Shown: positions 1 to 64,000 of the stretch, one piece after another | Position numbering within the stretch: position 1 is the first letter of the stretch | Layout of the letters: each line of letters begins with the position of its first letter | IMG/VR virus record: IMGVR_UViG_3300037137_001341 | Location: 1 to 64,000 of that record | DNA: 64,000 bases | Reading direction: 5' to 3' (one strand) | From: a virus | Translations under genes and position numbers: made by a program | Notes under the pieces: model-generated | What the model saw: the letters and a program-made list of their open reading frames with translations, nothing else | What the model was told of the DNA's origin: nothing | Databases searched by the model: none

Positions 1-225
1 ATGAAGCAACTAGTGCTCGCAATCTTCGCGCTGCTGGGCTTCGTGCTCTTGATCACGGAGTTGTCGGTCCGGCGGAAGTTCAAGAAGATACGTGACGAGC
101 CGGCCCTTGTGTGCCGGCTGGTAGGACGTCACGACGTGGAAGTAGGCGGCCCGACTGAGGCGATCTGGGTCCAGTGTCGCAGGTGCGGGGCGACACGGAC
201 CAAGGAGGCTGGGTGGCAACCGTGA
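1..225 (+). CDS. Small membrane protein with Cys/His Zn-binding motif (DUF1660-like prophage protein)
   Basis: N-terminal hydrophobic helix; CRLVGRH...CRRCG motif; stop overlaps the next start. Confidence 0.6.
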   Translation: MKQLVLAIFALLGFVLLITELSVRRKFKKIRDEPALVCRLVGRHDVEVGGPTEAIWVQCRRCGATRTKEAGWQP

Positions 226-437
226 AGCAATTCGCCCATCGACACGTGCATGGTTGGTTCTGGCGTGCCTGGCAGCGGGGTCGGAACTGGACCCGTCTGC
301 GATGGCAGACACGGTGGTCGTATGTGCCACCAGTAGCGGACTGGCGAGACTTGAAACCGTGGCCCGTGTTGGCGTGGGCGGCGCTGGTTGTCGTCGGGCT
401 CGCGTGGTTGGTCTACCGGACTGGGAGGCAACCGTGA
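222..437 (+). CDS. Hypothetical membrane protein (Trp/Arg-rich, C-terminal TM)
   Basis: GTG start in a GTGA overlap inside the junction repeat; hydrophobic C-terminus. Confidence 0.6.
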   Translation: MKQFAHRHVHGWFWRAWQRGRNWTRLRWQTRWSYVPPVADWRDLKPWPVLAWAALVVVGLAWLVYRTGRQP

Positions 438-616
438 AGCATCCTCGCTCCACCATCTCGGAACCCGCAGTTCTGAACTACGTGGTCTTTCACGCCGCCG
501 ATTGCCGCCGACTGCTCGACAAGTGGTGCCCGTGCGGCTGCGGAGCCGAGCAGCGAGCGCGAGACGCTCTCTATCGAGCGGTGGACGGATGCTCAGACAC
601 CAGGAGGCAACCATGA
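434..616 (+). CDS. Hypothetical protein with Cys cluster
   Basis: GGAGG SD, GTG start, CPCGC motif, ends in an ATGA overlap. Confidence 0.55.
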   Translation: MKHPRSTISEPAVLNYVVFHAADCRRLLDKWCPCGCGAEQRARDALYRAVDGCSDTRRQP

Positions 617-1125
617 AGCAACACGGCATTCCAGACCAGGCGCAGCCCGTCACCGAGGAGCCGGTTCCTCCGCCTAGACGCTGTGCGTGCGGGCAGGTGT
701 CCCACCACACCGACGGCTGGTGCGGCTCCAACTGCACTTTCAGTTCATCGCCCCCGAAGACCGTCCCGCAGATGTTGCACAATGCTCTCGCGCTGCTCAA
801 TCGCGAGTTTCCAGCCGCCAAGCTCGTCGAGGTCCGCTTGGAGTTCCGTAGCGGTGAGCGTCACGGCGAGAGGTACGGCCTCGCATCAAACTGGACCAAC
901 GAGCCGATCTGGACGCTACAGGTCAACAACGACCGCGAGTCCCATTCTGTGCTGAGTGAAGCGCTCGCCGTGCTTCGGGCAAAGCTCGCTCGCAAGGCGC
1001 AGGTGCCTGGGCTCGCCGATCGCGTCGCGGCCCTTCTTCGCGAGATCCCGAACGAGGGGTTCGAGAGGAATGACGTGCTTATGGCTGCACAGGCGTTGCT
1101 GGAGAAGGAGCGCAGCGGTCGATGA
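613..1125 (+). CDS. Hypothetical protein with N-terminal Zn-finger-like motif
   Basis: AGGAGG SD + ATG; CACG...H...C...C. Confidence 0.65.
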   Translation: MKQHGIPDQAQPVTEEPVPPPRRCACGQVSHHTDGWCGSNCTFSSSPPKTVPQMLHNALALLNREFPAAKLVEVRLEFRSGERHGERYGLASNWTNEPIWTLQVNNDRESHSVLSEALAVLRAKLARKAQVPGLADRVAALLREIPNEGFERNDVLMAAQALLEKERSGR

Positions 1126-1281
1126 CGGAACCGCAACCGATCGTTCACTGGTGCGTGTTCGAGCTTGCGTTCCGCGACAAGGAGGTCGAGCGGCTCGCCC
1201 TGGGTAGCGCGCTCGTCGAAAAGTTTGGGGTGCAGCCGTGAAGCACGGATGTACGGCAATCTTTCGGAGGCCCGCTCACCT

Positions 1282-1533
1282 ATGACCGAACAAGAGAGAG
1301 CGGACGTGCAGATGCTCCTGGATGCGCTCCCGCGTTGCTGGCCTGGGAACGGAGGGCGCTGTAATGAGGTTGCTGTGCGGTCGCATCCTGGGCCGGTGAT
1401 CGGTGAGCGGACGCTGCGGTGTGCAGGGCATCCGGGTGAGGAGGAAAACGAGTTCGAGGAAACCGCGTCTCCAACACGCTGGGCCTCCGTGGTCGAGCGG
1501 TTTGTAACTCAAGGATTCAGGAGTTCACGATGA
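1282..1533 (+). CDS. Hypothetical protein
   Basis: ORF in a translationally coupled run; start uncertain (1249 or 1282). Confidence 0.5.
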   Translation: MTEQERADVQMLLDALPRCWPGNGGRCNEVAVRSHPGPVIGERTLRCAGHPGEEENEFEETASPTRWASVVERFVTQGFRSSR

Positions 1534-1721
1534 TGAAGGAGCCGAAGTGCATCACCGCACGTGACGTCACCGAGGCGTTCGAGAACGGTCGGAAGGCCGC
1601 CTTCGTCGCTGCCATTGAGGAGTGCCAGGCGTACTCGAAGAGCACGCAGTCGGAGGAGGCCAAGGCCGTCGCGATGAACCTCGCGGTGAGGATCACGCAG
1701 AGGGCGAAGAAGGGAACATAG
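1530..1721 (+). CDS. Hypothetical protein
   Basis: AGGAG SD, ATGA overlap. Confidence 0.55.
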   Translation: MMKEPKCITARDVTEAFENGRKAAFVAAIEECQAYSKSTQSEEAKAVAMNLAVRITQRAKKGT

Positions 1722-1723
1722 CC

Positions 1724-2089
1724 ATGGGGATCTGGGGAACAGGACCGTTCGACAACGACGGCGCGGCCGAGACGGTCGCGAAGTTGATGGAGCCGTGTCG
1801 CAAGATCAGTGCGGCCACGAGCAACCGGGAGGCGCAGAACTATTACGCCGAGGCGCGTGTCGGCATCCAGGTGCGCCTGCTCGCGAATGAAACCGACATC
1901 CTCGGAGGCACATCCCTGCAGCTTGGTCTCGATGCGCTGCAACACATGCGGGCCGACAAGGCATGGATCTCCTTCTGGAAGGAGCCGAAGGGGATCGCGG
2001 CGGCGCTGGACAAGGAGATCGCAGCGGTGAAGCTGGCGATGAAACCGAAGAGCGCACGTCGCGTGACGAGAAAGAAGAGGGCGAAGTGA
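1724..2089 (+). CDS. DUF4259-like protein
   Basis: N-terminal MGIWGTGPFDNDGAAE matches the MGxWGxGxFDND signature. Confidence 0.7.
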   Translation: MGIWGTGPFDNDGAAETVAKLMEPCRKISAATSNREAQNYYAEARVGIQVRLLANETDILGGTSLQLGLDALQHMRADKAWISFWKEPKGIAAALDKEIAAVKLAMKPKSARRVTRKKRAK

Positions 2090-2364
2090 CGCACAAGATC
2101 GGCAGCGTGGTCGTTATCTCGGACGAGCCGGACACGGCCTGCTCGCGCTGCGGGCACAAGAAGGAGTGCCGCGACGTGCTCGGCAACGGAACCAGGATCT
2201 GTTTCGGCTGCGCAACGTCGGCTGAGAAGGAAGCGTACGGACGTCGGATGTTCGGGTCGCCTTCCACCGGCTTGCGCGAGACATCCGACCGTCTCTTCGA
2301 TGGCCTGAATGAGAAGGAGAAGGAACTCGTCAAACGTAGGTTCGCCAAGAGGGAGGGGAAGTAA
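2086..2364 (+). CDS. Zn-finger hypothetical protein
   Basis: CSRC...C...CFGC; GTGA overlap. Confidence 0.6.
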   Translation: MTHKIGSVVVISDEPDTACSRCGHKKECRDVLGNGTRICFGCATSAEKEAYGRRMFGSPSTGLRETSDRLFDGLNEKEKELVKRRFAKREGK

Positions 2365-3135
2365 ATGAGCAGCACTGGACGAGGCAGCGAACGCGAACCC
2401 GAGGACCAGTACTTCACGCGCTACCCGCTCGCGCTCGCGATCTGCGAACGGCTGAAGGCGGACGGCGTTATCACGAGCCCGTCGGTGATGATGGAGCCGA
2501 GCGCTGGGGCCGGCGCGTTCGTCAGCGCGATGGCGCAGACGTGGGAGCCACGCACGTTCTACGCGAATGACATGGACTGCACGCTGATGCTTCCCGAACA
2601 CTGGGAGAGAGCGCGACTGCGCATCGAGGCCGCGCATCCTGGCAGGACGCTACCGGACGGGCGACTGATCGCGCTGGAGGGGAACTTCTCGGACCTGGAG
2701 ACCTCGACCGTGCCGGGGATTCAGGCCGTGGTCGGCAACCCGCCGTACAAGCACGCCGAGGCACATATTCGCCACGCGATCTCGCTGCTAGCGCCCGGCG
2801 GCGCGGTGGCGTTCCTGCTCCCGGTGAACTTCCTCTCGGGCATCAAGCGCGTCGGTTCGCTCTACCAGCTGCACCCGCCCGAGTACGTGTACGTGCTCGA
2901 CAAGCGACCGCAGTTCATGGAGGGCTACCGGATCAACAAGCACGGCAAGCGCGTGAAGAAGGGGACCGACTCGAACGAGTACGGCATGTTCGTGTGGCGC
3001 AAAGAGCGTCCCGAGTTTGAGCCAGTGATCCGGTGGCTTCAGTGGTCGAAGTACTTGTTGCGCTTCAAGAACAAGGTCGAGAGGATCGAGATCGTCGGAA
3101 CGCAGGAAGTTGACGCAACCGACTCAGCTGGCTAG
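2365..3135 (+). CDS. Orphan amino-DNA methyltransferase (probably N6-adenine)
   Basis: Motif I EPSAGAGAF and motif IV GNPPY; no adjacent restriction enzyme recognised. Confidence 0.85.
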   Translation: MSSTGRGSEREPEDQYFTRYPLALAICERLKADGVITSPSVMMEPSAGAGAFVSAMAQTWEPRTFYANDMDCTLMLPEHWERARLRIEAAHPGRTLPDGRLIALEGNFSDLETSTVPGIQAVVGNPPYKHAEAHIRHAISLLAPGGAVAFLLPVNFLSGIKRVGSLYQLHPPEYVYVLDKRPQFMEGYRINKHGKRVKKGTDSNEYGMFVWRKERPEFEPVIRWLQWSKYLLRFKNKVERIEIVGTQEVDATDSAG

Positions 3136-3146
3136 GTTCGGTCAAC

Positions 3147-3914
3147 ATGAAGACAGTCGTCATAGCTGCGTGGCTAGCTGCCGAGCTAGCGCATCTGCCA
3201 GGCTCACGCGCCCCCGGGGAAACACGCGAGGAGTACGTCGAGCGCGCGGGTCAGATCGCCACGGCGCTGGCCGAGGAAGCGACGCCGTACGCCAACGGCA
3301 CAGGCTGGACGTCGACCGAGCTTGCCGCCGCGGGAGCCGTGATCTGGTACAGCGAGACACTGCTCGACAAGCGCATCCAGGCGGGCGAGCAGCACCCGCT
3401 CTGGAACCAGGACCACGGGCTCGCGCGCTGTGGCATGCAGCTTCACTCATCGGGGCTTGTGCCGCAGGACGTGTGGGAGAAACTCGTTGGCCACGGGTCT
3501 GACTCGACGCACCTGTGCGCGCAGTACGGGTTGCGCGTCATCGTGGCCCAGGCGAAGCAGTGCGGGGTCTTTCTCGGCGTACGTGCCGACCGCAACCGCG
3601 TTGCGAAGACCTTCGCGAGCTACGCTAGCGGCGGGAAGTGCGTGCCGTCGGATCGGGACTGGCAGCGCGCCGACCTGTGGTTGAAGATGATGGCGAAGCG
3701 CCCGGACCACGAGAAGAAGGTGCTGCCTGGGTACCGACGAGTGGGGCCAGCGGAGGTTCCGTCGAAGGTGAGACAGGAAGCGGAGATCGTGGTCGCGAAC
3801 CTGGGCCCCGGCGGCTACACGACGGGGGCGCGGTTCCCGATGGATAAGTGGATGCTCCTCGTCGAGAAGCACGCCGAGGGCAAAGTCGGCGTCAGCGTGT
3901 TCGTGAGGGAGTAG
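3147..3914 (+). CDS. Hypothetical secreted/envelope protein
   Basis: 255-aa ORF with short hydrophobic N-terminus and paired Cys. Confidence 0.6.
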   Translation: MKTVVIAAWLAAELAHLPGSRAPGETREEYVERAGQIATALAEEATPYANGTGWTSTELAAAGAVIWYSETLLDKRIQAGEQHPLWNQDHGLARCGMQLHSSGLVPQDVWEKLVGHGSDSTHLCAQYGLRVIVAQAKQCGVFLGVRADRNRVAKTFASYASGGKCVPSDRDWQRADLWLKMMAKRPDHEKKVLPGYRRVGPAEVPSKVRQEAEIVVANLGPGGYTTGARFPMDKWMLLVEKHAEGKVGVSVFVRE

Positions 3915-3922
3915 GTTTCACC

Positions 3923-4171
3923 ATGGCGCTCGGAATCGACTCGTACATCGAGAAGGCCCGCGAGGAGCTTAAGATGAAGAGCCTTCGGGTGATCCAGGTC
4001 GAGACGGCGCTGGCGTGGTGCGGTCGCGCGTGCGCCGCGCAGGAGATGGGCTTCGACGTGGACGCGACCGAGTACGGGCACGAGGCCATCGAGCACGCGG
4101 CGCTGAGCGGCTTCGATGATCTTCTCACGGACGTTCGAGATGCGCTCGAAGCGCACGGGGTGGCCACATGA
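3923..4171 (+). CDS. Hypothetical protein
   Basis: Coupled ORF MALGIDSY... Confidence 0.6.
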   Translation: MALGIDSYIEKAREELKMKSLRVIQVETALAWCGRACAAQEMGFDVDATEYGHEAIEHAALSGFDDLLTDVRDALEAHGVAT

Positions 4172-4392
4172 CGCCAGAGAAAGCCGCAAAGAGGCACCCG
4201 CACTGCGGAGTACCGGGGCACCCGCCGTCGTACCGATTCGACGCGATCGACTGCTACGCCTGCATGGAGTGCGACAAGTGGCTCGAAGAGAAGTGCGCCG
4301 ACCCCGACTGCGAGTTCTGCAAAAGACGCCCTGAGCGCCCGACGGGTGGTGAGAACCCGTACGAAGCCACGCCCGCCACGCCGTTCCAGTGA
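4168..4392 (+). CDS. Cys-rich Zn-binding protein
   Basis: CYACMECDKWLEEKCADPDCEFC. Confidence 0.6.
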   Translation: MTPEKAAKRHPHCGVPGHPPSYRFDAIDCYACMECDKWLEEKCADPDCEFCKRRPERPTGGENPYEATPATPFQ

Positions 4393-4613
4393 TCCTCCTG
4401 TACGGGCACCTGGCCTGCGCTCTCCTCACGTGGGTCGCCCTCGTGGCCGACGGGATGCGCCGCTGGACGCCGCGGGCCTTCTGGAAGGCGCTCGCCTCCG
4501 ACGTCAGGATCTTCGGGGCCTGGCGCGTGATGCTCTGGTTCTTCCTGTGCCTCACGGCCTGGTGGCTGATCTGGCTCGCCTGGGGCGCCGAGGCTCTCTC
4601 GGCTCGCCGCTAG
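4389..4613 (+). CDS. Small membrane protein (2 TM)
   Basis: Two hydrophobic Trp-rich segments. Confidence 0.55.
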   Translation: MILLYGHLACALLTWVALVADGMRRWTPRAFWKALASDVRIFGAWRVMLWFFLCLTAWWLIWLAWGAEALSARR

Positions 4614-4645
4614 CTCGTAGGCATATGCTGGTGTAGCCTTCGGGG

Positions 4646-4834
4646 ATGCTGGCGAACCTGCACCTGTTCCTCGAAGTACTCGGGGCTGTCTCTGGGCTTT
4701 GCCTTGCTCTTTCCCACGTGACAAGCGGGAAAGCCTCCCGGGTCCTCGGAGAGATCGGGATCGACATCGCGGGGGCCATCAAGGAGGTCCGGGCCTCCTC
4801 GGAGCCGCCCCCGGCCGTGCCTCCGGCGCTCTAG
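4646..4834 (+). CDS. Small membrane protein (holin-like size)
   Basis: Hydrophobic N-half; TAGCCT 6 nt upstream of ATG. Confidence 0.55.
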   Translation: MLANLHLFLEVLGAVSGLCLALSHVTSGKASRVLGEIGIDIAGAIKEVRASSEPPPAVPPAL

Positions 4835-4871
4835 CTTCCCATGAGCATGTCCCTGGGGTACGCTGGGGCAC

Positions 4872-5384
4872 ATGTTCGACATGCCTCCGAACCTGTTCGA
4901 CAACGTCGCGCACGCCCACAGGCCCGATGCTTCCGGTCCACCGGCACATGATCAGGTAGCTGGCATGGGTGCGAGCCCGGACGGTCTCGGCGCCTACGCT
5001 CGGCCTGTTGCCGGCACGGGGGAGTACTTCCAGCCCGCCGCGGGCATGGGCGCGTTCGCCAGACCCGTCCACGGGATGAACGGCGAGATCCAGTTCCTGG
5101 AACCGCCCGACGCTTCCCCTGCCGCCGCGATGCGCTCGGCGGGCATCACGGCGCTCGTCGCCGCGGTCGCCTTCGGGAGCGGGCTCGCGCTCGGCGGCGC
5201 GTGGGGCGGCGTCTCCGGGATCATGCTTTCGGGCTCCGCGTTCAACGTGTACCGCGCCCAGAAGTGGTGGGGTTCGCCCAACGCGAGCGAGAAGCACGAA
5301 GCCGTCGTGAGCGCGATGTTCTCGGCCATCGGCATCGCTGCAGGTGGCTACGCCGCCTACAAAGCCTACGAAGCGAAGAAGTAG
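4872..5384 (+). CDS. Membrane protein with GMG/GLG repeats, putative virion membrane protein
   Basis: AGMGA, DGLGAY, AGMGAF followed by about three hydrophobic helices. Confidence 0.7.
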   Translation: MFDMPPNLFDNVAHAHRPDASGPPAHDQVAGMGASPDGLGAYARPVAGTGEYFQPAAGMGAFARPVHGMNGEIQFLEPPDASPAAAMRSAGITALVAAVAFGSGLALGGAWGGVSGIMLSGSAFNVYRAQKWWGSPNASEKHEAVVSAMFSAIGIAAGGYAAYKAYEAKK

Positions 5385-5398
5385 AGGAGGAGCACGCG

Positions 5399-6265
5399 AT
5401 GGCAGGCGACGCAGCCCCGTCCGGGGCAACGATGGTCGACGCGCAGTTCACGAACGTGCGCGTCCTCAAGCCCTTCGAGGACTTCGAGCGCAGGTACCAG
5501 GGGAAGCCTGCGTTCACGCCCATCGCGTTCCCGGGCGTGCGCGACCAGCGGGCTCAAAACGAGGAGCCCGGCTACGATCCGAATCTGGAGAGGGGCATCG
5601 CGGTCCCGCAAGGTGCTCGCGTGGTCCTGCAGATCCCGATCTGCTTCTCGCGTGGGCCCGTGTTTCCGTTTCCCACGTTCACGACGTACAGCTACCGCCT
5701 AGTCTGGCGCTACCAGAACCTCGGGAGCTTCCGAAACCCGGCGGTGAAGTCTCGCCGTGCGCCGTACCACTTCCCGCGCCAGAGCCCCGGCGCCCCGGAT
5801 ACCACCCTCGGTCCGCCTGTGCCGCGCGTGACGCTTCCGGCCTCCTGGCACGTGACCGAGTACGAGCAACCGGAGCCACCGGGAGGTAACGCCGGGAACG
5901 TCATCCTGCGGGTCCAGCTGATCACGCCGAGCATCGGCGACTTCCGGCTGTTCGTGCCGCCGATCTTGCCAGACGGACAGCCCGGCGTCATTCAGCAAGG
6001 CGTCACGGATCCGTTCACTGCTTCAGGCGGCCAGATGCCGATCTATGCGACGTTCGAGACTCGCGCCGCCGGTGACGAACTGATCGTCCTGGCGAACCGC
6101 TCGGATGCGTTCCCGACGATGGGGCCGCTTGCTGCGCCGTGGGACTTCACGAGCAACTCTCCCGACGGGGACCTGCCCTTCTCGAACATCTACGGCACCG
6201 GCAACGGCGCCCACCCCGCGTTCAGGGACGTCGGCATCTACCTGCAGACCGGCACGGCTCCCTGA
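5399..6265 (+). CDS. Pro-rich beta-type protein, possible structural protein
   Basis: GAGGAGG SD; 288 aa; no recognised motif. Confidence 0.65.
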   Translation: MAGDAAPSGATMVDAQFTNVRVLKPFEDFERRYQGKPAFTPIAFPGVRDQRAQNEEPGYDPNLERGIAVPQGARVVLQIPICFSRGPVFPFPTFTTYSYRLVWRYQNLGSFRNPAVKSRRAPYHFPRQSPGAPDTTLGPPVPRVTLPASWHVTEYEQPEPPGGNAGNVILRVQLITPSIGDFRLFVPPILPDGQPGVIQQGVTDPFTASGGQMPIYATFETRAAGDELIVLANRSDAFPTMGPLAAPWDFTSNSPDGDLPFSNIYGTGNGAHPAFRDVGIYLQTGTAP

Positions 6266-6326
6266 ATCACGCACGAGCTTTCACGCGCACATGTCCGACC
6301 AGATTCACTAGAAGGAGAGCATCAGC

Positions 6327-6782
6327 ATGTTCAAGGGAGCACGAGTTCAGGGCGGCGACTACATGGACGACATCCTCGGGCGCGAGGACGCCGGCGTCTT
6401 CGGGGGCCTCGGTGTCGAGGACTACGAGAGCGTGAAGGAGACGATCAGCCCCGAGGGTCTGGTCGTCCGCATGAACTGCCGCGCGTGCGGCAAGCAACAC
6501 GACGTCACGCTGGAGTGGAAGGAGCTTTACATCGCGGGCACCAACGGCCCCGGTGTCTCGCCCGTCCTGCCCCCCGGCTGGCAGTACAGCGAGAACAACG
6601 GCTCCATCTACCCCGGGAACATCCCGTGCTCGAAGTGCACCGTGCTTCTGTGTCCGCAGGTCACGCCGGACGAGGCGCGCAAGCGCGTGCAGGACGCCGT
6701 TGCCCGGGGAATGATCCCGATGCAGGCCATCGCGGGCTGGAAGCAGCAGGTGGACATGTACCGGCACCAGATGGGCGGTTGA
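6327..6782 (+). CDS. Zn-ribbon protein
   Basis: AAGGAG SD; CRAC and CSKC pairs. Confidence 0.7.
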   Translation: MFKGARVQGGDYMDDILGREDAGVFGGLGVEDYESVKETISPEGLVVRMNCRACGKQHDVTLEWKELYIAGTNGPGVSPVLPPGWQYSENNGSIYPGNIPCSKCTVLLCPQVTPDEARKRVQDAVARGMIPMQAIAGWKQQVDMYRHQMGG

Positions 6783-7354
6783 TCTCGCTGCAGGCCAGTC
6801 CCGTGTCCGCCTGTCCCGAGATCCATACGTCGCTCACCGTCGAGGAGGCAGAGGCCGTCATCGAGCCCTACTTCCTTGCGGTGCAGGACGTGTTCGTCGG
6901 CAACGGCGCCACGCGATGCAAGAAGGTGAACCTGGAGATCGCTCCCTGGATCCACGACTCGCCGAGGCACTTCGCGGCCTGCGAGGACACGGGCAAGGTG
7001 ATGGTGGTCTCCCCGGAGTTCACGGAGCTTCCCGAGGAGACCGTCATCGCGATCCTGAGCCACGAGTTCGGGCACGCCGTCGACTTCCTGTACCCCGGCG
7101 AGTACCTGCTCGTGGACGACGGCGAGCTAGTGAAGATGCCGCCCGTGCCGGCCGGCAAGCTCATCGACAAGAAGGCCGAGCAGGCGCACATCGCCAGGTC
7201 ACGTGCCTGGGAGAAGCGCGACAAGGACACGATCGAGCGCACGGCCGACGCCATCGCGGAGCGCTTCACGGGACACATGATCGGCTACTGCGGGCCGTGC
7301 GAGCTTCAGTGCTTCGACCGAGGGCACAGGCCGCGTAGACCCGGGCTGCGGTGA
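6779..7354 (+). CDS. Zincin-like metallopeptidase
   Basis: ILSHEFGH (HExxH) and a later E..AD; start uncertain (TTG). Confidence 0.65.
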   Translation: MISLQASPVSACPEIHTSLTVEEAEAVIEPYFLAVQDVFVGNGATRCKKVNLEIAPWIHDSPRHFAACEDTGKVMVVSPEFTELPEETVIAILSHEFGHAVDFLYPGEYLLVDDGELVKMPPVPAGKLIDKKAEQAHIARSRAWEKRDKDTIERTADAIAERFTGHMIGYCGPCELQCFDRGHRPRRPGLR

Positions 7355-7698
7355 TGTACGGCGCATCGACGAACTACCACGACCCGTGGCAGATCACGCT
7401 GCCGTGGAGCCCGTACGGCCGCCAGGGCTACGACACGTTCCCCACGTCGGTCATCGTCATCCGAAGCAGACCGGACTACACGTACGGCAACGAGCCCATC
7501 GGCGACCTGATCGATCGGTTCTCCCGTCTCGTCGAGACGGTGCTGGAGCGGAAGCGCCGGATCTCGCGCGAGCAGAAGAGGCTCGCTGCGTCCCGGCTAC
7601 GCCGCTTCGGGCTCCCGCCGCTGGTCGAAGCGATGTTCGACAAGCCGACGTTCGTGCGGCGTGCCTGCGGTGGCCGCTGGCGTGTGATGAGGCCCTAG
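7351..7698 (+). CDS. Hypothetical protein
   Basis: GTGA overlap with the upstream gene. Confidence 0.5.
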   Translation: MMYGASTNYHDPWQITLPWSPYGRQGYDTFPTSVIVIRSRPDYTYGNEPIGDLIDRFSRLVETVLERKRRISREQKRLAASRLRRFGLPPLVEAMFDKPTFVRRACGGRWRVMRP

Positions 7699-8864
7699 CG
7701 TCCTGCGTCGATGTCCGAGATCAGCGGCCCCATCACTTCCCAGAGCGCGCCGTGGTTCGCTGTGGTCGCCGTGCGGCCGAGCGTCTCCCAGAGCATCCAC
7801 TGCGCCCTCGCGAACGGCATCGGCCACTTCTCGTCGAAGAACTCGGTCCCTCGGAGTTTGTCTTCGAGGCCGCGGTATGTGTCCAGTGCGAGCCGGGTCA
7901 CGCCGCGGGCTCCCTTTGCTCCCGACCTGGCAGACGCGCGTCGTTCGTATTGAAGCCTTGCCGGTGAAGCGCCGACGAGCTTCACCGGGGCCTCCTCCTC
8001 GCCGCCAGCTTCCTCTTCTTCGAGGGCGCCGAACTGGAAGGATGTGTCCCCCGTCTCCTCTTCGTACTCGCCGAAGAAGTGCCGCTGGATGCGCGTGTCG
8101 AGGCACGCTGCGTCGCGGCCAATGAGCATCATCGTGAAGGAAATCTTCGCGAGCCCGAGCCCTCGTGGCGCCCATTCGATCGCGATGTTGTTGCGGAATC
8201 CGCGCGAGTAGTCCCGCGACTGAGCCTGGGAGGCGACCCACGGCGCCCACTCGAAGATGTCGAGGTACGACGGGATGTCATCCCAGGCGTACTCGCCGCG
8301 ACGCTTGCCCTTTTTGCGCAGGCGCACGGCGCGCGTGTCCTTGATGCCCTTGAACTGGAGCAGCTGCGCTTCGCTCGGAGGCTTGTCCCGCAGGAGGGCG
8401 TCCCGGATCCTTGGGCCGAACGTGCGGAACAGGCGCTCGGCCTCCTCGATCGGACGCTGGATGCTGTTTCTCGCGAAGATGGCGCCGAGCGCGACCGTGC
8501 GCCAGTCCGCAGCGACGCCCTCGCGCCAGCGACGGATGATCTCCCAGGCGTGCGGGTACCCGCTTGGGAACATCTCGGCGTCCTTCACATGCCGGGGCCG
8601 GAGCATGATCACCTCGGCCTCGTTGGCCACGAGGCGCTCGGGCTCGCCGAGTAAGTGCGTCGAGACCGGCGAGTGGATCAGTGTAGGGCGCGTCGCCGGG
8701 AGCATCGCGCCGGTCTCGGTGCTGATGACGCCGAAGCAGTCGTCGGGGTGAACGATCATCGTGCCGAAGATCGGGTCGGCGACCGTGATGGAGTCGTCTC
8801 GGATGTCCTCCAGGTAGCCGACGCTCCCAAAGCCTTCCGGGTGCACGTAGGGCGTGGCGTACAT
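7695..8864 (-). CDS. Protein with HhH DNA-glycosylase-like motif
   Basis: RGLGLAKISFTMMLIGRDAACLDTRI resembles HhH plus the catalytic Lys/Asp region of Ogg-type glycosylases. Confidence 0.5.
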   Translation of the reverse strand: MYATPYVHPEGFGSVGYLEDIRDDSITVADPIFGTMIVHPDDCFGVISTETGAMLPATRPTLIHSPVSTHLLGEPERLVANEAEVIMLRPRHVKDAEMFPSGYPHAWEIIRRWREGVAADWRTVALGAIFARNSIQRPIEEAERLFRTFGPRIRDALLRDKPPSEAQLLQFKGIKDTRAVRLRKKGKRRGEYAWDDIPSYLDIFEWAPWVASQAQSRDYSRGFRNNIAIEWAPRGLGLAKISFTMMLIGRDAACLDTRIQRHFFGEYEEETGDTSFQFGALEEEEAGGEEEAPVKLVGASPARLQYERRASARSGAKGARGVTRLALDTYRGLEDKLRGTEFFDEKWPMPFARAQWMLWETLGRTATTANHGALWEVMGPLISDIDAGR

Positions 8865-8867
8865 GCC

Positions 8868-9119
8868 CTAGTACCTACCAGGGGCACTGGGCAATCGTCC
8901 ACGGCCCGGCTGCTCGTCGAGAGCTTCGATGACGGCGACGCGCGTGGACAGTTTGCCGACGTCCTCCTTGATCCCGTCGATGCCGCCCCGCAGGCGCTGT
9001 TCCGAGGCGAGGATCTCTTTGCGCAAGACCTGCTCGCTCTTGAAGTAGAAGACGAGCATCGAGACGATCATCCCGAGGATCGTGAGCCCCATCTGCAGCC
9101 ATATGTCTGGGGACAACAT
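8868..9119 (-). CDS. Single-TM coiled-coil protein (holin/XhlA-like architecture)
   Basis: N-terminal TM followed by heptad ...LSTRVAVIEA. Confidence 0.6.
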   Translation of the reverse strand: MLSPDIWLQMGLTILGMIVSMLVFYFKSEQVLRKEILASEQRLRGGIDGIKEDVGKLSTRVAVIEALDEQPGRGRLPSAPGRY

Positions 9120-9135
9120 TATGCTTCTCCTGCTC

Positions 9136-9432
9136 TCACCGGAACCGGAGGGCGTTCATGGCGCGCCGTCTGGCCTCGCAGGGCGTGCAGTTCGGGTCGA
9201 TGCCGACCGCCCGAGCGACCGGCTTCGCGACGGCGGCGAAGGCGTCACCGAGTCGCATGGAACCTCGGGGGGCCTGGTGGACGCGGTGGGCAGCGGCAAA
9301 GCTCTGGAGGGCGGGCAGATTGCCCACATTCCGGTCGCCGCAGACATCACAGTTGAAGGCGTAGCCCCCGAACGAGCCGTCCGGGTACGTGTGGACCAGG
9401 ACCCAGGGGATTTCCGCTGAGAACTTCTGCAT
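9136..9432 (-). CDS. Phage hypothetical protein with Zn finger
   Basis: CDVC...H..H; LGDAFAAVAKP...CTPCEARRRAMN motif of a type seen in phage ORFs. Confidence 0.6.
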   Translation of the reverse strand: MQKFSAEIPWVLVHTYPDGSFGGYAFNCDVCGDRNVGNLPALQSFAAAHRVHQAPRGSMRLGDAFAAVAKPVARAVGIDPNCTPCEARRRAMNALRFR

Positions 9433-9492
9433 CCTGGGGCACATGTTGCCGCAGCTTCCTCCGGGCGACAAGTCCTGGTAGCATGTGCCCCG

Positions 9493-10071
9493 ATGAGCAC
9501 GGCACCGTACGTTCTGGGCGGCATCGCTGGTTTGGCGCTCGTGAAGGCGCTGTTTCGGCCGTACAGGGCCGTCGTGCGTGAGGGCGGCGTGGCAGCATGT
9601 CCCGGACCCAACCGGTACAAGGTCTGCGATCCGAGCCTCGCCATCGACGCCCCCGCGGGGACGGCCGTCTTCGCGACGGCGGGGGGCAGGATCGCCGTCA
9701 TCGGGGACCGGTTCCTGCACATCGCGACCCACGACGAGCCCGTGGTGCTGATGTACGACGGCGTCGTGCCCTCCGTGCAGGAGGGGCAGTACGTGGGCCG
9801 TGGTCAGCAGATCGGCCAGTCCATGGGCCGCGTGTACTTCAGCGTCACGCAGTTCACGCCCGGTAGCGGGATCTTGAGGATCGACCCATCTTCGTGGCTC
9901 GCGTCGCGTGGACAGAAGATCGCGGCGAGGTACACGGGGGCCGGGTCGGAGTGGTGCGAGCAGGGGAGGAACATCGCGGTTCCGGCGGGCGCTGGCACCC
10001 CCTGCAGCCTGTACGAGCCCGAGAAGAGCGGCTTCGCGCTCTTGCCGGTGACCGTCAGCGTGGAGCGATAG
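9493..10071 (+). CDS. Membrane-anchored LytM/M23-fold protein, probably catalytically degenerate
   Basis: IDAPAGTAVFATAGGRI, VQEGQYVGRGQQIG, IDP; HxH motif absent; N-terminal TM. Confidence 0.65.
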   Translation: MSTAPYVLGGIAGLALVKALFRPYRAVVREGGVAACPGPNRYKVCDPSLAIDAPAGTAVFATAGGRIAVIGDRFLHIATHDEPVVLMYDGVVPSVQEGQYVGRGQQIGQSMGRVYFSVTQFTPGSGILRIDPSSWLASRGQKIAARYTGAGSEWCEQGRNIAVPAGAGTPCSLYEPEKSGFALLPVTVSVER

Positions 10072-10105
10072 GCACGTATCGCGGTACGGAACATAGGAAG
10101 AACAC

Positions 10106-11212
10106 ATGTCAAACTACGGCGCAGTAAAGATCAATTCCGCAGCCTCGCTCATCACCAAGGTCGTACAGAGCGCTGAAGCGCCGGACCTGCAGGACAAGGT
10201 CACGGCGGCCATCGCTGCGATTCCGGCGACACACGCAGTCATCGGGATCACGCTCGCCGGAGCGGGCGACGGGCACACGTTCACGGTCACGATCGAGGCC
10301 GGGAAGATCACGGACCTGATCTCGGGCGGCTTCACCGCCGCGCCTCCGACGGTCAGCTGCTACCTCGCCAGCGACGCGGAGCAGCTGGCGATTGTCGAGG
10401 CAACGGCGACGCCGACGTCAGGGATCGTGTCGGACGTGCAGGTCGCGGGCTCGTCGAAGGGCACGCGCTTCATGGGGTTGATCACGCAGGGCGCCATCTC
10501 CACTGGCGGCATCGAGGATCACAAGGTCATCGTCGACATGGCCGACGGGACACCGGACTTCCTGTTCCCGAAGCTCAAAGCTGGGCCAGGCATCACGCTC
10601 GCCGTCGTGGGCCCGGTGGCCAACGAGCAGGTCGAGATCAGCGCGCCATCAACCGAGGATCACAAGGTTCTCGTGGACGGCGCCGACACGACACCGGACT
10701 TCCTGTTCCCGAAGCTCGTCGCGGGAACGGGCATCGTGCTCGCCGTAGTGGGCGCCGGGAACGAGCAGGTCGAGATCAAGAGCACGGACAAGACCTACTA
10801 CGCCGACAACGGGTCCATGGACATCGCCATTCCTCTGGCGCCTCCGGGCACGGCCGTAACGGTCGTGTCCGTGCCGGGCGTGGTCGTAGCGGCAGGACAG
10901 AAGCTCATCATCCACGCGAGCGCGTATTTCTCCGCCATCACCGGCGGCACCGGTCCTATTTTCTTCGCGGTCTTCGCCAGTTCTGGGGGACCTGACGTGC
11001 CCATCGACGGCGTCGGGCAAACGGCTACTGCCGGCGCTCAGGAAGTAATCACGCGCGTATTCGCGGATCTCGCCCCTGCTGCCGGAACGTACACAATCAA
11101 GATCAAGGCCAACGTCGCCGCAGGGCTTACCGGCGCTACGGTCGTCGGTACGCCTCCAGGAACAGGACTGTTCCCAGGCGGCCGGTTGACCGTGCAAGTT
11201 CTCGGCGCGTGA
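10106..11212 (+). CDS. Spike/fibre-like protein with N-terminal GDGHTF-family domain
   Basis: AGAGDGHTF...AGSSKGTRFMG, two copies of DHKV.VD.AD.TPDFLFPKL.AG.GI, beta-rich C-terminal domain. Confidence 0.7.
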   Translation: MSNYGAVKINSAASLITKVVQSAEAPDLQDKVTAAIAAIPATHAVIGITLAGAGDGHTFTVTIEAGKITDLISGGFTAAPPTVSCYLASDAEQLAIVEATATPTSGIVSDVQVAGSSKGTRFMGLITQGAISTGGIEDHKVIVDMADGTPDFLFPKLKAGPGITLAVVGPVANEQVEISAPSTEDHKVLVDGADTTPDFLFPKLVAGTGIVLAVVGAGNEQVEIKSTDKTYYADNGSMDIAIPLAPPGTAVTVVSVPGVVVAAGQKLIIHASAYFSAITGGTGPIFFAVFASSGGPDVPIDGVGQTATAGAQEVITRVFADLAPAAGTYTIKIKANVAAGLTGATVVGTPPGTGLFPGGRLTVQVLGA

Positions 11213-11889
11213 TGCACCCGTTCGATCCGCAGTGGAAGTTCGTGCAGTCCACGAACTTTCAGCGGGTCGACCCCGCGAAGCCCCGCGCTGTGACGCTCCT
11301 CGTGTGTCACTCGATGGAAGCGCCCGACAAGCCGAACACCGCGGAGAACGTAGCTGCCTGGTTCGCGAGCGAGAAGTCGCCAGAGGCGTCGGCACATGCC
11401 TGCGTGGATTCGGACTCGATCGTGACGTGCGTGATGCCGCAGGACATCTCGTGGTCGTGCTCGGGCGGCAACTGGCTCTCGTACGGCGTCGAGTTCGCCG
11501 GCTACGCCAAGTGGCTCGACGCCGACTGGGAGTCGGATACGAACATGGCCATGCTGAAGCTCGGCGCGGCGCACATGGCGAAGGCCGCAGCGTACTTCGG
11601 CATCCCAGCACAGATCCCCAGCGAGGCGGAGGTCGCCGAGTGCCTCCGGGACGCCTGCATCCGGCAGGGCAAGCTCAAGGGGGAGCTATCCGGGAACGTG
11701 GGCGGCGTCACGACACATGCCGTCGTGAACGCGGCCTGGAAGAACTGGGCGAAGTACGGGCTGCCGCAGCCTGGGCCGAAGGTAGACCTGTCACATACAG
11801 ATCCAGGGAAAGGCTTCCCGCTCGACGCGCTCGTCGAGATGATGCAGCCGTCCATGGTAGACACGGAACCCCCACCGGAGGCAGCATAG
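11212..11889 (+). CDS. N-acetylmuramoyl-L-alanine amidase (Amidase_2)
   Basis: LVCHSME, SAHACVD, GVEFAG, TTH, HTDPG zinc/catalytic motifs. Confidence 0.85.
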   Translation: MHPFDPQWKFVQSTNFQRVDPAKPRAVTLLVCHSMEAPDKPNTAENVAAWFASEKSPEASAHACVDSDSIVTCVMPQDISWSCSGGNWLSYGVEFAGYAKWLDADWESDTNMAMLKLGAAHMAKAAAYFGIPAQIPSEAEVAECLRDACIRQGKLKGELSGNVGGVTTHAVVNAAWKNWAKYGLPQPGPKVDLSHTDPGKGFPLDALVEMMQPSMVDTEPPPEAA

Positions 11890-11893
11890 GCAC

Positions 11894-12409
11894 ATGTCGA
11901 TCAGCACGTTCGTTCTCTCCCCACCGGGCTTCAACCAGAACACGATCACCCGCTTCGTGCAGTCCTCCGAGCCGGGTGACATCGAGGCCGGCATCGAGGC
12001 CGCGGTCGCCGAGATCGTTGCGTTGAACAACAACACTATCACGCCCGTGAACGACAAGTACGGCATCGCCGCGCTGGATCTCGCTGGCGGCGGCGACGGG
12101 CACACGTTCGTTGTGCAGATCACGTTCACGACGAACCTAGCGAACACGCTCTACTCGCTGGTCTACGGGACGCCGCCATCGACGCTGCTCGATCAGGGAG
12201 GGAACCCCCCGCAGCCGTTTCATGCCGGTGCGTACCTCGCGTCCGAGGAGGAGGCGCTCGCCATCGCGCAGCAGGCGACGTACGACCGGCTCCGGGCGCT
12301 CGATCCGGCTCCGGGCAAGCGGTTCACGGTGTTCGGCAACGCCTTCGCTGGCGCGGCGAAAGGCACCCGCTTCATGGGTGTCGTGATCGGCTTCTCGGGG
12401 AGCGTCTGA
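11894..12409 (+). CDS. Stand-alone GDGHTF-family paralog
   Basis: LAGGGDGHTF...AGAAKGTRFMG. Confidence 0.75.
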   Translation: MSISTFVLSPPGFNQNTITRFVQSSEPGDIEAGIEAAVAEIVALNNNTITPVNDKYGIAALDLAGGGDGHTFVVQITFTTNLANTLYSLVYGTPPSTLLDQGGNPPQPFHAGAYLASEEEALAIAQQATYDRLRALDPAPGKRFTVFGNAFAGAAKGTRFMGVVIGFSGSV

Positions 12410-12411
12410 AC

Positions 12412-12906
12412 ATGCCGACGACGAGGGGGGCCACCAAGGCGGACGCGAGGTACTACGTCTTCGAGATGTCGGTACGTGATCGGAGGCAGCCTCTCCGGCA
12501 GGTGAACAAGTCGCCGCTGCCGCTGGAGAAGGCGAAGCAGCTTGCCCGCATCGGCGCTCAGAAGGGCAAGCACGACCGGGCGGTGACGACGAGCCCGACG
12601 TCGCCACGCGGCTTCAAGATCGTGGCGCAGTACGCTGCTGGGGTCGGCAAGGACGTGGCCATCATGTACCGACGCGGCTCCGGTGGCGGCGCGAGGCGCA
12701 AGAAGGTCACGCGGAACGCGGCGGAGCCTGCGATGGAGCCGAACGCGCCGGAGCCGCGCACCGAGAGCCTGGTCGTGCAGCCGCGCGCCCGCGAGGTCGA
12801 GGTCACTGAGGCGCCGTGGCAGGCGCGGATGGAGCCGAACGAGCCGGCACATGACGAGCTTCCCTACGAAGACGAGGACGGTTCTCCGCTCGTCGATACG
12901 GATTGA
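12412..12906 (+). CDS. Basic N-domain/acidic tail protein with RNA/EPN motifs
   Basis: VTRNAA, MEPNAP and MEPNEP in the tail. Confidence 0.6.
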   Translation: MPTTRGATKADARYYVFEMSVRDRRQPLRQVNKSPLPLEKAKQLARIGAQKGKHDRAVTTSPTSPRGFKIVAQYAAGVGKDVAIMYRRGSGGGARRKKVTRNAAEPAMEPNAPEPRTESLVVQPRAREVEVTEAPWQARMEPNEPAHDELPYEDEDGSPLVDTD

Positions 12907-13418
12907 TCGTGGCAAAGGGCCTCACGCCCTGGATGGAGCAGAAGGTCGCCGACCTTCTCGCGTACGGCAGAAGCATCGGCATCAACGCTCGCGTCTCTGA
13001 AGGCTTCAGGACGTGCGCCCGGCAGAACGCCATCTACGCGGGCGGGACCAGCACCGCGACGGGCGTGAGCGGGTGCCATTCCTGGCACGTCTGGGGCCGC
13101 GCCGCGGACCTGCTCATCGACGGCGGTACCCGCGCCGACTACGCCGCCCTGGCGGCCGAGTGGAAGCGCTGGGGCGGGATCTGGGGAGGGGACTGGGTCT
13201 CCCCCGCGGACGACATCGGGCACTTCGAGTGGCACCCGGACATCCCGGACATCCACGACCTGTGCCCCCGCGGGGCGGGCGCGGAGGCATGTCCTGACCC
13301 GAGCGTGCCCTGGCCCGAGGACCGGCCGCTGCTGGAGAGGCCCGGTGTGAAGCTCGCGGGGGGCCTGATCCTGGCCGGTGGCGGCTTGGCTCTGGCATAT
13401 GTTCTGGCGAGACGGTAG
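12903..13418 (+). CDS. M15 family L-Ala-D-Glu peptidase with C-terminal membrane anchor
   Basis: EGFRT..RQ, SWHVWGRAAD, WGGDW, DIGHFE; C-terminal TM followed by RR. Confidence 0.85.
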   Translation: MIVAKGLTPWMEQKVADLLAYGRSIGINARVSEGFRTCARQNAIYAGGTSTATGVSGCHSWHVWGRAADLLIDGGTRADYAALAAEWKRWGGIWGGDWVSPADDIGHFEWHPDIPDIHDLCPRGAGAEACPDPSVPWPEDRPLLERPGVKLAGGLILAGGGLALAYVLARR

Positions 13419-13508
13419 GCTGGGGCCTGTCCTGCCGCGCCTCTGCCGGTGGGAGTCTCGTCTCGGTTGCCCGCGCCTCTCGCCGGGCAGGAAAAGGAAG
13501 CCACAGCT

Positions 13509-14087
13509 ATGACCATCTCGCTCATCAACTACAACGTCGGCCAGACCGGCCGCGGCATCCCCGACTACCTCGTTCGCCAGATCCAGGCGGGCGATGCAGA
13601 GACGATGGAAGCGAAGGCTGCTGCGGACAGCGCTGCCGTCTTCGCACTCAACGGGCCGTTGTCCACGGACGACCAGTGGACGCCGGCCGATGCGAACCTC
13701 GCCGGTGGCGGCGACGGGCACACGTTCGTGTTCACGGTGACGTACGTCCGGCGCAAGCTGAACACCGCGGTCCCGCGGCTCGCGGCGTTCGTTGGCAACC
13801 TGCTGAGCCACGCGAACAACGCGGGGTCGCTCGACTACCCGCTGCCGCCCGCCACGAACGTGCTCATCACCCCAACCTTCGTCCCCGGCCCCGAGTACTT
13901 CGTCTCGAAGTTCTGCCTCGCGTCCGCAGAGCAAGAGATCGCGGGCGCGTTCAACGACATGGTCGTCCGCGCGATTGCCGCCACGGACAACGACAACGCA
14001 CCATCCTTCTGGCAGCAGCTGGCGGGCGCCGCGAAGGGCACTCGCTTCATGGGCGGCGTCACCGTCTTCAAGTTCCCGAACGGCTGA
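13509..14087 (+). CDS. Stand-alone GDGHTF-family paralog
   Basis: LAGGGDGHTF...AGAAKGTRFMG; AAGGAAG SD. Confidence 0.75.
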   Translation: MTISLINYNVGQTGRGIPDYLVRQIQAGDAETMEAKAAADSAAVFALNGPLSTDDQWTPADANLAGGGDGHTFVFTVTYVRRKLNTAVPRLAAFVGNLLSHANNAGSLDYPLPPATNVLITPTFVPGPEYFVSKFCLASAEQEIAGAFNDMVVRAIAATDNDNAPSFWQQLAGAAKGTRFMGGVTVFKFPNG

Positions 14088-14100
14088 AAGGCTCACGCAC

Positions 14101-14547
14101 ATGTTCCTCAATGACCCACTGGTTCCAACCGGCGGCATCCTCCTCTACGAGTACATCCAGTCGGCCGATGCCACTGGCATGGAGGCCGCGTTCACGGCAG
14201 CCATCGCTGCCATCGTCGCGGCGAACGCGAAGCCGCTGGCGCCGCAGCTGAATGTGGTCGACGTCGACATCGCCGGTGGCGGCGACGGCCACACGTTCGT
14301 GGTCCGCTTCCTGCTGAGCACGGCGCCGGCCGCACTCAGCTGGACTCCGACGGTTCTCCCGAAAGTCCGCGGTCGCTTCTGGATGGGCTCCGACGCGGAA
14401 GCGCTGGAGGCCTATCAGGAGGCGGCGATTGCGTCGCTCCGCAGCGGCACGACCCAGATCGACAAGATCGCGGTCGGCCTCGCTGGCGCGGCCAAGGGCA
14501 CCCGCTTCATGGCGTTCATCGCGGCAGAGGCCGTCCTCCCCACGTAG
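14101..14547 (+). CDS. Stand-alone GDGHTF-family paralog
   Basis: IAGGGDGHTF...AGAAKGTRFMA. Confidence 0.75.
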   Translation: MFLNDPLVPTGGILLYEYIQSADATGMEAAFTAAIAAIVAANAKPLAPQLNVVDVDIAGGGDGHTFVVRFLLSTAPAALSWTPTVLPKVRGRFWMGSDAEALEAYQEAAIASLRSGTTQIDKIAVGLAGAAKGTRFMAFIAAEAVLPT

Positions 14548-14554
14548 CGGTTAG

Positions 14555-14622
14555 GCACCGCCTGCCTCGCGCTACGCGCCCGAGAGGGGGTAACGGGCGG
14601 GCTGCACAGAAGCAGGCGGTGC
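14555..14622. terminator. Nested inverted repeat between convergent genes
   Basis: GCACCGCCTGC/GCAGGCGGTGC 11-bp stem enclosing CGCCCG/CGGGCG; no U-tract. Confidence 0.45.
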
Positions 14623-14634
14623 ACCCTCACTCTA

Positions 14635-14967
14635 CTACAACAGGCGCAGCGAGAGCCATACGGTCCGCCCATGTAGGCGGGCAAGCTCCTTGACGTACCT
14701 GCCGTCCTTCGGCGCGGAGGACAGCGGCAGGATGAACTCCCGGCCGTACAGGTGCTCCTGGAGCATGAGCGCCTCGGCCTCGGGATGCAGGGCTGTCACG
14801 CGGCACCGGATCCCGACGACCTCCTGCGCCTGACGCTTCCGCCGCGCTGACCGCATCGCGCGAGGGCGTACACGGAGGAGCAGCACATGGTCGGCCGGCT
14901 TCTTCTTCGGCTTGGCCTTGCGGCGCTTCACCGTCTTCGCTGGCGCCTTCCGTCGCGTCGCCGTCAC
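14635..14967 (-). CDS. Basic hypothetical protein
   Basis: Lys/Arg-rich N-terminus; overlaps the stop of the upstream gene. Confidence 0.55.
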   Translation of the reverse strand: MTATRRKAPAKTVKRRKAKPKKKPADHVLLLRVRPRAMRSARRKRQAQEVVGIRCRVTALHPEAEALMLQEHLYGREFILPLSSAPKDGRYVKELARLHGRTVWLSLRLL

Positions 14968-15176
14968 GGACGCTTCTCTTTGGCCCGCTCGATGAGCGCG
15001 ATCACGGTGCCCTGGATCGTGCCCCGTTCCCCTGCCGAAATCTGCGTCGCGGTCATGCGCCGGAGCTTCTTGTACAAGTCGGGAGGGATCCGCAGGAACA
15101 TGCCCCTGCGGCCTCGTGACATGCCGGGGGTGGACGCGGTGGACTTCTTCTTGGTGGCGCTGGCTTGTGAAGGCAC
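14964..15176 (-). CDS. Ribbon-helix-helix (Arc-like) DNA-binding protein
   Basis: GMFLRIPPDLYKKLRR...TIQGTVIALIE; probable GTG start 7 nt below TG-C-TAGCCT. Confidence 0.6.
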   Translation of the reverse strand: MPSQASATKKKSTASTPGMSRGRRGMFLRIPPDLYKKLRRMTATQISAGERGTIQGTVIALIERAKEKRP

Positions 15177-15184
15177 GAGCCGGA

Positions 15185-15210
15185 GGCTAGCATTGCTATC
15201 CGAGCTAGCC
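15185..15210. promoter_or_regulatory. 26-bp operator-like element GGCTAGCATTGCTA-N4-AGCTAGCC, copy 1
   Basis: 22/26 identical to 58847-58872; terminal inverted repeat; overlaps the -10 of the RHH gene. Confidence 0.65.
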
Positions 15211-15217
15211 AATAGGC

Positions 15218-15514
15218 TCATGTCTTGTCGTCATCCTTGTAGAGCCGCGGCTCTACCCTGGCAATCGAGTGCGACGATTGGCTCTTGACAGGAAGCCCCT
15301 GTACAGGGGTCTTGTCCGGGTCGGAGGTGAGTCGGGCCGTGAGGCGCATCCTGGCGATACGCATGTCCAGCTGGACCTGTGGCAGCGCCTCGACGGCTTC
15401 GCGAAGCTCTTCGAGCTTCGCCAGGATGCCGCCGCGATCGAGCTTCGTCAGAAGCTCCTCGGCCTTCTGCAGAGCATCGACGGCGTCCTTGATCTCTTTG
15501 TCGGTGTCGCTCAC
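15218..15514 (-). CDS. Coiled-coil hypothetical protein
   Basis: GGGAGG SD, helical heptads. Confidence 0.6.
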   Translation of the reverse strand: MSDTDKEIKDAVDALQKAEELLTKLDRGGILAKLEELREAVEALPQVQLDMRIARMRLTARLTSDPDKTPVQGLPVKSQSSHSIARVEPRLYKDDDKT

Positions 15515-15526
15515 GGGGCCCTCCCG

Positions 15527-16096
15527 TCATGTGAGCCACTGCCAGATCGCTCCTGCCCATCCTGCGTAGCCCGCTGCGTTCGGGTGCAGGTGGTCCGGCG
15601 AGCGAGGGATCTCCAGGTTCTCGCTCTCGAAGTAGTACGGCACGTTCGCCCGGATCATGTCCGCCACGCCCTGGCGAGGAAACGGGAGAGCCGGCGGCCC
15701 GATCCAGACGATCTCGGCGCCGGTCGCGTGCAGCTTGTCGAGGAGCCTCGCGAGGTGCGGCGCCTCCCGGTCCACGGCGCCGGGGGATGTGGCCTCGTCG
15801 TTGGTCCCGAGCGAGACCAGGATCATGTTCGGCTGGAACGCCACCAGCGTCTCGTCGAGCCAGAGGTCTGTGTCCCACTGGTTGATCCGGGTGCCGACGA
15901 TCCCCTTGCCGACATATGCCTCGACGCCGGCCTCGGCCGCTAGCTGCTTGAACTGCGGGTTCAGGCCGACCGCCAGGCTGTCCCCGAACAGCAAGAGCCG
16001 GGTCTTGCTCGTGATCTTGGGCCGCCGCGTCGCGAGGGCGGCGAGCCCGACACCGGACGCGATCAGGAGTCCCCCCAGGAGCCACCGCTTGTCCAT
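15527..16096 (-). CDS. SGNH/GDSL hydrolase with N-terminal membrane anchor
   Basis: GDSL, G, GTND and DHLHP blocks. Confidence 0.85.
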   Translation of the reverse strand: MDKRWLLGGLLIASGVGLAALATRRPKITSKTRLLLFGDSLAVGLNPQFKQLAAEAGVEAYVGKGIVGTRINQWDTDLWLDETLVAFQPNMILVSLGTNDEATSPGAVDREAPHLARLLDKLHATGAEIVWIGPPALPFPRQGVADMIRANVPYYFESENLEIPRSPDHLHPNAAGYAGWAGAIWQWLT

Positions 16097-16144
16097 CGAC
16101 CCGGGATGGTAGCACGTGGGGACATGTTCTAGAATCCGGCCAGG

Positions 16145-16804
16145 ATGGCCTTCTCGAACGCCTGCGGCGGCCTGCGGTGGGACATGCAGGCGGACGGCCT
16201 CATCGCCGTGGAGGGCCAGGGCACCCCCGCGTTCGAGCCGGGGAGCATCCACTACAGGCAGATGGAGCAGACCTGGGCGAACTGGTCCGGGCTGATCCTG
16301 GACGCCGCAAGCGCGCACAAGGTCCCCCCGTCATGGATCCTCGCGGTGATGACCGAGGAGACGGGGCTCTGGAGCCCGAACGCGGAGGAGCAGGCGTCGA
16401 AGGTGTCGGGGGCGGGCGCTCGGGGGCTCATGCAGATCATGCCGGCGACAGCGCGCGGCTTCGGCGCGGACCCGGACCAGATGTACGACCCCGCGGCGAA
16501 CATCGAGGTAGGGGCCGCGCTGCTAGCCAAGCTAGCCAAGCTCCGGGACGGCCAGCTGCCGGAGATGGCGGCGGCCTACAATTCTGGAAGCGTCTGCTCG
16601 CCCGGTCGGAATCAGTGGAACCTCGCGATGGCCGACGACTACGCGGGGAATGTGATCCGGTGGAACAACGCTGCCGTCATGTACCTGGACATGAGCCCGC
16701 GACGGGGGAAGATGCTAGCCGGGCTAGCCATCGGTGCTGCGGGGCTGTACGCTGCTGCGGTGATCGCTGGGTTCGCGATGATGCCGAGGTGGTTGAGGCG
16801 ATGA
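16145..16804 (+). CDS. SLT lytic transglycosylase with C-terminal membrane anchor
   Basis: AVMTEET, GARGLMQIMPAT, AAYNSG; C-terminal TM followed by RR. Confidence 0.9.
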   Translation: MAFSNACGGLRWDMQADGLIAVEGQGTPAFEPGSIHYRQMEQTWANWSGLILDAASAHKVPPSWILAVMTEETGLWSPNAEEQASKVSGAGARGLMQIMPATARGFGADPDQMYDPAANIEVGAALLAKLAKLRDGQLPEMAAAYNSGSVCSPGRNQWNLAMADDYAGNVIRWNNAAVMYLDMSPRRGKMLAGLAIGAAGLYAAAVIAGFAMMPRWLRR

Positions 16805-17496
16805 GCCGCATCCCGGTTCTGCGCAAGCGCTGCGTGTTCCACGTGGGCGATCCGACTGCCCCGCCGAGTCGCGCTGACTCCTCGTACGAAGGCCCTGGCC
16901 TGTCCGTCTCGGAGCACCCGGAGGAGTGGTCTCAGATCGCGCGCCTTGGCGGTTACGAAACGCACGCACTACGTCGCCTTGATGGGAAGCCGGGCGTGTT
17001 CGTGGACATGCTCCGCGGGCGGTCCCGTCGTCGGGGTCAGACTGGACTCGTGCTACCTGGGAAGCGCCCCAGCTGGCGCGAGACGCTGGAGAACTACGCC
17101 GTGAATGAGGGACTCCTGGTCCCGGCCAAGAGGTACGTCGCTAGGTGGTACGACGAGGAACTGGATCAGACCGTGGACATGTTGTTCACTGACCTTGCCG
17201 AAGCACAGAAGGAGGCAGACCTGGACGGAGACAGGGAAGGGGCCGTGCTGGAGCGCGCGGTGCTGGTCGCCACGGACGAGTTACGGAAGCTGCACTGGGG
17301 GCACCGCTTCTCCGGGCAACTGGATGACTCCCTGGCGGCCGACATCGCCGTCCTGTACCTCCTGAGCCTGGACGAAGCCTACGACGGCGCGTGGTGGAAC
17401 GAGGATCTAGCGCCGGAGATTTACTCCGCGCCTCGCGGAGTGATCTTCGAGAGCAAGCTGGCAGAGTGGGACATCGAGCGCGGAGGAGAGTGCTGA
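16801..17496 (+). CDS. Hypothetical protein (weak ADP-ribosyltransferase-like motifs)
   Basis: ATGA overlap; FHVG...GLSVS. Confidence 0.55.
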   Translation: MSRIPVLRKRCVFHVGDPTAPPSRADSSYEGPGLSVSEHPEEWSQIARLGGYETHALRRLDGKPGVFVDMLRGRSRRRGQTGLVLPGKRPSWRETLENYAVNEGLLVPAKRYVARWYDEELDQTVDMLFTDLAEAQKEADLDGDREGAVLERAVLVATDELRKLHWGHRFSGQLDDSLAADIAVLYLLSLDEAYDGAWWNEDLAPEIYSAPRGVIFESKLAEWDIERGGEC

Positions 17497-17497
17497 C

Positions 17498-18832
17498 GTG
17501 ACCTACGACTACGAGCCCAACGCTCCGATCGACCGCCTCCGCTGGGTGGCGAAGACGTACGAGCACATGCCGGTGGTCGCGTGGGAGACGATCCGGGTCG
17601 CGCTGAACACTCTCGGTGTTGAGCTTCTCCAGCAGGAGAACGCGCTCTTCGATGGCACCGATGGCACCTGGGGCGTAGCCGCATCCTCGCGGGAGATGCA
17701 CTGGCGCAACGAGTTCGGGTTCGAGCGAGGTATCCGTGGCGCTCTGACGGCGAGACGGATCTCCGAGCTACTTACGATGCTTGAGCCGGAGCTTCCGCCG
17801 GATTCCGAATACGACTTCCTCTTTCCGTGGGTCGCCGCGCAGCTAGGACCGATCGCGAAGCGGACGCAGCGCGCCTGGAAACAGGAGCAGGAGGGTCGCA
17901 TCACGCATCCTCACGCGATGCACTGGTACGACGAGGCACCGATTTTCACAGCCATCGCGGAGGCGCTCACGCGGCGCGGCACCGCCATCGCTCAGTGGGC
18001 GCTCGCGAATCACATCGATCTCGGTAGGGTGACGGCCGCCGAGGCGATCGAAGCAGCGAAGAACTTCAAGGTCGTCGTCCGTGTGCCGCAAGGCCCAGTC
18101 GTCTACGAGTACGGCGACGGCTGGACCGTGCAGGAGCTTCCGCCGGAGGCGCTCGAAGCCGAGGGTAAGGTGATGCAGCACTGCGTAGGGACGTACTGCG
18201 AGCAGGTGCGCAGAGGAGACACCGTGATCTACAGCCTTCGCGATCCACAGGGGCAGCCGCACGTGACCATGGAGTTTCTGCCCGCAAGCGGTCGGTTCGA
18301 GCAGATTTACGGCAAGCAGAACGAGAGGCCGAAGCCGGAGTACGAGGCTCGGGTACGTGCGTTCATCCGTGACAAGTTCGACGCGGCTCCCGCGGCGATG
18401 CTCATGGCGGGTGCAGATCCGAAGAGTTTGGATCTGCGCGGCGCGTACCTGCGCGATGCGAACCTGCGCGATGCGAACCTGCGCGATGCGAACCTGCGCG
18501 AAGCGGACCTCGGCCGCGCGACTTTGGCCGCCGCGAACCTGACCGGCGCGAATCTGAGCTACGCGAACCTGACCGCCGCGAACCTGACCGGCGCGAACCT
18601 GAGCTACGCGAACCTGACCGGCGCGAACCTGAGCTACGCGAACCTGACCGGCGCGAACCTGAGCCGCGCGAACCTGACCGGCGCGAACCTGACCGGCGCG
18701 AACCTGAGCTACGCGAACCTGACCGGCGCGAACCTGAGCTACGCGAACCTGACCGGCGCGAACCTGAGCTACGCGAACCTGACCGGCGCGAACCTGCGCG
18801 GCGCAAACACCGAAGGAGCCGTCGGGCTGTGA
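17498..18832 (+). CDS. PcfJ-domain protein with C-terminal pentapeptide repeats
   Basis: EGKVMQHCVG.Y, IYSLRD, QIYGKQN; then about 25 ANLxx repeats. Confidence 0.85.
   Translation: MTYDYEPNAPIDRLRWVAKTYEHMPVVAWETIRVALNTLGVELLQQENALFDGTDGTWGVAASSREMHWRNEFGFERGIRGALTARRISELLTMLEPELPPDSEYDFLFPWVAAQLGPIAKRTQRAWKQEQEGRITHPHAMHWYDEAPIFTAIAEALTRRGTAIAQWALANHIDLGRVTAAEAIEAAKNFKVVVRVPQGPVVYEYGDGWTVQELPPEALEAEGKVMQHCVGTYCEQVRRGDTVIYSLRDPQGQPHVTMEFLPASGRFEQIYGKQNERPKPEYEARVRAFIRDKFDAAPAAMLMAGADPKSLDLRGAYLRDANLRDANLRDANLREADLGRATLAAANLTGANLSYANLTAANLTGANLSYANLTGANLSYANLTGANLSRANLTGANLTGANLSYANLTGANLSYANLTGANLSYANLTGANLRGANTEGAVGL
18432..18810 (+). repeat. 15-bp coding tandem repeats (pentapeptide)
   Basis: GCGAACCTGACCGGC / GCGAACCTGAGCTAC / GCGAACCTGCGCGAT units. 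Confidence 0.9.
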
Positions 18833-19011
18833 CCTACGAGTACCAGTGCACCGATCCCGCGTGCCACCACGAGTGGGAGGCCGAGCAGAAGATCACGGCG
18901 GCTCCTCTGCGCACATGCCCGAAGTGTGCGAAGGCGACGGCGAAGCGCCTGATCTCGAAGAGCGCGTTCGTGCTGAACGGCGAAGGCTGGTTCAAGAGCG
19001 GGGGGTACTGA
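18829..19011 (+). CDS. FmdB-family zinc ribbon protein
   Basis: YEYQC...C.H.WE..Q.IT..PL..CPKC...RLIS..F.L.G.GW. Confidence 0.85.
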   Translation: MTYEYQCTDPACHHEWEAEQKITAAPLRTCPKCAKATAKRLISKSAFVLNGEGWFKSGGY

Positions 19012-20597
19012 TGTACGAGCCGAACGCCTCCGAGGTACATGCCCGGTCGGTCGCGCTGATGCGCTTCCTGTCCGCCGTCGCGCGCCACGCGCATGTGGCC
19101 GAGCACGTGTACGTCGTGGGAGGAGCCGTCAGGAACTACGTCCTGGGCGAGCCCATCAAGGACATTGACGTTGTCGTGGACAGCATCGGAGCGCGTCACG
19201 ACTCCGAGTGGTTCGCTCGTCGGATCGCGACCGAGATCCCGACGTCCACGAACCTCACGACGAACCAGTACGGCGTCGCGATCCTGACCATCAAGGGCGA
19301 CTGGTCCCTCGACGGCCACCCGATGCAGGGCGAGGTCATGGAGATCGCGAACGCCCGCGCCGAGTCCTACGGAGGCGGCGGCCAGGGGTACAAGCCCACG
19401 GACGTGCGCCCTGCGACCATTGAGGAGGACGTGTACCGGCGCGAGTTCACGTTCAACACGCTGCTCTGGCGGCTCTCCGATCTCGCCGACGGTCCAGACG
19501 GCGCTCCGATCATCGACATCACCGGGCGGGGGCTGATCGATCTGGAGAACCGGCAGATCCGCACGCCGTCGCCCGCGGACCAGACCTTCTCGGACGACCC
19601 GACGCGCATGCTCCGGGCGGTGAAGTTCGCGCTCCGGTACGGCTTCGAGATCCCCTCCGAGGTCGTCGAGTCCATCCGACGGAACGCCGGCACGCTACGG
19701 GATGTGCCCTGGGAGCCGGTGACAGCGCTCCTGGTGAACAACGTCCTGCGCATGGAGAACGCGCTCGACGGGCTCCCGATGCTCGCCCAGTTGGGCCTGC
19801 TCGACGTCCTCGTGGACATCACGCGACAGGGGCCGGCACGGGCCTACCTGAGCCGGCAGATGAAGGAGGAGCGCCGCCCCCAGCTTCTGGTGCTCATGCT
19901 CGACGCCGGCTTCGACCTGGACATCCCCGTCGCCAAGCTCACCCCGGAGCAGCGGGAGCGCCTCCTGGCGGTCACGGGGGACATGACAGACGCAGACGCG
20001 GGGGCCTTTCTGACAGCCGTCGAGAGGCCCCCGGTGGACAACATGCGGGTCATCTCGACGCTGGGCCTCAAGCCGCACGACAGGGGCCTCATCGGGCCGC
20101 TGGCGCGCGAGGCGCTGCTCGGCCACCCATCGCTCGCCGACGATCCGATGGAATTAACACGGCGCGTCATCGGGTCCTGGCCGGGTCTGCAGCGGAACGC
20201 CGCGAAGAAAGTGGTCTATGCTGCCGTATTCCTTGAGGAATCCAGCCGCGAGGAGCTTCTGGCGTGGTGGTCGGAGCACGTAGGACATGTGCTCCTGCCG
20301 AAGCTGTACGCCCACCACATGACCATCGCCTTCAAGCCGAGCCCGGAGGTTCTTGGGCTCCTGCCTCTCGGGGCTCGCGTCCAGGTACATGTCGTGGGCT
20401 GGGGCGACGACGGGCAGGCGCAGGCGGTCGTGGTGCGGGCCAACATCCCGAGCGCGAACCCGGTGCCGCATGTGACGGTGGCGACGGCCGAGGGGGTCTC
20501 TCCGGCGCACTCGAACGCGCTGCTGTCAGAGCCGCCGTCCTGGGTCGTGGTGTACGACGGGCCGGTCCTACACGGCACCGTGGGGACGTTCCCATGA
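19011..20597 (+). CDS. CCA/poly(A) polymerase-family nucleotidyltransferase fused to a 2H phosphoesterase
   Basis: VVGGAVRN, DIDVV, EDVYRREFTFN, DDPTRMLRAVKF; C-terminal HMT and HVT motifs. Confidence 0.85.
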   Translation: MYEPNASEVHARSVALMRFLSAVARHAHVAEHVYVVGGAVRNYVLGEPIKDIDVVVDSIGARHDSEWFARRIATEIPTSTNLTTNQYGVAILTIKGDWSLDGHPMQGEVMEIANARAESYGGGGQGYKPTDVRPATIEEDVYRREFTFNTLLWRLSDLADGPDGAPIIDITGRGLIDLENRQIRTPSPADQTFSDDPTRMLRAVKFALRYGFEIPSEVVESIRRNAGTLRDVPWEPVTALLVNNVLRMENALDGLPMLAQLGLLDVLVDITRQGPARAYLSRQMKEERRPQLLVLMLDAGFDLDIPVAKLTPEQRERLLAVTGDMTDADAGAFLTAVERPPVDNMRVISTLGLKPHDRGLIGPLAREALLGHPSLADDPMELTRRVIGSWPGLQRNAAKKVVYAAVFLEESSREELLAWWSEHVGHVLLPKLYAHHMTIAFKPSPEVLGLLPLGARVQVHVVGWGDDGQAQAVVVRANIPSANPVPHVTVATAEGVSPAHSNALLSEPPSWVVVYDGPVLHGTVGTFP

Positions 20598-21097
20598 GGC
20601 CGACGCGCTTGGAGGTCTTCGACTTCGACAACACGCTGTTCCGGTCCCCGGACAAGCCTGCGGGGTGGCCCGAGGGCAAGGGCTGGTGGGGCCGGCCCGA
20701 GTCCCTGCAGGAGCCGTGCGTGCCGACACATCCCACAGCGGACTGGTGGATCGAGGAGACGGTCAGCCAGGCCCGCCGCGCGATCGACGACCCGGACACG
20801 CTGGCCGTCCTGATGACGGGGCGGCTCGTGAAGCGCTTCACCGAGCGCGTCCGCGACCTGCTCGGGCAGATGTCCCTGGAGTTCGACGAGGTGCACCTCA
20901 CGACGGGAGGCGGCACCCTGCCGTTCAAGCTCAATGCGATCCTACGGATCTTGGAGGAGCGCCCCGAGATCGAGTACATCAGGATCTGGGACGACCGCGA
21001 GGAGCACATGCCGGAGTTCGCGCGGGTGCTCGACGAGACGGGGATCCCGTACGACCTGCGGCTCGTGGACGCGGACATGAAGGAGGCTCTGTGCTGA
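20594..21097 (+). CDS. HAD phosphatase (Swiss-Army-knife RNA-repair type)
   Basis: FDFDNTLF, LMTGR, K, WDDR. Confidence 0.8.
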   Translation: MRPTRLEVFDFDNTLFRSPDKPAGWPEGKGWWGRPESLQEPCVPTHPTADWWIEETVSQARRAIDDPDTLAVLMTGRLVKRFTERVRDLLGQMSLEFDEVHLTTGGGTLPFKLNAILRILEERPEIEYIRIWDDREEHMPEFARVLDETGIPYDLRLVDADMKEALC

Positions 21098-21525
21098 GAG
21101 CGATCATCATGCGAGGGCTCCCCGGATGCGGGAAGAGCACGCTGGCCGCCGACCTGGCGCGCGAGGAGCCGCTCGACGTCTTCTCAACCGACGACTACTT
21201 CGGCGACCCGTACACCTTCGACCCGAGCAAGATCAGCGAGGCACATGCCTGGAACCTGCGCCGCTGGATCGAAGCGGCGCAGCGAGGCGTGAGCAACATC
21301 GCGTGCGCGAACACGAACATCCACGTCTCCGAGGTCGCGCCCTACTGGGCGACGGCAGCGGCCTACGGCTACGAGCCGGTGATCATGCAGCTGGACTGTA
21401 ACCCAGAGGTGTCCATCGCGCGGAACGTCCACGACGTCCCGGAGGCAGTCATCCGGCGCATGTACGCGGCGATGCCGGAGCAGGAAGCCCTCTTCCCGCC
21501 ATGGTGGACCGTGGAGCACGTGTGA
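21091..21525 (+). CDS. P-loop polynucleotide kinase (AAA_33/N4BP2-like)
   Basis: IMRGLPGCGKST, STDDYF, NTN, RNVHDVP. Confidence 0.85.
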   Translation: MLRAIIMRGLPGCGKSTLAADLAREEPLDVFSTDDYFGDPYTFDPSKISEAHAWNLRRWIEAAQRGVSNIACANTNIHVSEVAPYWATAAAYGYEPVIMQLDCNPEVSIARNVHDVPEAVIRRMYAAMPEQEALFPPWWTVEHV

Positions 21526-21836
21526 TGGACTTCGAGCGCGGGGATTGCGCCGTTCTCGCTCTGAGACTCAGAGAACTCACCGGCTTCCCTCTCGTTGGAA
21601 TGTTCGAGGGAGGAGACTTGCACCACGTCGCTGTCGAGGTGGATCGCGGTCATGTGCTAGACGTCGCGGGGGTAACGGCGAAGCGCGAACGGGCAACGGA
21701 TGCCGGAAGACCGAAGGGGCGTTGGCGGCGCATCGATCTGCGCACCATACGTGCCCACGGTCTACCCGGCTTCGAGGGCTACGACGGCGAGGAGCTTGAC
21801 GAGGTGGACGCCGTGGCGGAAGGCTTGGCACAGTGA
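21525..21836 (+). CDS. Hypothetical protein with Cys-His-Asp triad (papain/transglutaminase-like)
   Basis: GDCAVLA...HHVAV...LDVAG. Confidence 0.5.
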   Translation: MDFERGDCAVLALRLRELTGFPLVGMFEGGDLHHVAVEVDRGHVLDVAGVTAKRERATDAGRPKGRWRRIDLRTIRAHGLPGFEGYDGEELDEVDAVAEGLAQ

Positions 21837-22093
21837 CCGACGACGTGAAGGCGTGGCTCGCCGAGCAAGCCCCCGACGCGCTCCTCGCAGACGGCTTCGA
21901 GGACGCGATCATCGGCATTGTCCAGCGCGTGAGCCAGCCGACTATAGTGCTCTACGACCGGGACAAGTGCATCGCGATCTTGCAGCGCGACATGTCCTAC
22001 GAGGACGCACTGGAGTTCTTCGACTTCAACACGTCGGGCGCATGGGTTGGCAACGGAACACCGGGGTTCCTCGTGCGGCTGCCGGGGGATTGA
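21833..22093 (+). CDS. Conserved phage hypothetical protein
   Basis: ADGFEDAIIG...YDRDKC...EFFDFN..GAWVG..TP. Confidence 0.7.
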   Translation: MTDDVKAWLAEQAPDALLADGFEDAIIGIVQRVSQPTIVLYDRDKCIAILQRDMSYEDALEFFDFNTSGAWVGNGTPGFLVRLPGD

Positions 22094-22096
22094 GCC

Positions 22097-22627
22097 ATGG
22101 GAGGCACCGTCCGCGTCCCCCTGCCGCACGGGCTCTACGCCCTGATCGATGCCTCTGACGCGAAAGAGGTGGGCCAGTTCACGTGGCACCTGAAGACGAA
22201 GGCGTCGCAGCCCGACAAGGTCTACGCGCAGACGTCGTTCCGAGTGACACCGGGCCGCGATGGCAAGAAGCAGTCGGTCATGCTGCACCGGTTCGTGATG
22301 GGCGCCCGCCCCGGCGAGTTGGTGGATCATGTGTCCGGGGACACACTCGACTGCCGCAAGAAGAACCTGCGTGTCACGTCGGCGCGCGGGAACTCCACCA
22401 ACGTCACGAGCAGCAAGAACCAGAAGAAGGGCGGCTACAAGGGCGTTTCCTGGAACTCCAACGCCGGCAAGTGGGAGGCAGGCATATGCGCTGGGGACGT
22501 CACGCCGAGCGGACGCAAGCGCCGGCTCTACCTCGGGCTCTTCGACAACCCTCGTGAAGCGGCGCGTGTGTACGACGCAGCGGCGCGTAGCTACTTCGGG
22601 AAGTACGCCTCGCTGAACTTTCCATGA
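22097..22627 (+). CDS. HNH-AP2 homing endonuclease-like protein
   Basis: LHRFVM, VDHVSGDTLDCRKKNLR, YKGV, YLGLFD..EAARVYD. Confidence 0.9.
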   Translation: MGGTVRVPLPHGLYALIDASDAKEVGQFTWHLKTKASQPDKVYAQTSFRVTPGRDGKKQSVMLHRFVMGARPGELVDHVSGDTLDCRKKNLRVTSARGNSTNVTSSKNQKKGGYKGVSWNSNAGKWEAGICAGDVTPSGRKRRLYLGLFDNPREAARVYDAAARSYFGKYASLNFP

Positions 22628-22666
22628 TCACATTCGAGCCGGTGACGCCGGCAGGAAGTGATCGTG

Positions 22667-22828
22667 ATGGCTCACCACAAACGCGGGAAGCGCAAGGACG
22701 TTCGAGCAGGCTGCATCTTCTGCAAGCCCTGGAAGTCCAACGGCAACAAGAACAATTGGAGCCATCAGCGTCGCCAGGAGCAGCGGGCTCGGATCTCCGA
22801 CCGTGAGCGCCAAAGCGGAGCGACCTGA
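22667..22828 (+). CDS. Small basic CxxC protein (below the ORF-track cutoff)
   Basis: MAHHKRGKRKDVRAGCIFCKPWK...; AGGAAG upstream. Confidence 0.5.
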   Translation: MAHHKRGKRKDVRAGCIFCKPWKSNGNKNNWSHQRRQEQRARISDRERQSGAT

Positions 22829-22835
22829 GCGCCTA

Positions 22836-24581
22836 TCAGAATCCGACCGTGTGCTCTACGATCGCGATCTCGCGGCGGATCTCGCTGTCCGTCAGCCCAT
22901 CCCGCCGGAGTGCCTCGATGATGCTGGCTCGCGTGCCGGCGGGGTTCTTGACCATCTCCGCGACGGCGGCGCGGCGCTCTTCTGCGGTTTCTGGGATTCT
23001 GTCCGTCATGGGTGCCCTCCTTAGCTGCAGCGTGAAGTAGTCGGGCCTGCCGAACAGGCCGTAGTTCCAGTCCCGCGGCGCGTACTCGTCGTTGAACGGG
23101 AAGCGGTCCATGACCACAAACCCGGTGCGCTCGTATATCCGACGGAGACCGTCGCCGAAACATTCGAGGTAGTTGACCCCGGCATGATTGATCGCGTGCT
23201 CCAGCACGACCGACCCCGAGCCCGGCGGGTCCCCTTCGTTGAACAGCGCCGTGCCCTCGATCCGTCCGTCTCCGTGGTCCTTCACGGCGATCCCGGAGAG
23301 GCCGGTCGCCGAAAGGTAGCGAGCCAGCATGTCCTCCAGTTCTGGGATGGAGTAGTGCGAGACGTATGCGCTGTACCGGTTGTGCGGCCCCATCGCGCTC
23401 TCGAAAGCATCGTAGAACGATCTGGCTGGCACGTCGGCGAATGTGAGCGCGTCGTTGGGCTCGAACTCGATCAGCCCGGCGTTCCGCAGGTACATGCCCA
23501 CGTTCTCCAGTAGCTCGATCTCTCGGATCTCCGGCATGAACGGCGTCGCCATCGCGCCGGGGTCGAGGATCACCATGCACTTCGGGAGCTTCTCGCCCTC
23601 GATCTTCCCGTGGATGCGCCACCCGATGTTGTACATGTGCAAGTCACGGAACGCGAGGTCAGCCTCGGTATGTGACGTCGCCAGGGTGACCCCGAGTTCA
23701 CGCGAGATGGGCAGACGCTGCATCAGCGTGCACGCCGCCATCATGTCCTGCAGGGCCGAGTCAGCAAGCTCTTCCTCGCGCTCCGTCTTATCGGTCTTCC
23801 AGCGGTACATGTGGAACGTGTCCGCGGAGCCGCGGTACGCGCGTGTGGCCTGCACGGCGAGGTGTAGCTCCGCAAACTGCTCCTGCACGCCCTTCGGGAG
23901 CCGCGTCACGACGGAGGCCATGTGCGAGTACAGCACAGGCCGTTGCAGATCGGCCCGCTCCAGGCTTCGCTCGGTGAGCCCGATGCGCTTCAGCGTCTCC
24001 TCGGACAGCGCGGCCTGGTACTGGATGTCGTACTTGTCGCGCGGGTTAGGCGCCGCCACGTTGTCGAAGACAGGGGCCGCCTCCTCGCGCACGATCGCGA
24101 ACACGGGTTGCAGCTTGTCGATGAAGATGACGTCCGGCGTCACGCGCACGACGTCATGTACCCGCAGGTAGGACGGCAGCAGGTCCGAGATGGATTCTCC
24201 GTCCACTTCCTCCTCTAGCAACCCCTTCATAGTCGACCAGACCGGGCCTTCGGACTCGTCCCGCGTCAGCTTCACCACCCACGGGGATGTAGACTCGAAG
24301 ACGCAGCCGAACCGCCCGCAGCCAAGGCGGTCGCCGATGGGCACGTCCACTGTCCGCTGGAAGCGGTCTAGGTTCTCTTCGAGGAACGCGGCCCACGCCA
24401 CGCCCTCGCCGATGTATGCCGGCACCCCGGCAGGCAGGGCGTCGATCCTGCCCATGAACCGAACCGGACGCGCCGCGCGAGGCCCGCGCTCCTCCTTCAT
24501 CCTCGCGACGTAGTCGAGCATCGCCTGGAGCGACGACGGATGCAGGCTCGTGGCGTCGTCGTCGGTCTTCTTTCGCGCCAT
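22836..24581 (-). CDS. Protein-kinase-like domain fused to a GNAT-like domain
   Basis: LGCGRFGCV, VVKLT, RDLHMYN, ILDPG; then LECFGDGLRRIYERTGF...FNDEYAP. Confidence 0.7.
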   Translation of the reverse strand: MARKKTDDDATSLHPSSLQAMLDYVARMKEERGPRAARPVRFMGRIDALPAGVPAYIGEGVAWAAFLEENLDRFQRTVDVPIGDRLGCGRFGCVFESTSPWVVKLTRDESEGPVWSTMKGLLEEEVDGESISDLLPSYLRVHDVVRVTPDVIFIDKLQPVFAIVREEAAPVFDNVAAPNPRDKYDIQYQAALSEETLKRIGLTERSLERADLQRPVLYSHMASVVTRLPKGVQEQFAELHLAVQATRAYRGSADTFHMYRWKTDKTEREEELADSALQDMMAACTLMQRLPISRELGVTLATSHTEADLAFRDLHMYNIGWRIHGKIEGEKLPKCMVILDPGAMATPFMPEIREIELLENVGMYLRNAGLIEFEPNDALTFADVPARSFYDAFESAMGPHNRYSAYVSHYSIPELEDMLARYLSATGLSGIAVKDHGDGRIEGTALFNEGDPPGSGSVVLEHAINHAGVNYLECFGDGLRRIYERTGFVVMDRFPFNDEYAPRDWNYGLFGRPDYFTLQLRRAPMTDRIPETAEERRAAVAEMVKNPAGTRASIIEALRRDGLTDSEIRREIAIVEHTVGF

Positions 24582-24621
24582 GCCGGGAGCGTACCGCAGG
24601 AGCCGGGCGCTCCGCCACAGG

Positions 24622-25224
24622 CTAGCTGGCGCGGTGCTGCACCAGCAGGGACTTCGCCGTGATCAGGAAGCGCTCCGCGATCTGCTCCGTCCGGGCGTCA
24701 CGCCAGTACCGGTCGCGAAGGCGCTGCAGCAGTTCAGCGGAGGGGACATGCTGCAGGTTCCACTCGTACGCGCCGGTGTTCGGCATGAAGACCTGCCGCT
24801 CTGCCGCCAGCAGGGTGAGGTCGGCCAGCTTGATGAGCTTCTTCTGCTCGGGCGTCGGCGGCGGCAAGCTCAGGGCCGCCAGGATGGTTTCCTGCACCCG
24901 GTCTTCGATGATGTCGAAGTCCGACGGCAGCATCCAGTTTTCGTCCGCCCGCTGCCGCATCACCCACTTCATCGGTGCCGACACGTCCCCCACGTACGCT
25001 TCGCTGTCGTCGTGGTGCAGCGCGAGGCAGCGCAGGAGCGGACCGCCACCTACGAGCCACTCGACGTGGAGTGCATGTTCCGCAACGGAGTACGGGAACG
25101 TGGTGTGCCCCGTGAACCGGTTGATCCGCGCGAGCGCGTGCGCGATGTCGACGAGGTCGACCTGATCGGTCTGCGGAGCGAGCAGGTCGAAGCGCTTGCC
25201 GCTGTACGTCTCGATCCAGGTCAC
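24622..25224 (-). CDS. HD-domain phosphohydrolase (YfdR/5'-deoxynucleotidase-like)
   Basis: DIAHAL..INRFTGH, YSVAEH, HHDDSEAYVGD. Confidence 0.85.
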   Translation of the reverse strand: MTWIETYSGKRFDLLAPQTDQVDLVDIAHALARINRFTGHTTFPYSVAEHALHVEWLVGGGPLLRCLALHHDDSEAYVGDVSAPMKWVMRQRADENWMLPSDFDIIEDRVQETILAALSLPPPTPEQKKLIKLADLTLLAAERQVFMPNTGAYEWNLQHVPSAELLQRLRDRYWRDARTEQIAERFLITAKSLLVQHRAS

Positions 25225-25397
25225 GAATCCTCCCCCCGGTACACGAGTGCGAGCACGACTGCCCCGACAGCCGCCGCCCGCTCCTTGGCCTCCACGTCGG
25301 CCTGGTCCGCGGTGCGCGCCACGAGCGGCACGTCACATGACGTCGTTTCGCCTTGCCGGAGCAACCGCGCCGACCACTCACTGTCATCCTTCTTCAT
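25221..25397 (-). CDS. Small hypothetical protein MKKDDSEW...
   Basis: 58 aa, AAGGACACATG start, overlaps neighbours at both ends. Confidence 0.55.
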   Translation of the reverse strand: MKKDDSEWSARLLRQGETTSCDVPLVARTADQADVEAKERAAAVGAVVLALVYRGEDS

Positions 25398-25897
25398 GTG
25401 TCCTTCTCCTCCTCGACGATGTACTTGACGACCTTGCCCTGAGCGAGTCCGGTGTGGGCGATGCCGCCCACGAGCTTGCTGATTGCCCGCACGAGGCGCT
25501 CCCGGAAGAGCGGATCATTCTCGATCCCGAGCGAGTACTCGACCTCCACGTGGATGCGGATCTTCCCGCTGGTCGGGGGTGGCTGGTACGGCTCCCCACC
25601 GGCTCTCTCCAGAAGCATCTCCATCTCCTCCGCCGTCGGTCCCCGCCCGCGCAGGGCCGCCTCCACGGCGTCCCGAAGGATGGTCACGGCCACGTGATCC
25701 CCGCGGGCCCCGATGCGGGTCACCAGGAACGCTCCGTTGGGCAGCTGCCAAAGGGCATCCCCTTTCAGGCTCCGCTCCTTCAGGCGGTTCGCATAGGGCA
25801 GCTGCTCCTTCAGGAGCGAGAACGCCTGCGGCACCGTGAGCATGCGGTCGAAGCGGGTGATGTACTGCTCGACCGCGTGGTGCGTGAGGATGATCAC
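25394..25897 (-). CDS. Hypothetical protein (nuclease-toxin-like LTHHAVEQY..R start)
   Basis: Coupled ORF. Confidence 0.55.
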   Translation of the reverse strand: MIILTHHAVEQYITRFDRMLTVPQAFSLLKEQLPYANRLKERSLKGDALWQLPNGAFLVTRIGARGDHVAVTILRDAVEAALRGRGPTAEEMEMLLERAGGEPYQPPPTSGKIRIHVEVEYSLGIENDPLFRERLVRAISKLVGGIAHTGLAQGKVVKYIVEEEKDT

Positions 25898-26079
25898 TTC
25901 CGTGCCCTTCTGCGTGTGTCGTCGTCCACGATGCGACCGATCTCCTCGATCGCCTGCTGCTTGGTCATGTCTCCGCGCTCGTAGGCGGCGACGACGACGG
26001 TGAGCTTGCGAATCGCGTTGCGCGTCGCTTCGTCCATCGTCGCCGCCGCCCTTGCTGGCTCCGGCGGCCTCTCAGGCAT
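25894..26079 (-). CDS. Hypothetical protein
   Basis: GGAGCACATG start. Confidence 0.55.
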   Translation of the reverse strand: MPERPPEPARAAATMDEATRNAIRKLTVVVAAYERGDMTKQQAIEEIGRIVDDDTRRRARK

Positions 26080-26085
26080 GTGCTC

Positions 26086-26625
26086 CTACGCCTCGTCGTC
26101 TTTCTGGGCCGGCGGGAGCATCCGCGCCCGGAACTCCGGCGAGGCGACCTGCTTCAGAATCCCCTTCACATCCCGCTGGTACCACTGCTTCAGCGGCCGG
26201 TTCTCCGGTGTGTCGGTGATGCTCTTGAGATCGATGATCTCGTCCAGATCCGAGAGGGCCACGATGTCCCGCTCGATCTTCTTCGTGCGTTCGACCGCCT
26301 TGTGACGGATCGCGTCGACCGAGTCGAACGTGGCCCGCGCCCCGAGCGCCCGGTGCCGCACGAGGGCCCGCTTGTACTTCTTCTGCAGGATCTTTCCCGC
26401 GCGCCCGACGAGGCCACGCATGACGGCGACCTCCTCGGTGTCCATCCTGGGCATGTGCTTGTAGCCGTTCACGGCCTTCGTGATCTCGTTGTACCCGAGG
26501 AAGTCGTACCGTTGTTTCTCCGCCCACCAGTCGAGGAGAGAGGCAACTCGCTGCGGCTTGCTCAGGCCCGTGTCGAGCGGGAAGGCGGCGAGGTTGCGGA
26601 TCCCGTTGCTGCGTTTGCTTGCCAT
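26086..26625 (-). CDS. Hypothetical protein
   Basis: 179-aa ORF with SD. Confidence 0.65.
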   Translation of the reverse strand: MASKRSNGIRNLAAFPLDTGLSKPQRVASLLDWWAEKQRYDFLGYNEITKAVNGYKHMPRMDTEEVAVMRGLVGRAGKILQKKYKRALVRHRALGARATFDSVDAIRHKAVERTKKIERDIVALSDLDEIIDLKSITDTPENRPLKQWYQRDVKGILKQVASPEFRARMLPPAQKDDEA

Positions 26626-26664
26626 TATGTTGTCGGTCCCTTCTTCTGTTGAAACGCTCCCTGG

Positions 26665-27573
26665 CTACAGGGAGTCACGAAACTGCTCGATGGTTCTCCA
26701 GGCCGACATCACGGTCTCGAACATCGGCCGCGTGGCGTCGGTGCCATGCGTGTCCGGGTGATACTCCTTCGCCAGCAACTTGAACTGACGCTGCGCCTTC
26801 ACAAAGAACGCGGGCTCGACGGCTGTCACGCTCTTCGGCGGATCGATGCGCAATACCTGGCACGCCTCGGAGAGTCTCCGCCGGGATATGACGGTACTGA
26901 GCGGCTCTTGGTTGGTCCTGCCCCGGAGCCTGTGAGAAAACTGCTCGAACGCGACCTTGAGTTCAATGTCCATACGCCGGACTTCGATCTCGATGTTCTC
27001 CTCGGAGAAGCCGACCATGTGGCTCTGCACGTAGCCGAGCAGCATCCCGCGGACCTGTGCCCAGAACTTGCGCTCGTCCGCGCCGTTCCCGCTACGGGCA
27101 ACCGCCCCCGGCGGCTCCGACTCATGCTCCGTGTTCCTTGTGATCGGCTTGGTGACCGGTCCAGTCTGGCGGATGATCTTGCCGCCTGGCAGATGCTTGA
27201 CGTGCGGCAGCTGCACGTACTCGGCGAGCGCACGCATCAGGGCCGCCTGCGTAGTCTCGCCCTTGAGCTTGATCTTGCGAGCCCGGCGTACAAGCGTGGT
27301 CGCTGTTGACAGCGTCATATCCGCGTCGAGCAGCGACCAGAGAGGTTCCGCGAGATCGCCTACGTTGATCAAAAAGGTGTGGCACGCGGTCACATGTGTC
27401 GAGAGACCGAGCATCTTGCCGACCACGCGCCCGGCCCCCTTCTTGTGAACGCCCTTGCCATCGGCTCGCACGATCGCGAGCCCAACCGACTGCTCGATGC
27501 AAGCCCGCTCGTACTCCGTCGTCGCCGCGGCGTACTCATCGCGAAACTTCTGTACCGTCGCTTCGGAGATCAT
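26665..27573 (-). CDS. Protein with C-terminal DnaJ domain
   Basis: ACQVLRI...FKLLAKEYHPD...FETVMSAW. Confidence 0.75.
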   Translation of the reverse strand: MISEATVQKFRDEYAAATTEYERACIEQSVGLAIVRADGKGVHKKGAGRVVGKMLGLSTHVTACHTFLINVGDLAEPLWSLLDADMTLSTATTLVRRARKIKLKGETTQAALMRALAEYVQLPHVKHLPGGKIIRQTGPVTKPITRNTEHESEPPGAVARSGNGADERKFWAQVRGMLLGYVQSHMVGFSEENIEIEVRRMDIELKVAFEQFSHRLRGRTNQEPLSTVISRRRLSEACQVLRIDPPKSVTAVEPAFFVKAQRQFKLLAKEYHPDTHGTDATRPMFETVMSAWRTIEQFRDSL

Positions 27574-28169
27574 TCAAAGGCCTTTCGCAGAGCGACCACT
27601 TCAGCGGTCAGAGCGTCCACACGCTCCCGCATGTAGACGATGTTCTGCATCGTCACGTCCTGGATCTGCAGGAGCGCATTGAGCTTCGCATCCAGGCTGT
27701 CGTGGACCTCTTCTTCTGGCTCGTCGTCATGTGACGGCGCGCCGCTGCTCTGCCCGACGAGACGCTGTCGGACTCGCTGGGCAATGGATTCTAATTCTGC
27801 GTTCGCCATCGTGATGTCCCGCGGTTCCTCCTCCGCCGTCTCCTTGGCGCCGAACTCCGGGATGTCGTAGCTGGGCCAGAGAATGTTGGACAACGCATTG
27901 TTGTCCTCCGCAACCTCACGCAGTTCGTTGGATGCGACGTAAACGGTAAACGGAGGACCGTGCCCGGTAGCTGCGCCGCGGGCAGCACGGCGCACGAGAT
28001 TGCGCTTGCACAGGCGACGCATCAGCTTTCCGTGCCAGAGGTGAGCCCAGCGTGGATTACCGAAGATAGCCTGTCCGGTGGCGCCTTGTTCTCCAGCACG
28101 GAGAAGGTTGCGCATTGCCGTACGAGCTTCGGCGAATATCCGCGCGTCACGTGCGACGCGGTTTGCCAT
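27570..28169 (-). CDS. Hypothetical protein (winged-helix-like N-half, coiled-coil C-terminus)
   Basis: AAGGAG SD; ATGA overlap. Confidence 0.6.
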   Translation of the reverse strand: MANRVARDARIFAEARTAMRNLLRAGEQGATGQAIFGNPRWAHLWHGKLMRRLCKRNLVRRAARGAATGHGPPFTVYVASNELREVAEDNNALSNILWPSYDIPEFGAKETAEEEPRDITMANAELESIAQRVRQRLVGQSSGAPSHDDEPEEEVHDSLDAKLNALLQIQDVTMQNIVYMRERVDALTAEVVALRKAFE

Positions 28170-28239
28170 TGCGGTGACTCCTTCTGCTCTCGCGCTTGTG
28201 CGAGGGCCTCATGCTCTCGTGACCAGTCAGCTAGCCAGT

Positions 28240-28431
28240 CTACTCATCAGATCCCCGACGCGCAAACTCTTTCATGGCTAGCCAGAAGTCGACGGTCCTC
28301 TCGTCGCGGCAGCTAGCCACCACCTCGTCGATGGTCGCCTCGAAGTCCTCCGGGGTATGCCGCAGGATGTCACGCAGATCGGTCACCGTCAGGTTGCCCC
28401 GCGGGCGGCTAGCCGGCGGGGTGCTAGCCAT
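28240..28431 (-). CDS. Small hypothetical protein
   Basis: MASTPP...; overlaps the FkbM stop. Confidence 0.45.
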   Translation of the reverse strand: MASTPPASRPRGNLTVTDLRDILRHTPEDFEATIDEVVASCRDERTVDFWLAMKEFARRGSDE

Positions 28432-29209
28432 CGGCGTGGGTGAACAGGAGCATCTCGGCCGGTCCGAGATCGAACGCCCCTTCGGGGGTGAGGGCCGGGC
28501 CGGGGTGCCCCGAGTGGGCCACATGCTGGAGCATGTACCCTGACAGGCTCAGGGACTCGTACAGCGCCCTGCTGGCCTCGCTGGGGTTGTGCTCCAGGAA
28601 CATGATGGGGCGGCGCTTCAGAAGCTCCGGTGCGCCCCCGAGCACCTGTGGCTCGAAGCCCTCGACGTCGACCTTGAGAATCACGACGCCCACCGGGGGC
28701 ACCGCCGGAGGGCCCAGGATGTCATCGAGCCGGACGACCTGCACGGGGACCTGCTGGTCCGGCCGACCCCGCAAGTGCTCAGGAACCCCCTCGCTCTCGA
28801 TATGTGCTCCGCCAGCCTCTTCCGGGTTCACGACAAGCTCCATGGTCCCAGGCGCCGCTCCACATGCAGCCGGCGTGAGCGTCACTTGGCGTCGGTAGCC
28901 GTTGACCATGATGGTCTTGCGCAGAAGCTCGACCATCCTCGGGTTCGGCTCGAACGAGAACACATGCTGTGCGCCGAGCCCGCAGGCCAGAAGGGTGTAC
29001 CAGCCGACGTTCGCGCCGACGTCGATGAAGGTGCAGCCCTTGTGCTTCTGCAGGATCGCCGCCATGCAGTCGGTGATCCAGGGCTCCCAGTCGCCCTGCA
29101 GCATGATGTGCGGCGCGATCGTGATGTCGCGCGCGTCGACATATATCTTGGCACCCCACTTCGTGGTGGTCAGCGCGGTGTAGTCCCCGCAGTAGGCGAC
29201 GGTCCTCAC
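28424..29209 (-). CDS. FkbM family methyltransferase
   Basis: FIDVGANVGWYT, FEPNP, LKVDVEGFEPQVL.G. Confidence 0.9.
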   Translation of the reverse strand: MRTVAYCGDYTALTTTKWGAKIYVDARDITIAPHIMLQGDWEPWITDCMAAILQKHKGCTFIDVGANVGWYTLLACGLGAQHVFSFEPNPRMVELLRKTIMVNGYRRQVTLTPAACGAAPGTMELVVNPEEAGGAHIESEGVPEHLRGRPDQQVPVQVVRLDDILGPPAVPPVGVVILKVDVEGFEPQVLGGAPELLKRRPIMFLEHNPSEASRALYESLSLSGYMLQHVAHSGHPGPALTPEGAFDLGPAEMLLFTHADG

Positions 29210-29574
29210 TTGCGAGCCTTCCGCTTGCGCGTCGCCGGCTTCGCGACGGGCTCGTCCGCAGGGCGGACCTTCCATGGCGCCACGATGTCCTCGGTGAGAG
29301 CGAGCAGAACCCCGTTCGGAATGGCGGTAGCGAAAGTATGTGCCGCGCCGATGTCGCTGATGCTCTGCCCGTCCGGTCCTGGTCGGTTTGCCAGCACCAG
29401 TTCGATGCCTCGCGCAGCCGCCAGCAGGGCCGCGAGCGTTGTGGCCGGCGCGGTCGTGGCGCTGCCTGACGCATGCAGCACATGCGCGAGTCTGTTGATG
29501 AACGCCTCGCACTCGGCACAGCCGGGCTCCCCCATGGTTACCCGCTTCTTCGGAGCCTTCTTCTTGGTTGCCAT
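29206..29574 (-). CDS. Hypothetical protein
   Basis: Basic termini, CAEC. Confidence 0.6.
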   Translation of the reverse strand: MATKKKAPKKRVTMGEPGCAECEAFINRLAHVLHASGSATTAPATTLAALLAAARGIELVLANRPGPDGQSISDIGAAHTFATAIPNGVLLALTEDIVAPWKVRPADEPVAKPATRKRKARK

Positions 29575-29576
29575 GC

Positions 29577-29924
29577 TCACTTCCTTTCCAGCGTCTTCCG
29601 ACGCTTCAGTTCTCGATCCGCGCAGCAGCGCACGCAGAGTCCGAGCTTGTCCGCGCATGTGTCGCAGAGGCGCGGCACCGCGGTGTTCGCGTGACTGTCT
29701 TCCTTGCCGCACGACCAGCAGTTCCAGTCGGTGAACGCCTGCCCGGCGAAGCTGCTCCGGTAGAAGCACCAGCGGCACTCACGAGCCTTCAGTCGCGCCT
29801 CGCGGCAAGCGTCCGTACGGCTATCCTCAACCCGGCGCTCTGTCTCCGCGATGTAGGCGCGAGCGCGCTCGGTCGCGCTCTGCACCATGAACAGATCGAG
29901 CGGCTTCGGGGGAGAGGCTTTCAT
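29577..29924 (-). CDS. Cys-rich Zn-finger protein
   Basis: Four CxxC pairs; GGAGGACACATG start. Confidence 0.7.
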   Translation of the reverse strand: MKASPPKPLDLFMVQSATERARAYIAETERRVEDSRTDACREARLKARECRWCFYRSSFAGQAFTDWNCWSCGKEDSHANTAVPRLCDTCADKLGLCVRCCADRELKRRKTLERK

Positions 29925-30103
29925 GTGTCCTCCTCTCGGATCGAAGGGTCGTGCCCGCAGAACATGCAGATGTACCCAGGGCGCAGCCCGAGTCGCTTGC
30001 ATGAGCGGCATCGGCGGACGTCGCCTACGTCACATGCGTCCCGCACGTCCTGGCGCAGCCGTTCCATCTCGGCCGACATCTCCCTGGCAATCGCGCGCTT
30101 CAC
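29921..30103 (-). CDS. Small Zn-ribbon protein
   Basis: CRSC...CMFC. Confidence 0.55.
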   Translation of the reverse strand: MKRAIAREMSAEMERLRQDVRDACDVGDVRRCRSCKRLGLRPGYICMFCGHDPSIREEDT

Positions 30104-30411
30104 GGCTTCCCCGCCGCCCTTCGCTTCCGTTCATCGATCTCCCGTAAGCATAGGTGCGAGTACGCCGCGAGCAGTGTCGCCTCGCCGCTCGTCGTGGCGT
30201 TGGCGACCCCGATGCGTCGCACCACGTCGGCGACCCGGTCCAGGGAGTCGGACGCCATGATGGTCACGAGCGCGAGCGCTTCCAGCAGGGCATGTACCGC
30301 CACGGCTTCGAGGCCAGTCAGCACTGGCTGGTTCGGCCCGGCCCGTAGCTCCATGCCACGGACCATGCCCTCGGTGAACGTCGTGGTTGGCTTGTCGATG
30401 GGCATGGTCAC
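30100..30411 (-). CDS. Hypothetical protein
   Basis: GGAGGAG SD, GTGA overlap. Confidence 0.55.
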   Translation of the reverse strand: MTMPIDKPTTTFTEGMVRGMELRAGPNQPVLTGLEAVAVHALLEALALVTIMASDSLDRVADVVRRIGVANATTSGEATLLAAYSHLCLREIDERKRRAAGKP

Positions 30412-30908
30412 GCTCCTCCGCCGTACGCCGGCAGCATCGGCGGCATGTGTCCGCCTGAGTACGCTTCTGCGATCCGGGGCCCGATCGTCTCCTGCACGGT
30501 GCGCCCGTCGGGCAGGAGTATGTCCGCCATGAACTCGCGCTCCAGCGTGGACGAGCCGTCGGCGATCAATTCGAGCTTCGCCTTCACGCACAGGAGAAGC
30601 CCGCGCCACCGCTGGCGCTCGCACTGCACGACCTCTCCCCGGAGCCACTTCTCCCGCTGCGCCGGTGTCCAGCCGCGCCAGCCGCGGGGCGGCTGGACTT
30701 GCGCCTCGTGCAGCAGGGTCATGTACGTGGGGAAGCTCATGGAGAGCTTCACCTGCCGTTCCTGCAGGGAGAAGACCACGACGGCCTGCCCGCGGTCCTC
30801 GTCGTTGAGCAGCGCGCGTTGCTTCGCGCCCGCCTTGGCGAGCAGTGAGTCAAGCTCGCCCTTCGAGCGTTCGACACTGACGCCTGTGTTTGCCGCGTAC
30901 CGGGTCAT
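30408..30908 (-). CDS. Conserved phage hypothetical protein
   Basis: YAANTGVSVERS...QRWRGLLLCVKAKLE...EFMADILLPDGRTV. Confidence 0.75.
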   Translation of the reverse strand: MTRYAANTGVSVERSKGELDSLLAKAGAKQRALLNDEDRGQAVVVFSLQERQVKLSMSFPTYMTLLHEAQVQPPRGWRGWTPAQREKWLRGEVVQCERQRWRGLLLCVKAKLELIADGSSTLEREFMADILLPDGRTVQETIGPRIAEAYSGGHMPPMLPAYGGGA

Positions 30909-30924
30909 GCTCGTGTCCCTCCTC

Positions 30925-31443
30925 TCACTCCAGACTGAAGGCATCGCCAGTCGGCGCCGGCTTCCAGTTCTTCGCCGCTTCCGCGCCTCGCTCGATGAGC
31001 GCCTTGCGCTCCCATGGATCGTCGCACAGCGCAAGGATCACCTTGTCGGATATGTCCTCGTAGCACTGGCTAGCCAGGTTGTACAGGTTCGGGACGACGT
31101 CGCTCGCGGTGATCCCCTTCTTGGCTAGCCACGCCATGTGCTCCGGGTCCTTGACCTGCTCGGCTCGGTAGAGCGCCAGGTCTTCGGGTGAGATGAACTT
31201 GCCTTCGTCGGCGTAGTCCCCGGCGATCACGATGGGGTCGCCGGCCCAGCTGCCGATGAGCGGGTTCTCGCTGCGCAAGTCGCCGCCGCCTCGGCCGTTG
31301 CCGTCGGCGAGCAGGACGGCCAGCCCCATCATGGTCCCGGAGCCGGACGCGCCGAACTCCATGAGCTTGAGTCCGTCGCCGAACTTGTGCGGGTGGAGGT
31401 ACTGCCGCTTCTTGGGGTTCACGATGTAGTAGTTCTGTCCCAT
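30925..31443 (-). CDS. Conserved phage protein with C-terminal DAFSLE tag
   Basis: MGQNYYIVN...GLKLMEF...GSWAGDPIVIAGDY. Confidence 0.75.
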   Translation of the reverse strand: MGQNYYIVNPKKRQYLHPHKFGDGLKLMEFGASGSGTMMGLAVLLADGNGRGGGDLRSENPLIGSWAGDPIVIAGDYADEGKFISPEDLALYRAEQVKDPEHMAWLAKKGITASDVVPNLYNLASQCYEDISDKVILALCDDPWERKALIERGAEAAKNWKPAPTGDAFSLE

Positions 31444-31452
31444 AGGATCACC

Positions 31453-31752
31453 TCACGCTTTCCAGGTTGGAGACTCGTCGTCGCTGCCGGCGAGCACGAG
31501 GGCGGTGTACGCCTCCGCGAGCCGGTACAGAATCAGGTCGGCGATCGGGGAGTCCTTTGCGGGCTCCTCCGCTGGCTCGACCGGCACACCCTCGGCCGTG
31601 ACCTTGAGCCACAGGACGCCGGGCTGCCGCCGCCCACGCGGCGTCGCCCCGATCATGTGCTCCGGTGAGAAGGCCAGCATCGGAGTCGGCGCCCAGGCCG
31701 GACACGGCACGACCAGAACGGCCTGGTCGGTGGTGTAGTCGTGGGTGCTCAT
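31453..31752 (-). CDS. Hypothetical protein
   Basis: Coupled ORF with SD. Confidence 0.55.
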   Translation of the reverse strand: MSTHDYTTDQAVLVVPCPAWAPTPMLAFSPEHMIGATPRGRRQPGVLWLKVTAEGVPVEPAEEPAKDSPIADLILYRLAEAYTALVLAGSDDESPTWKA

Positions 31753-32039
31753 GCTGCGTCCCTCCTTGCTTCCAGGTCATGTGTTCCCGAGAGCCGGCGA
31801 AGCCCCAGGGCTAGCCGATCCATGTAGCCCCCGAGCGTCTCCTCGGCGAACTTCTGCGCTGCCTTCAGCGTGGGCTTCTCCCCCAGCACGAGATCCGCGA
31901 AGAGCACCTCGTACTGCTTGGCCCCCGCGGGCGTCTTGCCTGGCAGGATGCACAGGAAGGCGGTACCGATCTCGGCGCCCCAGATGGGGCCCGCGTAGGG
32001 GCCTGACTTCAGGCGTCCTCGGATCCAGGTCACAGGCAC
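31749..32039 (-). CDS. Hypothetical protein
   Basis: Coupled ORF. Confidence 0.55.
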   Translation of the reverse strand: MPVTWIRGRLKSGPYAGPIWGAEIGTAFLCILPGKTPAGAKQYEVLFADLVLGEKPTLKAAQKFAEETLGGYMDRLALGLRRLSGTHDLEARRDAA

Positions 32040-32257
32040 AGCGAGCCCCCCGAGACGGTGAACCCGTCCTCGCGGAGCCCGTCGATGATCGGTGCGACGT
32101 ACCGGGGCTCGCAGGCGAGCGCCTCGCCCAAGTACTGCCAGGGCTCGGGGGCGCAGTGCTCGGTGATCCAGTCGCCCGCCTCGGCAGTCATGGGTCGCAG
32201 GAGCGCGACGCTCCCGTGGTACTCGACCACCACGTCGGTCATGTGTGCTTGGTTCAT
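32030..32257 (-). CDS. Hypothetical phage protein
   Basis: HGSVALLRP...W...ALACEPRY..PIIDGL..DG; GAAAGGA SD. Confidence 0.6.
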   Translation of the reverse strand: MNQAHMTDVVVEYHGSVALLRPMTAEAGDWITEHCAPEPWQYLGEALACEPRYVAPIIDGLREDGFTVSGGSLCL

Positions 32258-32298
32258 GCTCGGGGTCCTTTCGTTCGTCGTGAAGCTCGTCGTGTCGC

Positions 32299-33174
32299 TC
32301 AGTCCAGGTCGAAGGCGTCGGTACCCGTGGCTTGCCAGGTGCCCTGCCACGTGCCGTAGGGATATGCGCGCGGGCCCGCAGAGAGCGCGGCGAGCCCCTC
32401 GGCGACCATGTCCGCGACGTGACCGATTATTCTCTCCTGTCGGTACGCATCGGCCAGCAGGCTTCCTCGGTCGTTCCGCCAGTCGTACCCCTGATCATCG
32501 CTCCGCACCCCGATGACAACCCAGGTCGTGCCGGTGGCGTCAGCGATCACCGTCCCGACAAGAAGCTCGCCCGGTGCCGGTTCACGCCATACCGGTGCCG
32601 TGGCAGCAGCAGCCTCCTCGGCGGCGGCAATCGCTGCCTTCGCGGCGAACGAGACGAGCGTCCCGGCGAACGCCTGGGCCTCTGCAGCATGTAACTCAGC
32701 GTGCGTCACGCACGAACGATCCCAGCACTCCTCCTCGACGTAGGGGCACGGATCGGGCTCGGGCGGGCAGAGCGCCCGCAGTCCGGCCTCGATCTTCTCC
32801 GCAACGTCCACCGTTTCGTGCGCCTCCAGCACCTCGGCGAGCGTGAGCTTGCCCAGCGTCACGAGGTGATCGAGCAGCGCCTGGCAATCGTACGGCGCCA
32901 CGACATGTGACGGCAGCGACGGCGCCCAGGGCTCCAGGTGCGGCTGGATCGCCGCGATGACCCGCTGCAGGTGATTCGACGTGAGCAGCTTCGCGCCGTA
33001 CCGCCGATAGCCCGCGTCACATGTCCAGATCCCACCAGCGATCGTAAAGAACGTCCCCTCGCTCCAGCTGGAGTGACGCTGCCAGCCGCTGCGGCGGCGC
33101 GAGATCGCGCTCTTCGGCAGCGGGCTCTCGACGCGACAGGTCAGCCGGTACTTGCCATCGGGTAGCTTGCTCAC
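32299..33174 (-). CDS. Hypothetical protein with C-terminal DAFDLD tag
   Basis: Shares ERIIGHVADMVAEGL module with 41957-42271. Confidence 0.6.
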   Translation of the reverse strand: MSKLPDGKYRLTCRVESPLPKSAISRRRSGWQRHSSWSEGTFFTIAGGIWTCDAGYRRYGAKLLTSNHLQRVIAAIQPHLEPWAPSLPSHVVAPYDCQALLDHLVTLGKLTLAEVLEAHETVDVAEKIEAGLRALCPPEPDPCPYVEEECWDRSCVTHAELHAAEAQAFAGTLVSFAAKAAIAAAEEAAAATAPVWREPAPGELLVGTVIADATGTTWVVIGVRSDDQGYDWRNDRGSLLADAYRQERIIGHVADMVAEGLAALSAGPRAYPYGTWQGTWQATGTDAFDLD

Positions 33175-33848
33175 GGGACATTCCCTTCCCACGCGGCGAG
33201 CGCCGCGTGCTGTTCGTCGGTGACCGGGTACCAGGCCCGGCTCCGGGGCTCGATGAGCGCCGGCTCGAACTCCTCGTCGTGACACAGATCATCCCACGCC
33301 GAGAGCATGTACGTCACGTCCCCGGCGAGCTTGTCCGTGATGCGCCAGACGACCATGTCGGGGAGCACCGCGTAGGCGCCCTCGCACATTTGGCCAGCGC
33401 GCCCCGGCGGGGTGCTGAAGTCGGGGGCATGTGCCGACAGGTCGGCGGGGAGCACGGGTGGTGGCGCGAGCGGCGGGGTCGCGGCGAGCAGTCGCTCTGC
33501 GAACGCCTCGGCCGCAGGTCCCCCCGCCTTCGCGATGGCCCGCAGGTCCGTCTCGAAGTCCACGGCCGCGGGCGCGGCGTCCGCGGCGGGCTCCGAAGGC
33601 TTGTCGCTGCGCGGCAAGACGGCTGCGCCGAAGAGCGCGCCGCACTCGCCTCGGCACACGTACCGGCCCTCCTCGCCGCCGATGGTGCCGTTGTGGCAAT
33701 TCGGGCACTCGTCGCCCTCGTACACAAGCTCGGGCTCCGCGACGGAAGCCCGCACCTCGGCGACCTCGGCCTGCAGCTGCGCCTCGGCAGCGTCGACCGG
33801 CTTGCGCTTGCTGACGCGCTTCGCCTTGCGCCTGATCTTCTTTGTCAC
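33171..33848 (-). CDS. Hypothetical protein with Zn ribbon
   Basis: CPNC...CRGEC. Confidence 0.6.
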   Translation of the reverse strand: MTKKIRRKAKRVSKRKPVDAAEAQLQAEVAEVRASVAEPELVYEGDECPNCHNGTIGGEEGRYVCRGECGALFGAAVLPRSDKPSEPAADAAPAAVDFETDLRAIAKAGGPAAEAFAERLLAATPPLAPPPVLPADLSAHAPDFSTPPGRAGQMCEGAYAVLPDMVVWRITDKLAGDVTYMLSAWDDLCHDEEFEPALIEPRSRAWYPVTDEQHAALAAWEGNVP

Positions 33849-34138
33849 TGGATCTCCTCTTCGCTTCGCGGGTGAGTGGGGATCCCGCCGGGCCCATGTT
33901 GAGCGCTCAGCTTTTGCACCGCGTCGTGCAGCCGCGCGATCTTCGCGGCATCCTCCGCGCCGAACTTCTCCGTGGCGACCTCGATCACGAGGGCGCGCAG
34001 CCTGGCGGCTTGTTCCGGTGTCATCGTGGTTTCTCCGTCGTACTTGAGCAGGAACGGGGGGTCAGTTACTGGCCCCGCGTCCAACTCGGGACGAACGAAC
34101 GCCAGCAGCCTGAGCGGCTCCGTGGCTTGAGCGTCCAT
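33845..34138 (-). CDS. Hypothetical protein
   Basis: TGATG coupling. Confidence 0.55.
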   Translation of the reverse strand: MDAQATEPLRLLAFVRPELDAGPVTDPPFLLKYDGETTMTPEQAARLRALVIEVATEKFGAEDAAKIARLHDAVQKLSAQHGPGGIPTHPRSEEEIQ

Positions 34139-34461
34139 CAGTCCACCTTCCACATGGCCCGGTACTCGGCGACCGTGCCGGTCCAGGTACATGCCGGCGA
34201 TACCGGCGACGAGTGCCCACGTACGAGCACGTAGTCGTTGCGGGCGTCGTAGCGCACAAGGATCCCGTGGTGCTTCGGGAAGTACCCGGACTGCGGGTCG
34301 CACTCGACGCTCTTCAGGCATGTGCCGGGGCAGTCGAGCAGCACGTCGGGGTCGTTGCGCTTGTGCGCCTCGGCGACGCGCTTCGGGTCGGGGCCGCCGA
34401 TGGGCGTGTTCATGCACGCCTCGGTGAACGCTTTGGGGTCGTCGTTGCGCTGCATGATCAT
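34138..34461 (-). CDS. Hypothetical protein
   Basis: GGAGGACACATG start. Confidence 0.6.
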   Translation of the reverse strand: MIMQRNDDPKAFTEACMNTPIGGPDPKRVAEAHKRNDPDVLLDCPGTCLKSVECDPQSGYFPKHHGILVRYDARNDYVLVRGHSSPVSPACTWTGTVAEYRAMWKVD

Positions 34462-34724
34462 GTGTCCTCCGTTGGTGGCCTCGGCATCGGTCGCCAGTAC
34501 AGGCGAGCGTTCTCGGGGATGTCGCCGTCCACGGCGGGGCCGCGGTACGTGAGCGCCGCGTACTGGCCACGGCGCGGCATGTACGCGAGCACCTCTTCGC
34601 CGATGGGCGGCTTGCGCTTCGGTGCGAGGTGCCAGCCGTCGTTCGTGAACACGCGCACAAGCCACGGGATGACGATGGAGCCGAACAGGGAGCCCATCAG
34701 GAAGTCGAAGCCGTGCGCGTTCAT
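34458..34724 (-). CDS. DUF551-like small protein with N-terminal TM
   Basis: W...KPPIGEEVLAY...YWRPMPRPP. Confidence 0.55.
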   Translation of the reverse strand: MNAHGFDFLMGSLFGSIVIPWLVRVFTNDGWHLAPKRKPPIGEEVLAYMPRRGQYAALTYRGPAVDGDIPENARLYWRPMPRPPTEDT

Positions 34725-35781
34725 GGCTGCCCCCTGCTGAGAGCCGCCTTGCGAAGCTCCGCGTCCTCGTCGGCACATTCCTCCGTGTCGAACGCGAACG
34801 CGCCGTGCTCCGCGTCGAAGGCGTCGGCCTCGGCATGTGCCCGGTCGAGCGCCTCGCACTCTCGGAGGATGCGCTCCTTCTGCTCGGCTCGGCGGATCTC
34901 GGCGATGATGGATGCTGCGATCATGTGTTCTCCTCGACGGGCTCGACCCACTCGATCGGAACCCAGAGCTTCGCTACCACCCAGAATCCGTGGTCGACCT
35001 TCTCGACGGGCTGGTCGTCCATGACGCGCACGTCCTCGTGCCGGCTCGCCTCGCCGTAAGCCTCCTGCGCGATGTAGCGCACCGTCTCAGACTCCTTCTC
35101 GGTCATGTGTCCTCCGCATCTTCGTCCGGCGTCGCGAGTAGCTCGTCGTGCTCCTGGTACATCGTGTCCCAGACCTCGCCATCGCGAACCAGATCCTCGA
35201 TGATCCCTTCGGCCGACACGGTGACATGACGCTCGAAACCGTTGCGGGATGCGACGATCACCTTCACGTCGTTGAGCGCGGCTCCGCCCTCGACGCCATC
35301 GATCAGTACTTTCAGCGTCATGTGTCCTCCGTGGTGTCGTCGCTGTAGAGCGTGTCTTCGTGCTCCAGACTGCTGCGAAGGCAGTCCGAGTGATCGAGCG
35401 GAAGCAGGGCGCGCTCGTCGAGCTTGACCTCGACCGCCTCCTCGGCGGCGTCCTCGTCGGGAGCTTCCACCGTGACGTACAGGCTGTACTTGAACGTGAA
35501 CTTCATGGACAGGCTTCCTCCGTGGTGAACGTGTACTCACAGGCCGTAGCGCCGGGGTCGCCCGGCCACGAGACGTTGAAGCCGCGCTCGGTCTGACTGA
35601 CCGTCGCGCCCTTCAGGTTCAGGAACGTGTCGCGCCCCTCGGGCGTCGCGAACACGGCGGACGTGCCCTGCTTCCGCAGGAACGTGCGCTCGGCAACCTT
35701 GCCGTTGAACGGCCAGCGTACCGTGAGGCGCGTGCCCGGCGGGATGCGGAAGACGTCGGCTTGAGACTTGACGGTGGTCAT
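34721..35781 (-). CDS. Run of five tiny coupled hypothetical genes (34721-34924, 34921-35106, 35103-35321, 35318-35506, 35503-35781)
   Basis: Each joined by an ATGA overlap, mostly within GGAG(G/A)ACACATGA. Confidence 0.6.
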
Positions 35782-35785
35782 GTGC

Positions 35786-36040
35786 TCACGCCTCTTTGTT
35801 CAGAAACAGCGGGGCCACGCGCCTGGCGTCGCGCACGGCTTCCGTCACGAGGGCGGCGAGCGCCCCCTCTGCCGTTTCCTCTGCCGTGCAGAAGGCTTCG
35901 AGCGCCTCGCGGGCGATGCGGTAGTCGCGGGACGTGCCGCAGCACCCCGCGTCGATCTCGCGGGCGACCTTGCGATCGTGCGCCGCGAGCAGCGGCGACA
36001 GGATGCTTTGGATGCGTTCGGTAAGGTGGGTCATGCTCAT
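35786..36040 (-). CDS. Hypothetical protein
   Basis: GGAGG SD just downstream of the promoter-like motif. Confidence 0.6.
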   Translation of the reverse strand: MSMTHLTERIQSILSPLLAAHDRKVAREIDAGCCGTSRDYRIAREALEAFCTAEETAEGALAALVTEAVRDARRVAPLFLNKEA

Positions 36041-36051
36041 GTCCTCCGGTG

Positions 36052-36071
36052 TACGTGGTCAGGAATGGGGG
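36052..36071 (-). promoter_or_regulatory. Early promoter-like motif CCCCCATTCCTGACCACGTA
   Basis: One of five intergenic, co-oriented copies. Confidence 0.7.
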
Positions 36072-36072
36072 G

Positions 36073-36306
36073 TCAGGGTGCGTCGCTCGCGCGGCACGCG
36101 GCGTACGCGGCGCGCAGGTCGGCGACCAGGCCCCGCGCCTCGACCAGCGGAATGTGTCCGCGGCGCGCGTCGAGGTAGAGATCCCGCGCGACGTTCCCGA
36201 GCCGCTCCGCGGTCGCGGTCGGATCGAACGTCGGGAGGTTCCGGTCGCGGTTGAACGCGGCGAGCGCGTCGCGTGCGGCGTCGATGGTCGGGTCGTTCGT
36301 GGTCAT
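36073..36306 (-). CDS. Hypothetical protein
   Basis: GGAGAACACATG start. Confidence 0.55.
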   Translation of the reverse strand: MTTNDPTIDAARDALAAFNRDRNLPTFDPTATAERLGNVARDLYLDARRGHIPLVEARGLVADLRAAYAACRASDAP

Positions 36307-36322
36307 GTGTTCTCCGTTGCGG

Positions 36323-36718
36323 TCAGTGGACAACGATCACGTCATCGAAGCTATCGAGCACGTCCCGCGCAGTGGCGGCGATCTCGGGGTACTCTCTCGC
36401 GTAGAATCCGTCCGCATAGTCGGGGTGATCGGTGTCCGTCACGAGCACCCACTCCGTCCGCGTGGCGACCGCGTCGACCTCTTCGATCAGACGGCGCAGC
36501 GCGGCGAAGTTTTCGCCACCGCAGAAGCCCGATTCGAGCGCGGCCTTTGTCAGACGCGCCAGCTGTTCGTCGGGTCGCGCGAGCACGCGCGCTACGTTGG
36601 AGTAGACGATCAGCCCGTCGCCGGGCTGGAAGGCCCGGCGGATCTTGCGGACCGCGCGCTCGATTCGATCGCCATGGAACATGCTGCCGGATGCGTCGAG
36701 AACGTAGAACGTGGACAT
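36323..36718 (-). CDS. Minimal vWA-like domain protein
   Basis: VLDASGSM (MIDAS DxSxS), GGEN, LVTD. Confidence 0.65.
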   Translation of the reverse strand: MSTFYVLDASGSMFHGDRIERAVRKIRRAFQPGDGLIVYSNVARVLARPDEQLARLTKAALESGFCGGENFAALRRLIEEVDAVATRTEWVLVTDTDHPDYADGFYAREYPEIAATARDVLDSFDDVIVVH

Positions 36719-36752
36719 ATGCTGTGCTCCGTGTGTGACAGGTAGGGTCAGG

Positions 36753-36803
36753 TGGCCCGCCGCGCCGGGGTCGAACCGGCCGCGCCCCCGGACGGGGCGG
36801 CGG
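36753..36803 (-). ncRNA. tRNA-like mini-RNA (acceptor stem + T-arm + NCCA, no canonical D or anticodon arm)
   Basis: CCGCCGC-16nt-GCCGG-TTCGACC-CCGGC-GCGGCGG-G-CCA; intergenic. Confidence 0.65.
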
Positions 36804-36812
36804 GGCATGTGC

Positions 36813-36962
36813 TCAGCGGCTCAGGGCCCGCAGCGCGTCGAGCCCGCGGGCGATGCCCCGCGCGACCCGCTGCGCATCGCGCAGGCCAAACTCGTGAATC
36901 AGGGCCCGCAGCGTGTCGAAGTGCGCGCCGTCGTCGCTCGCGTCGATCTGGGTCGTGGTCAT
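36813..36962 (-). CDS. Small hypothetical protein MTTTQIDASDD... (49 aa)
   Basis: GGGAG SD; internal DxLRAL repeat. Confidence 0.5.
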   Translation of the reverse strand: MTTTQIDASDDGAHFDTLRALIHEFGLRDAQRVARGIARGLDALRALSR

Positions 36963-37039
36963 GTTCGTGATCTCCCGTCATATGCTGCAGGCGCTCGCCG
37001 ACCCGGACCATCCAGGCCGGCGGGCTCCCGCGTTCCGTC

Positions 37040-38116
37040 TCAGAGGGTGAAGGCGCTCAGGTCGATGGCCGGCGTCGCGGCGTCCGCGGCGGGCTCCGAA
37101 GCTGGCGCCTCGGGGTCGCGCTCCGCAGCGCCCAGCGTGGCGCCCTCGGCTTCGAGCCAGTCCGGGATCTCCAGATCCGCGGCCGACTGCGCCGCGGCAT
37201 AGGCCGCCGCAATCCCGCTGCAGATCCGCTCCAGGCGTGCCGCGTGGCCCGCCAACATGTCCCGCACGGGGCCCAGGCTGTTGAGCAGCGCGACCGATTC
37301 GGACCGGCGCCGCGCCAGCGTCGCGTACTTCGCCTTGCCGGCGATCTTCTCGCCCTTCAGCTTGGCGAGCAATTCCGCCGCCTGCTTCTCGGCGTCGTCG
37401 ATCACGGCGTCGGACATCGCCGTGGCATTGTCGCCGTGCTGCGTGACGTCCACCACGGACGCCCGGAGCCCGGTGCGCGTGGTCGGATCGTAGTACATGG
37501 CCCGGAGTTCCCGGAGACAGGCGACGACGCGCTCCGCGGTCGGGTCCCCGGCGCGCAGGACATATGACCCGCGGGCAATGAACCGGTAGGCGTGAGCCTC
37601 TTCGAGCACGACGGACAGGATCCGCGAGACGACGGCCGCGTCAGCGTGCGGGACAAGGCGCAAGGCCTGGCGGCGCAGCTGGTCAGCGAACGCCATGCAG
37701 GCGGGGTCCGCGGCGCCGCCAATCGGCGGGGCGACAAAGATCCCGGCGGGACACGAGAAGACCCGCGCGCCGGGCACCTTGGCCGCCTGCTCCGTGCCAG
37801 TCTGCACGCTGCGCTCTACCTGATAGGACGTGACGTGATCCCCGTCCTTGTGATCCAGTTCCGTGACCGAGAGCCCGTCGCGCCGGTTGGCGCCGACCCG
37901 GCCGACGACGAGCGAGAGCGCCCGCACCTCGTCCACGTCGCGCATGCGCTTCGCGGCCTTGCTCAGTCCGTGCCGCTCGAAGAGCGCCGCGAGATCCTCG
38001 CGGGGGGCGTCCGTGAACCCGGGGTACAAGACCCCGGTCTGGTAGGCGACGGTCGCGCCGCCCTTGGCAGCGTCGGCGACGAGCGCCTCGGCGGATTCGA
38101 TGGAACGTAGGGACAT
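37040..38116 (-). CDS. Hypothetical protein (possibly DUF6744-like), C-terminal SAFTL tag
   Basis: 358 aa, helical C-half, near the MoxR/vWA genes; family assignment tentative. Confidence 0.65.
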   Translation of the reverse strand: MSLRSIESAEALVADAAKGGATVAYQTGVLYPGFTDAPREDLAALFERHGLSKAAKRMRDVDEVRALSLVVGRVGANRRDGLSVTELDHKDGDHVTSYQVERSVQTGTEQAAKVPGARVFSCPAGIFVAPPIGGAADPACMAFADQLRRQALRLVPHADAAVVSRILSVVLEEAHAYRFIARGSYVLRAGDPTAERVVACLRELRAMYYDPTTRTGLRASVVDVTQHGDNATAMSDAVIDDAEKQAAELLAKLKGEKIAGKAKYATLARRRSESVALLNSLGPVRDMLAGHAARLERICSGIAAAYAAAQSAADLEIPDWLEAEGATLGAAERDPEAPASEPAADAATPAIDLSAFTL

Positions 38117-38153
38117 GCTCGGGGGACCTTTCAGCGTGGGGATGGTTTCGTGG

Positions 38154-38173
38154 TACTTGACCGGGAACGGGGG
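38154..38173 (-). promoter_or_regulatory. Early promoter-like motif CCCCCGTTCCCGGTCAAGTA
   Basis: 20/20 identical to 42696-42715. Confidence 0.75.
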
Positions 38174-38182
38174 GGGCGGGGC

Positions 38183-38770
38183 TCAGAGCCCGACCGGGGC
38201 GGCGGCGTTACGCGGGGCGACGTAGGGGCCCGCGGCGCGGTACTCGTGCGCCAGCTTGGCGGGGCTCGCCGTGCGGCCGAGGCTGTAGTCTCCGGCGACC
38301 GGGGCGCCGTGGCCGGGGCGATTGCGCGCCGTGATCTGGGGACCGTTGCCGCTGCAGTCGGGGGCCGCCTTGACGGCGGGGGCCGTGATAGCCGGGCGCT
38401 CGCCCTCGCCGGTCAGGACCCACTCGCGCCAGGTGGCGCGCCGCACGACGGGGGAGGGAAGGACGGGCGCCCGCGAGGGGGCCGGGCTCGCGCTGCGCGC
38501 CGGGGGGGCCGCGGAGAGCGCCGCCGCGATGCGTGCTTCGAGATCCCGGAGGAGAGCCGGGCGCGCCGTGCGGGCGTCAAGGCCAGCGTCGCGAGCCAGG
38601 GCCACCGCGGCGCGGTCCGTGGGGGCGAGCACAATCAGGGTGCTCATTCCGCCGTCGCGGTCGGTTGCGACCTGGACGGTGTAGCCGTTGACGGCCTTGC
38701 CATCCTTCAGCGCACGGCGGACCGTGCTGCCCTGGCGGGCGGTGAGCTTGGGGGAGTGCGTGGGGTTCAT
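38183..38770 (-). CDS. Ala/Pro-rich hypothetical protein, first gene of the left arm
   Basis: ATG 4 nt below the promoter-like motif. Confidence 0.6.
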   Translation of the reverse strand: MNPTHSPKLTARQGSTVRRALKDGKAVNGYTVQVATDRDGGMSTLIVLAPTDRAAVALARDAGLDARTARPALLRDLEARIAAALSAAPPARSASPAPSRAPVLPSPVVRRATWREWVLTGEGERPAITAPAVKAAPDCSGNGPQITARNRPGHGAPVAGDYSLGRTASPAKLAHEYRAAGPYVAPRNAAAPVGL

Positions 38771-38774
38771 ACCT

Positions 38775-38934
38775 CACATGCCCAGGAATGGGGGTCGGAC
38801 CCCGTGCGGAATCGACCGTTATGATAAACTCAGAGAAGTATAACGATGGGGGGGTGCAGCCTTGTGATAAAAAACTTTATGTTAACGTACGGGGTCTGGA
38901 GCCCCCGAGCCCAGCCCCCATTCCTGGTCATGTA
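38775..38934. promoter_or_regulatory. Divergent control region: inverted motif pair flanking an AT-rich core
   Basis: CCCCCATTCCTGGGCATGTG (-, 38775-38794) and CCCCCATTCCTGGTCATGTA (+, 38915-38934); AT-rich at about 38819-38890. Confidence 0.8.
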
Positions 38935-38938
38935 CGGC

Positions 38939-39157
38939 ATGAACCCCCGACCCTCCCCCGCCCCCCGCCGCAAGGTGCCGGCCCCCGTCGCGCAAGCGAC
39001 GCGGCCGAACCGACCCGAGACGCGCGCCTACGCCGTCGCCTTGGCAGCTGCCGACGCTGTAGATGACGCCCGCAAGGCGCTCGCCGCGGCTGAGCGCGCG
39101 TCAGCCCTCGCGTGGGCCGCGTACCACGCTACTGCCCCCCTATTCCTGGCCAAGTAG
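38939..39157 (+). CDS. Ala-rich hypothetical protein, first gene of the right arm
   Basis: ATG 4 nt below the motif; starts MNP like its divergent partner. Confidence 0.55.
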   Translation: MNPRPSPAPRRKVPAPVAQATRPNRPETRAYAVALAAADAVDDARKALAAAERASALAWAAYHATAPLFLAK

Positions 39158-39199
39158 CCCGAACCACCCCGAACCGAACCACCGAAAGGATCACGCATC

Positions 39200-40396
39200 A
39201 TGGGAAGCCTCGCCACAATTCACGCCGCAACGGACGCGGCACCGGTCATTGACCTGGCCGACGTCCGGCGCCGCCTCACGGCGAACCGCACGGCGCTCGC
39301 CGGCCGGTTCTGGGAGCGCGCGGACATTCTGCAGGGCTTGGACGTCGCTGCAGTCGCCGCGGAACATGTGCTCATGGTTTCGCCGCCTGGCACGGCGAAG
39401 TCTGACCTTGCCCGCACGTGGGCCGCGCAATTCGCGGGCGTCTACCGGGAGGATCTGTTCACCCGGCAGAGCACGGAGGCGGACCACCTCGCGTACCTGG
39501 ACGTCGGCAAGTTCAGCACCCCACCGCACGTGTACGTCTACAAGACGGAGGGCAAGATCACGGAAGCACACTTCGCGTTCGCGGACGAGTGCTTCAAGGC
39601 CACGGGCGGCTTCCTGAACGCCCTCCTCGGGTGGCTCAATGAGCGCAGCGTGCGCGGCGGGCATGTGTCCCCCTTGATCACGTGCGTCGCCGCCAGCAAT
39701 GAGTTTGGCGAAGACGAAAGCGTGGCCGCGCTCGAAGATCGGTTGCTGATCCGGTACGAGGTGACGCCGATCGGGAAGCGAGCAAACCGGCTGGCCTTCC
39801 TCGCGGCCAGCGCCCAGCCCGCCGCGCCGCTCACATTGGAGCCGATCACGGTGGACGAGATCCGGGCGGCACATGTCGCGGCCCGGTCGCTGCCGGTCGA
39901 CGCCCTCGTCGTCGAGGCGGTAGCCGACGTCCAGGATGCGCTGAGGGGCGCCGGGGTCTATGTCTCGGACCGCCGGGCCCGCAAGTGTATCCGAATCCTG
40001 CAGGCCTATGCCTGGGTCACGGGGAGCGCGACGGTCGAGATCGACCACGTTGACTTCCTCCGGGATGTGCTCTGGCGCCGGCCGGAGGACAAGCCCGCGG
40101 TGCAGACTGCGCTCGGTGCCGTGAACCGGGGCATGATCGGCGAGATCAAGGTGATCGTCACCCGGCTCCTGGACATGTACCACGAGGCCAAGGGGCAGGC
40201 CGACTTTCCGAGCCGCGCCGCTCGCATCGCGGAGCAGCTGGATCTCGGCGGGCGCGAGATCAAGGCCAAGTACGGTGGCCGGATCCCGGACGCGGTGAAA
40301 GAGCGCGCCAAGGGCTACCTCGGCGAGCTTCGCAGTGCCTACGAGCACTGCAAGCAGGTGGACGCAAAGCTCCCCTACGCGGGGGGCGGCGTCTAA
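39200..40396 (+). CDS. MoxR/RavA-like AAA+ ATPase
   Basis: SPPGTAKS Walker A, FADECFKA Walker B, ASNE, ALEDR, SDRR. Confidence 0.9.
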   Translation: MGSLATIHAATDAAPVIDLADVRRRLTANRTALAGRFWERADILQGLDVAAVAAEHVLMVSPPGTAKSDLARTWAAQFAGVYREDLFTRQSTEADHLAYLDVGKFSTPPHVYVYKTEGKITEAHFAFADECFKATGGFLNALLGWLNERSVRGGHVSPLITCVAASNEFGEDESVAALEDRLLIRYEVTPIGKRANRLAFLAASAQPAAPLTLEPITVDEIRAAHVAARSLPVDALVVEAVADVQDALRGAGVYVSDRRARKCIRILQAYAWVTGSATVEIDHVDFLRDVLWRRPEDKPAVQTALGAVNRGMIGEIKVIVTRLLDMYHEAKGQADFPSRAARIAEQLDLGGREIKAKYGGRIPDAVKERAKGYLGELRSAYEHCKQVDAKLPYAGGGV

Positions 40397-40404
40397 GAAT
40401 CTCC

Positions 40405-40439
40405 CCCGGCCACGGCGGCACCCAGCGGCCGTGGCCGGG
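40405..40439 (+). terminator. 12-bp GC hairpin between the ATPase and vWA genes
   Basis: CCCGGCCACGGC/GCCGTGGCCGGG; no U-tract. Confidence 0.4.
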
Positions 40440-40506
40440 CTACTCGGGTGACCGTGCCAACGGTACGATCTCCCGACTAGCCCGCTGCAACCCAAACGGA
40501 GGACAC

Positions 40507-41673
40507 ATGCTCACGTTCGCACAAGCTCGACGACGTCACAGCTTCTTCGGAAGCGTCGTGGACGCCAATAACGAGGGCCTCGCAGCCGACGCTTACGCCG
40601 GGGTCACAGGCCTGGGCGGCGAAGCCGGCGGCCTGGTCACGCTCGCGGTCGCCGATACGATGCCCACGGAATATGCCGTGCTGCTGGCGACCGATGACAT
40701 CGCCGCCGCGTTCGCGGCCAGCTGCGCTCTCGAAGCGTTCGCCGAACAAGTCCCGCCGCGGACACCGTACGAGGCACGCAAGATCGCGGACGAGGGCTGG
40801 CGCCGGTTCCGCGTGCTGGCCGACCAGGCCGGTCACCAGGATCACGGGCTCGGCGGGGACATGTCCGCCGCATGGGTCGTGTTCAAGACCGTGCAGGATC
40901 TCCAGCCGGACCCCGAGAAGATCAAGCGCATCGCGCTGCTCGCCGGGCGCATGTACCAGGCGCTCCGCGGCCAGAAGGATCGCCGCGTCAAGGGGATCCC
41001 GGAGGAAGTGATCGGGACGGAAACGGGCGGCGACGTCGCTGCTCTGCTCCCGTCAGAGTGGGCCCTGCTCGCAACGGACCCGACGCGCCGGCACCTGTTC
41101 GGCCAGATCGCGGAACGCCGCGCGCTGCAGTACGAGCGGGCCGGCAAAGAGAAGAAAGCTCGCGGTCCCCTGGTCATAGCCCTGGACGAATCGGGGTCGA
41201 TGGCGGAAGGGCGCGACGAATGGGCCAAGGCCGCGATGACGGCTCTCACGCGGATCGCGTGGGAGGAGAAGCGGCCCGTCGTGATCGTACACTTCAGCAC
41301 GGCAACCCGCGTGCAGGTACTCAAGCCCGGCGACAAGGCGGGTGTGGTCAAGGCGCAGCACACGTTCTTGGACGGCGGAACCGACATCGGCGCCGCTCTC
41401 CGGGTCGGCGTGGACGAGGTTGCAGCCCTCGCGACGCAAGGGCACCGCGGGGCCGACGTCGTGCTCGTGTCGGACGGCGGCGACGCCGGCCAGCGTGTGG
41501 GCGACGCCCTGAAGGATATGTCCAAGGCGGGGACGCGGCTCTGGAGCATCGCGATCGACACGCCGTTCCACGGTCCCCTGAAGGACCAGGCGTCGGAGTA
41601 CATCCACCTGACCGACGCGGACATGACCAGCGCAACGGGCGCGAAGAAGCTCGCCGGGGCGGTGACGCCGTGA
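40507..41673 (+). CDS. vWA-domain protein (ViaA-like)
   Basis: [26 protein letters not shown]. Confidence 0.9.
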
Positions 41674-41948
41674 TCACCGTGCTGCAGACCAACCTCGGCT
41701 CCAAGGGGCACGAGTATCACATCACGCGGGCACATGACGGGACGGTCTACTGCGACTGCCCTGGCTGGAAGTTCTCGAAGGCGAGCCCGAAGTCGTGCAA
41801 GCACCTGGATCGCTGGAACGCGACCGCCCTCTACCGCACCGCAACGGTCACGGTGCAGGCGCCGCGGCCGGCGGCCCCGGTGCAGCATGTCCCCGCGGCC
41901 ATGCAACAACCAGCGGGCGAGGTTTTCCAGTCGTTCGACTGGCTCTAG
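41670..41948 (+). CDS. SWIM zinc-finger protein, C-terminal SFDWL tag
   Basis: YCDCPGWKF...CKH. Confidence 0.8.
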
Positions 41949-41956
41949 GAGGACAC

Positions 41957-42271
41957 ATGACCACCGAGATCAGACTCGGAGACGTCGTGCAGAACGTCGT
42001 CGTGCAGAACGTGGGGCTCGCGTACCCGCGCTGGGTGCTCACCGATGTTCACCCGACTACGCTCCATATGTACGTGTGGATGGATGAGCGCGGCAACAAG
42101 GTGGACGACTACTTCCGCTGGGACAACGGCGAGCGTGTCATCGGCCACGTGGGGGACATGCTGGCGGAAGGGCTGGTGGCGCTCTTGCTTGGCGGCCCAG
42201 CCGTCGAGCCCCGCCGCGGACACCCGGAGGTCGCCACTGGCGAGGTCTTCGCCTCGCTCGACTGGATCTGA
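41957..42271 (+). CDS. Hypothetical protein, C-terminal FASLDWI tag
   Basis: AGGAGGACACATG start. Confidence 0.65.
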   Translation: MTTEIRLGDVVQNVVVQNVGLAYPRWVLTDVHPTTLHMYVWMDERGNKVDDYFRWDNGERVIGHVGDMLAEGLVALLLGGPAVEPRRGHPEVATGEVFASLDWI

Positions 42272-42277
42272 GGACAC

Positions 42278-42679
42278 ATGCCGAACTTCGAGACGGACGA
42301 CAACAGCACGGACGATCGCTCGTTCCTGGACAACGGCGTCGTGCACCGCACGATCGACAAGTGCGACCACTGCTTCCGCGAGATCGACACGACGGGCGAC
42401 CCGAGCCCGACGTGTCCGTGCTGCGGGAACACGTCATGGGTGCGCGTGACCCTGACCGACCACTGCCCGTGGAGCTTCGCTGGCTGTCGCGGCCCGAGGG
42501 CGTCCGTCATGGAACATATCTGCGCGCAGTGCTTGAACACCCTGGCGGTCTGGGACCGGGTGGCACGCGCCGAACTCGTCTGCATGTGCCCCGCGTGCAT
42601 CGGTTCGGTCCCTCCCGAGGACCCCGTCTGTCCGGCAAGCCCCGGCTCCAAAGACGGCGACCCGTTCGATTGGCTCTGA
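42278..42679 (+). CDS. Cys-rich protein, C-terminal DPFDWL tag
   Basis: Multiple CxxC pairs. Confidence 0.65.
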   Translation: MPNFETDDNSTDDRSFLDNGVVHRTIDKCDHCFREIDTTGDPSPTCPCCGNTSWVRVTLTDHCPWSFAGCRGPRASVMEHICAQCLNTLAVWDRVARAELVCMCPACIGSVPPEDPVCPASPGSKDGDPFDWL

Positions 42680-42695
42680 CCCCCCGCGTCACGAC

Positions 42696-42715
42696 CCCCC
42701 GTTCCCGGTCAAGTA
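42696..42715 (+). promoter_or_regulatory. Early promoter-like motif CCCCCGTTCCCGGTCAAGTA
   Basis: Intergenic; identical to 38154-38173. Confidence 0.75.
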
Positions 42716-42739
42716 GACCAGAAGAAAGAAGGTAACCCG

Positions 42740-43144
42740 ATGCCCCCCTATGGACGAGACGAGCAGGTTCAAGCCCTGCACATGCTGAACGTGCTGGAGC
42801 GCGCCAAGGCGCTGATTGCGGCCATCGCGTCATCCGGCGGGATCGCCAAGGCGGATCTGTCTCAGGAGGGGATCCGCGACGCGCTCCGCAGCCTGTTCGA
42901 TGAGACGAGCAAACTGCAGGTGTACGAGTCACGAGCCGCGGCACGCGGCACCCTCTCGAAGCTGGACGACGAGGGGCTCGCTCTCGCAATCAAAGGCGTG
43001 CGGGATGGTCGCATCCTGACGGCTGGCGAGCAGGACGTGCGAAACGCGACGCCCGAGCAGATCGCGGAGGCCTTCTCGCTGGACGACGTCGAGCCCGTCA
43101 AGGCTCCCGAGCCCGGCAAGCCCGAGGACGCTTTCTCTCTCTAG
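42740..43144 (+). CDS. Hypothetical protein with duplicated EAFSL/DAFSL tag
   Basis: ...EAFSLDDV...EDAFSL*. Confidence 0.7.
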   Translation: MPPYGRDEQVQALHMLNVLERAKALIAAIASSGGIAKADLSQEGIRDALRSLFDETSKLQVYESRAAARGTLSKLDDEGLALAIKGVRDGRILTAGEQDVRNATPEQIAEAFSLDDVEPVKAPEPGKPEDAFSL

Positions 43145-43152
43145 GAGAACAC

Positions 43153-43401
43153 ATGACCATGATCGCAACGCGCTTCCGGTGTGCCAGCCCCGACCCGCTC
43201 CGGTGTCGGTACACTGACTGCATCGAGCAGCACCCGGCGGCGCCGGATTCGCTGGACGATGGCATCGAAGAGGCCGAGGAGGAGCGGATCACCTGTCCGA
43301 GCTGCCGGCGGGACATGGGCCTCCCGGATCTCAGTGACGAGGAGCGGGCAGCGGCGCGGAAGGGCCAGTACCTCACGGTGCCGCGACTGGAGAACACATG
43401 A
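43153..43401 (+). CDS. Zn-ribbon hypothetical protein
   Basis: GGAGAACACATG start; CPSC. Confidence 0.6.
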   Translation: MTMIATRFRCASPDPLRCRYTDCIEQHPAAPDSLDDGIEEAEEERITCPSCRRDMGLPDLSDEERAAARKGQYLTVPRLENT

Positions 43402-43688
43402 CCACGACGAACGATGACAAGGGGCCGCTGTTCCAGACTGGCGAGATCGTCGCCACCCCCGGCGTGATGGAGGCGGTGACGCCCGAGCAGCTGGGCACGG
43501 CTCTCCACCGACACATGTCCGGGGACTGGGGCGACGCGGATCTCGAAGACGCCCACGCCAACAACATGTCGCTGCTGGATGGCTCGCGTCTGCTGTCCGT
43601 CTACAAGGCTGGCGAGACGAAGTTCTGGATCATCACGGAGGCAGAGCCCCGAGAGGTCACGACGTTTTTGCTGCCCGAGGAGTACTGA
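43398..43688 (+). CDS. Conserved plasmid/phage-related protein
   Basis: GEIVATPGV...RH..GDWGD...RLLSVY...WIITEA...TTFLLPEEY. Confidence 0.8.
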   Translation: MTTTNDDKGPLFQTGEIVATPGVMEAVTPEQLGTALHRHMSGDWGDADLEDAHANNMSLLDGSRLLSVYKAGETKFWIITEAEPREVTTFLLPEEY

Positions 43689-43690
43689 AC

Positions 43691-44257
43691 ATGTCCGTGG
43701 TCAAGCCGTACCTGGAGGGCATGGTCGCGCTGCGAGCGCGCATGCCGCAGCCCACGCGGAAGCTCGCCTATTCGTGCTTCGAGGAGTTCGTGCTCAAGCA
43801 CGGCCGCGAGTACGACAAGGCGCCCCTCTCCGCGGAGCAGCGCAAGTATGTGCTGGCGACCGCGAAACGCTACGGAAGGCCCTTCGAGGTCCGACAGTGC
43901 TTCTACAACGCGCAGCTTCACATGCTGTTCGGTGGGGACCACGAGGAGCGGCTGACCTACTGCGAGGGCTACGGCGTCCGGTACATCCCGTGCTTGCACG
44001 GGTGGCTCGTGCTCGACGGCACGCACGTCATCGACACGACCTGGCGCATGGACAAGCCGATGGGCCGCGGCGCGCTGGCGAACCGCGCGCTCGGAACCTG
44101 GAACGATGAGCGGGCCTACTTCGGCGTGACGTTCTCCCGTGAGTACGTGAGCCGGTACGTGGTCGAGCGGGCGCACGGCGGCTCGCTGCTCGAAGATTTC
44201 AAAGGGGACTATCCCCTGCTCACCGGCGCGGTTGAGCGCGAGACGTGGGCTGCCTGA
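43691..44257 (+). CDS. Transglutaminase-like (Cys-His-Asp) protein
   Basis: QCFYNA, YCEGY, HGWL, VIDTTW. Confidence 0.65.
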   Translation: MSVVKPYLEGMVALRARMPQPTRKLAYSCFEEFVLKHGREYDKAPLSAEQRKYVLATAKRYGRPFEVRQCFYNAQLHMLFGGDHEERLTYCEGYGVRYIPCLHGWLVLDGTHVIDTTWRMDKPMGRGALANRALGTWNDERAYFGVTFSREYVSRYVVERAHGGSLLEDFKGDYPLLTGAVERETWAA

Positions 44258-44277
44258 TCTGAACCGAGGAGGAACAC

Positions 44278-45172
44278 ATGTCCGAGAAGAGCCCGAGAGA
44301 TTACGGCATGGGGATGCCCGACGTGCGCGGCGCGCCTCGCGTCGCCGAGATCCTGAAGAGCGGCGCGGACGGCTATGCGTGCCCGAACTGCGGGTGCGAG
44401 ACGATCGCGAAGATCGAGATCGACGTCGTTGACGCACGGCTGCACGGCGGCCACGGCACCGGGCGCTACGTCGGCTGCCCGGCATGTCCCTGGGCGAGCC
44501 CGATGGTCACCATGGCGGCGGGACCAGCGAAGGGGGATGCGTGAAGAAGAAGGCGACGGCGAAGAAGCGGCGTACGAAGATGCCCTGCGTCGACTGCGGC
44601 GGGCTGGGTGTTATCTTATTTCGCTTCTGGCTCAGCGACATCCTTCCGCTGATGGATGCGAACCTCGACGAGCAGCGCGCTACCATCTACCGCTGCGACA
44701 CATGCCGCAAGTACGCCGACAACCACGAGGCGAGCCAGGCTATCGAGGGCAAGGCGCGCCTGTACGACGAGATCATGGCGGTGCGCCCGGAGCACTTGCG
44801 CAAGAGAGGAGCCGCGTGATGCCGGCGCTCGGCCGGAAGTGGAGCGCGACGTACGGGCTCGAAGAGCACGCCGACCACGTCGAGTGCCTGCTCAGGAATA
44901 TCCTCGCCGTGATTCACGAGGACGGCGGGGAGCACACCAACAGTCTCGGGCTCGTCCCGTCATGTGCCGACGCGCTCGACAAGATCGCTGCGTGGCGCTC
45001 TCACGTCTGCCCCGACCCGGAGGATGTGGTGGACGAAACCATCGACAGCCTGGAGGAGAATCTCTCCGAGTGCGAGGACGAGTGCGAGGATCTGCGTGGA
45101 CAACTGTTCGACGCGAACGAGAAGCTCGGTGCAATCCGCATCGCGCTCAAGGACGCGCTGCGTGAGGAGTAG
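44278..45172 (+). CDS. Three coupled hypothetical genes (44278-44544 Zn ribbon, 44541-44819 Zn ribbon, 44819-45172 acidic coiled coil)
   Basis: SD and overlapping start-stops; CxxC pairs. Confidence 0.6.
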
Positions 45173-45176
45173 ACAC

Positions 45177-45773
45177 ATGTCCGACGAAAAGAACGACAAG
45201 AGCCAGCCCATCTTCTTCAGCGCGAAGGAATCCGAGGCACATGCGGAGGAGATCGCGTCGGTGATGGTCAAGGCTCTGGAGGCGGCCGTCAGCGAGTCCA
45301 AGCACCCCGTGTGGGCGCTAGCCGCGCTGCGCATGGCGACATGTGCCATGCGTCGAGCCTTGATCAAGGAGGACTACATGGACGAAGAGGCCGCGAAAAC
45401 CATGGAGGAATGGGTGGACGGCTGCATCACGGCCGAGCCCGATTTCGGTGCCGCTCTGGCCGAGCGGGAGATGTTCCGGCGATCGGTCAAGATGCCGGAC
45501 ACGGAGGGCGGGCATAACATGCAGGCGGCTATCAACGCCGGCACGCAGTGCCTCAACACCGCGTCGGAGTACGCGACGGACCCGATGGGGATCCTGGTTG
45601 TGCTCACCGCTGCCAGGTACATGGCCATGGCGGTGTTCAAGCACGAGCACCCAGACGACTACGAGGAGGCGTACACGTTGCTGCGCGCCTTCGAGAACAC
45701 CATCAGGCCGAAGGCCGTCGGCGTCGTGGAGGTTGCGCGGGATACGACCATGTCGAAGGGAGGAAGCGCGTGA
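45177..45773 (+). CDS. Helical hypothetical protein
   Basis: GAGGAG...ACACATG start. Confidence 0.65.
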   Translation: MSDEKNDKSQPIFFSAKESEAHAEEIASVMVKALEAAVSESKHPVWALAALRMATCAMRRALIKEDYMDEEAAKTMEEWVDGCITAEPDFGAALAEREMFRRSVKMPDTEGGHNMQAAINAGTQCLNTASEYATDPMGILVVLTAARYMAMAVFKHEHPDDYEEAYTLLRAFENTIRPKAVGVVEVARDTTMSKGGSA

Positions 45774-46426
45774 CCATCCCCGCCAGTGAAGCCGAGCCCG
45801 GCAAGATTTACCGGCTCACCCGAGATCCCGGCACGACGTACTACAAGCTCTGCGAGCCCGCGACCGTGAAGCGGCTGGAGAAGCGCCTGTACGCCCTGAA
45901 CGTGCAGACCATGTCCCCGGACGACCGGTACACGCTGCAGGCCCTTGCTCGTGTGCGCAACGCAGAACATGTGCTCGGGGTTCGATACATGCGGTACCTG
46001 AACACCGCGGGCGACCGCTGCGAGTCCAAGGCCTACGTGGCCTTCCCGCCTGACTACCCCTTGCGCGAAGTCGAGAAGCCCCCAGGTTACGGAGGGGCCA
46101 AGCGCAAGGGGGTGACGTCCGCGTCACAGGAGGAAGGATCCGCAGATGCCACGCAAGAAGAAGACGACGACCGAGAAGCTGGAGGAGCAGGAGAAGAAGA
46201 CCCAGGCCGACGAGATCACCAGGATCATTTCGGAGACATGTGCCCTCCTGGACGACATGCTGACCAAGGCGAACCCGGATCTGCCCAAGGCGCCGACGGC
46301 CCCTGTGCTTGCGAGGATGCAGGCGTACCTGGACAGGAGGGGCGTGAAGCCGGAAGATCCGGCCTGGATAGCCAGGATGCGGAAGACCACGAAAAACTAC
46401 AGGCTGCAGAAGGCGCACTCGCGTAG
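45770..46426 (+). CDS. Hypothetical protein (3' part overlaps the next gene)
   Basis: GGAGG SD + GTGA overlap; C-terminal third is low-complexity. Confidence 0.5.
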   Translation: MTIPASEAEPGKIYRLTRDPGTTYYKLCEPATVKRLEKRLYALNVQTMSPDDRYTLQALARVRNAEHVLGVRYMRYLNTAGDRCESKAYVAFPPDYPLREVEKPPGYGGAKRKGVTSASQEEGSADATQEEDDDREAGGAGEEDPGRRDHQDHFGDMCPPGRHADQGEPGSAQGADGPCACEDAGVPGQEGREAGRSGLDSQDAEDHEKLQAAEGALA

Positions 46427-46451
46427 CGAGGACGCTTTCGACTTGGATTGA
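46146..46451 (+). CDS. Hypothetical protein, C-terminal EDAFDLD tag
   Basis: AAGGA SD; basic N-terminus. Confidence 0.65.
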   Translation: MPRKKKTTTEKLEEQEKKTQADEITRIISETCALLDDMLTKANPDLPKAPTAPVLARMQAYLDRRGVKPEDPAWIARMRKTTKNYRLQKAHSRSEDAFDLD

Positions 46452-46462
46452 GAGGGAGACGC

Positions 46463-46867
46463 ATGACACATCCGAACCAGCTTCCCTTCGACTGGTCCCG
46501 CGAGGACCGGCGCGAAAGCGCCCAGGCACGTGACCGCGGCATCGACCGCGCTGCGCGAGCCTCGGGCGAGTGGCAGGTGGACGCCATCGCGGCGATCCGC
46601 CTGGTCGCCGCGTCGAGGTCCGTGCTCACCACGGACGACGTGTGGCGGGCGCTCGGGCGCGACCCCGGCGTCGAGGGCCGCGCCATGGGGGCGGCGATGC
46701 GCGCGGCTGCCAAGCTCGGGCTGGTCGAGCGAACCGACCGGACGCGCAAGAGCGAACGGGTCGCCTGCCACCGTCGGGATCTGCGCCTGTGGCACTCGCG
46801 CATCTACAGCGGCGGCAAGACGCTGGTCGAGGTCTTCAGGGACTACGACGGGGAGCCCAAGCTATGA
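46463..46867 (+). CDS. Phage winged-helix-like protein
   Basis: ARDRGI..A...TTDDVW...RAMGA....AAK.GL; N-terminal QLPF resembles a clamp-binding motif. Confidence 0.6.
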   Translation: MTHPNQLPFDWSREDRRESAQARDRGIDRAARASGEWQVDAIAAIRLVAASRSVLTTDDVWRALGRDPGVEGRAMGAAMRAAAKLGLVERTDRTRKSERVACHRRDLRLWHSRIYSGGKTLVEVFRDYDGEPKL

Positions 46868-47469
46868 CCCGCAAGGTCACGGCGTTGGTGCTCGCCGCTG
46901 GGGCATGTGTCCTGGCGTGCAGCGGGGGCGAGTTCGCTGGGGCTCCAGGGCACGAGTCGACTTCAGGGGGCGCAACCGGGACCCCTCCCGACGGCGGCGC
47001 CGTGGTCATATCCCCCGGGACCGGTGGAGTCGCTCCCCGCCCTGGGACCGGGGGCTCCCCGTCGACTGGGGGATATGCTGGTGCCGGCGGCGCTGGTGGC
47101 TCCCCGGTGTCCGCAGGCGGCTCCGAAACTGGGGGCAGGCCCGTGGGCACGGCCGGCGGGTCTGGCGGGGTTACCCAGGCCCCTGACGCTGGCGCCGGGG
47201 GACATGTCCAGGGCACCGGAGGGGCGGCCCCCAGCGCGGGCGGCGTCCCAGGCACCGGAGGCGTTGGGGCCACTGGGGGATATGCTGGCGGGACGGGCAC
47301 GGGCGGGAGCGCCGTGGTGCGAGACAGCGTCTGTCCCGCCTTCATCTGTCCTGCGACCTGTCCGCCGCCACTGGCCCAGACGTGCTGCCTTGGCCCCACC
47401 ACTGGGCCGACCGGCTGCGGCTGCACCTACCCCACCGGGATGTCGAGCCAACCGTTCGCCTGCCACTAG
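46864..47469 (+). CDS. Gly-rich lipoprotein with Cys-rich C-terminus (myxobacterial style)
   Basis: Lipobox VLAC, GTGG repeats, DAG, CC..GCGC. Confidence 0.7.
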   Translation: MTRKVTALVLAAGACVLACSGGEFAGAPGHESTSGGATGTPPDGGAVVISPGTGGVAPRPGTGGSPSTGGYAGAGGAGGSPVSAGGSETGGRPVGTAGGSGGVTQAPDAGAGGHVQGTGGAAPSAGGVPGTGGVGATGGYAGGTGTGGSAVVRDSVCPAFICPATCPPPLAQTCCLGPTTGPTGCGCTYPTGMSSQPFACH

Positions 47470-47900
47470 GGCAGCGCCCGAAGGTACTGCCGGAAGGCCC
47501 GGTTCGAGAGGGCCGGGATGCCCAAGGCGTCGCTGCGCCGGCTCCGCACGAGCATTAGCATGTCCGCACCGGGCTCCCCCGTGACCATGTGCAGCGCGAG
47601 CGCGGCGATGAACGCCGAGCGGTTCCGTCCCATCTGGCAGGTCACGAGGACCCTCCGTCCTCTGCGCATGTCCCTCGCGACGGCCTCCGCGGCTGTCCAG
47701 GCGGTCATCAGGTCGTCTGCCGTCGGCTCCGACGAGTCATCGAACGGGCAGTGCCGCACCCGCACGCCCGGGAAGGCCGCTGCCGGCGGCTGGTACTCCT
47801 CGGCCGCGAAGACGATGACGTCGAAGCGCCCCACGTAGTCCCCCGGCGGGGGCGCGGCGCCCACGTAGAGCCCTTCCACGATGCGGCTGGCGTCTGCCAC
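47466..47900 (-). CDS. Dual-specificity protein phosphatase
   Basis: LYVG, PFDD, VTCQMGRNRS (CX5R). Confidence 0.85.
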   Translation of the reverse strand: MADASRIVEGLYVGAAPPPGDYVGRFDVIVFAAEEYQPPAAAFPGVRVRHCPFDDSSEPTADDLMTAWTAAEAVARDMRRGRRVLVTCQMGRNRSAFIAALALHMVTGEPGADMLMLVRSRRSDALGIPALSNRAFRQYLRALP

Positions 47901-47961
47901 GGGCGGCAGAGTACCCGAAAGCCGCTGGGACCGAAATAGGCTGGTCTGTTATCGTAACGGG

Positions 47962-50900
47962 ATGCCTAGACCGAACAGGCCTGAGCTAGCTCTGCTCCGG
48001 GGGAAGAGTACGGCCGAGGCGCTGGCGAGGTGGACGGAGAGCTTCGCCGGGGGCGACCGGGAGACGGCCGAGAAGTACGCGGCGATCCTCTCTCGCTTCA
48101 CCGGCAAGCAGGCCAGCGGGGCAGAGTACGAAGCGTACATGGGGGCGTACTCCCCGGCGACTCGGCGGGCGTACTCCTTTGCTCTGACGGAGTTCTTCGA
48201 GTGGCTAGCCACGAAGCACAAGCGCGTCGTTCCGCCGCCGCAGGTCACGCGGAAAGATGCGGAGGACTACGTCGAGTGGCTCATCACAAGGCCGTACTCG
48301 CTGGAGGGAGAGAAGCTCCGCGATGGTGATCAGCGGGAGCGCCTCACGCTGTACGAGATCGTCGGCGAGCTTGGCTCCGCCGACATTCTGAGCATCGCGG
48401 CAAAGACGCCTGGATGGCTGCGCACAGCACATCCCGCCCCGGGCGTCGAGATCGACAGGGGATGGCTCAATCGCGAGCTTGGCCGCATGGTCCTGCACGA
48501 TCTCCTGGTGCGCTCGCCGACGATGGAGGATCTTCGCCGTGAGGACGCGCGCATCGGCATCGGGGTGTTCACTCTGCTCGTCCCTGACGGCGACACGATG
48601 CGGGAGATGCCGCTCGAAGAGATATTCTCGTACACGCTGCCGCGAGCACGCGCTGTCTCTCGAACAACGGTCGTGGTGCGCGTCGCCGCGCTCACATCCT
48701 TCTGGCAAGCGCTGATGGAGGCGGACAATTCCAGCGGGGCAGGCGCCCTCGTGCGACACAACGTGTTCTCGGACGTAGGAAACCGCGTGCGCGTCGGACT
48801 CGCCGCAGATCGCCGCGCGAGCAGAGCACGCAAGGGACGGCTGACGCCGGAGCTAGTGGAGCGCCTGCTCCGGGTGGCCGATGGTCCGTCTCTTGCTGAG
48901 AAGCGTGATGCTGCACTCCTCTGGTTCCTGGTTCTCACGGGAGCCAGGGTTACCGAGATCACGCGCATCCGCAGAGGACGTCCCCCGGCGGCAGAGGCGG
49001 CCCGCTGGCCCGGCTGGTACGACGAGCGGGCAGTGCCACCTGCGGTCGAGCTTGTGCGCAAGCGCGGCTTCCGGCAGAGGCTCCCGTTTCCACCGTACGC
49101 GCTCAAGGCGCTCGCCGCGTTTCAAGCGGAGCTTGCTCGCCACGCGCCGCTGACCGGCACGCAAAGTGACAACCAGAACGAGCCTCACTACCTCGCTCCA
49201 ACAGCGCCAGGCTGGCGCTACAAGGCACTAGCTGAAGAGCCTGACGCGCCGCTCTTCCCACCGGTCAAGTTCTGGGGGGCCAACTCATCGCGCAACTATC
49301 AGGAGTTCAAGCCGAACGCGAACGTACGACCCGACTACCGTCGCTCGATGACACGCAACGGCATCGACGCCATCCTCAAGAAGATCGCCAAGAAGGCCGG
49401 GTTCACCGAGGAGGAGCAGGCGCTCGCCCACACGCACGCATTTCGTCACTTCGCGGCGACGGCCATGGCGCGCAGAGGCAAACCGATCCGGGAGATCCAG
49501 TACATGCTCGGGCACGAGTCGCTCGTCACGACCGAGCGCTACGTGGAACCAGAGACCAGCACGGAGGCTCTATCCGGCCAGAACGAGATCCTAGACTTCA
49601 TCGCTGGCGCTGCGCATGAGCCGCCGGCACCAGCAGAGCCGGAAGCTCCGCGACAGCCACCGACCAGGCCTGCGCGCGTCGTGGAGACATATGCCGTGCC
49701 TCCAGGGCGACCTGGGCGTCCGCAGGCTGGCCCGCGTCCCGAGAAGAAGCGCCGGCCGCCTCCCGAGGTACAGGCCCCGGAGGCAGGCGGGATGCCGGCA
49801 CAGTCCCCCCGTGTCGTGCCGGAGGCACAGGTCGAGCCTGGTCAGGGGCTCGTCGCCATCGCACCAAAGGGAGGGGTCGAGCCGCCCCATGTGTCGCAGG
49901 TGCGCGGGAACATATCCCCGCCGCCTACCCCGCTCGAAGCCTACGGGGCTCTTGCGCCGCACCCGCCGGGAGTTCCGCCGACGCACCCGAGCCAGATCGC
50001 GTTCACGCGCGTGAACCTGCGAACCGCGAAGCCCAAGGAGCGGGCGCTGGTGAACCTGGCCCCGCCGGGGGACAAGCGCGACCTTGTGCAGCAGGTCACA
50101 TGGCTGCGGGCGAACTACGACCCGTGGCCCATGAACTACGGCATCGACGAGCAGTGGCTTCTGCCCTGGTTCGCCCGCGGCTCCGCTTCCAGCGGCGGCG
50201 AGGTCACCGTGGACATCATATCGAGGACCGGGGAGAGAAAGATCGTCGTTGTCCCGCCCATCCCCGTGCTCTCGCACTACCAGATGGATCCAGGGCTCGC
50301 ACCGAAGCACGCGCCGAAGCTCTGGCAGAGCATCGATCAGATGCGGACCCGCTGGCTACGCACGGTGCCTACGAAGGCGTTCGGGCTCGATCGTTGGTGG
50401 GGCATGTTCCTGCAGGCTCGGTTGACTCTCGGACAAGTCACCAAGGGCAAGTTCACGTGGGTGCCGTTCAACACACCGGCAGAAGTCGGGACACAGATCC
50501 GTTCCCACGACGACGAGTACCTGAGCAAGTGGCTGGAGATCAACGCGGAGCGATACGGCACGACGATCAACGCCTTCGAGGACATCAGGCGCATCGAGCG
50601 CGCCAGCGAGGACGACTCTGATGAGGCCCAGAAGGAGTGGGAGGAGTTCCAGAGCACATGGCGGGACGCCTCCCTCATGGGCGTGTCCCCAGCCGCAGAG
50701 CTACCGGACTGGTTCATCGCGGACGATCCTGTGCGTGACATCTACGACCGCGACCCGGAGGAGTGGCGGTGGTTCTCGACGTGGTTCGGCGCCATCACCG
50801 GACAGAACCTGACGCCGGTGCGCGACGAGACGCTCAAGGCCGAGGAGGCGTTCGCTCTCGAAGAGCGGAGTAACAGGATCCTGCAGGCGCGCAAGCTCCT

Positions 50901-52236
50901 GGAGGGGTACTACGAAGCGGTCACGGATCTGCGCACCTCGAAGGGTGATGAGCGTGAGGGTGGGCACGCCTCCCTCAAAGCCTACGTGGCGCAGCTGGCC
51001 GAGTACGGGATACCGGACCCGGCGCAGATGCTCAAGGAAGGCAAGCTACGGAAGAAGCAGCGCCGCGAAGCCAGCATCGAGCAGCTGCTGAACATGGCCT
51101 TCCCGGACGTCGGCGTGGAGGTCGTGGACCCGAACGTGCTCAGGAGCCAGCTGTTCGACGCGGACACGCTCCGCCTGGACATGTCCCGCAAGACCATCTC
51201 GCACACGGACGAGTTCCGCAAGCGCTTCGCCGCGCGCTACGACGGGCGGGACTCCGAGTGCGTCGTGCGGCGCGCCGCCCGCGGCATGTGGGAGCATGTG
51301 AAGCGCAACGGCATCCCGGTCGCCCGAGGAGAACAGCGCGCTTCCCAGTACAGCCTGCTCTACTCCGTCATGCTCTCGTACATGGCCTGGATCTTCCCGT
51401 GCCCTGCGGAGATCGAGGAGCGCATGGCCAAGGAGGGACGCCTGGGCGCCGAAGCGCGGCTGGTCTGGTTGAACGGTGTGCGCAGCGCGACGCAGCACAT
51501 GGCCCGCATCGAGCGCGACGCCGACGAGCCAGCGCTGCTCGCTGTTGCCGCCGAGGATGGCCTGGACTCAAAGAGCGCCGAGGAAGTGCTGGAAGCCGGG
51601 CTCGTCGTCGATTCTGTGCGGGCACAGGTGGCGGTGCCGCCCCCCGAGGTGGCAGAGGCCGTGGCCAAGAGCGCCGTGGAGTCAGGGCAGGTCGCCGTGG
51701 AATCCGGCGGCGTCGTCGTGGTGCGGCCGACGGTGTTGCGCCGCCGAAAGTCGCCGAGCGCGCTCCGGGAAGAGGCCCGTGAGGAGAGGTCGCCCGTACC
51801 TGCGCCCCCCGCTCCCCGCGCACCAGAACCCACGGCGCGCGAGCGCATTGCCGAGATGAGAGGCCGGAGAGGCGCCGTGGTCGAGCTTGTCCAGGAACGC
51901 GCGCAGACCACGGGGACATACCTGAGCGGCGTGGAGGAGCCCGAGGTTGAGGAGCAAGAGACCCCGCTGGAGCGGGAAGCGGAGTACATGGAGCCAGAGG
52001 TCGAGCAGTACGAGGGGCCGCAGCTGCCCAGCATGTTCTCCGTGGGTGGCGAACAGCACGAATCGGCCGAGACGACCACCCACGGGCTCGCCTACGAAGA
52101 ACTGGAGCGGAACGCTGCGCCGCCCAGGTACATGACCCTGGGGGCCTACGCTGCGGGGGCCGACTATGTCGCGAACGCCGAGGAGGTGCTCCCGAGCGCC
52201 ATCAGGATGATGGCCGCGATGACGCTGCCGTTCTAG
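47962..52236 (+). CDS. Giant tyrosine recombinase fusion protein (1424 aa)
   Basis: SPATRRAY core-binding region; TGARVTE, RKRG, HAFRH, LGH, TTERY; followed by a Pro-rich linker and about 750 aa of unknown sequence. Confidence 0.85.
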   Translation: MPRPNRPELALLRGKSTAEALARWTESFAGGDRETAEKYAAILSRFTGKQASGAEYEAYMGAYSPATRRAYSFALTEFFEWLATKHKRVVPPPQVTRKDAEDYVEWLITRPYSLEGEKLRDGDQRERLTLYEIVGELGSADILSIAAKTPGWLRTAHPAPGVEIDRGWLNRELGRMVLHDLLVRSPTMEDLRREDARIGIGVFTLLVPDGDTMREMPLEEIFSYTLPRARAVSRTTVVVRVAALTSFWQALMEADNSSGAGALVRHNVFSDVGNRVRVGLAADRRASRARKGRLTPELVERLLRVADGPSLAEKRDAALLWFLVLTGARVTEITRIRRGRPPAAEAARWPGWYDERAVPPAVELVRKRGFRQRLPFPPYALKALAAFQAELARHAPLTGTQSDNQNEPHYLAPTAPGWRYKALAEEPDAPLFPPVKFWGANSSRNYQEFKPNANVRPDYRRSMTRNGIDAILKKIAKKAGFTEEEQALAHTHAFRHFAATAMARRGKPIREIQYMLGHESLVTTERYVEPETSTEALSGQNEILDFIAGAAHEPPAPAEPEAPRQPPTRPARVVETYAVPPGRPGRPQAGPRPEKKRRPPPEVQAPEAGGMPAQSPRVVPEAQVEPGQGLVAIAPKGGVEPPHVSQVRGNISPPPTPLEAYGALAPHPPGVPPTHPSQIAFTRVNLRTAKPKERALVNLAPPGDKRDLVQQVTWLRANYDPWPMNYGIDEQWLLPWFARGSASSGGEVTVDIISRTGERKIVVVPPIPVLSHYQMDPGLAPKHAPKLWQSIDQMRTRWLRTVPTKAFGLDRWWGMFLQARLTLGQVTKGKFTWVPFNTPAEVGTQIRSHDDEYLSKWLEINAERYGTTINAFEDIRRIERASEDDSDEAQKEWEEFQSTWRDASLMGVSPAAELPDWFIADDPVRDIYDRDPEEWRWFSTWFGAITGQNLTPVRDETLKAEEAFALEERSNRILQARKLLEGYYEAVTDLRTSKGDEREGGHASLKAYVAQLAEYGIPDPAQMLKEGKLRKKQRREASIEQLLNMAFPDVGVEVVDPNVLRSQLFDADTLRLDMSRKTISHTDEFRKRFAARYDGRDSECVVRRAARGMWEHVKRNGIPVARGEQRASQYSLLYSVMLSYMAWIFPCPAEIEERMAKEGRLGAEARLVWLNGVRSATQHMARIERDADEPALLAVAAEDGLDSKSAEEVLEAGLVVDSVRAQVAVPPPEVAEAVAKSAVESGQVAVESGGVVVVRPTVLRRRKSPSALREEAREERSPVPAPPAPRAPEPTARERIAEMRGRRGAVVELVQERAQTTGTYLSGVEEPEVEEQETPLEREAEYMEPEVEQYEGPQLPSMFSVGGEQHESAETTTHGLAYEELERNAAPPRYMTLGAYAAGADYVANAEEVLPSAIRMMAAMTLPF

Positions 52237-52667
52237 CGGTCGCCGATGACGGCGAACTGCGTCCCGAGATCCTCGAAGAACACATCCCCGGACTTCACGA
52301 GCAGGAAGTCCTTGCCGGTCCCAGGGAAGCCCCTGGGCGTGCGCCTGTAGATGGCCACGACGGTGCCCACGAACTCCCGGGATGTGCCGCCAGCTGGGTC
52401 CCCCGGCTCGGGGCCGCTCGGCGCGATCCGCAGGACGGTCTTGCCGGTGAACTTCTCGGTGATCGAGCCGGGGCCAGTGGGGGCGTTCTCGATGATGTCG
52501 AGGGTCGACGGAGCGGTGTCTGTCAGCGTGGTAGCTACGGCCGTGTCCCACAGAACCTTCGGGGTTGCACCATCGAGGGTGATGATGGCGAAGTGTGGCG
52601 GCTGCAGCTGGATCGCAGATGGCCCGGCCGGAGCGACGTGGAGAGCGACGATGTCACCGTTTGCCAT
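52233..52667 (-). CDS. Beta-rich hypothetical protein
   Basis: Similar layout to 52671-53099. Confidence 0.65.
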   Translation of the reverse strand: MANGDIVALHVAPAGPSAIQLQPPHFAIITLDGATPKVLWDTAVATTLTDTAPSTLDIIENAPTGPGSITEKFTGKTVLRIAPSGPEPGDPAGGTSREFVGTVVAIYRRTPRGFPGTGKDFLLVKSGDVFFEDLGTQFAVIGDR

Positions 52668-52670
52668 GGC

Positions 52671-53099
52671 TCAGCGATCCTCCAAGGGATGGACGCTTGG
52701 GAACGGTAGTTCGTAGTACATCCCGTTCGAGAGCGAACGAATCAGCACCTTGGTGCTGCCTGGGGCGTTCACGTCGTACACGTCCACGACGCGACCGATG
52801 TACGCATCCGAGTAGGGAACGAGCGGCTTCGTCGCCGTCGCAGGTACTGCGATCCCAACGACCACCTTGTCGAGAAAGACGGCCAGCTGGATCGGCGACG
52901 CCGTGTCCGTGATCTTGTCCAGGGCAGCGTCCGGGACGCCCGTCAACGCTTCCTGGCCAGAGAACGTCACGTCGTTCACTCCGGGCGCAGCCGCCGTGAC
53001 GACGCCGACCAGCGGGGGCTGCGGCTGCAGCGTGCCTGGCGCGAGCGAGCCGACGGTCGACAGCTTCACACGGACTCGATCTCCGGCCACGAACGCCAT
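52671..53099 (-). CDS. Beta-rich hypothetical protein
   Basis: TAGCCT-7nt-ATG start. Confidence 0.65.
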   Translation of the reverse strand: MAFVAGDRVRVKLSTVGSLAPGTLQPQPPLVGVVTAAAPGVNDVTFSGQEALTGVPDAALDKITDTASPIQLAVFLDKVVVGIAVPATATKPLVPYSDAYIGRVVDVYDVNAPGSTKVLIRSLSNGMYYELPFPSVHPLEDR

Positions 53100-53109
53100 G
53101 ACCCCGAGG

Positions 53110-53763
53110 CTACCGGCTGCCACCACCCGGGTCAAGTGAGAGCGGATCGCCTGTGTAGTAGCGGGTTTCGTCGTCGTACATCATGGCCGCCGTCAGCTGG
53201 GGGATGTCCCGGTGCTCCCCCGCCATCGCCTCCAGGACCAGAGCCCGCACGACGTTCGCCGCCTGCGCGCCGCGAGCACGTGACCGGCGCATCAGCGCCC
53301 GCCTGGCCCCGAGCGTGATGACCGTGTGCTCGTTCACGGAGGAGCCCTTCACGTACGTCGGCAGAGGCTTCCCTTTCCAGAACCAGCGACGCGCCGATGC
53401 CGGCTCGTGCGACCCCATCAGGTAGTCGTGGATCAAGCTCCGCAGGAACGTCGGCGGGTGCGCGCTGCGAAGCTCGCACTCCGCCATCCACGCCGCATGG
53501 ATCTGCGGCGGCATCCACATCTGGTACTGGTAGAGTCTCTCGATCCCCTCCTGGGTGCCGCCCGCGTTCGAGCGCGCTGGTGAGAGCCCGCGGTCGTGCA
53601 GCGCAAGGCGCGCCTGTGCCCGGACCTCCAGAAGCAGATCCGTGTCGACGCCCAATCGCTTCGCGATGGCGTCAACACGGTCATCGGAGATGCGGACCGT
53701 CGCGTACTTCGTGCCCAGCAGCCGGGCCGCCAGCCACTCGCGGAAGCTCTGCGGAGGCCCCAC
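53110..53763 (-). CDS. Putative DNA-binding protein (HTH/tandem RHH-like)
   Basis: DAIAKRLGV; two strand-helix-helix-like units. Confidence 0.5.
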   Translation of the reverse strand: MGPPQSFREWLAARLLGTKYATVRISDDRVDAIAKRLGVDTDLLLEVRAQARLALHDRGLSPARSNAGGTQEGIERLYQYQMWMPPQIHAAWMAECELRSAHPPTFLRSLIHDYLMGSHEPASARRWFWKGKPLPTYVKGSSVNEHTVITLGARRALMRRSRARGAQAANVVRALVLEAMAGEHRDIPQLTAAMMYDDETRYYTGDPLSLDPGGGSR

Positions 53764-54101
53764 TACTGAGTGACGATGCGCGACTGGTGGATGTGCGTGC
53801 AGTAGAGAACGTCACGTGGGCTCACCGCCACGAGCGCGAAGTCCTTTCCGCTGCCCGTCAGCATCTCCACCACGAGCATGATCCCGCCTGCGCCATCTGG
53901 CTCGACGTGAAGCACGCCGCTCAGGACAGGCACGGCAATCGCGCCGCCCTCCTTGTTCATCGCCGGGATATGAGCATACGTGCAGCCGATGTAGGGCTCC
54001 CGCAGCTGCAGCATCGCCGGCTTCTCGTTGAAGGCGAAGTAGCCACTCGGGCGCTCGCCGGTGACCTGTGTCTCTTGTTCCTGCGCGTTTTCTTCAGCCA
54101 T
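53763..54101 (-). CDS. Hypothetical protein
   Basis: GGAG SD; beta-rich. Confidence 0.6.
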   Translation of the reverse strand: MAEENAQEQETQVTGERPSGYFAFNEKPAMLQLREPYIGCTYAHIPAMNKEGGAIAVPVLSGVLHVEPDGAGGIMLVVEMLTGSGKDFALVAVSPRDVLYCTHIHQSRIVTQ

Positions 54102-55209
54102 GATGCTTCTCCGCCTCCTGTAGCATGCGCCGGATAGCCGGCACGTTCTTGTTCTCCCACGACCACTCGGTGCGCAGGGCTTCAGCGTTCTGCTCGGCAT
54201 GTGCCGCCACGGACGCCCAGTGCGAGTACATGACCCCGAGCGCCTCCGTGATGGCCTCCACGCTCACCGCCGGCGCCATCGAGCCCGGGAAGTCGTTCAT
54301 CGAGGCGAGCGGCCCGTGCTCCACGATGACGGCCCCCGGCGGGTGGTTGCCCAGGAACTCCGCGTGACCGGTGCAGGCTGTCGCGATGACTGGGACGCCG
54401 CAGGCGAGCGCCTCCAGGGGAACCATGCCGAAGCCCTCGCCACGGGACGGCTGGCAGACCGCGTGCATCGCGCTGTACATGCCTGCGACGCCGTACTGCC
54501 CGTTCCCCAGTCCCGGCTGCGACTCCACGTCGCCGGTACCGAGTCCCAGGTCGGCGCACCACCACCGCACCTTGGACATATGCAGCGGGTTCATCACCAC
54601 GACGAGCTTCGCCAGCGGCGGCAGGGCCCCAGACCGCTTGGCGATCTGCCAGGCACGCAGGAGCATCTGCGTGCTCTTCCGCTCCGTCTCGCTGCTGGTC
54701 ATGTGCAGCACCAGGAACCGCTCCAGCCGGAACTCATGCTTCACGGCGTCGCGGAACTTGGGCATCAGCATGTGCACGGCAGGAGTGACTCCGTGCGGCG
54801 CAACAACCACGGGCATCGCGTCCGGCACATGCCGCCGGAGCACCGAGGCAGCCCAGGCGCTCGGAGCCAGGAGGCCGCCCGTGAGCATCCCCCGCGGCAG
54901 CACGCCTGACGGCTTCAGGAACGACTCCATCATCCCCTTCGGGAGTCCCTCGCTGTTCGGGGCGAGCAGGAGCCAGTGCGACTTATGCTCGCCCATGCGG
55001 TGCGCGTGCATGAGCCCCATCGGGGGGCCGAGGTTCAGCGACACCGGCGCGTTCGCCCCGGCTATCGCGTCTTCGCTCTCGAAGTCCATGGGCCATGTCC
55101 CTGCGTGCTCGCCAGCAGCCACGAGGGCACGCTCCATGCCGCGTGTCACCTGCACGAACGAGTGCTCACCGACGGTGTGGCCGTAGAGGCGGACGCGCGA
55201 CTCAGCCAA
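54094..55209 (-). CDS. GT-B (GT4-like) glycosyltransferase
   Basis: RK, QPSRGEGFGMVPLEALACGVPVI; start uncertain. Confidence 0.9.
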   Translation of the reverse strand: MAESRVRLYGHTVGEHSFVQVTRGMERALVAAGEHAGTWPMDFESEDAIAGANAPVSLNLGPPMGLMHAHRMGEHKSHWLLLAPNSEGLPKGMMESFLKPSGVLPRGMLTGGLLAPSAWAASVLRRHVPDAMPVVVAPHGVTPAVHMLMPKFRDAVKHEFRLERFLVLHMTSSETERKSTQMLLRAWQIAKRSGALPPLAKLVVVMNPLHMSKVRWWCADLGLGTGDVESQPGLGNGQYGVAGMYSAMHAVCQPSRGEGFGMVPLEALACGVPVIATACTGHAEFLGNHPPGAVIVEHGPLASMNDFPGSMAPAVSVEAITEALGVMYSHWASVAAHAEQNAEALRTEWSWENKNVPAIRRMLQEAEKHHG

Positions 55210-55864
55210 CGGAGAACCCCGTGGCCTTCGTGTGCAGCCAGCCGATGAAGCTCCATAGGGACATGCTCGTCTGGTCGAGGCCGGGAGCATGCAGCGCACT
55301 CCACCGGATCAGCTTCTTCTTGACCGGCTCCGGCATGAGTCGCTTGGCCTCGACGCGCTTCATCGCATCGACGAAGGCGTCGCTGAACACAGGTCCGGTC
55401 GGGTCAGCCATGTCGTCCTCTGTCTCCGGCGATGTGCTTCGCCAGTTCCGCCACCGCATCGATCAGGTAGTTCAACGCTTCCTCTGGGCCATCACCGTCG
55501 ATGTCCATGCAGGACCTAGCGCGGTTGAGCGACTTGAAGATATCCACCATGTCCTCCGGCGGGATCCAGTCGCGGCTGTCGGGTTGCTTGTCGCGGCTCA
55601 CTTGAGCATCGTTCCCTTCGCAATGGTCGCCGAGCGGCGCTGGTACTGCGTCGTCTCCTCGAAGCGTCGCAGTATCGCGAATTGGATGCCGTGCTGCGCG
55701 ATCTGCGTTGGGGTGATTACTCGCGCCCGAACAAGCGCGGCCCCGATCGCATCCAGCTGCTGACGGTAGCTGTCGGCTAGAGCGCGCCAGTTGTATTGGG
55801 TCTCACCGTTCGGCCCCCTGGTGATCTTCTGTGCCTTCTTCTTCTTTTTCTTCTTCGTGGCCAT
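55202..55864 (-). CDS. Three small coupled hypothetical genes (55202-55411, 55404-55601, 55598-55864)
   Basis: Overlapping start-stops; the last has a poly-Lys N-terminus. Confidence 0.55.
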
Positions 55865-57231
55865 CACCCGAACCCTCCTGCCTCGACCAGCTTCTTGTAC
55901 GCATCCGGGAACCGCGTCGCGATCCGCGCCGCCATCATGTTCCCCACGGGCCCGAGCCCGTACTTGGCGTAGAAGTCCGCAGGATGCACGCGCCGCTTCG
56001 GCGGCTGCGCCCTGCGGAGCGCGGCCCGTATCAAGAGCAGCGGGCTCTCCGCCCAGAGCGCGTCCTTCTCCCAGCCGTAGCCTGGATGCACAGGCTCGAA
56101 GGACACGTTTGGCGTGTCGGTCTGGCAGATCGAAACGTCGTCCGCTCCGGCGAACCCCGCCGGGCCGCTCCAGCCCGTGTAGACCATACGGTTGCCGGCG
56201 CAGCGAGCATCGAACGCCGGGAGATCCCAGCCCTCGGCATGTGAGCACGAGACGTAGATGTTGTTGTCCCGATGCAGATGCGCGATCTTCTCCTCCGGGA
56301 GCTTCTTCGAGAGCACACGTACGCGCTTGCTGAAGTTCCCCGGCGTCCAGCCCTTCGCCCGCACCGCCCCCTTGGCAAGCAGCTGCCTGATCGACTCCTC
56401 CACCGTGGGGTAGCCCTCCCACTCGCCCCACTCGTACGTCTTGATGAACAGCGAGGCTCGCTCCTGCGGGGAGAACTCCAGGAGGAACGCCGTCAGAAGT
56501 CGGTGGTAGTTCTTCCGCGGCTCCCACTTGCCGATGGCGTAGAAGCGCCTGCCCTCCGGCACCGTCTCGGGCCCGCGAGGGGCCGACACGCGGCAGGCGA
56601 GGTTCGTGTCCGGGTCGTAGGGCGCCGGGATCGCGTAGACCTTCCTGACGCCGGCCCGACGGAATATGTCCACGGCCCACTCGCCGTGCACCCACACCTC
56701 GGCGCACCGGTTCAGCACGTTCGCGATCTCGGGGGACACCGTCGTGCGCTCCCACGGCGTGTAGACGATGGTGGACTCGTAGACCTTGATCTCGTCGGCG
56801 AAGCCGGACCAGCGGGCGCCGGCCGGCACGATCACCTGCTCCAAGTAGCTCGCGTTGTGGACGACCAGCTGCCGGATCGCGATGGGCACCGCTCCGAGGG
56901 ATGTGTCCCGGAGGTAGCCGACAGTGGCCCGGATCTGCGGGTCTACGTCGTCCTCCATCATGTACTTCGGGCGCTGCAGCCGTCGTAGCGTCACCGGGAG
57001 CCCCGTACGCGCGAGCGCCTTCACCTGGGCACGAGCGTGTCGCGCGAGCCCATCCTCCAGGATGTCCCACCCGGCCTGGTACTCGATGCCGCAGGGCAGA
57101 AGCGCGTCGCTGCCGGGCGCTACGACGTGGCGCTCAAGCTCCGCGTCGGTGGGAGCCTGCCCCGTTCCGTCGCCGTCGAGCACGCCCGTCGGAGCGCGGA
57201 AGCCGGCCAGCTGCTCAATCAGTTCCGGCAT
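55864..57231 (-). CDS. GT-B (GT4-like) glycosyltransferase
   Basis: WE..T, IGKWEPRKN, YVSCSHAEGWDLPAFDA. Confidence 0.85.
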   Translation of the reverse strand: MPELIEQLAGFRAPTGVLDGDGTGQAPTDAELERHVVAPGSDALLPCGIEYQAGWDILEDGLARHARAQVKALARTGLPVTLRRLQRPKYMMEDDVDPQIRATVGYLRDTSLGAVPIAIRQLVVHNASYLEQVIVPAGARWSGFADEIKVYESTIVYTPWERTTVSPEIANVLNRCAEVWVHGEWAVDIFRRAGVRKVYAIPAPYDPDTNLACRVSAPRGPETVPEGRRFYAIGKWEPRKNYHRLLTAFLLEFSPQERASLFIKTYEWGEWEGYPTVEESIRQLLAKGAVRAKGWTPGNFSKRVRVLSKKLPEEKIAHLHRDNNIYVSCSHAEGWDLPAFDARCAGNRMVYTGWSGPAGFAGADDVSICQTDTPNVSFEPVHPGYGWEKDALWAESPLLLIRAALRRAQPPKRRVHPADFYAKYGLGPVGNMMAARIATRFPDAYKKLVEAGGFG

Positions 57232-57749
57232 CAGTTCGCACCCTCGGGCTTCTTCTCCAGAAGAGCCGTTACCTCATCACGCAGCATCCTCAAGTCCTCC
57301 TCCGACAGCCCGATACCGACGATCAAGCCACCGGCCACCTTCACAGCAGTCGGGGCACCCACGAGGAGCGCAGGTCGCCCCTTCAGAATCCCCAGCGTCC
57401 ACGTTCCCTTGCCACGCTTGAGCGCGGCAGATGCGCGCTTAAGGAGTTCCTCGTCGTCCATGTGCGATCAGTTCAGGTTCGGGTCGCGCGCCGGCTTCTT
57501 CTTCTTGAAGCGCTGGTCCTTCGCTTCCTCGGCTATCGCCTGAGCGAATATCTCGCGCAGCATCGCTTTGGCCTTGGGGTCTTTCAGGCGCTTCCCTATC
57601 GCCGCCAGCGACGCGAACACGTGCTCCAGCGAGATCGTGACCGTGACCGTCCCCTGGGCCATCTTGCTTTTCACCCACGGAGCACGCTTGCCGATGCGGT
57701 GCGCCGTGCGCTTGCTCTTCTTCGAGACCTTCTTCCATGTTGCCATCAC
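57231..57749 (-). CDS. Two small hypothetical genes (57231-57461, 57468-57749)
   Basis: Coupled ORFs. Confidence 0.55.
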
Positions 57750-58042
57750 TCCTCCTCGATCACACCGAGCACGTCGTCCTCGGACATGAAGATTGAGTCC
57801 TCCGCGCCGCGGTTCTCGATCTCCGAGCCAGAGTACTTGCCGAAGATCACGCGGTCGCCCACCTTCAGCTTCGTCTCGATGAAGTGCCCCTGGTCCGAGA
57901 GCCGCCCGCGGCCCGCGGCGGTCACCGTGCCCTTCGTGAGCTTCTGCTTGGCGTTCTCGGGGATGATGATGCCCCCTTTGGTCACGTCCGTTGCCGGATC
58001 ACGACGGACCACGATGCGGTTGCCGATGGGTCGAATCTTCAT
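57746..58042 (-). CDS. groES: Co-chaperonin GroES
   Basis: MKIRPIGNRIVV, TKGGIIIP, LKVGDRVIFGKYSGSEI, MSEDDVLGVI. Confidence 0.95.
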   Translation of the reverse strand: MKIRPIGNRIVVRRDPATDVTKGGIIIPENAKQKLTKGTVTAAGRGRLSDQGHFIETKLKVGDRVIFGKYSGSEIENRGAEDSIFMSEDDVLGVIEEE

Positions 58043-58242
58043 AGCGAACCTCCCTTCCTTGATGTCTGCCCTTGCAAGCTCTGCTGCCACATGTCCGACA
58101 CCCCGGTGAGCCACGACGTGGCGTCACTCTCCGTCTGGTTGTACAGCGGCGCGTAGCCGATGATCTCCCGCACCGCGTCCACCGTCTCCCGCACCGCCCG
58201 CGTCTCTTCTCGGGACCGCTTCCTGTACCGGTTGTGCCCCAT
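58039..58242 (-). CDS. Small hypothetical protein
   Basis: Coupled ORF. Confidence 0.45.
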   Translation of the reverse strand: MGHNRYRKRSREETRAVRETVDAVREIIGYAPLYNQTESDATSWLTGVSDMWQQSLQGQTSRKGGSL

Positions 58243-58247
58243 CTCGC

Positions 58248-58844
58248 TCAGGCTTCCTCGACCTTCGAGTCCGCGATCCTGACGGCCCACGTGCAGCCGA
58301 AGTTGCTGCACCGGATGAGATCGTCCACGAAGATCGTGCCGCATATCCGCACGTAGAACGGCACCCCGTACGGGTCGACCAGCTGCACCATCTTCCCCTC
58401 CTGCTTCGTGTCCAGGAAAAACTTCCGGTGGCTCTTCCTGACCATCACCTGCGAAGACCCGTGCGGCTCACCACGCTCCAGGCACTTCGGGCACACGAGC
58501 GTGAAAAGCTCGTCTCCGTCCGGCGTCAGCACGATCTCGCCCACGCACTCCTGCCGGATGCTCTTGTCCCGGTTCAGGTAGTAGAAGACCACGCGCGGCG
58601 AGCCCGTGTCGTGCATCCGCATCGACGTGAGCTTCGCGTGCACGAACCCGTCCTTGGTCATCCCGGCGCCGTGGGCCGCAGCCGCCTGCTGCCTATCCTG
58701 GTGCGCCCTGCCAACCTCGGACATGTGCGCCTGCTTGGCGCGCTGCTTGTCGTAGGCGCCGCTGGTCGTCCCGCCTTTGACGATGATCTGCAGCGGGCTG
58801 GCGCCGATGGACGAGGCGCCACCCTTCTCATCAGGGTCGGACAT
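58248..58844 (-). CDS. Zn-binding hypothetical protein
   Basis: CPKC...CSNFGC. Confidence 0.65.
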   Translation of the reverse strand: MSDPDEKGGASSIGASPLQIIVKGGTTSGAYDKQRAKQAHMSEVGRAHQDRQQAAAAHGAGMTKDGFVHAKLTSMRMHDTGSPRVVFYYLNRDKSIRQECVGEIVLTPDGDELFTLVCPKCLERGEPHGSSQVMVRKSHRKFFLDTKQEGKMVQLVDPYGVPFYVRICGTIFVDDLIRCSNFGCTWAVRIADSKVEEA

Positions 58845-58846
58845 GT

Positions 58847-58872
58847 GGCTAGCATTGCTAGCTTAGCTAGCC
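58847..58872. promoter_or_regulatory. 26-bp operator-like element, copy 2
   Basis: GGCTAGCATTGCTAGCTTAGCTAGCC, 2 nt upstream of ATG 58844. Confidence 0.65.
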
Positions 58873-58879
58873 GAACATG

Positions 58880-59188
58880 TCAACGGCGTGCAGCGGCCAT
58901 CAGGGCAGAAAGTCCGAAGATAGCCACCGAGCCGAGGACCAGGGGCTTCCACCCGACGTCCTTGACAGCGTCCCGGACCATGAACCCGAAGAGCCCGAGC
59001 CCGCCGAGGAGGGCGAACGTGCCAGCCTCCTGGTTCTTCGGCAAGGCGTCCGTCTTGAAGAGGTCCCCATCACGGATCGCGCGGCCCGCCTCGTAGGCGA
59101 TGAGCCCCCCACCGACGATGCCGGCGAACGCGAGGACAGCCGTCTGGGTCTGTACCGTCGTCTCCGGGAGAAGCTCGTAGTCGCTCAT
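58880..59188 (-). CDS. 3-TM membrane protein
   Basis: Three hydrophobic helices, ends in RR. Confidence 0.65.
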   Translation of the reverse strand: MSDYELLPETTVQTQTAVLAFAGIVGGGLIAYEAGRAIRDGDLFKTDALPKNQEAGTFALLGGLGLFGFMVRDAVKDVGWKPLVLGSVAIFGLSALMAAARR

Positions 59189-61383
59189 GGGGAGCAGCGC
59201 ACTTCGGCCCACTGGATCTCTCCCACGCACCTGAGCGCGGGGGCTCCGCCTGGGAGCACGACACTGAACGTGATCTCGTGGGCCGCCGTCGCTACCGCCG
59301 TCATCGTGACTCCGAGCGCCCCAGGATCTAGCCCACCGGACGCTACGGATGCGTCCACCACGGCGCCTCCCTCGTCATGTGCCAGGACGTCGAACCAGAT
59401 CGACTGCCGTTGCGTGGATGGCGCCGCACTCTCCGCGACGATCAGCATGACGCGGAAGGTGTACGCGAAGTGGTCCCGCGTCAGGAACGGCTTCACCGTG
59501 AAGTTGGTGAGGATCCCGACTACGCTCGGGCCGGCGGGAGTGAGCCGTCCCATAACCACGGTGCCCGACTGACAGCCGCCGTCCGCGCCGAAGCGCGGAC
59601 CGCCACCGAGTACATGCCCGGACTCTTGCATCGAGTAGCCGTCCTCTCCGCCCGCATGGGAAGCGAACGCGGTCGACGTGCTGTTCTGGCCCTGCGCGTG
59701 GGAGTCGTTACCGCTTGCCGTGCACGAGATACCCTCGGCGTGCGAGTTACTGCCGCTTGCCAGTGCGCTCGCGCCCTCGGCGTGGCTCGCGATGCCCTGC
59801 GCAACGCTGTGGAATCCCTCGGCATGTGACGTAGGACCGGACGCGACGCTCGTGTCTCCTTCGGCATGAGAGTTCAGACCACTGGCGATCGTTGTGATGC
59901 CTTCCGCGTGGGCATTATCCCCACTTGCAAGAGCGCTGTTCCCTTCGGCGTGCGAACGATCCCCCTGAGCGTTGCATGCGTCGCCTTCGGCGTGAGAAGC
60001 GAAACCGCTAGCAGATCCGCTGCTGCCCTCTACGTGCGAGTTCACGCCAAGGCTCTGTCCGGCCGATCCCTCGGCATGTGAGTTCGCTCCCTGCGCCAGT
60101 GTTCCTACACCCTCGGAGTGAGAGTTCCCTCCCGTCGCCTGCGTCGCGTTGCCCTCGGCGTGAGACACCTGACCGAGCGCTTGCGTCGAGCTTCCTTCGG
60201 AGTGCGAGAAGTCTCCTACGGCATGCGTCGAGAGCCCTTCGGCATGTGCCGAGTCACCGTTCGCCAGAGTCGCACTGCCCTCGGCGTGGGATGATGGCCC
60301 GTTCGCATGCGCCTGGAGGCCCTCGGAGTGAGACTGCAGGCCGTTGGCCTGCGTCTGCCTTCCTTCGGCATGAGCGAAGTTCGCCGTCGCCTGCGACTGG
60401 ACGCCTTCAGCGTGCGATGCCTCACCGCTCGCGACCGTCGAGTGCCCCTCAGAATGTGACGAGAGCCCGGATGCCAGTGATGCCGTTCCCTCGGCATGTG
60501 ACGCGACCCCAGATGCTGTCGTGAAGTTCGGGCCTTCGCCCTGCCCCTCGGCGTGGCTGTTCGTCCCGGTCGCTCTCGTAAGGTGGTTCTCCGCGTGAGA
60601 TCGGGTGCCGCTCGCGAGGGTCTGCTCGCCCTCCGCGTGAGAGTGGTCCCCGCTCGCCGTACAGGACGCTCCCTCGGCGTGTGACACGTCTCCGCTGGCC
60701 GTGCTGTCGGCCCCCTCGGCGTGCGAGTGCCTGCCGGTGGCATCACAGGACACGCCCTCGGCGTGCGAGTTCTCGCCGCTGGCGATCGATAGTTGCCCTT
60801 CGGCATGTGACCGCAGACCGCTCGCCTGGGTCTGAGTTCCCTCGCAGTGGGACGCCTCGCCGCTCGCCGTCGAGTTGAGGCCCGTGGCGAAACTCGCGTG
60901 CCCGCTGGCCGTCGTCCCGTCGTTCTCGGCACATGCGTACAGACCGGTAATCGTGACGTTGTTCTTGACGCAGCCCTCCACGATCGGGCCGGCTATAAGC
61001 GTCCCGAAGATCACCAGCCCCATCACTCGTTGGCCCTTCGCCGCTCCGGCGATCTGGACATCGAGGATTGGGTCCGTGATTGTGAGCGCCTCGATCTGCT
61101 TCTGCAGATCCTCGGCAGTCGCTGCGAGCAGGATCCGCAGGTTGTCGATGTTCGCCCCGCCGACCATATTGGACCGGTCAGCGCCCTCGACCTCCAGGAA
61201 GAACATGTGCCCGTCGCCCGCGCCCGTGAGCGTGATGGATGCGACGGTCGAGTTCGGGAGAGCCTCAAACAGAGGAACTATTTTTGCGAGTATCTGCGCC
61301 CCCATGTCTTCCGCTGTTGCAGACTGAATTACCGCGCTTATCGCATTGGCGGTACCACCGAGGATTGTTCCGTATCTCGACAT
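59185..61383 (-). CDS. Fibre/adhesin with YadA-head-like 14-aa repeats and N-terminal GDGH-family domain
   Basis: About 30 (ASGxxSHAEGxxT)-type repeats; GAGDGHMF...AGAAKGQRVMG. Confidence 0.85.
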   Translation of the reverse strand: MSRYGTILGGTANAISAVIQSATAEDMGAQILAKIVPLFEALPNSTVASITLTGAGDGHMFFLEVEGADRSNMVGGANIDNLRILLAATAEDLQKQIEALTITDPILDVQIAGAAKGQRVMGLVIFGTLIAGPIVEGCVKNNVTITGLYACAENDGTTASGHASFATGLNSTASGEASHCEGTQTQASGLRSHAEGQLSIASGENSHAEGVSCDATGRHSHAEGADSTASGDVSHAEGASCTASGDHSHAEGEQTLASGTRSHAENHLTRATGTNSHAEGQGEGPNFTTASGVASHAEGTASLASGLSSHSEGHSTVASGEASHAEGVQSQATANFAHAEGRQTQANGLQSHSEGLQAHANGPSSHAEGSATLANGDSAHAEGLSTHAVGDFSHSEGSSTQALGQVSHAEGNATQATGGNSHSEGVGTLAQGANSHAEGSAGQSLGVNSHVEGSSGSASGFASHAEGDACNAQGDRSHAEGNSALASGDNAHAEGITTIASGLNSHAEGDTSVASGPTSHAEGFHSVAQGIASHAEGASALASGSNSHAEGISCTASGNDSHAQGQNSTSTAFASHAGGEDGYSMQESGHVLGGGPRFGADGGCQSGTVVMGRLTPAGPSVVGILTNFTVKPFLTRDHFAYTFRVMLIVAESAAPSTQRQSIWFDVLAHDEGGAVVDASVASGGLDPGALGVTMTAVATAAHEITFSVVLPGGAPALRCVGEIQWAEVRCSP

Positions 61384-61395
61384 GTTCGTTCTCCT

Positions 61396-61671
61396 TCAGT
61401 CCGCAAATAGCTTCGTTCGCTTCTGGATCTGCTTCACGGCGATGCCCGCGATGAGCGAGACCACCACAGCCGTCGTGACCGAGATGAACAGTGGGCGACG
61501 GTACCAGACAACCTTGCCGTCGCGACACCCGTCACATGACGGATGATCGTCTGGGCCTACGCAGACGACGCAATCGCCGTCCTTCAGATACGTGCACTCG
61601 GGGCACGTGACCAGGGCCATGCGCGTTTGCACCTGGCCGGTCGCAGTCGGGTAACCCACGTAGCCGATCAT
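61396..61671 (-). CDS. Cys-rich membrane-anchored protein
   Basis: CPEC, CVVC, CDGC + C-terminal TM. Confidence 0.6.
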   Translation of the reverse strand: MIGYVGYPTATGQVQTRMALVTCPECTYLKDGDCVVCVGPDDHPSCDGCRDGKVVWYRRPLFISVTTAVVVSLIAGIAVKQIQKRTKLFAD

Positions 61672-61674
61672 GGG

Positions 61675-61998
61675 TCAGTCCTCGTCGTCGTCGTCCTCGT
61701 GACGCTCGCACCACTCGATGAAGCCGGCGATGGCGTCGAGGATGGTCTCGTAGCCGTCGTCGATCCGCAGGTGCTTCCTGAACTCTTCGCCTGACTTCAG
61801 GTCGACCTCTCGGATCTCGTAGCCACACGTCCTCGACTCGTCGTTCGCTCCAGCGCCCTTCTCCCAGAAGAACGTGACGGCGACGTCCTCGCGACCGAGA
61901 CAATCCTCGGCGCGCTCCGTCATGGCCTCCAGAAGCTCCGTGCCGACCTCGGCGTCTTCGAGGTAGTCCTCTTGGGGCAGGTGGTTGTTCGCGCGCAT
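61675..61998 (-). CDS. Acidic hypothetical protein
   Basis: 107-aa ORF. Confidence 0.55.
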   Translation of the reverse strand: MRANNHLPQEDYLEDAEVGTELLEAMTERAEDCLGREDVAVTFFWEKGAGANDESRTCGYEIREVDLKSGEEFRKHLRIDDGYETILDAIAGFIEWCERHEDDDDED

Positions 61999-62004
61999 GG
62001 ACGC

Positions 62005-62661
62005 CTACCGGCCTCTCGCTCGCGATTCGTGCTGCGCCTTCAGCTTCAGCCTGTACCGCTCTCCGGCTGCGAGCCTACTCTGATGCTTCTCGTAGGCACT
62101 CGTGTAGTCCGACGGTGAACGGGGGCGGTGCTTGTGCTGATGCGACTCCCACGCCATGTACTCGGCCGGTGAGCGGTGCATGTTCTCCTCGTACCCCTCC
62201 CCAGGCACGTAGTACTCGTACTCGGCGATGCCGCGCTTCCCGAGCCTTCGCTCTCCCTTGCGCGACTTGCGCCTCCCTCGCCGTTGCCGATGCCAGTCGT
62301 CGCCTGGCTTCCGCGGCGCTTCCCTGCCACGCTGGTGCCGCTTGTTCGGCGTGAGCTTCTTCTGCCCCCACCAGGCGTACCCGAACAGGAGCCCGAGCCC
62401 GATGCCGAGCGCAACACCGCCAGCGACCACGCCCCACGACGTCTCCTTGTACGTCGCCTCCGGGTCGGCCCCGAGCGCTGCCCAGTGCGGCAGGAAGTCA
62501 TCCTCCCCCGGGATGCTCTGCCCGAGCCCGCCGATGCCAACGCGCATGGGGCCCGCACGCAGCGGGTTGATGCCCCAGCCCGGCACCGGCGCGTTCTGCC
62601 AGCCAGGCGTCGCGACGGCAAGCTCGTGGTAGTCGGCGTCAGGCACGTTCCAGTACGACAT
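62005..62661 (-). CDS. Single-TM protein with basic C-terminal tail
   Basis: AAGGAG SD; GIGGLG, TM, Arg/Lys-rich tail. Confidence 0.65.
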   Translation of the reverse strand: MSYWNVPDADYHELAVATPGWQNAPVPGWGINPLRAGPMRVGIGGLGQSIPGEDDFLPHWAALGADPEATYKETSWGVVAGGVALGIGLGLLFGYAWWGQKKLTPNKRHQRGREAPRKPGDDWHRQRRGRRKSRKGERRLGKRGIAEYEYYVPGEGYEENMHRSPAEYMAWESHQHKHRPRSPSDYTSAYEKHQSRLAAGERYRLKLKAQHESRARGR

Positions 62662-62832
62662 CGTCTTCTCCTTCGTCCGACGCCATCGCGGGCACCGGGA
62701 TCGTGTCCCGTTCGTTGTCGACGACCACGCCCCACTCCCAGGGGGAGGAGGCAAAGTCTTCCTGCGGCTCCTGGTTCTCCTGGTCGGGGTCCGGCGGCAT
62801 GTGCCCCAGTCTACATGCCCCCTGGGCGCGAG

Positions 62833-63069
62833 TCACCTGCGGCCCCGCATCCACCAGGCTCCCAGGCCCACGGCCATGACCACCGCGGCGGAGATGACCA
62901 CGGCGCCCCGCATGACGGCCATGTTGATGGCCGGCTGGGCCTGGTCCGAGGCGTCGTTGACCAGGGCCTCCATGGGCAGCGTGATCTCCGTGTCCTTCCC
63001 CCAGGGGAGGGGCAGGTCCACGAGGTACGTGATCGTCTTGCCGGGGCCGGCACCCATCGCTCGGTACAT
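62833..63069 (-). CDS. Membrane-anchored protein, paralog of 63311-63697
   Basis: GAGPG.T.TY.VD.P.PWGKDTEI; C-terminal TM ending in WW. Confidence 0.7.
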   Translation of the reverse strand: MYRAMGAGPGKTITYLVDLPLPWGKDTEITLPMEALVNDASDQAQPAINMAVMRGAVVISAAVVMAVGLGAWWMRGRR

Positions 63070-63072
63070 GAG

Positions 63073-63306
63073 TCATTCCTCCGGTGGCGCGCCCGGAGGC
63101 ACCCACCACGCTTCGACATCACAGTCGACGTCGCGCCATCGCTGCTTGGTCACGCAGCCTCTGAGGAAGGCGTCCGTCTTCATGTGGGAGTCGAAGTACC
63201 CCTCCGCCTCCTCGCGCGTGTCACCCGCGAACACGTGTCTCACGATCGGATAGTCGTGCCCGCCGCCAGGCTCGTAGATGTCGACGACGAGACGCCACGC
63301 ATGCAC
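63073..63306 (-). CDS. Hypothetical protein
   Basis: 77-aa ORF between the two paralogs. Confidence 0.55.
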   Translation of the reverse strand: MHAWRLVVDIYEPGGGHDYPIVRHVFAGDTREEAEGYFDSHMKTDAFLRGCVTKQRWRDVDCDVEAWWVPPGAPPEE

Positions 63307-63310
63307 CGCG

Positions 63311-63697
63311 CTACACGCCCTTCTTGATCCACCAGGCAGCGAGGCCGACCGAGAGGACCACCATGCCGGCGATGCCGAGCGCGGCCTTGATCGCGTCGTC
63401 CTTGACCATGTCGACCTTGGCGAACGTGATCTCCATCTGCTTCGCGATCTCGGGACGGATCACCTCGTCCATCACCTTCTTCACGAGCTTCGGCCCGTAG
63501 AGGTTCGCCTCGTCCTCCATGTCGTTGATGAGCTTCGTCTCCAGCGCGTTGATGTCCGGCGTGAGCGAAGCCCACGTGTCGGCGACCATCGCGTCGACCG
63601 GCACGACGATCTCCGTGTCCTTGCCCCACGGAAACGGCGCGTCGACCTTGTAGGTCTTCGTGGGACCGGGGCCTGCGCCGACGCCGTGGTAGCTCAC
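63311..63697 (-). CDS. Membrane-anchored protein, paralog of 62833-63069
   Basis: Same N-terminal motif and C-terminal TM. Confidence 0.7.
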   Translation of the reverse strand: MSYHGVGAGPGPTKTYKVDAPFPWGKDTEIVVPVDAMVADTWASLTPDINALETKLINDMEDEANLYGPKLVKKVMDEVIRPEIAKQMEITFAKVDMVKDDAIKAALGIAGMVVLSVGLAAWWIKKGV

Positions 63698-64000
63698 GCT
63701 GCCGCCTTCTGCTCGTACTCCCGCCGCAAGACCTCGTAGGCCACGTTGAACTTCTTCAGTCGCTCGACGTTCAATGCGCGCTGCCGATCGCTCTGCGGCC
63801 GGTCGGCGTTGTACTTCAACACGAGCTTCCGGTACTGCCGCTTGATCTGCTCCCAGTTCGAGCGCGGCGGCATCTTCAGCGCCTTGAGCGCCATCGCCAC
63901 GGACATGCCGCCGGGAGCCTGCTGCGCCGGAGGCGGCGGGGATTCCTGACGGCCGTTGGTCCATCCCTCGGCGCGCTTCCTGGCCTTCGTCTCCCCGATG
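63694..64000 (-). CDS. J-domain protein, 5' end beyond the window; HPD replaced by NAD
   Basis: ALKAL...IKRQYRKLVLKYNAD...KKFNVAYEVL; frame open to the window edge. Confidence 0.75.
   Translation of the reverse strand, partial: IGETKARKRAEGWTNGRQESPPPPAQQAPGGMSVAMALKALKMPPRSNWEQIKRQYRKLVLKYNADRPQSDRQRALNVERLKKFNVAYEVLRREYEQKAAA

Follow-up and report, generated by a model that had tools for sequence, protein, structure and literature searches.

With its heteropentameric P5/P31 penton, tectivirus PR772 provides the closest precedent for a shared anchor of the kind considered here. This penton is built from three P5 chains and two chains of the stand-alone protein P31 (126 aa), and P5 consists of an N-domain (residues 1-124) followed by a collagen-like motif and a head (PMC6750898). 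Tailed-phage fibres and tailspikes (T7 gp17, the P22-type head-binding domain and the multi-spike Klebsiella phages) offer a second comparison: a conserved N-terminal module carries mosaic, exchangeable trimeric C-termini, and each genome encodes several such proteins. Tailed-phage anchor systems are not known to keep several conserved stand-alone copies of the anchor.

We analysed a domain family in the genome of a large metagenomic bacterial virus, in which a module of ~130 residues is found by itself in some proteins and N-terminally on trimeric fibres in others. PR772 likewise has a ~125-aa module that is both stand-alone and N-terminal on a trimeric spike with a collagen motif. This is an architectural parallel only; no sequence similarity to P31 or P5 was retrieved from Pfam, PHROG or the PDB sequences at E ≤ 0.01 (PR772 chains presumed to be included). 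Also in contrast to PR772, the virus and its relatives have genomes of 130-140 kb, each encoding 3-4 distinct stand-alone paralogs, which are conserved, along with 2-6 alternative fibres. The family probably, though by no means certainly, serves as a common module by which interchangeable trimeric fibres are attached to the virion, and the conserved stand-alone paralogs would act as partner or filler subunits.

A preliminary description of the window (the whole stretch of DNA analysed, 64,000 nucleotides) had proposed five ORFs with a common, unrecognised domain. All five ORFs are present where it placed them, and their products carry one common N-terminal domain (profile E about 9e-61 to 2e-46 in a search of the genome). 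Their alignment spans ~130-190 aa, and 15 of its columns are invariant, among them Q, GxGDGHxF and AGxxKGxRxM. The count of five holds for the window; the profile search identified six members in the genome, the sixth lying outside the window at genome positions 101185-101940 on the (-) strand (251 aa). Pairwise blastp between the six copies gave E values of 1e-14 to 0.03, and the stand-alone copies (148-251 aa) align with the N-domains of the two fibre proteins. The family is indeed unrecognised: neither Pfam nor PHROG matched the domain region in any of the five window proteins. Searches of 50,697 phage records by blastn and tblastn retrieved nothing, and neither did a search of the PDB sequences with the family profile at E ≤ 0.01.

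The first fibre protein (368 aa, 10106..11212, (+) strand) contains the N-domain (~10106-10510), two 47-aa tandem repeats (a 141-nt unit present 1.9 times at 10513-10778) and a beta-rich C-terminal head, in agreement with the stalk and beta head originally described. Residues 260-334 have a weak PPC-like match (E 0.0017), and the protein groups with the fibre clade in the tree. We favoured the ATG at 10106 as the start because the MS(R/N)YG N-terminus is conserved across the family. A gene call on record for this fibre uses an upstream start and predicts 414 aa. The second fibre protein (732 aa, 59185..61383, (-) strand) has an N-domain at 60994-61383, SHAEG repeats that resemble a YadA head, and a C-terminal domain. 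It matches Pfam YadA_head (E 7e-6), which confirms the YadA-like repeats proposed for it, and phrog_25468 (E 1e-72).

In a library of 1.8 billion proteins, 281 cluster representatives carry the domain, and in all 160 collected members it is N-terminal (offset ≤ 52 aa). Stand-alone proteins account for 66 of the 160, and 74 have extensions of > 60 aa. The modules recognised beyond the domain in the 89 long members were Collagen (7), BclA_C (4) and YadA_head (1), the last of these being the module seen in the 732-aa window protein; beta-helix-like bodies were also judged by eye to be among the extensions. Collagen, BclA_C and YadA_head are modules of trimeric fibres. Among members of ≥ 300 aa from five genomes (n=21), all 210 pairs align over the N-domain (median 54% identity over 129 aa), whereas C-terminal similarity of any kind was detected in only 116 pairs, so the fibre proteins are mosaic. 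The domain thus occurs, as had been claimed, both alone and N-terminally on fibres; the C-termini of these fibres are unrelated or mosaic.

Four near-complete relatives of 130-140 kb have 8-10 profile matches each, which correspond to 7-10 distinct genes. A further related contig was binned into a Dehalococcoidia MAG. The tree resolves three single-copy stand-alone orthologue groups (I, II and III), one group of ~290 aa (IV) and a multi-copy fibre clade in which similar N-domains are joined to mosaic C-termini. The stand-alone orthologues have long branches and intact motifs. Three stand-alone members lie in the window, all on the (+) strand. The 171-aa member (11894..12409) is a basal branch of the group formed by the fibres and clade IV; in its AlphaFold2 (AF2) model (pLDDT 73.5, pTM 0.74) a low-confidence insertion of ~25 aa separates two half-domains. 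Alignment, profile and tree assign the 192-aa protein (13509..14087) to orthologue group III, and the gene for the 148-aa protein of orthologue group I (14101..14547) lies 13 nt downstream of it. Clades III (aLRT 86) and I (aLRT 99) each contain the window protein and one orthologue each from relatives G001, G003 and G004.

Because the C-terminal partners are all trimer-forming modules, the domain could be mainly an N-terminal trimerisation or folding nucleus, not a docking module, with stand-alone copies that are decayed or regulatory remnants. The predicted compact, duplicated unit (see below) might also yield a pseudo-sixfold trimer. However, Collagen, YadA and BclA_C modules trimerise unaided, and the single-copy conservation of the stand-alone orthologues, with intact motifs on long branches, argues that they are not decaying remnants. 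We consider this explanation unlikely.

The stand-alone genes of the window are part of a same-strand cluster that includes genes for putative wall hydrolases. Its first gene (9493..10071, (+) strand) encodes an M23-like peptidase (Pfam Peptidase_M23 E 9e-6, under the curated cut-off), which is 80-84% identical in relatives and lies beside family members there too. An Amidase_2 gene (N-acetylmuramoyl-L-alanine amidase; 11209..11889, (+) strand; Pfam E 7e-10, PHROG endolysin E 1e-17) is located among the paralogs. A gene for a basic 164-aa protein of unassigned function (12412-12906, (+) strand) precedes that for a 171-aa M15-type peptidase (12903-13418, (+) strand; Pfam Peptidase_M15_4 E 1e-4, PHROG endolysin E 3e-12), which has a C-terminal hydrophobic segment at residue 151. 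This gene pair (12412..13418), the place of the 192-aa gene after the M15 peptidase and the gene order III to I are all syntenic in relatives. The order Amidase_2, X, M15, III, I, IV is kept in G001, G003 and G004, with III, I and IV adjacent, and on a related contig three stand-alone copies again adjoin an M23 gene. The synteny of clades I, III and IV with the amidase and M15 genes could mean lysis rather than structure and counts against an anchor. A promoter and terminator scan of window positions 8800-15000 gave no signal over the shuffle level.

From this arrangement, one might propose that the stand-alone paralogs are accessory (binding or regulatory) subunits of the adjacent lysis or wall enzymes, comparable to those of multimeric endolysins, and that in the fibres the domain binds a common ligand, for instance a glycan. 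In favour of this, no wall-binding domain is recognised in the M23, amidase and M15 proteins, all of which are short. However, phages commonly have their fibre genes directly before the lysis genes, so adjacency of paralogs and hydrolases is by itself weak evidence. Most fibre copies, like clade II, are encoded away from the hydrolases, and no signal peptide or transmembrane segment is predicted in the paralogs. Known wall-binding modules were also absent from the fold match lists, an absence that does not exclude the explanation. Overall, we regard a role as lysis accessories as quite improbable. Clade II always adjoins a gene for a DnaB-like replicative helicase, not structural genes, and this replication context likewise counts against the anchor reading.

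To compare the domain at the level of structure, residues 1-137 of the 368-aa fibre were modelled with AF2 (pLDDT 95.5, pTM 0.88). The model has two helices and eight main strands, arranged as two successive beta-alpha-beta-beta units. Alignment of the N-terminal half of the family profile with its C-terminal half by hhalign (Prob 90.7, P 1.3e-6, 45 columns) also supports an internal duplication, as suspected from the sequence at the outset. The fold is predicted to be alpha/beta and not a jelly roll. P31 is a jelly roll, and the PRD1-type analogy of the preliminary description therefore stands for the architecture, with a module both alone and fused as in P31 and P5 of PR772, and fails for the fold.

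We searched for related folds with Foldseek against the PDB and BFVD and with VIA-align over 48,161 chains, using models from both shallow and deep alignments. Nothing was found at Z 6 or more in these searches, in which no phage tail, capsid or penton proteins were prominent, and the BFVD search gave no matches at E ≤ 1e-3. No clear sequence or fold match to known tailed-phage fibre anchors, such as the T7 gp17 N-domain, was seen in the Pfam, PHROG, BFVD and PDB-chain searches. The best whole-domain BFVD matches were weak (TMq 0.41-0.47) and were to proteins of T1-like phages, namely JK06 gp26 and the BECP10 'collagen-like protein'. JK06 gp26 was dropped as a candidate relative because a TMq of 0.41 is too weak, although its gene sits between T1-like phage head genes.

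The best superposition on a solved structure was likewise weak and was obtained with the N-domain of the polyglycine hydrolase Fvan-cmp (PDB 7tpu_A; Z 5.5-5.9, rmsd 3.6 Å, 96-97 residues, covering both half-domains). Its BTRD1 repeats (PF17660) are, like the family domain, a tandem small alpha/beta repeat. However, identity is 7-10%, Z is too low to claim common ancestry, and the Fvan-cmp N-domain is not viral but an accessory domain of a fungal or bacterial enzyme. BTRD1 clusters are found among the ESM Atlas neighbours at TM 0.49-0.53, and no Pfam BTRD1 match was obtained at E ≤ 1. Each half-domain also resembles dodecin (PF07311, ~68 aa) in its beta-alpha-beta-beta order and superposes on it weakly (Z 3.0-3.3); unlike in dodecin, the unit is covalently duplicated here, and no sequence signal or Pfam match links the two. 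We consider it highly improbable that the family has a non-structural role as a dodecin- or BTRD1-like module for catalysis or for binding a small ligand, its conserved loop residues (D, H, K and R) forming a putative binding site: the superpositions of the half-domains on dodecins (Z ~3.2) and of the whole domain on BTRD1 repeats (Z 5.5, rmsd 3.6 Å, 96 residues), the DUF4177 and BTRD1 clusters among the Atlas neighbours (TM 0.5-0.6) and the replication context of clade II would agree with it, but every fold match is under the reliable range (the best chance matches typically reach Z 7-8), Pfam matches none of dodecin, BTRD1 or DUF4177, His57 and Lys118 are each conserved in < 90% of the family, and the obligate N-terminal fusion to fibres is left unexplained. 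Against the anchor reading as well, known virion proteins showed no similarity to the domain in these searches, the best solved match (Z 5.5) being the N-domain of a fungal enzyme.

The type of particle that the fibres would decorate was approached through hallmark genes. None of Pfam Terminase_6N, TerL_ATPase, FtsK_SpoIIIE, Phage_capsid or Phage_portal was above cut-off in the five genomes. Scanning 40 large ORFs with PHROG and Pfam likewise revealed no structural hallmark, and none was among the best 25 of the 88 families counted across 94 ORFs of G001. In the lineage, these scans thus recognised neither terminase nor portal, and neither HK97 capsid nor tail genes, and in its undetectable tail genes it differs from the tailed-phage fibre systems. 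Profiles of the two most conserved capsid candidates had no matches among the PDB sequences, and the 369-aa capsid candidate had none in the ESM Atlas. Candidate structural proteins of the particle include the conserved ones encoded at genome positions 70369-73229 on the (-) strand, an 880-aa and an 850-aa protein, and the pair with homology to window positions 4872-6265. No relevant account of such a lineage turned up in the literature searched.

Under the favoured reading, that of a shared attachment module, the domain would be a lineage-specific anchor of ~130 residues made of two tandem beta-alpha-beta-beta units. Fused N-terminally to fibres or spikes with collagen-like regions, BclA_C/C1q-like heads, YadA-head rolls or beta-helix-like bodies, the module would let alternative host-recognition proteins dock at one type of site on the particle. 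The presence of 2-6 fibre genes per genome with similar N-domains and mosaic C-termini would follow from such a shared docking module. The stand-alone groups I, II and III, together with group IV of ~290 aa, would serve as partners or fillers that lack a fibre and would co-assemble with the fibre-bearing copies or form their socket, as P31 does with the P5 N-domain. The N-terminal position in all 160 collected members, the fibre modules found behind the domain, the mosaic C-termini, the orthologue groups of the tree and the adjacency of III, I and IV in a fixed order speak for this reading. The analysis establishes the family itself with its architecture, fold model, duplication, orthologue groups and synteny, and from there we infer the virion location, the docking role and the hetero-oligomerisation.

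A broader proposal, which we put forward tentatively and regard as doubtful, is that the family is the means by which a widespread but undescribed lineage of bacterial viruses displays its fibres, a lineage with genomes of 130-140 kb in which terminase, portal, HK97 capsid and tail genes are not detectable. Paralogs with and without a fibre would be mixed in oligomers as in the tectivirus 3+2 penton, with an unrelated alpha/beta fold, and each particle might display several alternative, possibly glycosylated, host-recognition fibres. If the anchor reading is right, a new fold family would perform a familiar task, that of a shared anchor for exchangeable receptor-binding fibres, in a common and uncharacterised lineage, and the mixing of fibre-less with fibre-bearing paralogs would be a second, independent case of the tectivirus solution. 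The domain profile flags every candidate host-range determinant in such genomes (6-10 per genome) and can be used as a lineage marker in metagenomes, and with a monomer model of such high confidence, multimer modelling and fitting into cryo-EM maps become straightforward.

The gene for the 732-aa fibre adjoins homologues of a block of genes conserved among the relatives. In line with the anchor reading, variable fibre genes of G000, G001 and G003 are located just past the last mapped gene of the conserved block, and an 868-aa neighbour in G001 has weak matches to 'virion structural protein' and 'tail protein' PHROGs.

All five open reading frames that the preliminary description had grouped into one unrecognised domain family were found in the window, namely two fibres of 368 aa (ORF 10106) and 732 aa (59185-61383, minus strand) and stand-alone proteins of 171, 192 and 148 aa (ORFs 11894, 13509 and 14101). 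Aligned over their first ~130-190 residues, they show 15 invariant columns, including Q21, G-x-G-D-G-H-x-F and A-G-x-x-K-G-x-R-x-M, and a five-copy profile run on the genome (an IMG/VR virus record of 116,237 bp, estimated 85% complete, GC about 66%) recovered each window copy at E 2e-46 to 9e-61. With this profile, a sixth copy of 251 aa was also retrieved outside the window (genome 101185-101940, minus strand; E 1e-19), so the family stands with six members in this genome rather than the five first counted. Compared pairwise by blastp, the six copies gave E values from 1e-14 to 0.03. The 368-aa fibre contains a 47-aa tandem repeat (10513-10778; 141 nt x1.9, 82% identical) followed by a beta-rich end, and the 732-aa fibre contains YadA-head-type repeats.

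The domain is indeed absent from Pfam and PHROGs, and neither the 50,697 phage records searched (blastn, tblastn) nor PDB sequences yielded a match. Searching databases with an HMM of the copies had been suggested as a check; against 1.84 billion cluster representatives, a profile search returned 281 proteins at E <= 1e-3, of which 199 reach E <= 1e-10. The domain was N-terminal in 160 of the 160 members collected, 66 of which end no more than 15 residues past it and 74 of which have more than 60 further residues. Thirty-four fused forms start with MSRYG(S/T). Pfam identified Collagen (7), BclA_C (4), YadA_head (1) and SO2946-like_C (1) among 89 longer members, and further longer members resemble beta-helix spikes as judged by eye. 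The 25 close fibre relatives for which sources were listed were all metagenomic, each unnamed or annotated "hypothetical protein". In IMG/VR, the family was found on 10 contigs; each of the five fragment contigs compared gene by gene, and likewise each of the four large genomes, has other genes in common with this genome. A search of 185,579 species genomes retrieved one match only, a 10.9-kb contig (JBGPBZ010000081.1, L057) in a Dehalococcoidia MAG bin, with four family copies and an M23 gene. This contig is a fragment of the same virus lineage, and its placement in that bin is either a weak hint of the host or a binning artefact.

The four near-complete relatives (G001 to G004) are records of 130-140 kb (GC in the lineage 63-67%), with direct terminal repeats in two. 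Each gave 8-10 profile matches, corresponding to 7-10 distinct genes by gene-level mapping because one G002 gene occurs twice near the record ends. This gene, encoding a 951-aa fibre, lies at 1081-3936 and again at 121589-124444, and the doubling is probably terminal redundancy of the assembly, not two genes. In a maximum-likelihood tree built on 42 copies of the five genomes, the family separated into Group I (145-152 aa; aLRT 99), to which window 14101 belongs, Group II (167-251 aa; aLRT 97), which contains the sixth copy, Group III (178-192 aa; aLRT 86), with window 13509, Group IV (282-298 aa; aLRT 93) and, as the fifth group, a fibre clade of 23 entries, 2-6 per genome, that includes window 10106 (aLRT 92). 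Groups I, II and III have one member apiece in the window's genome, G001, G003 and G004, and each of the four relatives has one Group IV member. The window 11894 and 59185 branches fall near the base of the clade uniting fibres and Group IV. For the 21 members of at least 300 aa, the N-domain aligned in 210 of 210 pairs (median 54% identity over 129 aa), and C-terminal similarity of any kind was found in only 116 of these pairs; the proteins are therefore mosaic.

We lean towards reading the N-domain as a shared attachment module for fibres, with the stand-alone paralogs filling or building sites otherwise taken by fibre N-domains. This reading fits best because the domain is invariably N-terminal, because it is joined to trimeric-fibre modules, because each genome encodes several fibres with similar N-domains and mosaic C-termini, and because the fibre-less paralogs are encoded by conserved adjacent genes. 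The closest precedent is the penton of PR772, which consists of three P5 and two homologous stand-alone P31 subunits; in P5 an N-domain (residues 1-124) is followed by a collagen-like motif and a head (PMC6750898). The part given to the stand-alone paralogs in our reading follows this analogy. The data establish the family, its architecture, fold model and duplication, the orthologue groups and the synteny; presence in the virion, location there and mixed assembly we infer. Fusion to trimeric-fibre modules could also mean that the domain is a trimerisation nucleus only, which we consider unlikely. That exchangeable receptor-binding parts share a conserved anchor is an established principle; the domain family with its predicted fold, the conserved set of stand-alone paralogs and the virus lineage carrying both are new.

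In the window, the cluster runs on one strand in the order M23-like peptidase, fibre, Amidase_2, 171-aa copy, a basic 164-aa protein (12412-12906), M15 peptidase, Group III and Group I. The order Amidase_2, 164-aa protein, M15, III, I, IV is kept in G003 and G004; G001 has the same Amidase_2, M15, III, I, IV order, with no homologue of the 164-aa protein mapped. The M15 peptidase (12903-13418, plus strand) and an SGNH/GDSL hydrolase (15527-16318, minus strand), both conserved in the relatives, have one hydrophobic segment each, C-terminal in the former, which suggests membrane-anchored wall-active enzymes. That the stand-alone paralogs act with the neighbouring wall hydrolases seems improbable, and attachment remains our preferred role for them. 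Group II genes invariably come after one for a DnaB-like helicase and one for a 475-660-aa protein. Genes of the fibre clade sit immediately past the last mapped gene of the inter-genome conserved block in the window's genome, G001 and G003; in the latter two they also adjoin homologues of window 4872-6265 and a pair of glycosyltransferase genes, one of them with a fused methyltransferase-like region (G001 56189-59717, L031:16189-19714, plus strand). Further glycosyltransferase genes lie at window 54094-55299 and genome 75880-77409, and glycosylation of the fibres is possible.

Modelled from a shallow alignment, the 171-aa copy has two predicted beta-alpha-beta-beta units (pLDDT 73.5, pTM 0.74). 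The model of the 368-aa fibre N-domain, based on 138 sequences (pLDDT 95.5, pTM 0.88), places strand 15-22, helix 25-37 and strands 43-52 and 59-67 in unit 1, and strand 82-88, helix 91-101 and strands 108-115 and 122-128 in unit 2; the conserved MS.YG stretch makes short N-terminal strands. An internal duplication had been suspected, and on sequence evidence the N-domain is an old tandem duplication, since its halves align profile to profile (Prob 90.7, P 1.3e-6, 45 columns), AGxGDGHTF pairing with AGxxKGTRF. Fold searches gave no convincing relative, and no tail, capsid or penton protein stood out in them. Over 96-97 residues, the N-domain of a polyglycine hydrolase from a fungus (7tpu_A) matched best (Z 5.5-5.9, rmsd 3.6 A); dodecins matched the half-domains at Z about 3, DUF4177 and BTRD1 clusters were ESM Atlas structure neighbours (TM 0.5-0.6), and BFVD had no match at E 1e-3. 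A ligand-binding or enzymatic module is a very improbable reading. The predicted fold is not a jelly roll.

Terminase, portal, HK97 capsid, FtsK-type ATPase and tail genes were not detectable by Pfam or PHROG profiles in the five genomes, where Terminase_6N, TerL_ATPase, Phage_capsid, Phage_portal and FtsK_SpoIIIE had no match above cut-off. Forty large ORFs scanned with both collections were without a structural hallmark, as were the best 25 of 88 families in a PHROG tally of 94 G001 ORFs. A 259-aa protein (range 255-267 aa; genome 72450-73229, L007:8453-9229, minus strand) shares 81-86% identity with its homologues in the four relatives. Public metagenomes contain at least 747 clusters of it (60-89% identical among those listed), none named or with a Pfam domain. 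It serves well as a lineage marker and is a candidate capsid protein, flanked by 302-aa and 369-aa proteins that are 70-73% conserved relative to G001. Two hydrophobic segments lie centrally in an 850-aa protein, which could be tape-measure-like.

Several other genes were noted. A 1451-aa protein (window 47881-52236, plus strand) carries a tyrosine-recombinase domain (Phage_integrase, residues ~488-557) and is kept in the relatives (55% identity to G001). On the same strand, window 39200-41673 encodes a MoxR-type AAA+ ATPase (bpMoxR, E 3e-33) and then a VWA-domain protein, and window 17498-20597 encodes a 444-aa PcfJ-like and pentapeptide-repeat protein followed by a 583-aa tRNA nucleotidyltransferase-like protein with a C-terminal phosphodiesterase-like region. 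The ORF at window 57746-58114 (minus strand) reads like a GroES co-chaperonin, and phrog_3188 (GroES, E 3e-24) appeared in the G001 proteome tally.

Follow-up and report, generated by a model that had tools for sequence, protein, structure and literature searches.

Within a row of tightly packed phage genes, a stretch of 51 nt can be read as the top half of a tRNA, i.e. an acceptor-like stem and a T arm that end in an encoded CCA, with a short linker in place of all other arms. This raises the question whether the likeness is meaningful and, if so, whether the segment acts within the message that carries it, as a small RNA of its own or as DNA. The segment lies in a stretch of 64,000 nt (the window, positions 1 to 64,000 of the IMG/VR record IMGVR_UViG_3300037137_001341). 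The whole virus record (G000) comprises 116,237 bp with 67% GC, is estimated to be about 85% complete and derives from sediment metagenomes; the sequencing runs listed for it are four DNA runs from sediment, out of four studies. The original prediction described a tRNA top-half mimic in exact tRNA register and proposed a decoy for tRNA-targeting defences, a substrate of the phage nucleotidyltransferase (NTase) or an mRNA-processing signal, with an attP remnant as an alternative. Based on its sequence and its relatives, we describe the segment as a single-copy, CCA-bearing and strongly conserved tRNA-like element with a putative role in RNA processing.

Results

Anatomy and position of the element

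Read on the minus strand from 36803 to 36753, the element is CCGCCGC / CCCGTCCGGGGGCGCG / GCCGG-TTCGACC-CCGGC / GCGGCGG / G / CCA, exactly as originally reported (Table 1). The parts of a canonical tRNA top half are all present, namely a 7-bp acceptor stem, a 5-bp T stem, a UUCRANN loop, a discriminator and CCA in register. The stretch GGTTCGACCCC (36767-36777) matches the T-arm signature GGTTCRANYCC, and the T loop follows the U54-U55-C56-R57-A58 pattern with a G53-C61-type closing pair. The stem can be extended to 8 bp by a pair between the C preceding the element and the discriminator G.

Table 1. Positions of the element, its parts and the neighbouring or related features; coordinates are those of the window unless a contig is named.
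Feature	Position	Strand	Basis or remark
tRNA top-half mimic, acceptor/T-arm minihelix with encoded GCCA, 51 nt	36753..36803	-	sequence, unique motif match, shuffles, relatives
Acceptor-like stem, 5' strand CCGCCGC	36797..36803	-	position 4 covaries with position 44
16-nt linker in place of D, anticodon and variable arms	36781..36796	-	CCC/GGG hairpin, variable loop, then GGCGCG
T-arm mimic GCCGG / UUCGACC / CCGGC	36764..36780	-	fits the GGTTCRANYCC signature (PMC1920247)
Acceptor-like stem, 3' strand GCGGCGG, with discriminator G and CCA	36753..36763	-	invariant except for the covarying position
Conserved 5' flank CACATGCC	36804..36811	-	kept in all relatives
P0002, 49-aa ORF 5' of the element	36813..36962	-	homologue in L046
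P0003, 358 aa, conserved gene always preceding the element	37040..38116	-	relatives
P0001, 131 aa, weakly vWA-like	36323..36718	-	GGAG at 36727-36730
tRNA-nucleotidyltransferase-like protein, 583 aa	18846..20597	+	PolyA_pol head and C-terminal tRNA-ligase-type 2',3'-cyclic phosphodiesterase domain
1451-aa ORF with tyrosine-recombinase (XerC/D-like) domain, residues ~257-583	47881..52236	+	rest without family match
NTase remnant of G001, first ~56 codons	L129 1501-1659		synteny
Minihelices of G003	L125 236-292, 533-600, 930-1000; L123 1487-1560		covariance model

The TGA stop codon of P0002 (36815-36813) ends 9 nt 5' of the element, and a 34-nt spacer separates the CCA from the ATG of P0001 (36718), which has a GGAG before it. 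In this spacer GC3 is about 45% (counted manually) compared to 82-94% in the genes, which makes the site non-coding and intergenic, as originally assigned. The element is part of a cluster of small, closely spaced genes that are read leftward from the divergent region 38771-38845; that this cluster is an early operon, as originally stated, is not established. An ATG at 36808 shares its frame with P0001, and a start-like CACATG lies 2 nt 5' of the element, so that translation and the element may influence each other. Among the 85 ATG genes of this phage, 18 start in the context CAC-ATG, more than in any other, and TGAGCACATG is one of its normal gene junctions.

The genes around the element offer few functional clues. 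For P0003 neither a family nor a fold match was found; Foldseek returned nothing at E<=0.001 for the predicted model (mean pLDDT 78), and with VIA-align the model gave generic helical-bundle matches only, at residues 225-330. Its C-terminus reads IDLSAFTL (37040-37063, minus strand), while that of the homologue in L029 and L083 reads DPFRI. P0001, which has a DxSxS motif, is specific to this phage, and the slot 3' of the element that it occupies is variable. A homologue of P0002 is recognizable by eye in L004 and L026 as well and is absent in L029. Across the divergent region lies a gene pair on the plus strand (39200-41673) coding for a MoxR-type AAA+ ATPase and a vWA/CoxE-like protein.

Motif frequency and folding

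For a strict motif, defined as a 7-bp acceptor (G-U allowed), an insert of 0-60 nt, a 5-bp T stem, TTCRANN, one further base N and CCA, the element is the sole match on both strands of the 116,237-bp record. Third-order Markov shuffles of the genome (n = 200) gave 54 matches without CCA and none with it, from which the chance expectation for the CCA-bearing motif is about 0.005 per genome. The element is beyond chance. As an expectation of this size is insufficient when many windows are inspected, the decisive evidence comes from the comparison with relatives. Only one other GGTTCRANYCC motif exists in the record, at 42766 (plus strand); it has a perfect 5-bp stem (GCAGG-TTCAAGC-CCTGC), lies 26 nt into the gene 42740-43144 without an acceptor-like partner and is probably due to chance.

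Judged by folding energy alone, the element is ordinary for a sequence of 90% GC, with z = +0.2 against shuffles for the 51-mer and +0.8 with flanks. Its minimum free energy (MFE) structure consists of a 5-bp closing stem and two hairpins (5+5+7) and differs from the 7/5 register of a tRNA; it is better by 3-5 kcal/mol in three of the four sequence versions, with a tie in L029. Both registers comprise a 12-bp stack on a continuous 3' strand, keep the 7-nt T loop and leave GCCA free. The alignment of relatives fits the two equally (98% vs 97% of cells paired), and a G to A change in column 21 (L029, L083) costs a pair in the MFE model only. The exact tRNA register claimed originally can be formed, but the predicted MFE structure adopts the other register.

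A GC-rich three-helix fold right after a stop codon, with an MFE structure that departs from the tRNA register, would also be expected of a structured RNA whose tRNA likeness is incidental and which has another role in cis. It might be a terminator or attenuator lacking a U tract, an mRNA stabiliser, a device that blocks the CACATG start or one that couples translation across the junction. The preferred CAC-ATG start and the normal junction context fit such roles, as a ribosome that terminates 5' of the element or initiates at this ATG would need to melt it. We nevertheless regard an incidental likeness as quite unlikely. It leaves unexplained the invariant T loop, the 12-bp stack with N-CCA in register and the end of conservation at the CCA, and similar T-arm-bearing elements are found after stop codons in unrelated phages (see below). 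The missing U tract also speaks against it; a canonical intrinsic terminator is rejected on the same ground, the tail of the element being CCACCTGACCC.

Conservation in related phages

Starting from the MoxR gene, which is 2.4 kb away from the element, we reached L004, a phage contig with conserved synteny that belongs to a 76-kb record; it contains the same element behind a P0003 homologue and a small ORF. In a pattern scan of metagenome contigs the element was recovered in L026, L029, L046 and L083 as well, while the remaining matches, about 100, are chance matches in coding sequence. In total six sequences are compared, of which four differ; they occupy five contexts, as L004 and L026 share one. 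The slot is constant in all five, behind a gene of the P0003 family, and P0003 identity among the element-bearing relatives is 43-46%.

Conservation of the element by far exceeds that of its surroundings. Pairwise identity is 86-96%, whereas the 60 nt on either side average 62% and 65%, and 43 of the 51 columns are invariant. The eight variable columns comprise three in the hairpin loop, one in the linker, T-loop position 59, two that form a compensatory pair and one that is unpaired, i.e. seven are located in loops or linker or are compensated. Hairpin loop columns 12-14 vary (GTCC, GTCA, GCCA, GTT) on an invariant hairpin stem. At pair 4-44 the window shares C-G with L029 and L083, while L046, L004 and L026 have U-A. 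In L004 and L026 an uncompensated change turns one T-stem pair into a C.A mismatch, which on the opposite strand would be G.U. This covariation is weak, with one pair among four distinct sequences and a score that 76 of 500 shuffles reach. The search for covariation in related genomes, suggested together with the original prediction, thus turned up one compensatory C-G to U-A change, and the interpretation as a tRNA top-half mimic fits both this pair and the conservation.

The conserved block has sharp ends. It consists of CACATGCC(C), the 51 nt and one further C, and in all five contexts it ends one base past the CCA. On its 5' side the stop codon of P0002 or P0003 precedes it directly, at a stop-to-element distance of 8-11 nt, or about 44 nt in L004 and L026 after a 31-nt insert. 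The content past CCAC is different in every context, with the vWA-like gene in the window, a 27-aa hydrophobic ORF in L029 and L046 and other genes in L083, L004 and L026. This small ORF, MTTDDVTMALCALTAVLAAIGLWTARR, is located about 30-115 nt 3' of the element, is conserved between the two contigs that have it and is cleanly missing from the window, L083, L004 and L026. The insert (L004 4233-4272, minus strand; also in L026) lies between CACATGCCCCG and the element and contains a perfect extra hairpin, CCCCGGCTCG-GATT-CGAGTCGGGG, with CCCCG duplicated.

Could the block be conserved for a peptide starting at the ATG at 36808? Indels, namely an extra C after the flanking ATG (L029, L083) and a hairpin loop one base shorter (L004), break every frame, and the predicted peptides are wholly different. 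This coding explanation is rejected, and selection acts on the nucleotides and not on a peptide.

The same data bear on the possibility that the element has no function and is what remains of a degenerating tRNA gene, or a GC-rich palindrome that arose by chance. GC-rich sequence folds well anyway, and with very many windows inspected, a motif with an expectation of about 0.005 per genome is bound to appear somewhere. Given an identity of 86-96% beside a protein that is about 44% identical, together with the compensatory pair and the sharp block ends, we consider this very improbable indeed.

Conservation above the need of a mere fold points to sequence-specific recognition, recent spread or a role at the DNA level, and it is this very high conservation that keeps trans-acting and DNA-level explanations alive. 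At the DNA level the element might be a junction for cassette shuffling, an att-like core or a site for protein binding or replication. Its nucleotide conservation at a mosaic border, where the downstream genes differ from relative to relative, fits such a site, as do the 31-nt insertion adjoining the element in L004 and L026 with its duplicated CCCCG, the CACATG on both sides in several contexts and the tyrosine-recombinase-domain protein of 1451 aa encoded 11 kb away. Its ORF is unusually large for an integrase. Against a DNA-level site, the compensatory change preserves pairing, no phage tRNA resembles the element and the recombinase gene does not adjoin it, and the direct terminal repeats of the related phage G002 suggest a non-integrating lifestyle. 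In addition, the 25-nt 3' half has neither a tRNA nor a prophage copy in 185,579 species genomes. Overall a DNA-level role appears distinctly improbable.

This comparison with host tRNAs, which the original prediction had named as a check, covered exact matches of the 25-nt 3' half in these 185,579 genomes. It yielded two matches only, both within Chloroflexia coding sequence and not in a tRNA. Because no tRNA in these genomes carries the 3' half, an attP remnant is unlikely; moreover, there is no integrase adjoining the element, the nearest recombinase-domain gene (47881-52236) being on the other strand, and no standard bacterial tRNA known to us has an acceptor starting C1-G72, C2-G71 together with G73. 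The original argument against attP, that it would not need the complementary 5' strand, gains force from the finding that this strand is conserved and covaries.

Searches beyond this set marked the limits of the element's distribution. It was not found in G002, a complete and more distant genome of 138 kb whose P0003 is 42% identical. No close relative of the phage was detected among 50,697 deposited phage genomes, where short-query searches gave chance matches in coding sequence, and scans with P0003 and with P0001 as single proteins gave no matches. A loose pattern, CACATGCC...GGTTCGA...CCA, retrieved ordinary tRNAs only from viral contigs.

Comparison with known tRNA-like RNAs

ARAGORN, run on the window and on the entire record, detected neither a tRNA nor a tmRNA gene, and Rfam gave no relevant match at E<=10 for the window region and L004, including tRNA, tmRNA, C4 and Y RNA. 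A canonical tRNA is excluded by the lack of D and anticodon arms together with these negative searches, and no deposited or annotated phage tRNA resembles the element.

The element shares its order of parts with the tRNA-like domain (TLD) of tmRNA and the TLD-only gene of phage DS6A (Hudson, Lau, Williams 2014, PMC4131195), which also combine an acceptor, a short insert, a T arm and CCA. The DS6A gene is likewise phage-encoded and devoid of an anticodon arm, with a suggested role in titration. A tmRNA domain, however, requires G3:U70 and A73, whereas the element has G3:C70 and G73, and this identity was rejected in view of the negative ARAGORN and Rfam results as well. The insert GGATTCGAG of L004 was considered as a tmRNA D-loop region; the order of parts misfits, and the resemblance was treated as coincidence.

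Bacterial Y RNAs (YrlA; Chen et al. 2014, PMC4201824) are non-coding, contain a tRNA-mimicking module and also occur in phages. They are larger, however, and have a Ro-binding stem. A Y RNA was discarded since no Ro60/TROVE gene was matched in the 116-kb, ~85% complete record, in which the controls were positive, and Rfam was negative.

To our knowledge, RNase P substrates of the C4/M3 type have no T-arm mimic. C4 of P1 and P7, M3 RNA and polycistronic operon mRNAs (PMC11143913) do resemble the element as helices embedded in phage RNAs or mRNAs that end in RCCA and can be cleaved by RNase P. There is no sequence or Rfam relationship, however, and C4/CI RNAs are antisense regulators with defined targets; membership of the C4/CI antisense family (P1, P7, P4) was dismissed on the absence of an Rfam C4 match in the window region and L004 at E<=10. 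A spliced, tRNA-shaped intron is also rejected, as the length differs between the window (51 nt) and L004 (50 nt) and a search for an RNA ligase (RtcB) gave no match.

tRNA 3'-end enzymes and a possible decoy

From its domains, the 583-aa NTase-like protein (Table 1) resembles an enzyme that repairs tRNA 3' ends; the phage itself encodes no tRNAs. The relative G001 possesses the element, while its syntenic NTase gene is cut to a 56-aa N-terminal remnant between conserved neighbours. As the element is kept without an intact NTase, it is independent of this enzyme, which weakens the proposal that it is a substrate for the phage NTase.

The main rival to a processing signal is a mini-tRNA of about 51-52 nt, CCA-ended and anticodon-less, that is released and acts in trans as a decoy or sponge. 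Its targets might be EF-Tu, RNase P, the CCA-adding enzyme or toxins with which defence systems alter or cleave the 3' ends of tRNAs. Such an RNA would account for the invariant CCA and discriminator, for conservation that stops right after the CCA and for a number of invariant positions (43/51) greater than a cleavage signal needs. The fusion of NTase-like and cyclic phosphodiesterase domains further suggests a conflict over tRNA 3' ends. On the other hand, the element is kept in G001 despite the loss of the NTase, and as a single copy that lies in an operon and lacks both a separate promoter and a separate terminator, it gives no evident route to high abundance. Without an anticodon loop it would not decoy anticodon nucleases, only readers of acceptor, T arm or CCA. 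Its acceptor (C1-G72, C2-G71, G3-C70, with G73) matches no standard identity set known to us. There is a precedent in the TLD-only tmRNA gene of mycobacteriophage DS6A, as a similar molecule inhibits tmRNA (PMC4131195), perhaps via titration of SmpB (PMC4131195). Taken together, we hold a trans-acting decoy to be unlikely, and a free decoy or sponge RNA of about 51 nt working alongside the phage tRNA 3'-end repair enzyme would be rather less likely still.

Similar minihelices in other phage contigs

The element of the window is an anticodon-less acceptor/T-arm fold that follows a stop codon within a cluster of genes on one strand. Folds of a comparable type were seen in phages unrelated to it. 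G003, an unrelated 44-kb phage record, has four acceptor/T-arm minihelices lacking CCA (Table 1), each 3-12 nt past a stop codon, although the covariance-model matches to these copies are weak (E from 4e-4 to 0.07). The copies at the two record ends probably form one cluster on a permuted genome. A small hairpin, TTGCCCAnnTGGGC, follows three of the four minihelices, and each minihelix is 5' of the ribosome-binding site of the next gene. Searched against deposited phages, the G003 element matched T arms of tRNA-Cys only.

In L015 (about 1320-1400, plus strand) and L066 (minus strand, around 1929-1950) a minihelix is situated between a stop codon and a GAGGAG ribosome-binding site. It is composed of TCCCCGC, a 13-nt linker, GCCGG-TTCGAGC-CCGGC and GCGGGGA, again with no CCA. 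A pentapeptide-repeat protein of L015 is 53% identical to the product of the window gene 17498-18832. The minihelices of G003 and of L015 and L066 are without an in-register CCA, whereas the window element is single-copy with an invariant GCCA; the other covariance-model matches in G000 have E>=0.04 and either lack the T loop or lie inside coding sequence. We found no description of such phage elements in the literature.

A putative processing signal in cis

Among the functions considered, we tentatively favour a t-element-like processing signal that would act in cis and be recognised by RNase P together with enzymes that trim 3' ends; we place this reading a little short of probable. The mRNA-processing signal of the original prediction fits best with the position after a stop codon, the module border and the sharp block ends, but cleavage itself is a prediction. 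In such a mechanism the leftward genes would be transcribed as a polycistronic message, in which the element folds as a tRNA top half. Host RNase P would cut at its 5' edge, with the 3' RCCA and the T loop as determinants, and trimming from the 3' side would halt at the CCA. The message would be split, and upstream P0003 and P0002 could then differ in stability or translation from the downstream cassette, with one fragment keeping a structured 5' or 3' end. The element is positioned at the border between the conserved gene block and a variable gene cassette.

Known enzymology offers a basis for this model. RNase P prefers a 3' CCA, which enhances cleavage, and it cuts mRNAs and non-tRNA substrates (PMC11143913); passages in two papers list mRNAs and the phage C4 and M3 RNAs among the non-tRNA substrates (PMC11143913; PMC12710915). 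In plant mitochondria, t-elements mark sites where RNase P and RNase Z cut at mRNA ends (PMC1920247). These t-elements (Forner et al. 2007, PMC1920247) resemble the phage element in that they are part of a longer transcript, lie near gene ends, combine the GGTTCRANYCC T-arm signature with an acceptor-like stem and serve, as proposed or shown, as cis signals for RNase P/RNase Z. The signature, the stem and the location next to a gene end are all found in the window. In contrast, t-elements are organellar, non-canonical cloverleaves of about 70 nt without an encoded CCA, to which C/A is added afterwards (PMC1920247), whereas the phage element is 51 nt long, has no anticodon arm and encodes its CCA.

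The processing signal is favoured because of the tRNA-like anatomy, the uniqueness and conservation of the element, the pair 4-44, the sharp block ends and the similar elements elsewhere. It is weakened because the fold is no stabler than that of shuffles and the MFE prefers 5+5+7, because only one pair covaries, with a C.A mismatch in L004 and L026 in addition, and because G002 is without the element. In many bacteria an encoded CCA blocks RNase Z, so that formation of a 3' end at the element poses a problem for a processing signal.

If the element is cut by tRNA-processing enzymes, dsDNA phages would share with mitochondria the 'tRNA punctuation' that splits operon messages, and a layer of phage gene regulation would exist that is invisible to current annotation pipelines and RNA databases. 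The invariant encoded CCA makes it a clean test case, as it predicts exactly where RNase P would cut and where the 3' end would lie. Should the small RNA instead work in trans, it would represent a decoy reduced to the minimum of a tRNA, relevant to defence systems that attack tRNA 3' ends.

The conserved flank CACATGCC may be an 8-nt leader or a real or vestigial start-codon context. Leader positions -8 to -3 are named as contacts of the RNase P protein (PMC11143913). The same string occurs 37 times in the record compared to about four expected by a rough estimate from base composition, for instance at 59828, 60080, 60248, 60500 and 60809 (minus strand). A motif, CACATGCCGA(A/G)GG with T or G before it, is present five times inside the gene 59185-61383, which codes for a 732-aa protein containing a YadA head.
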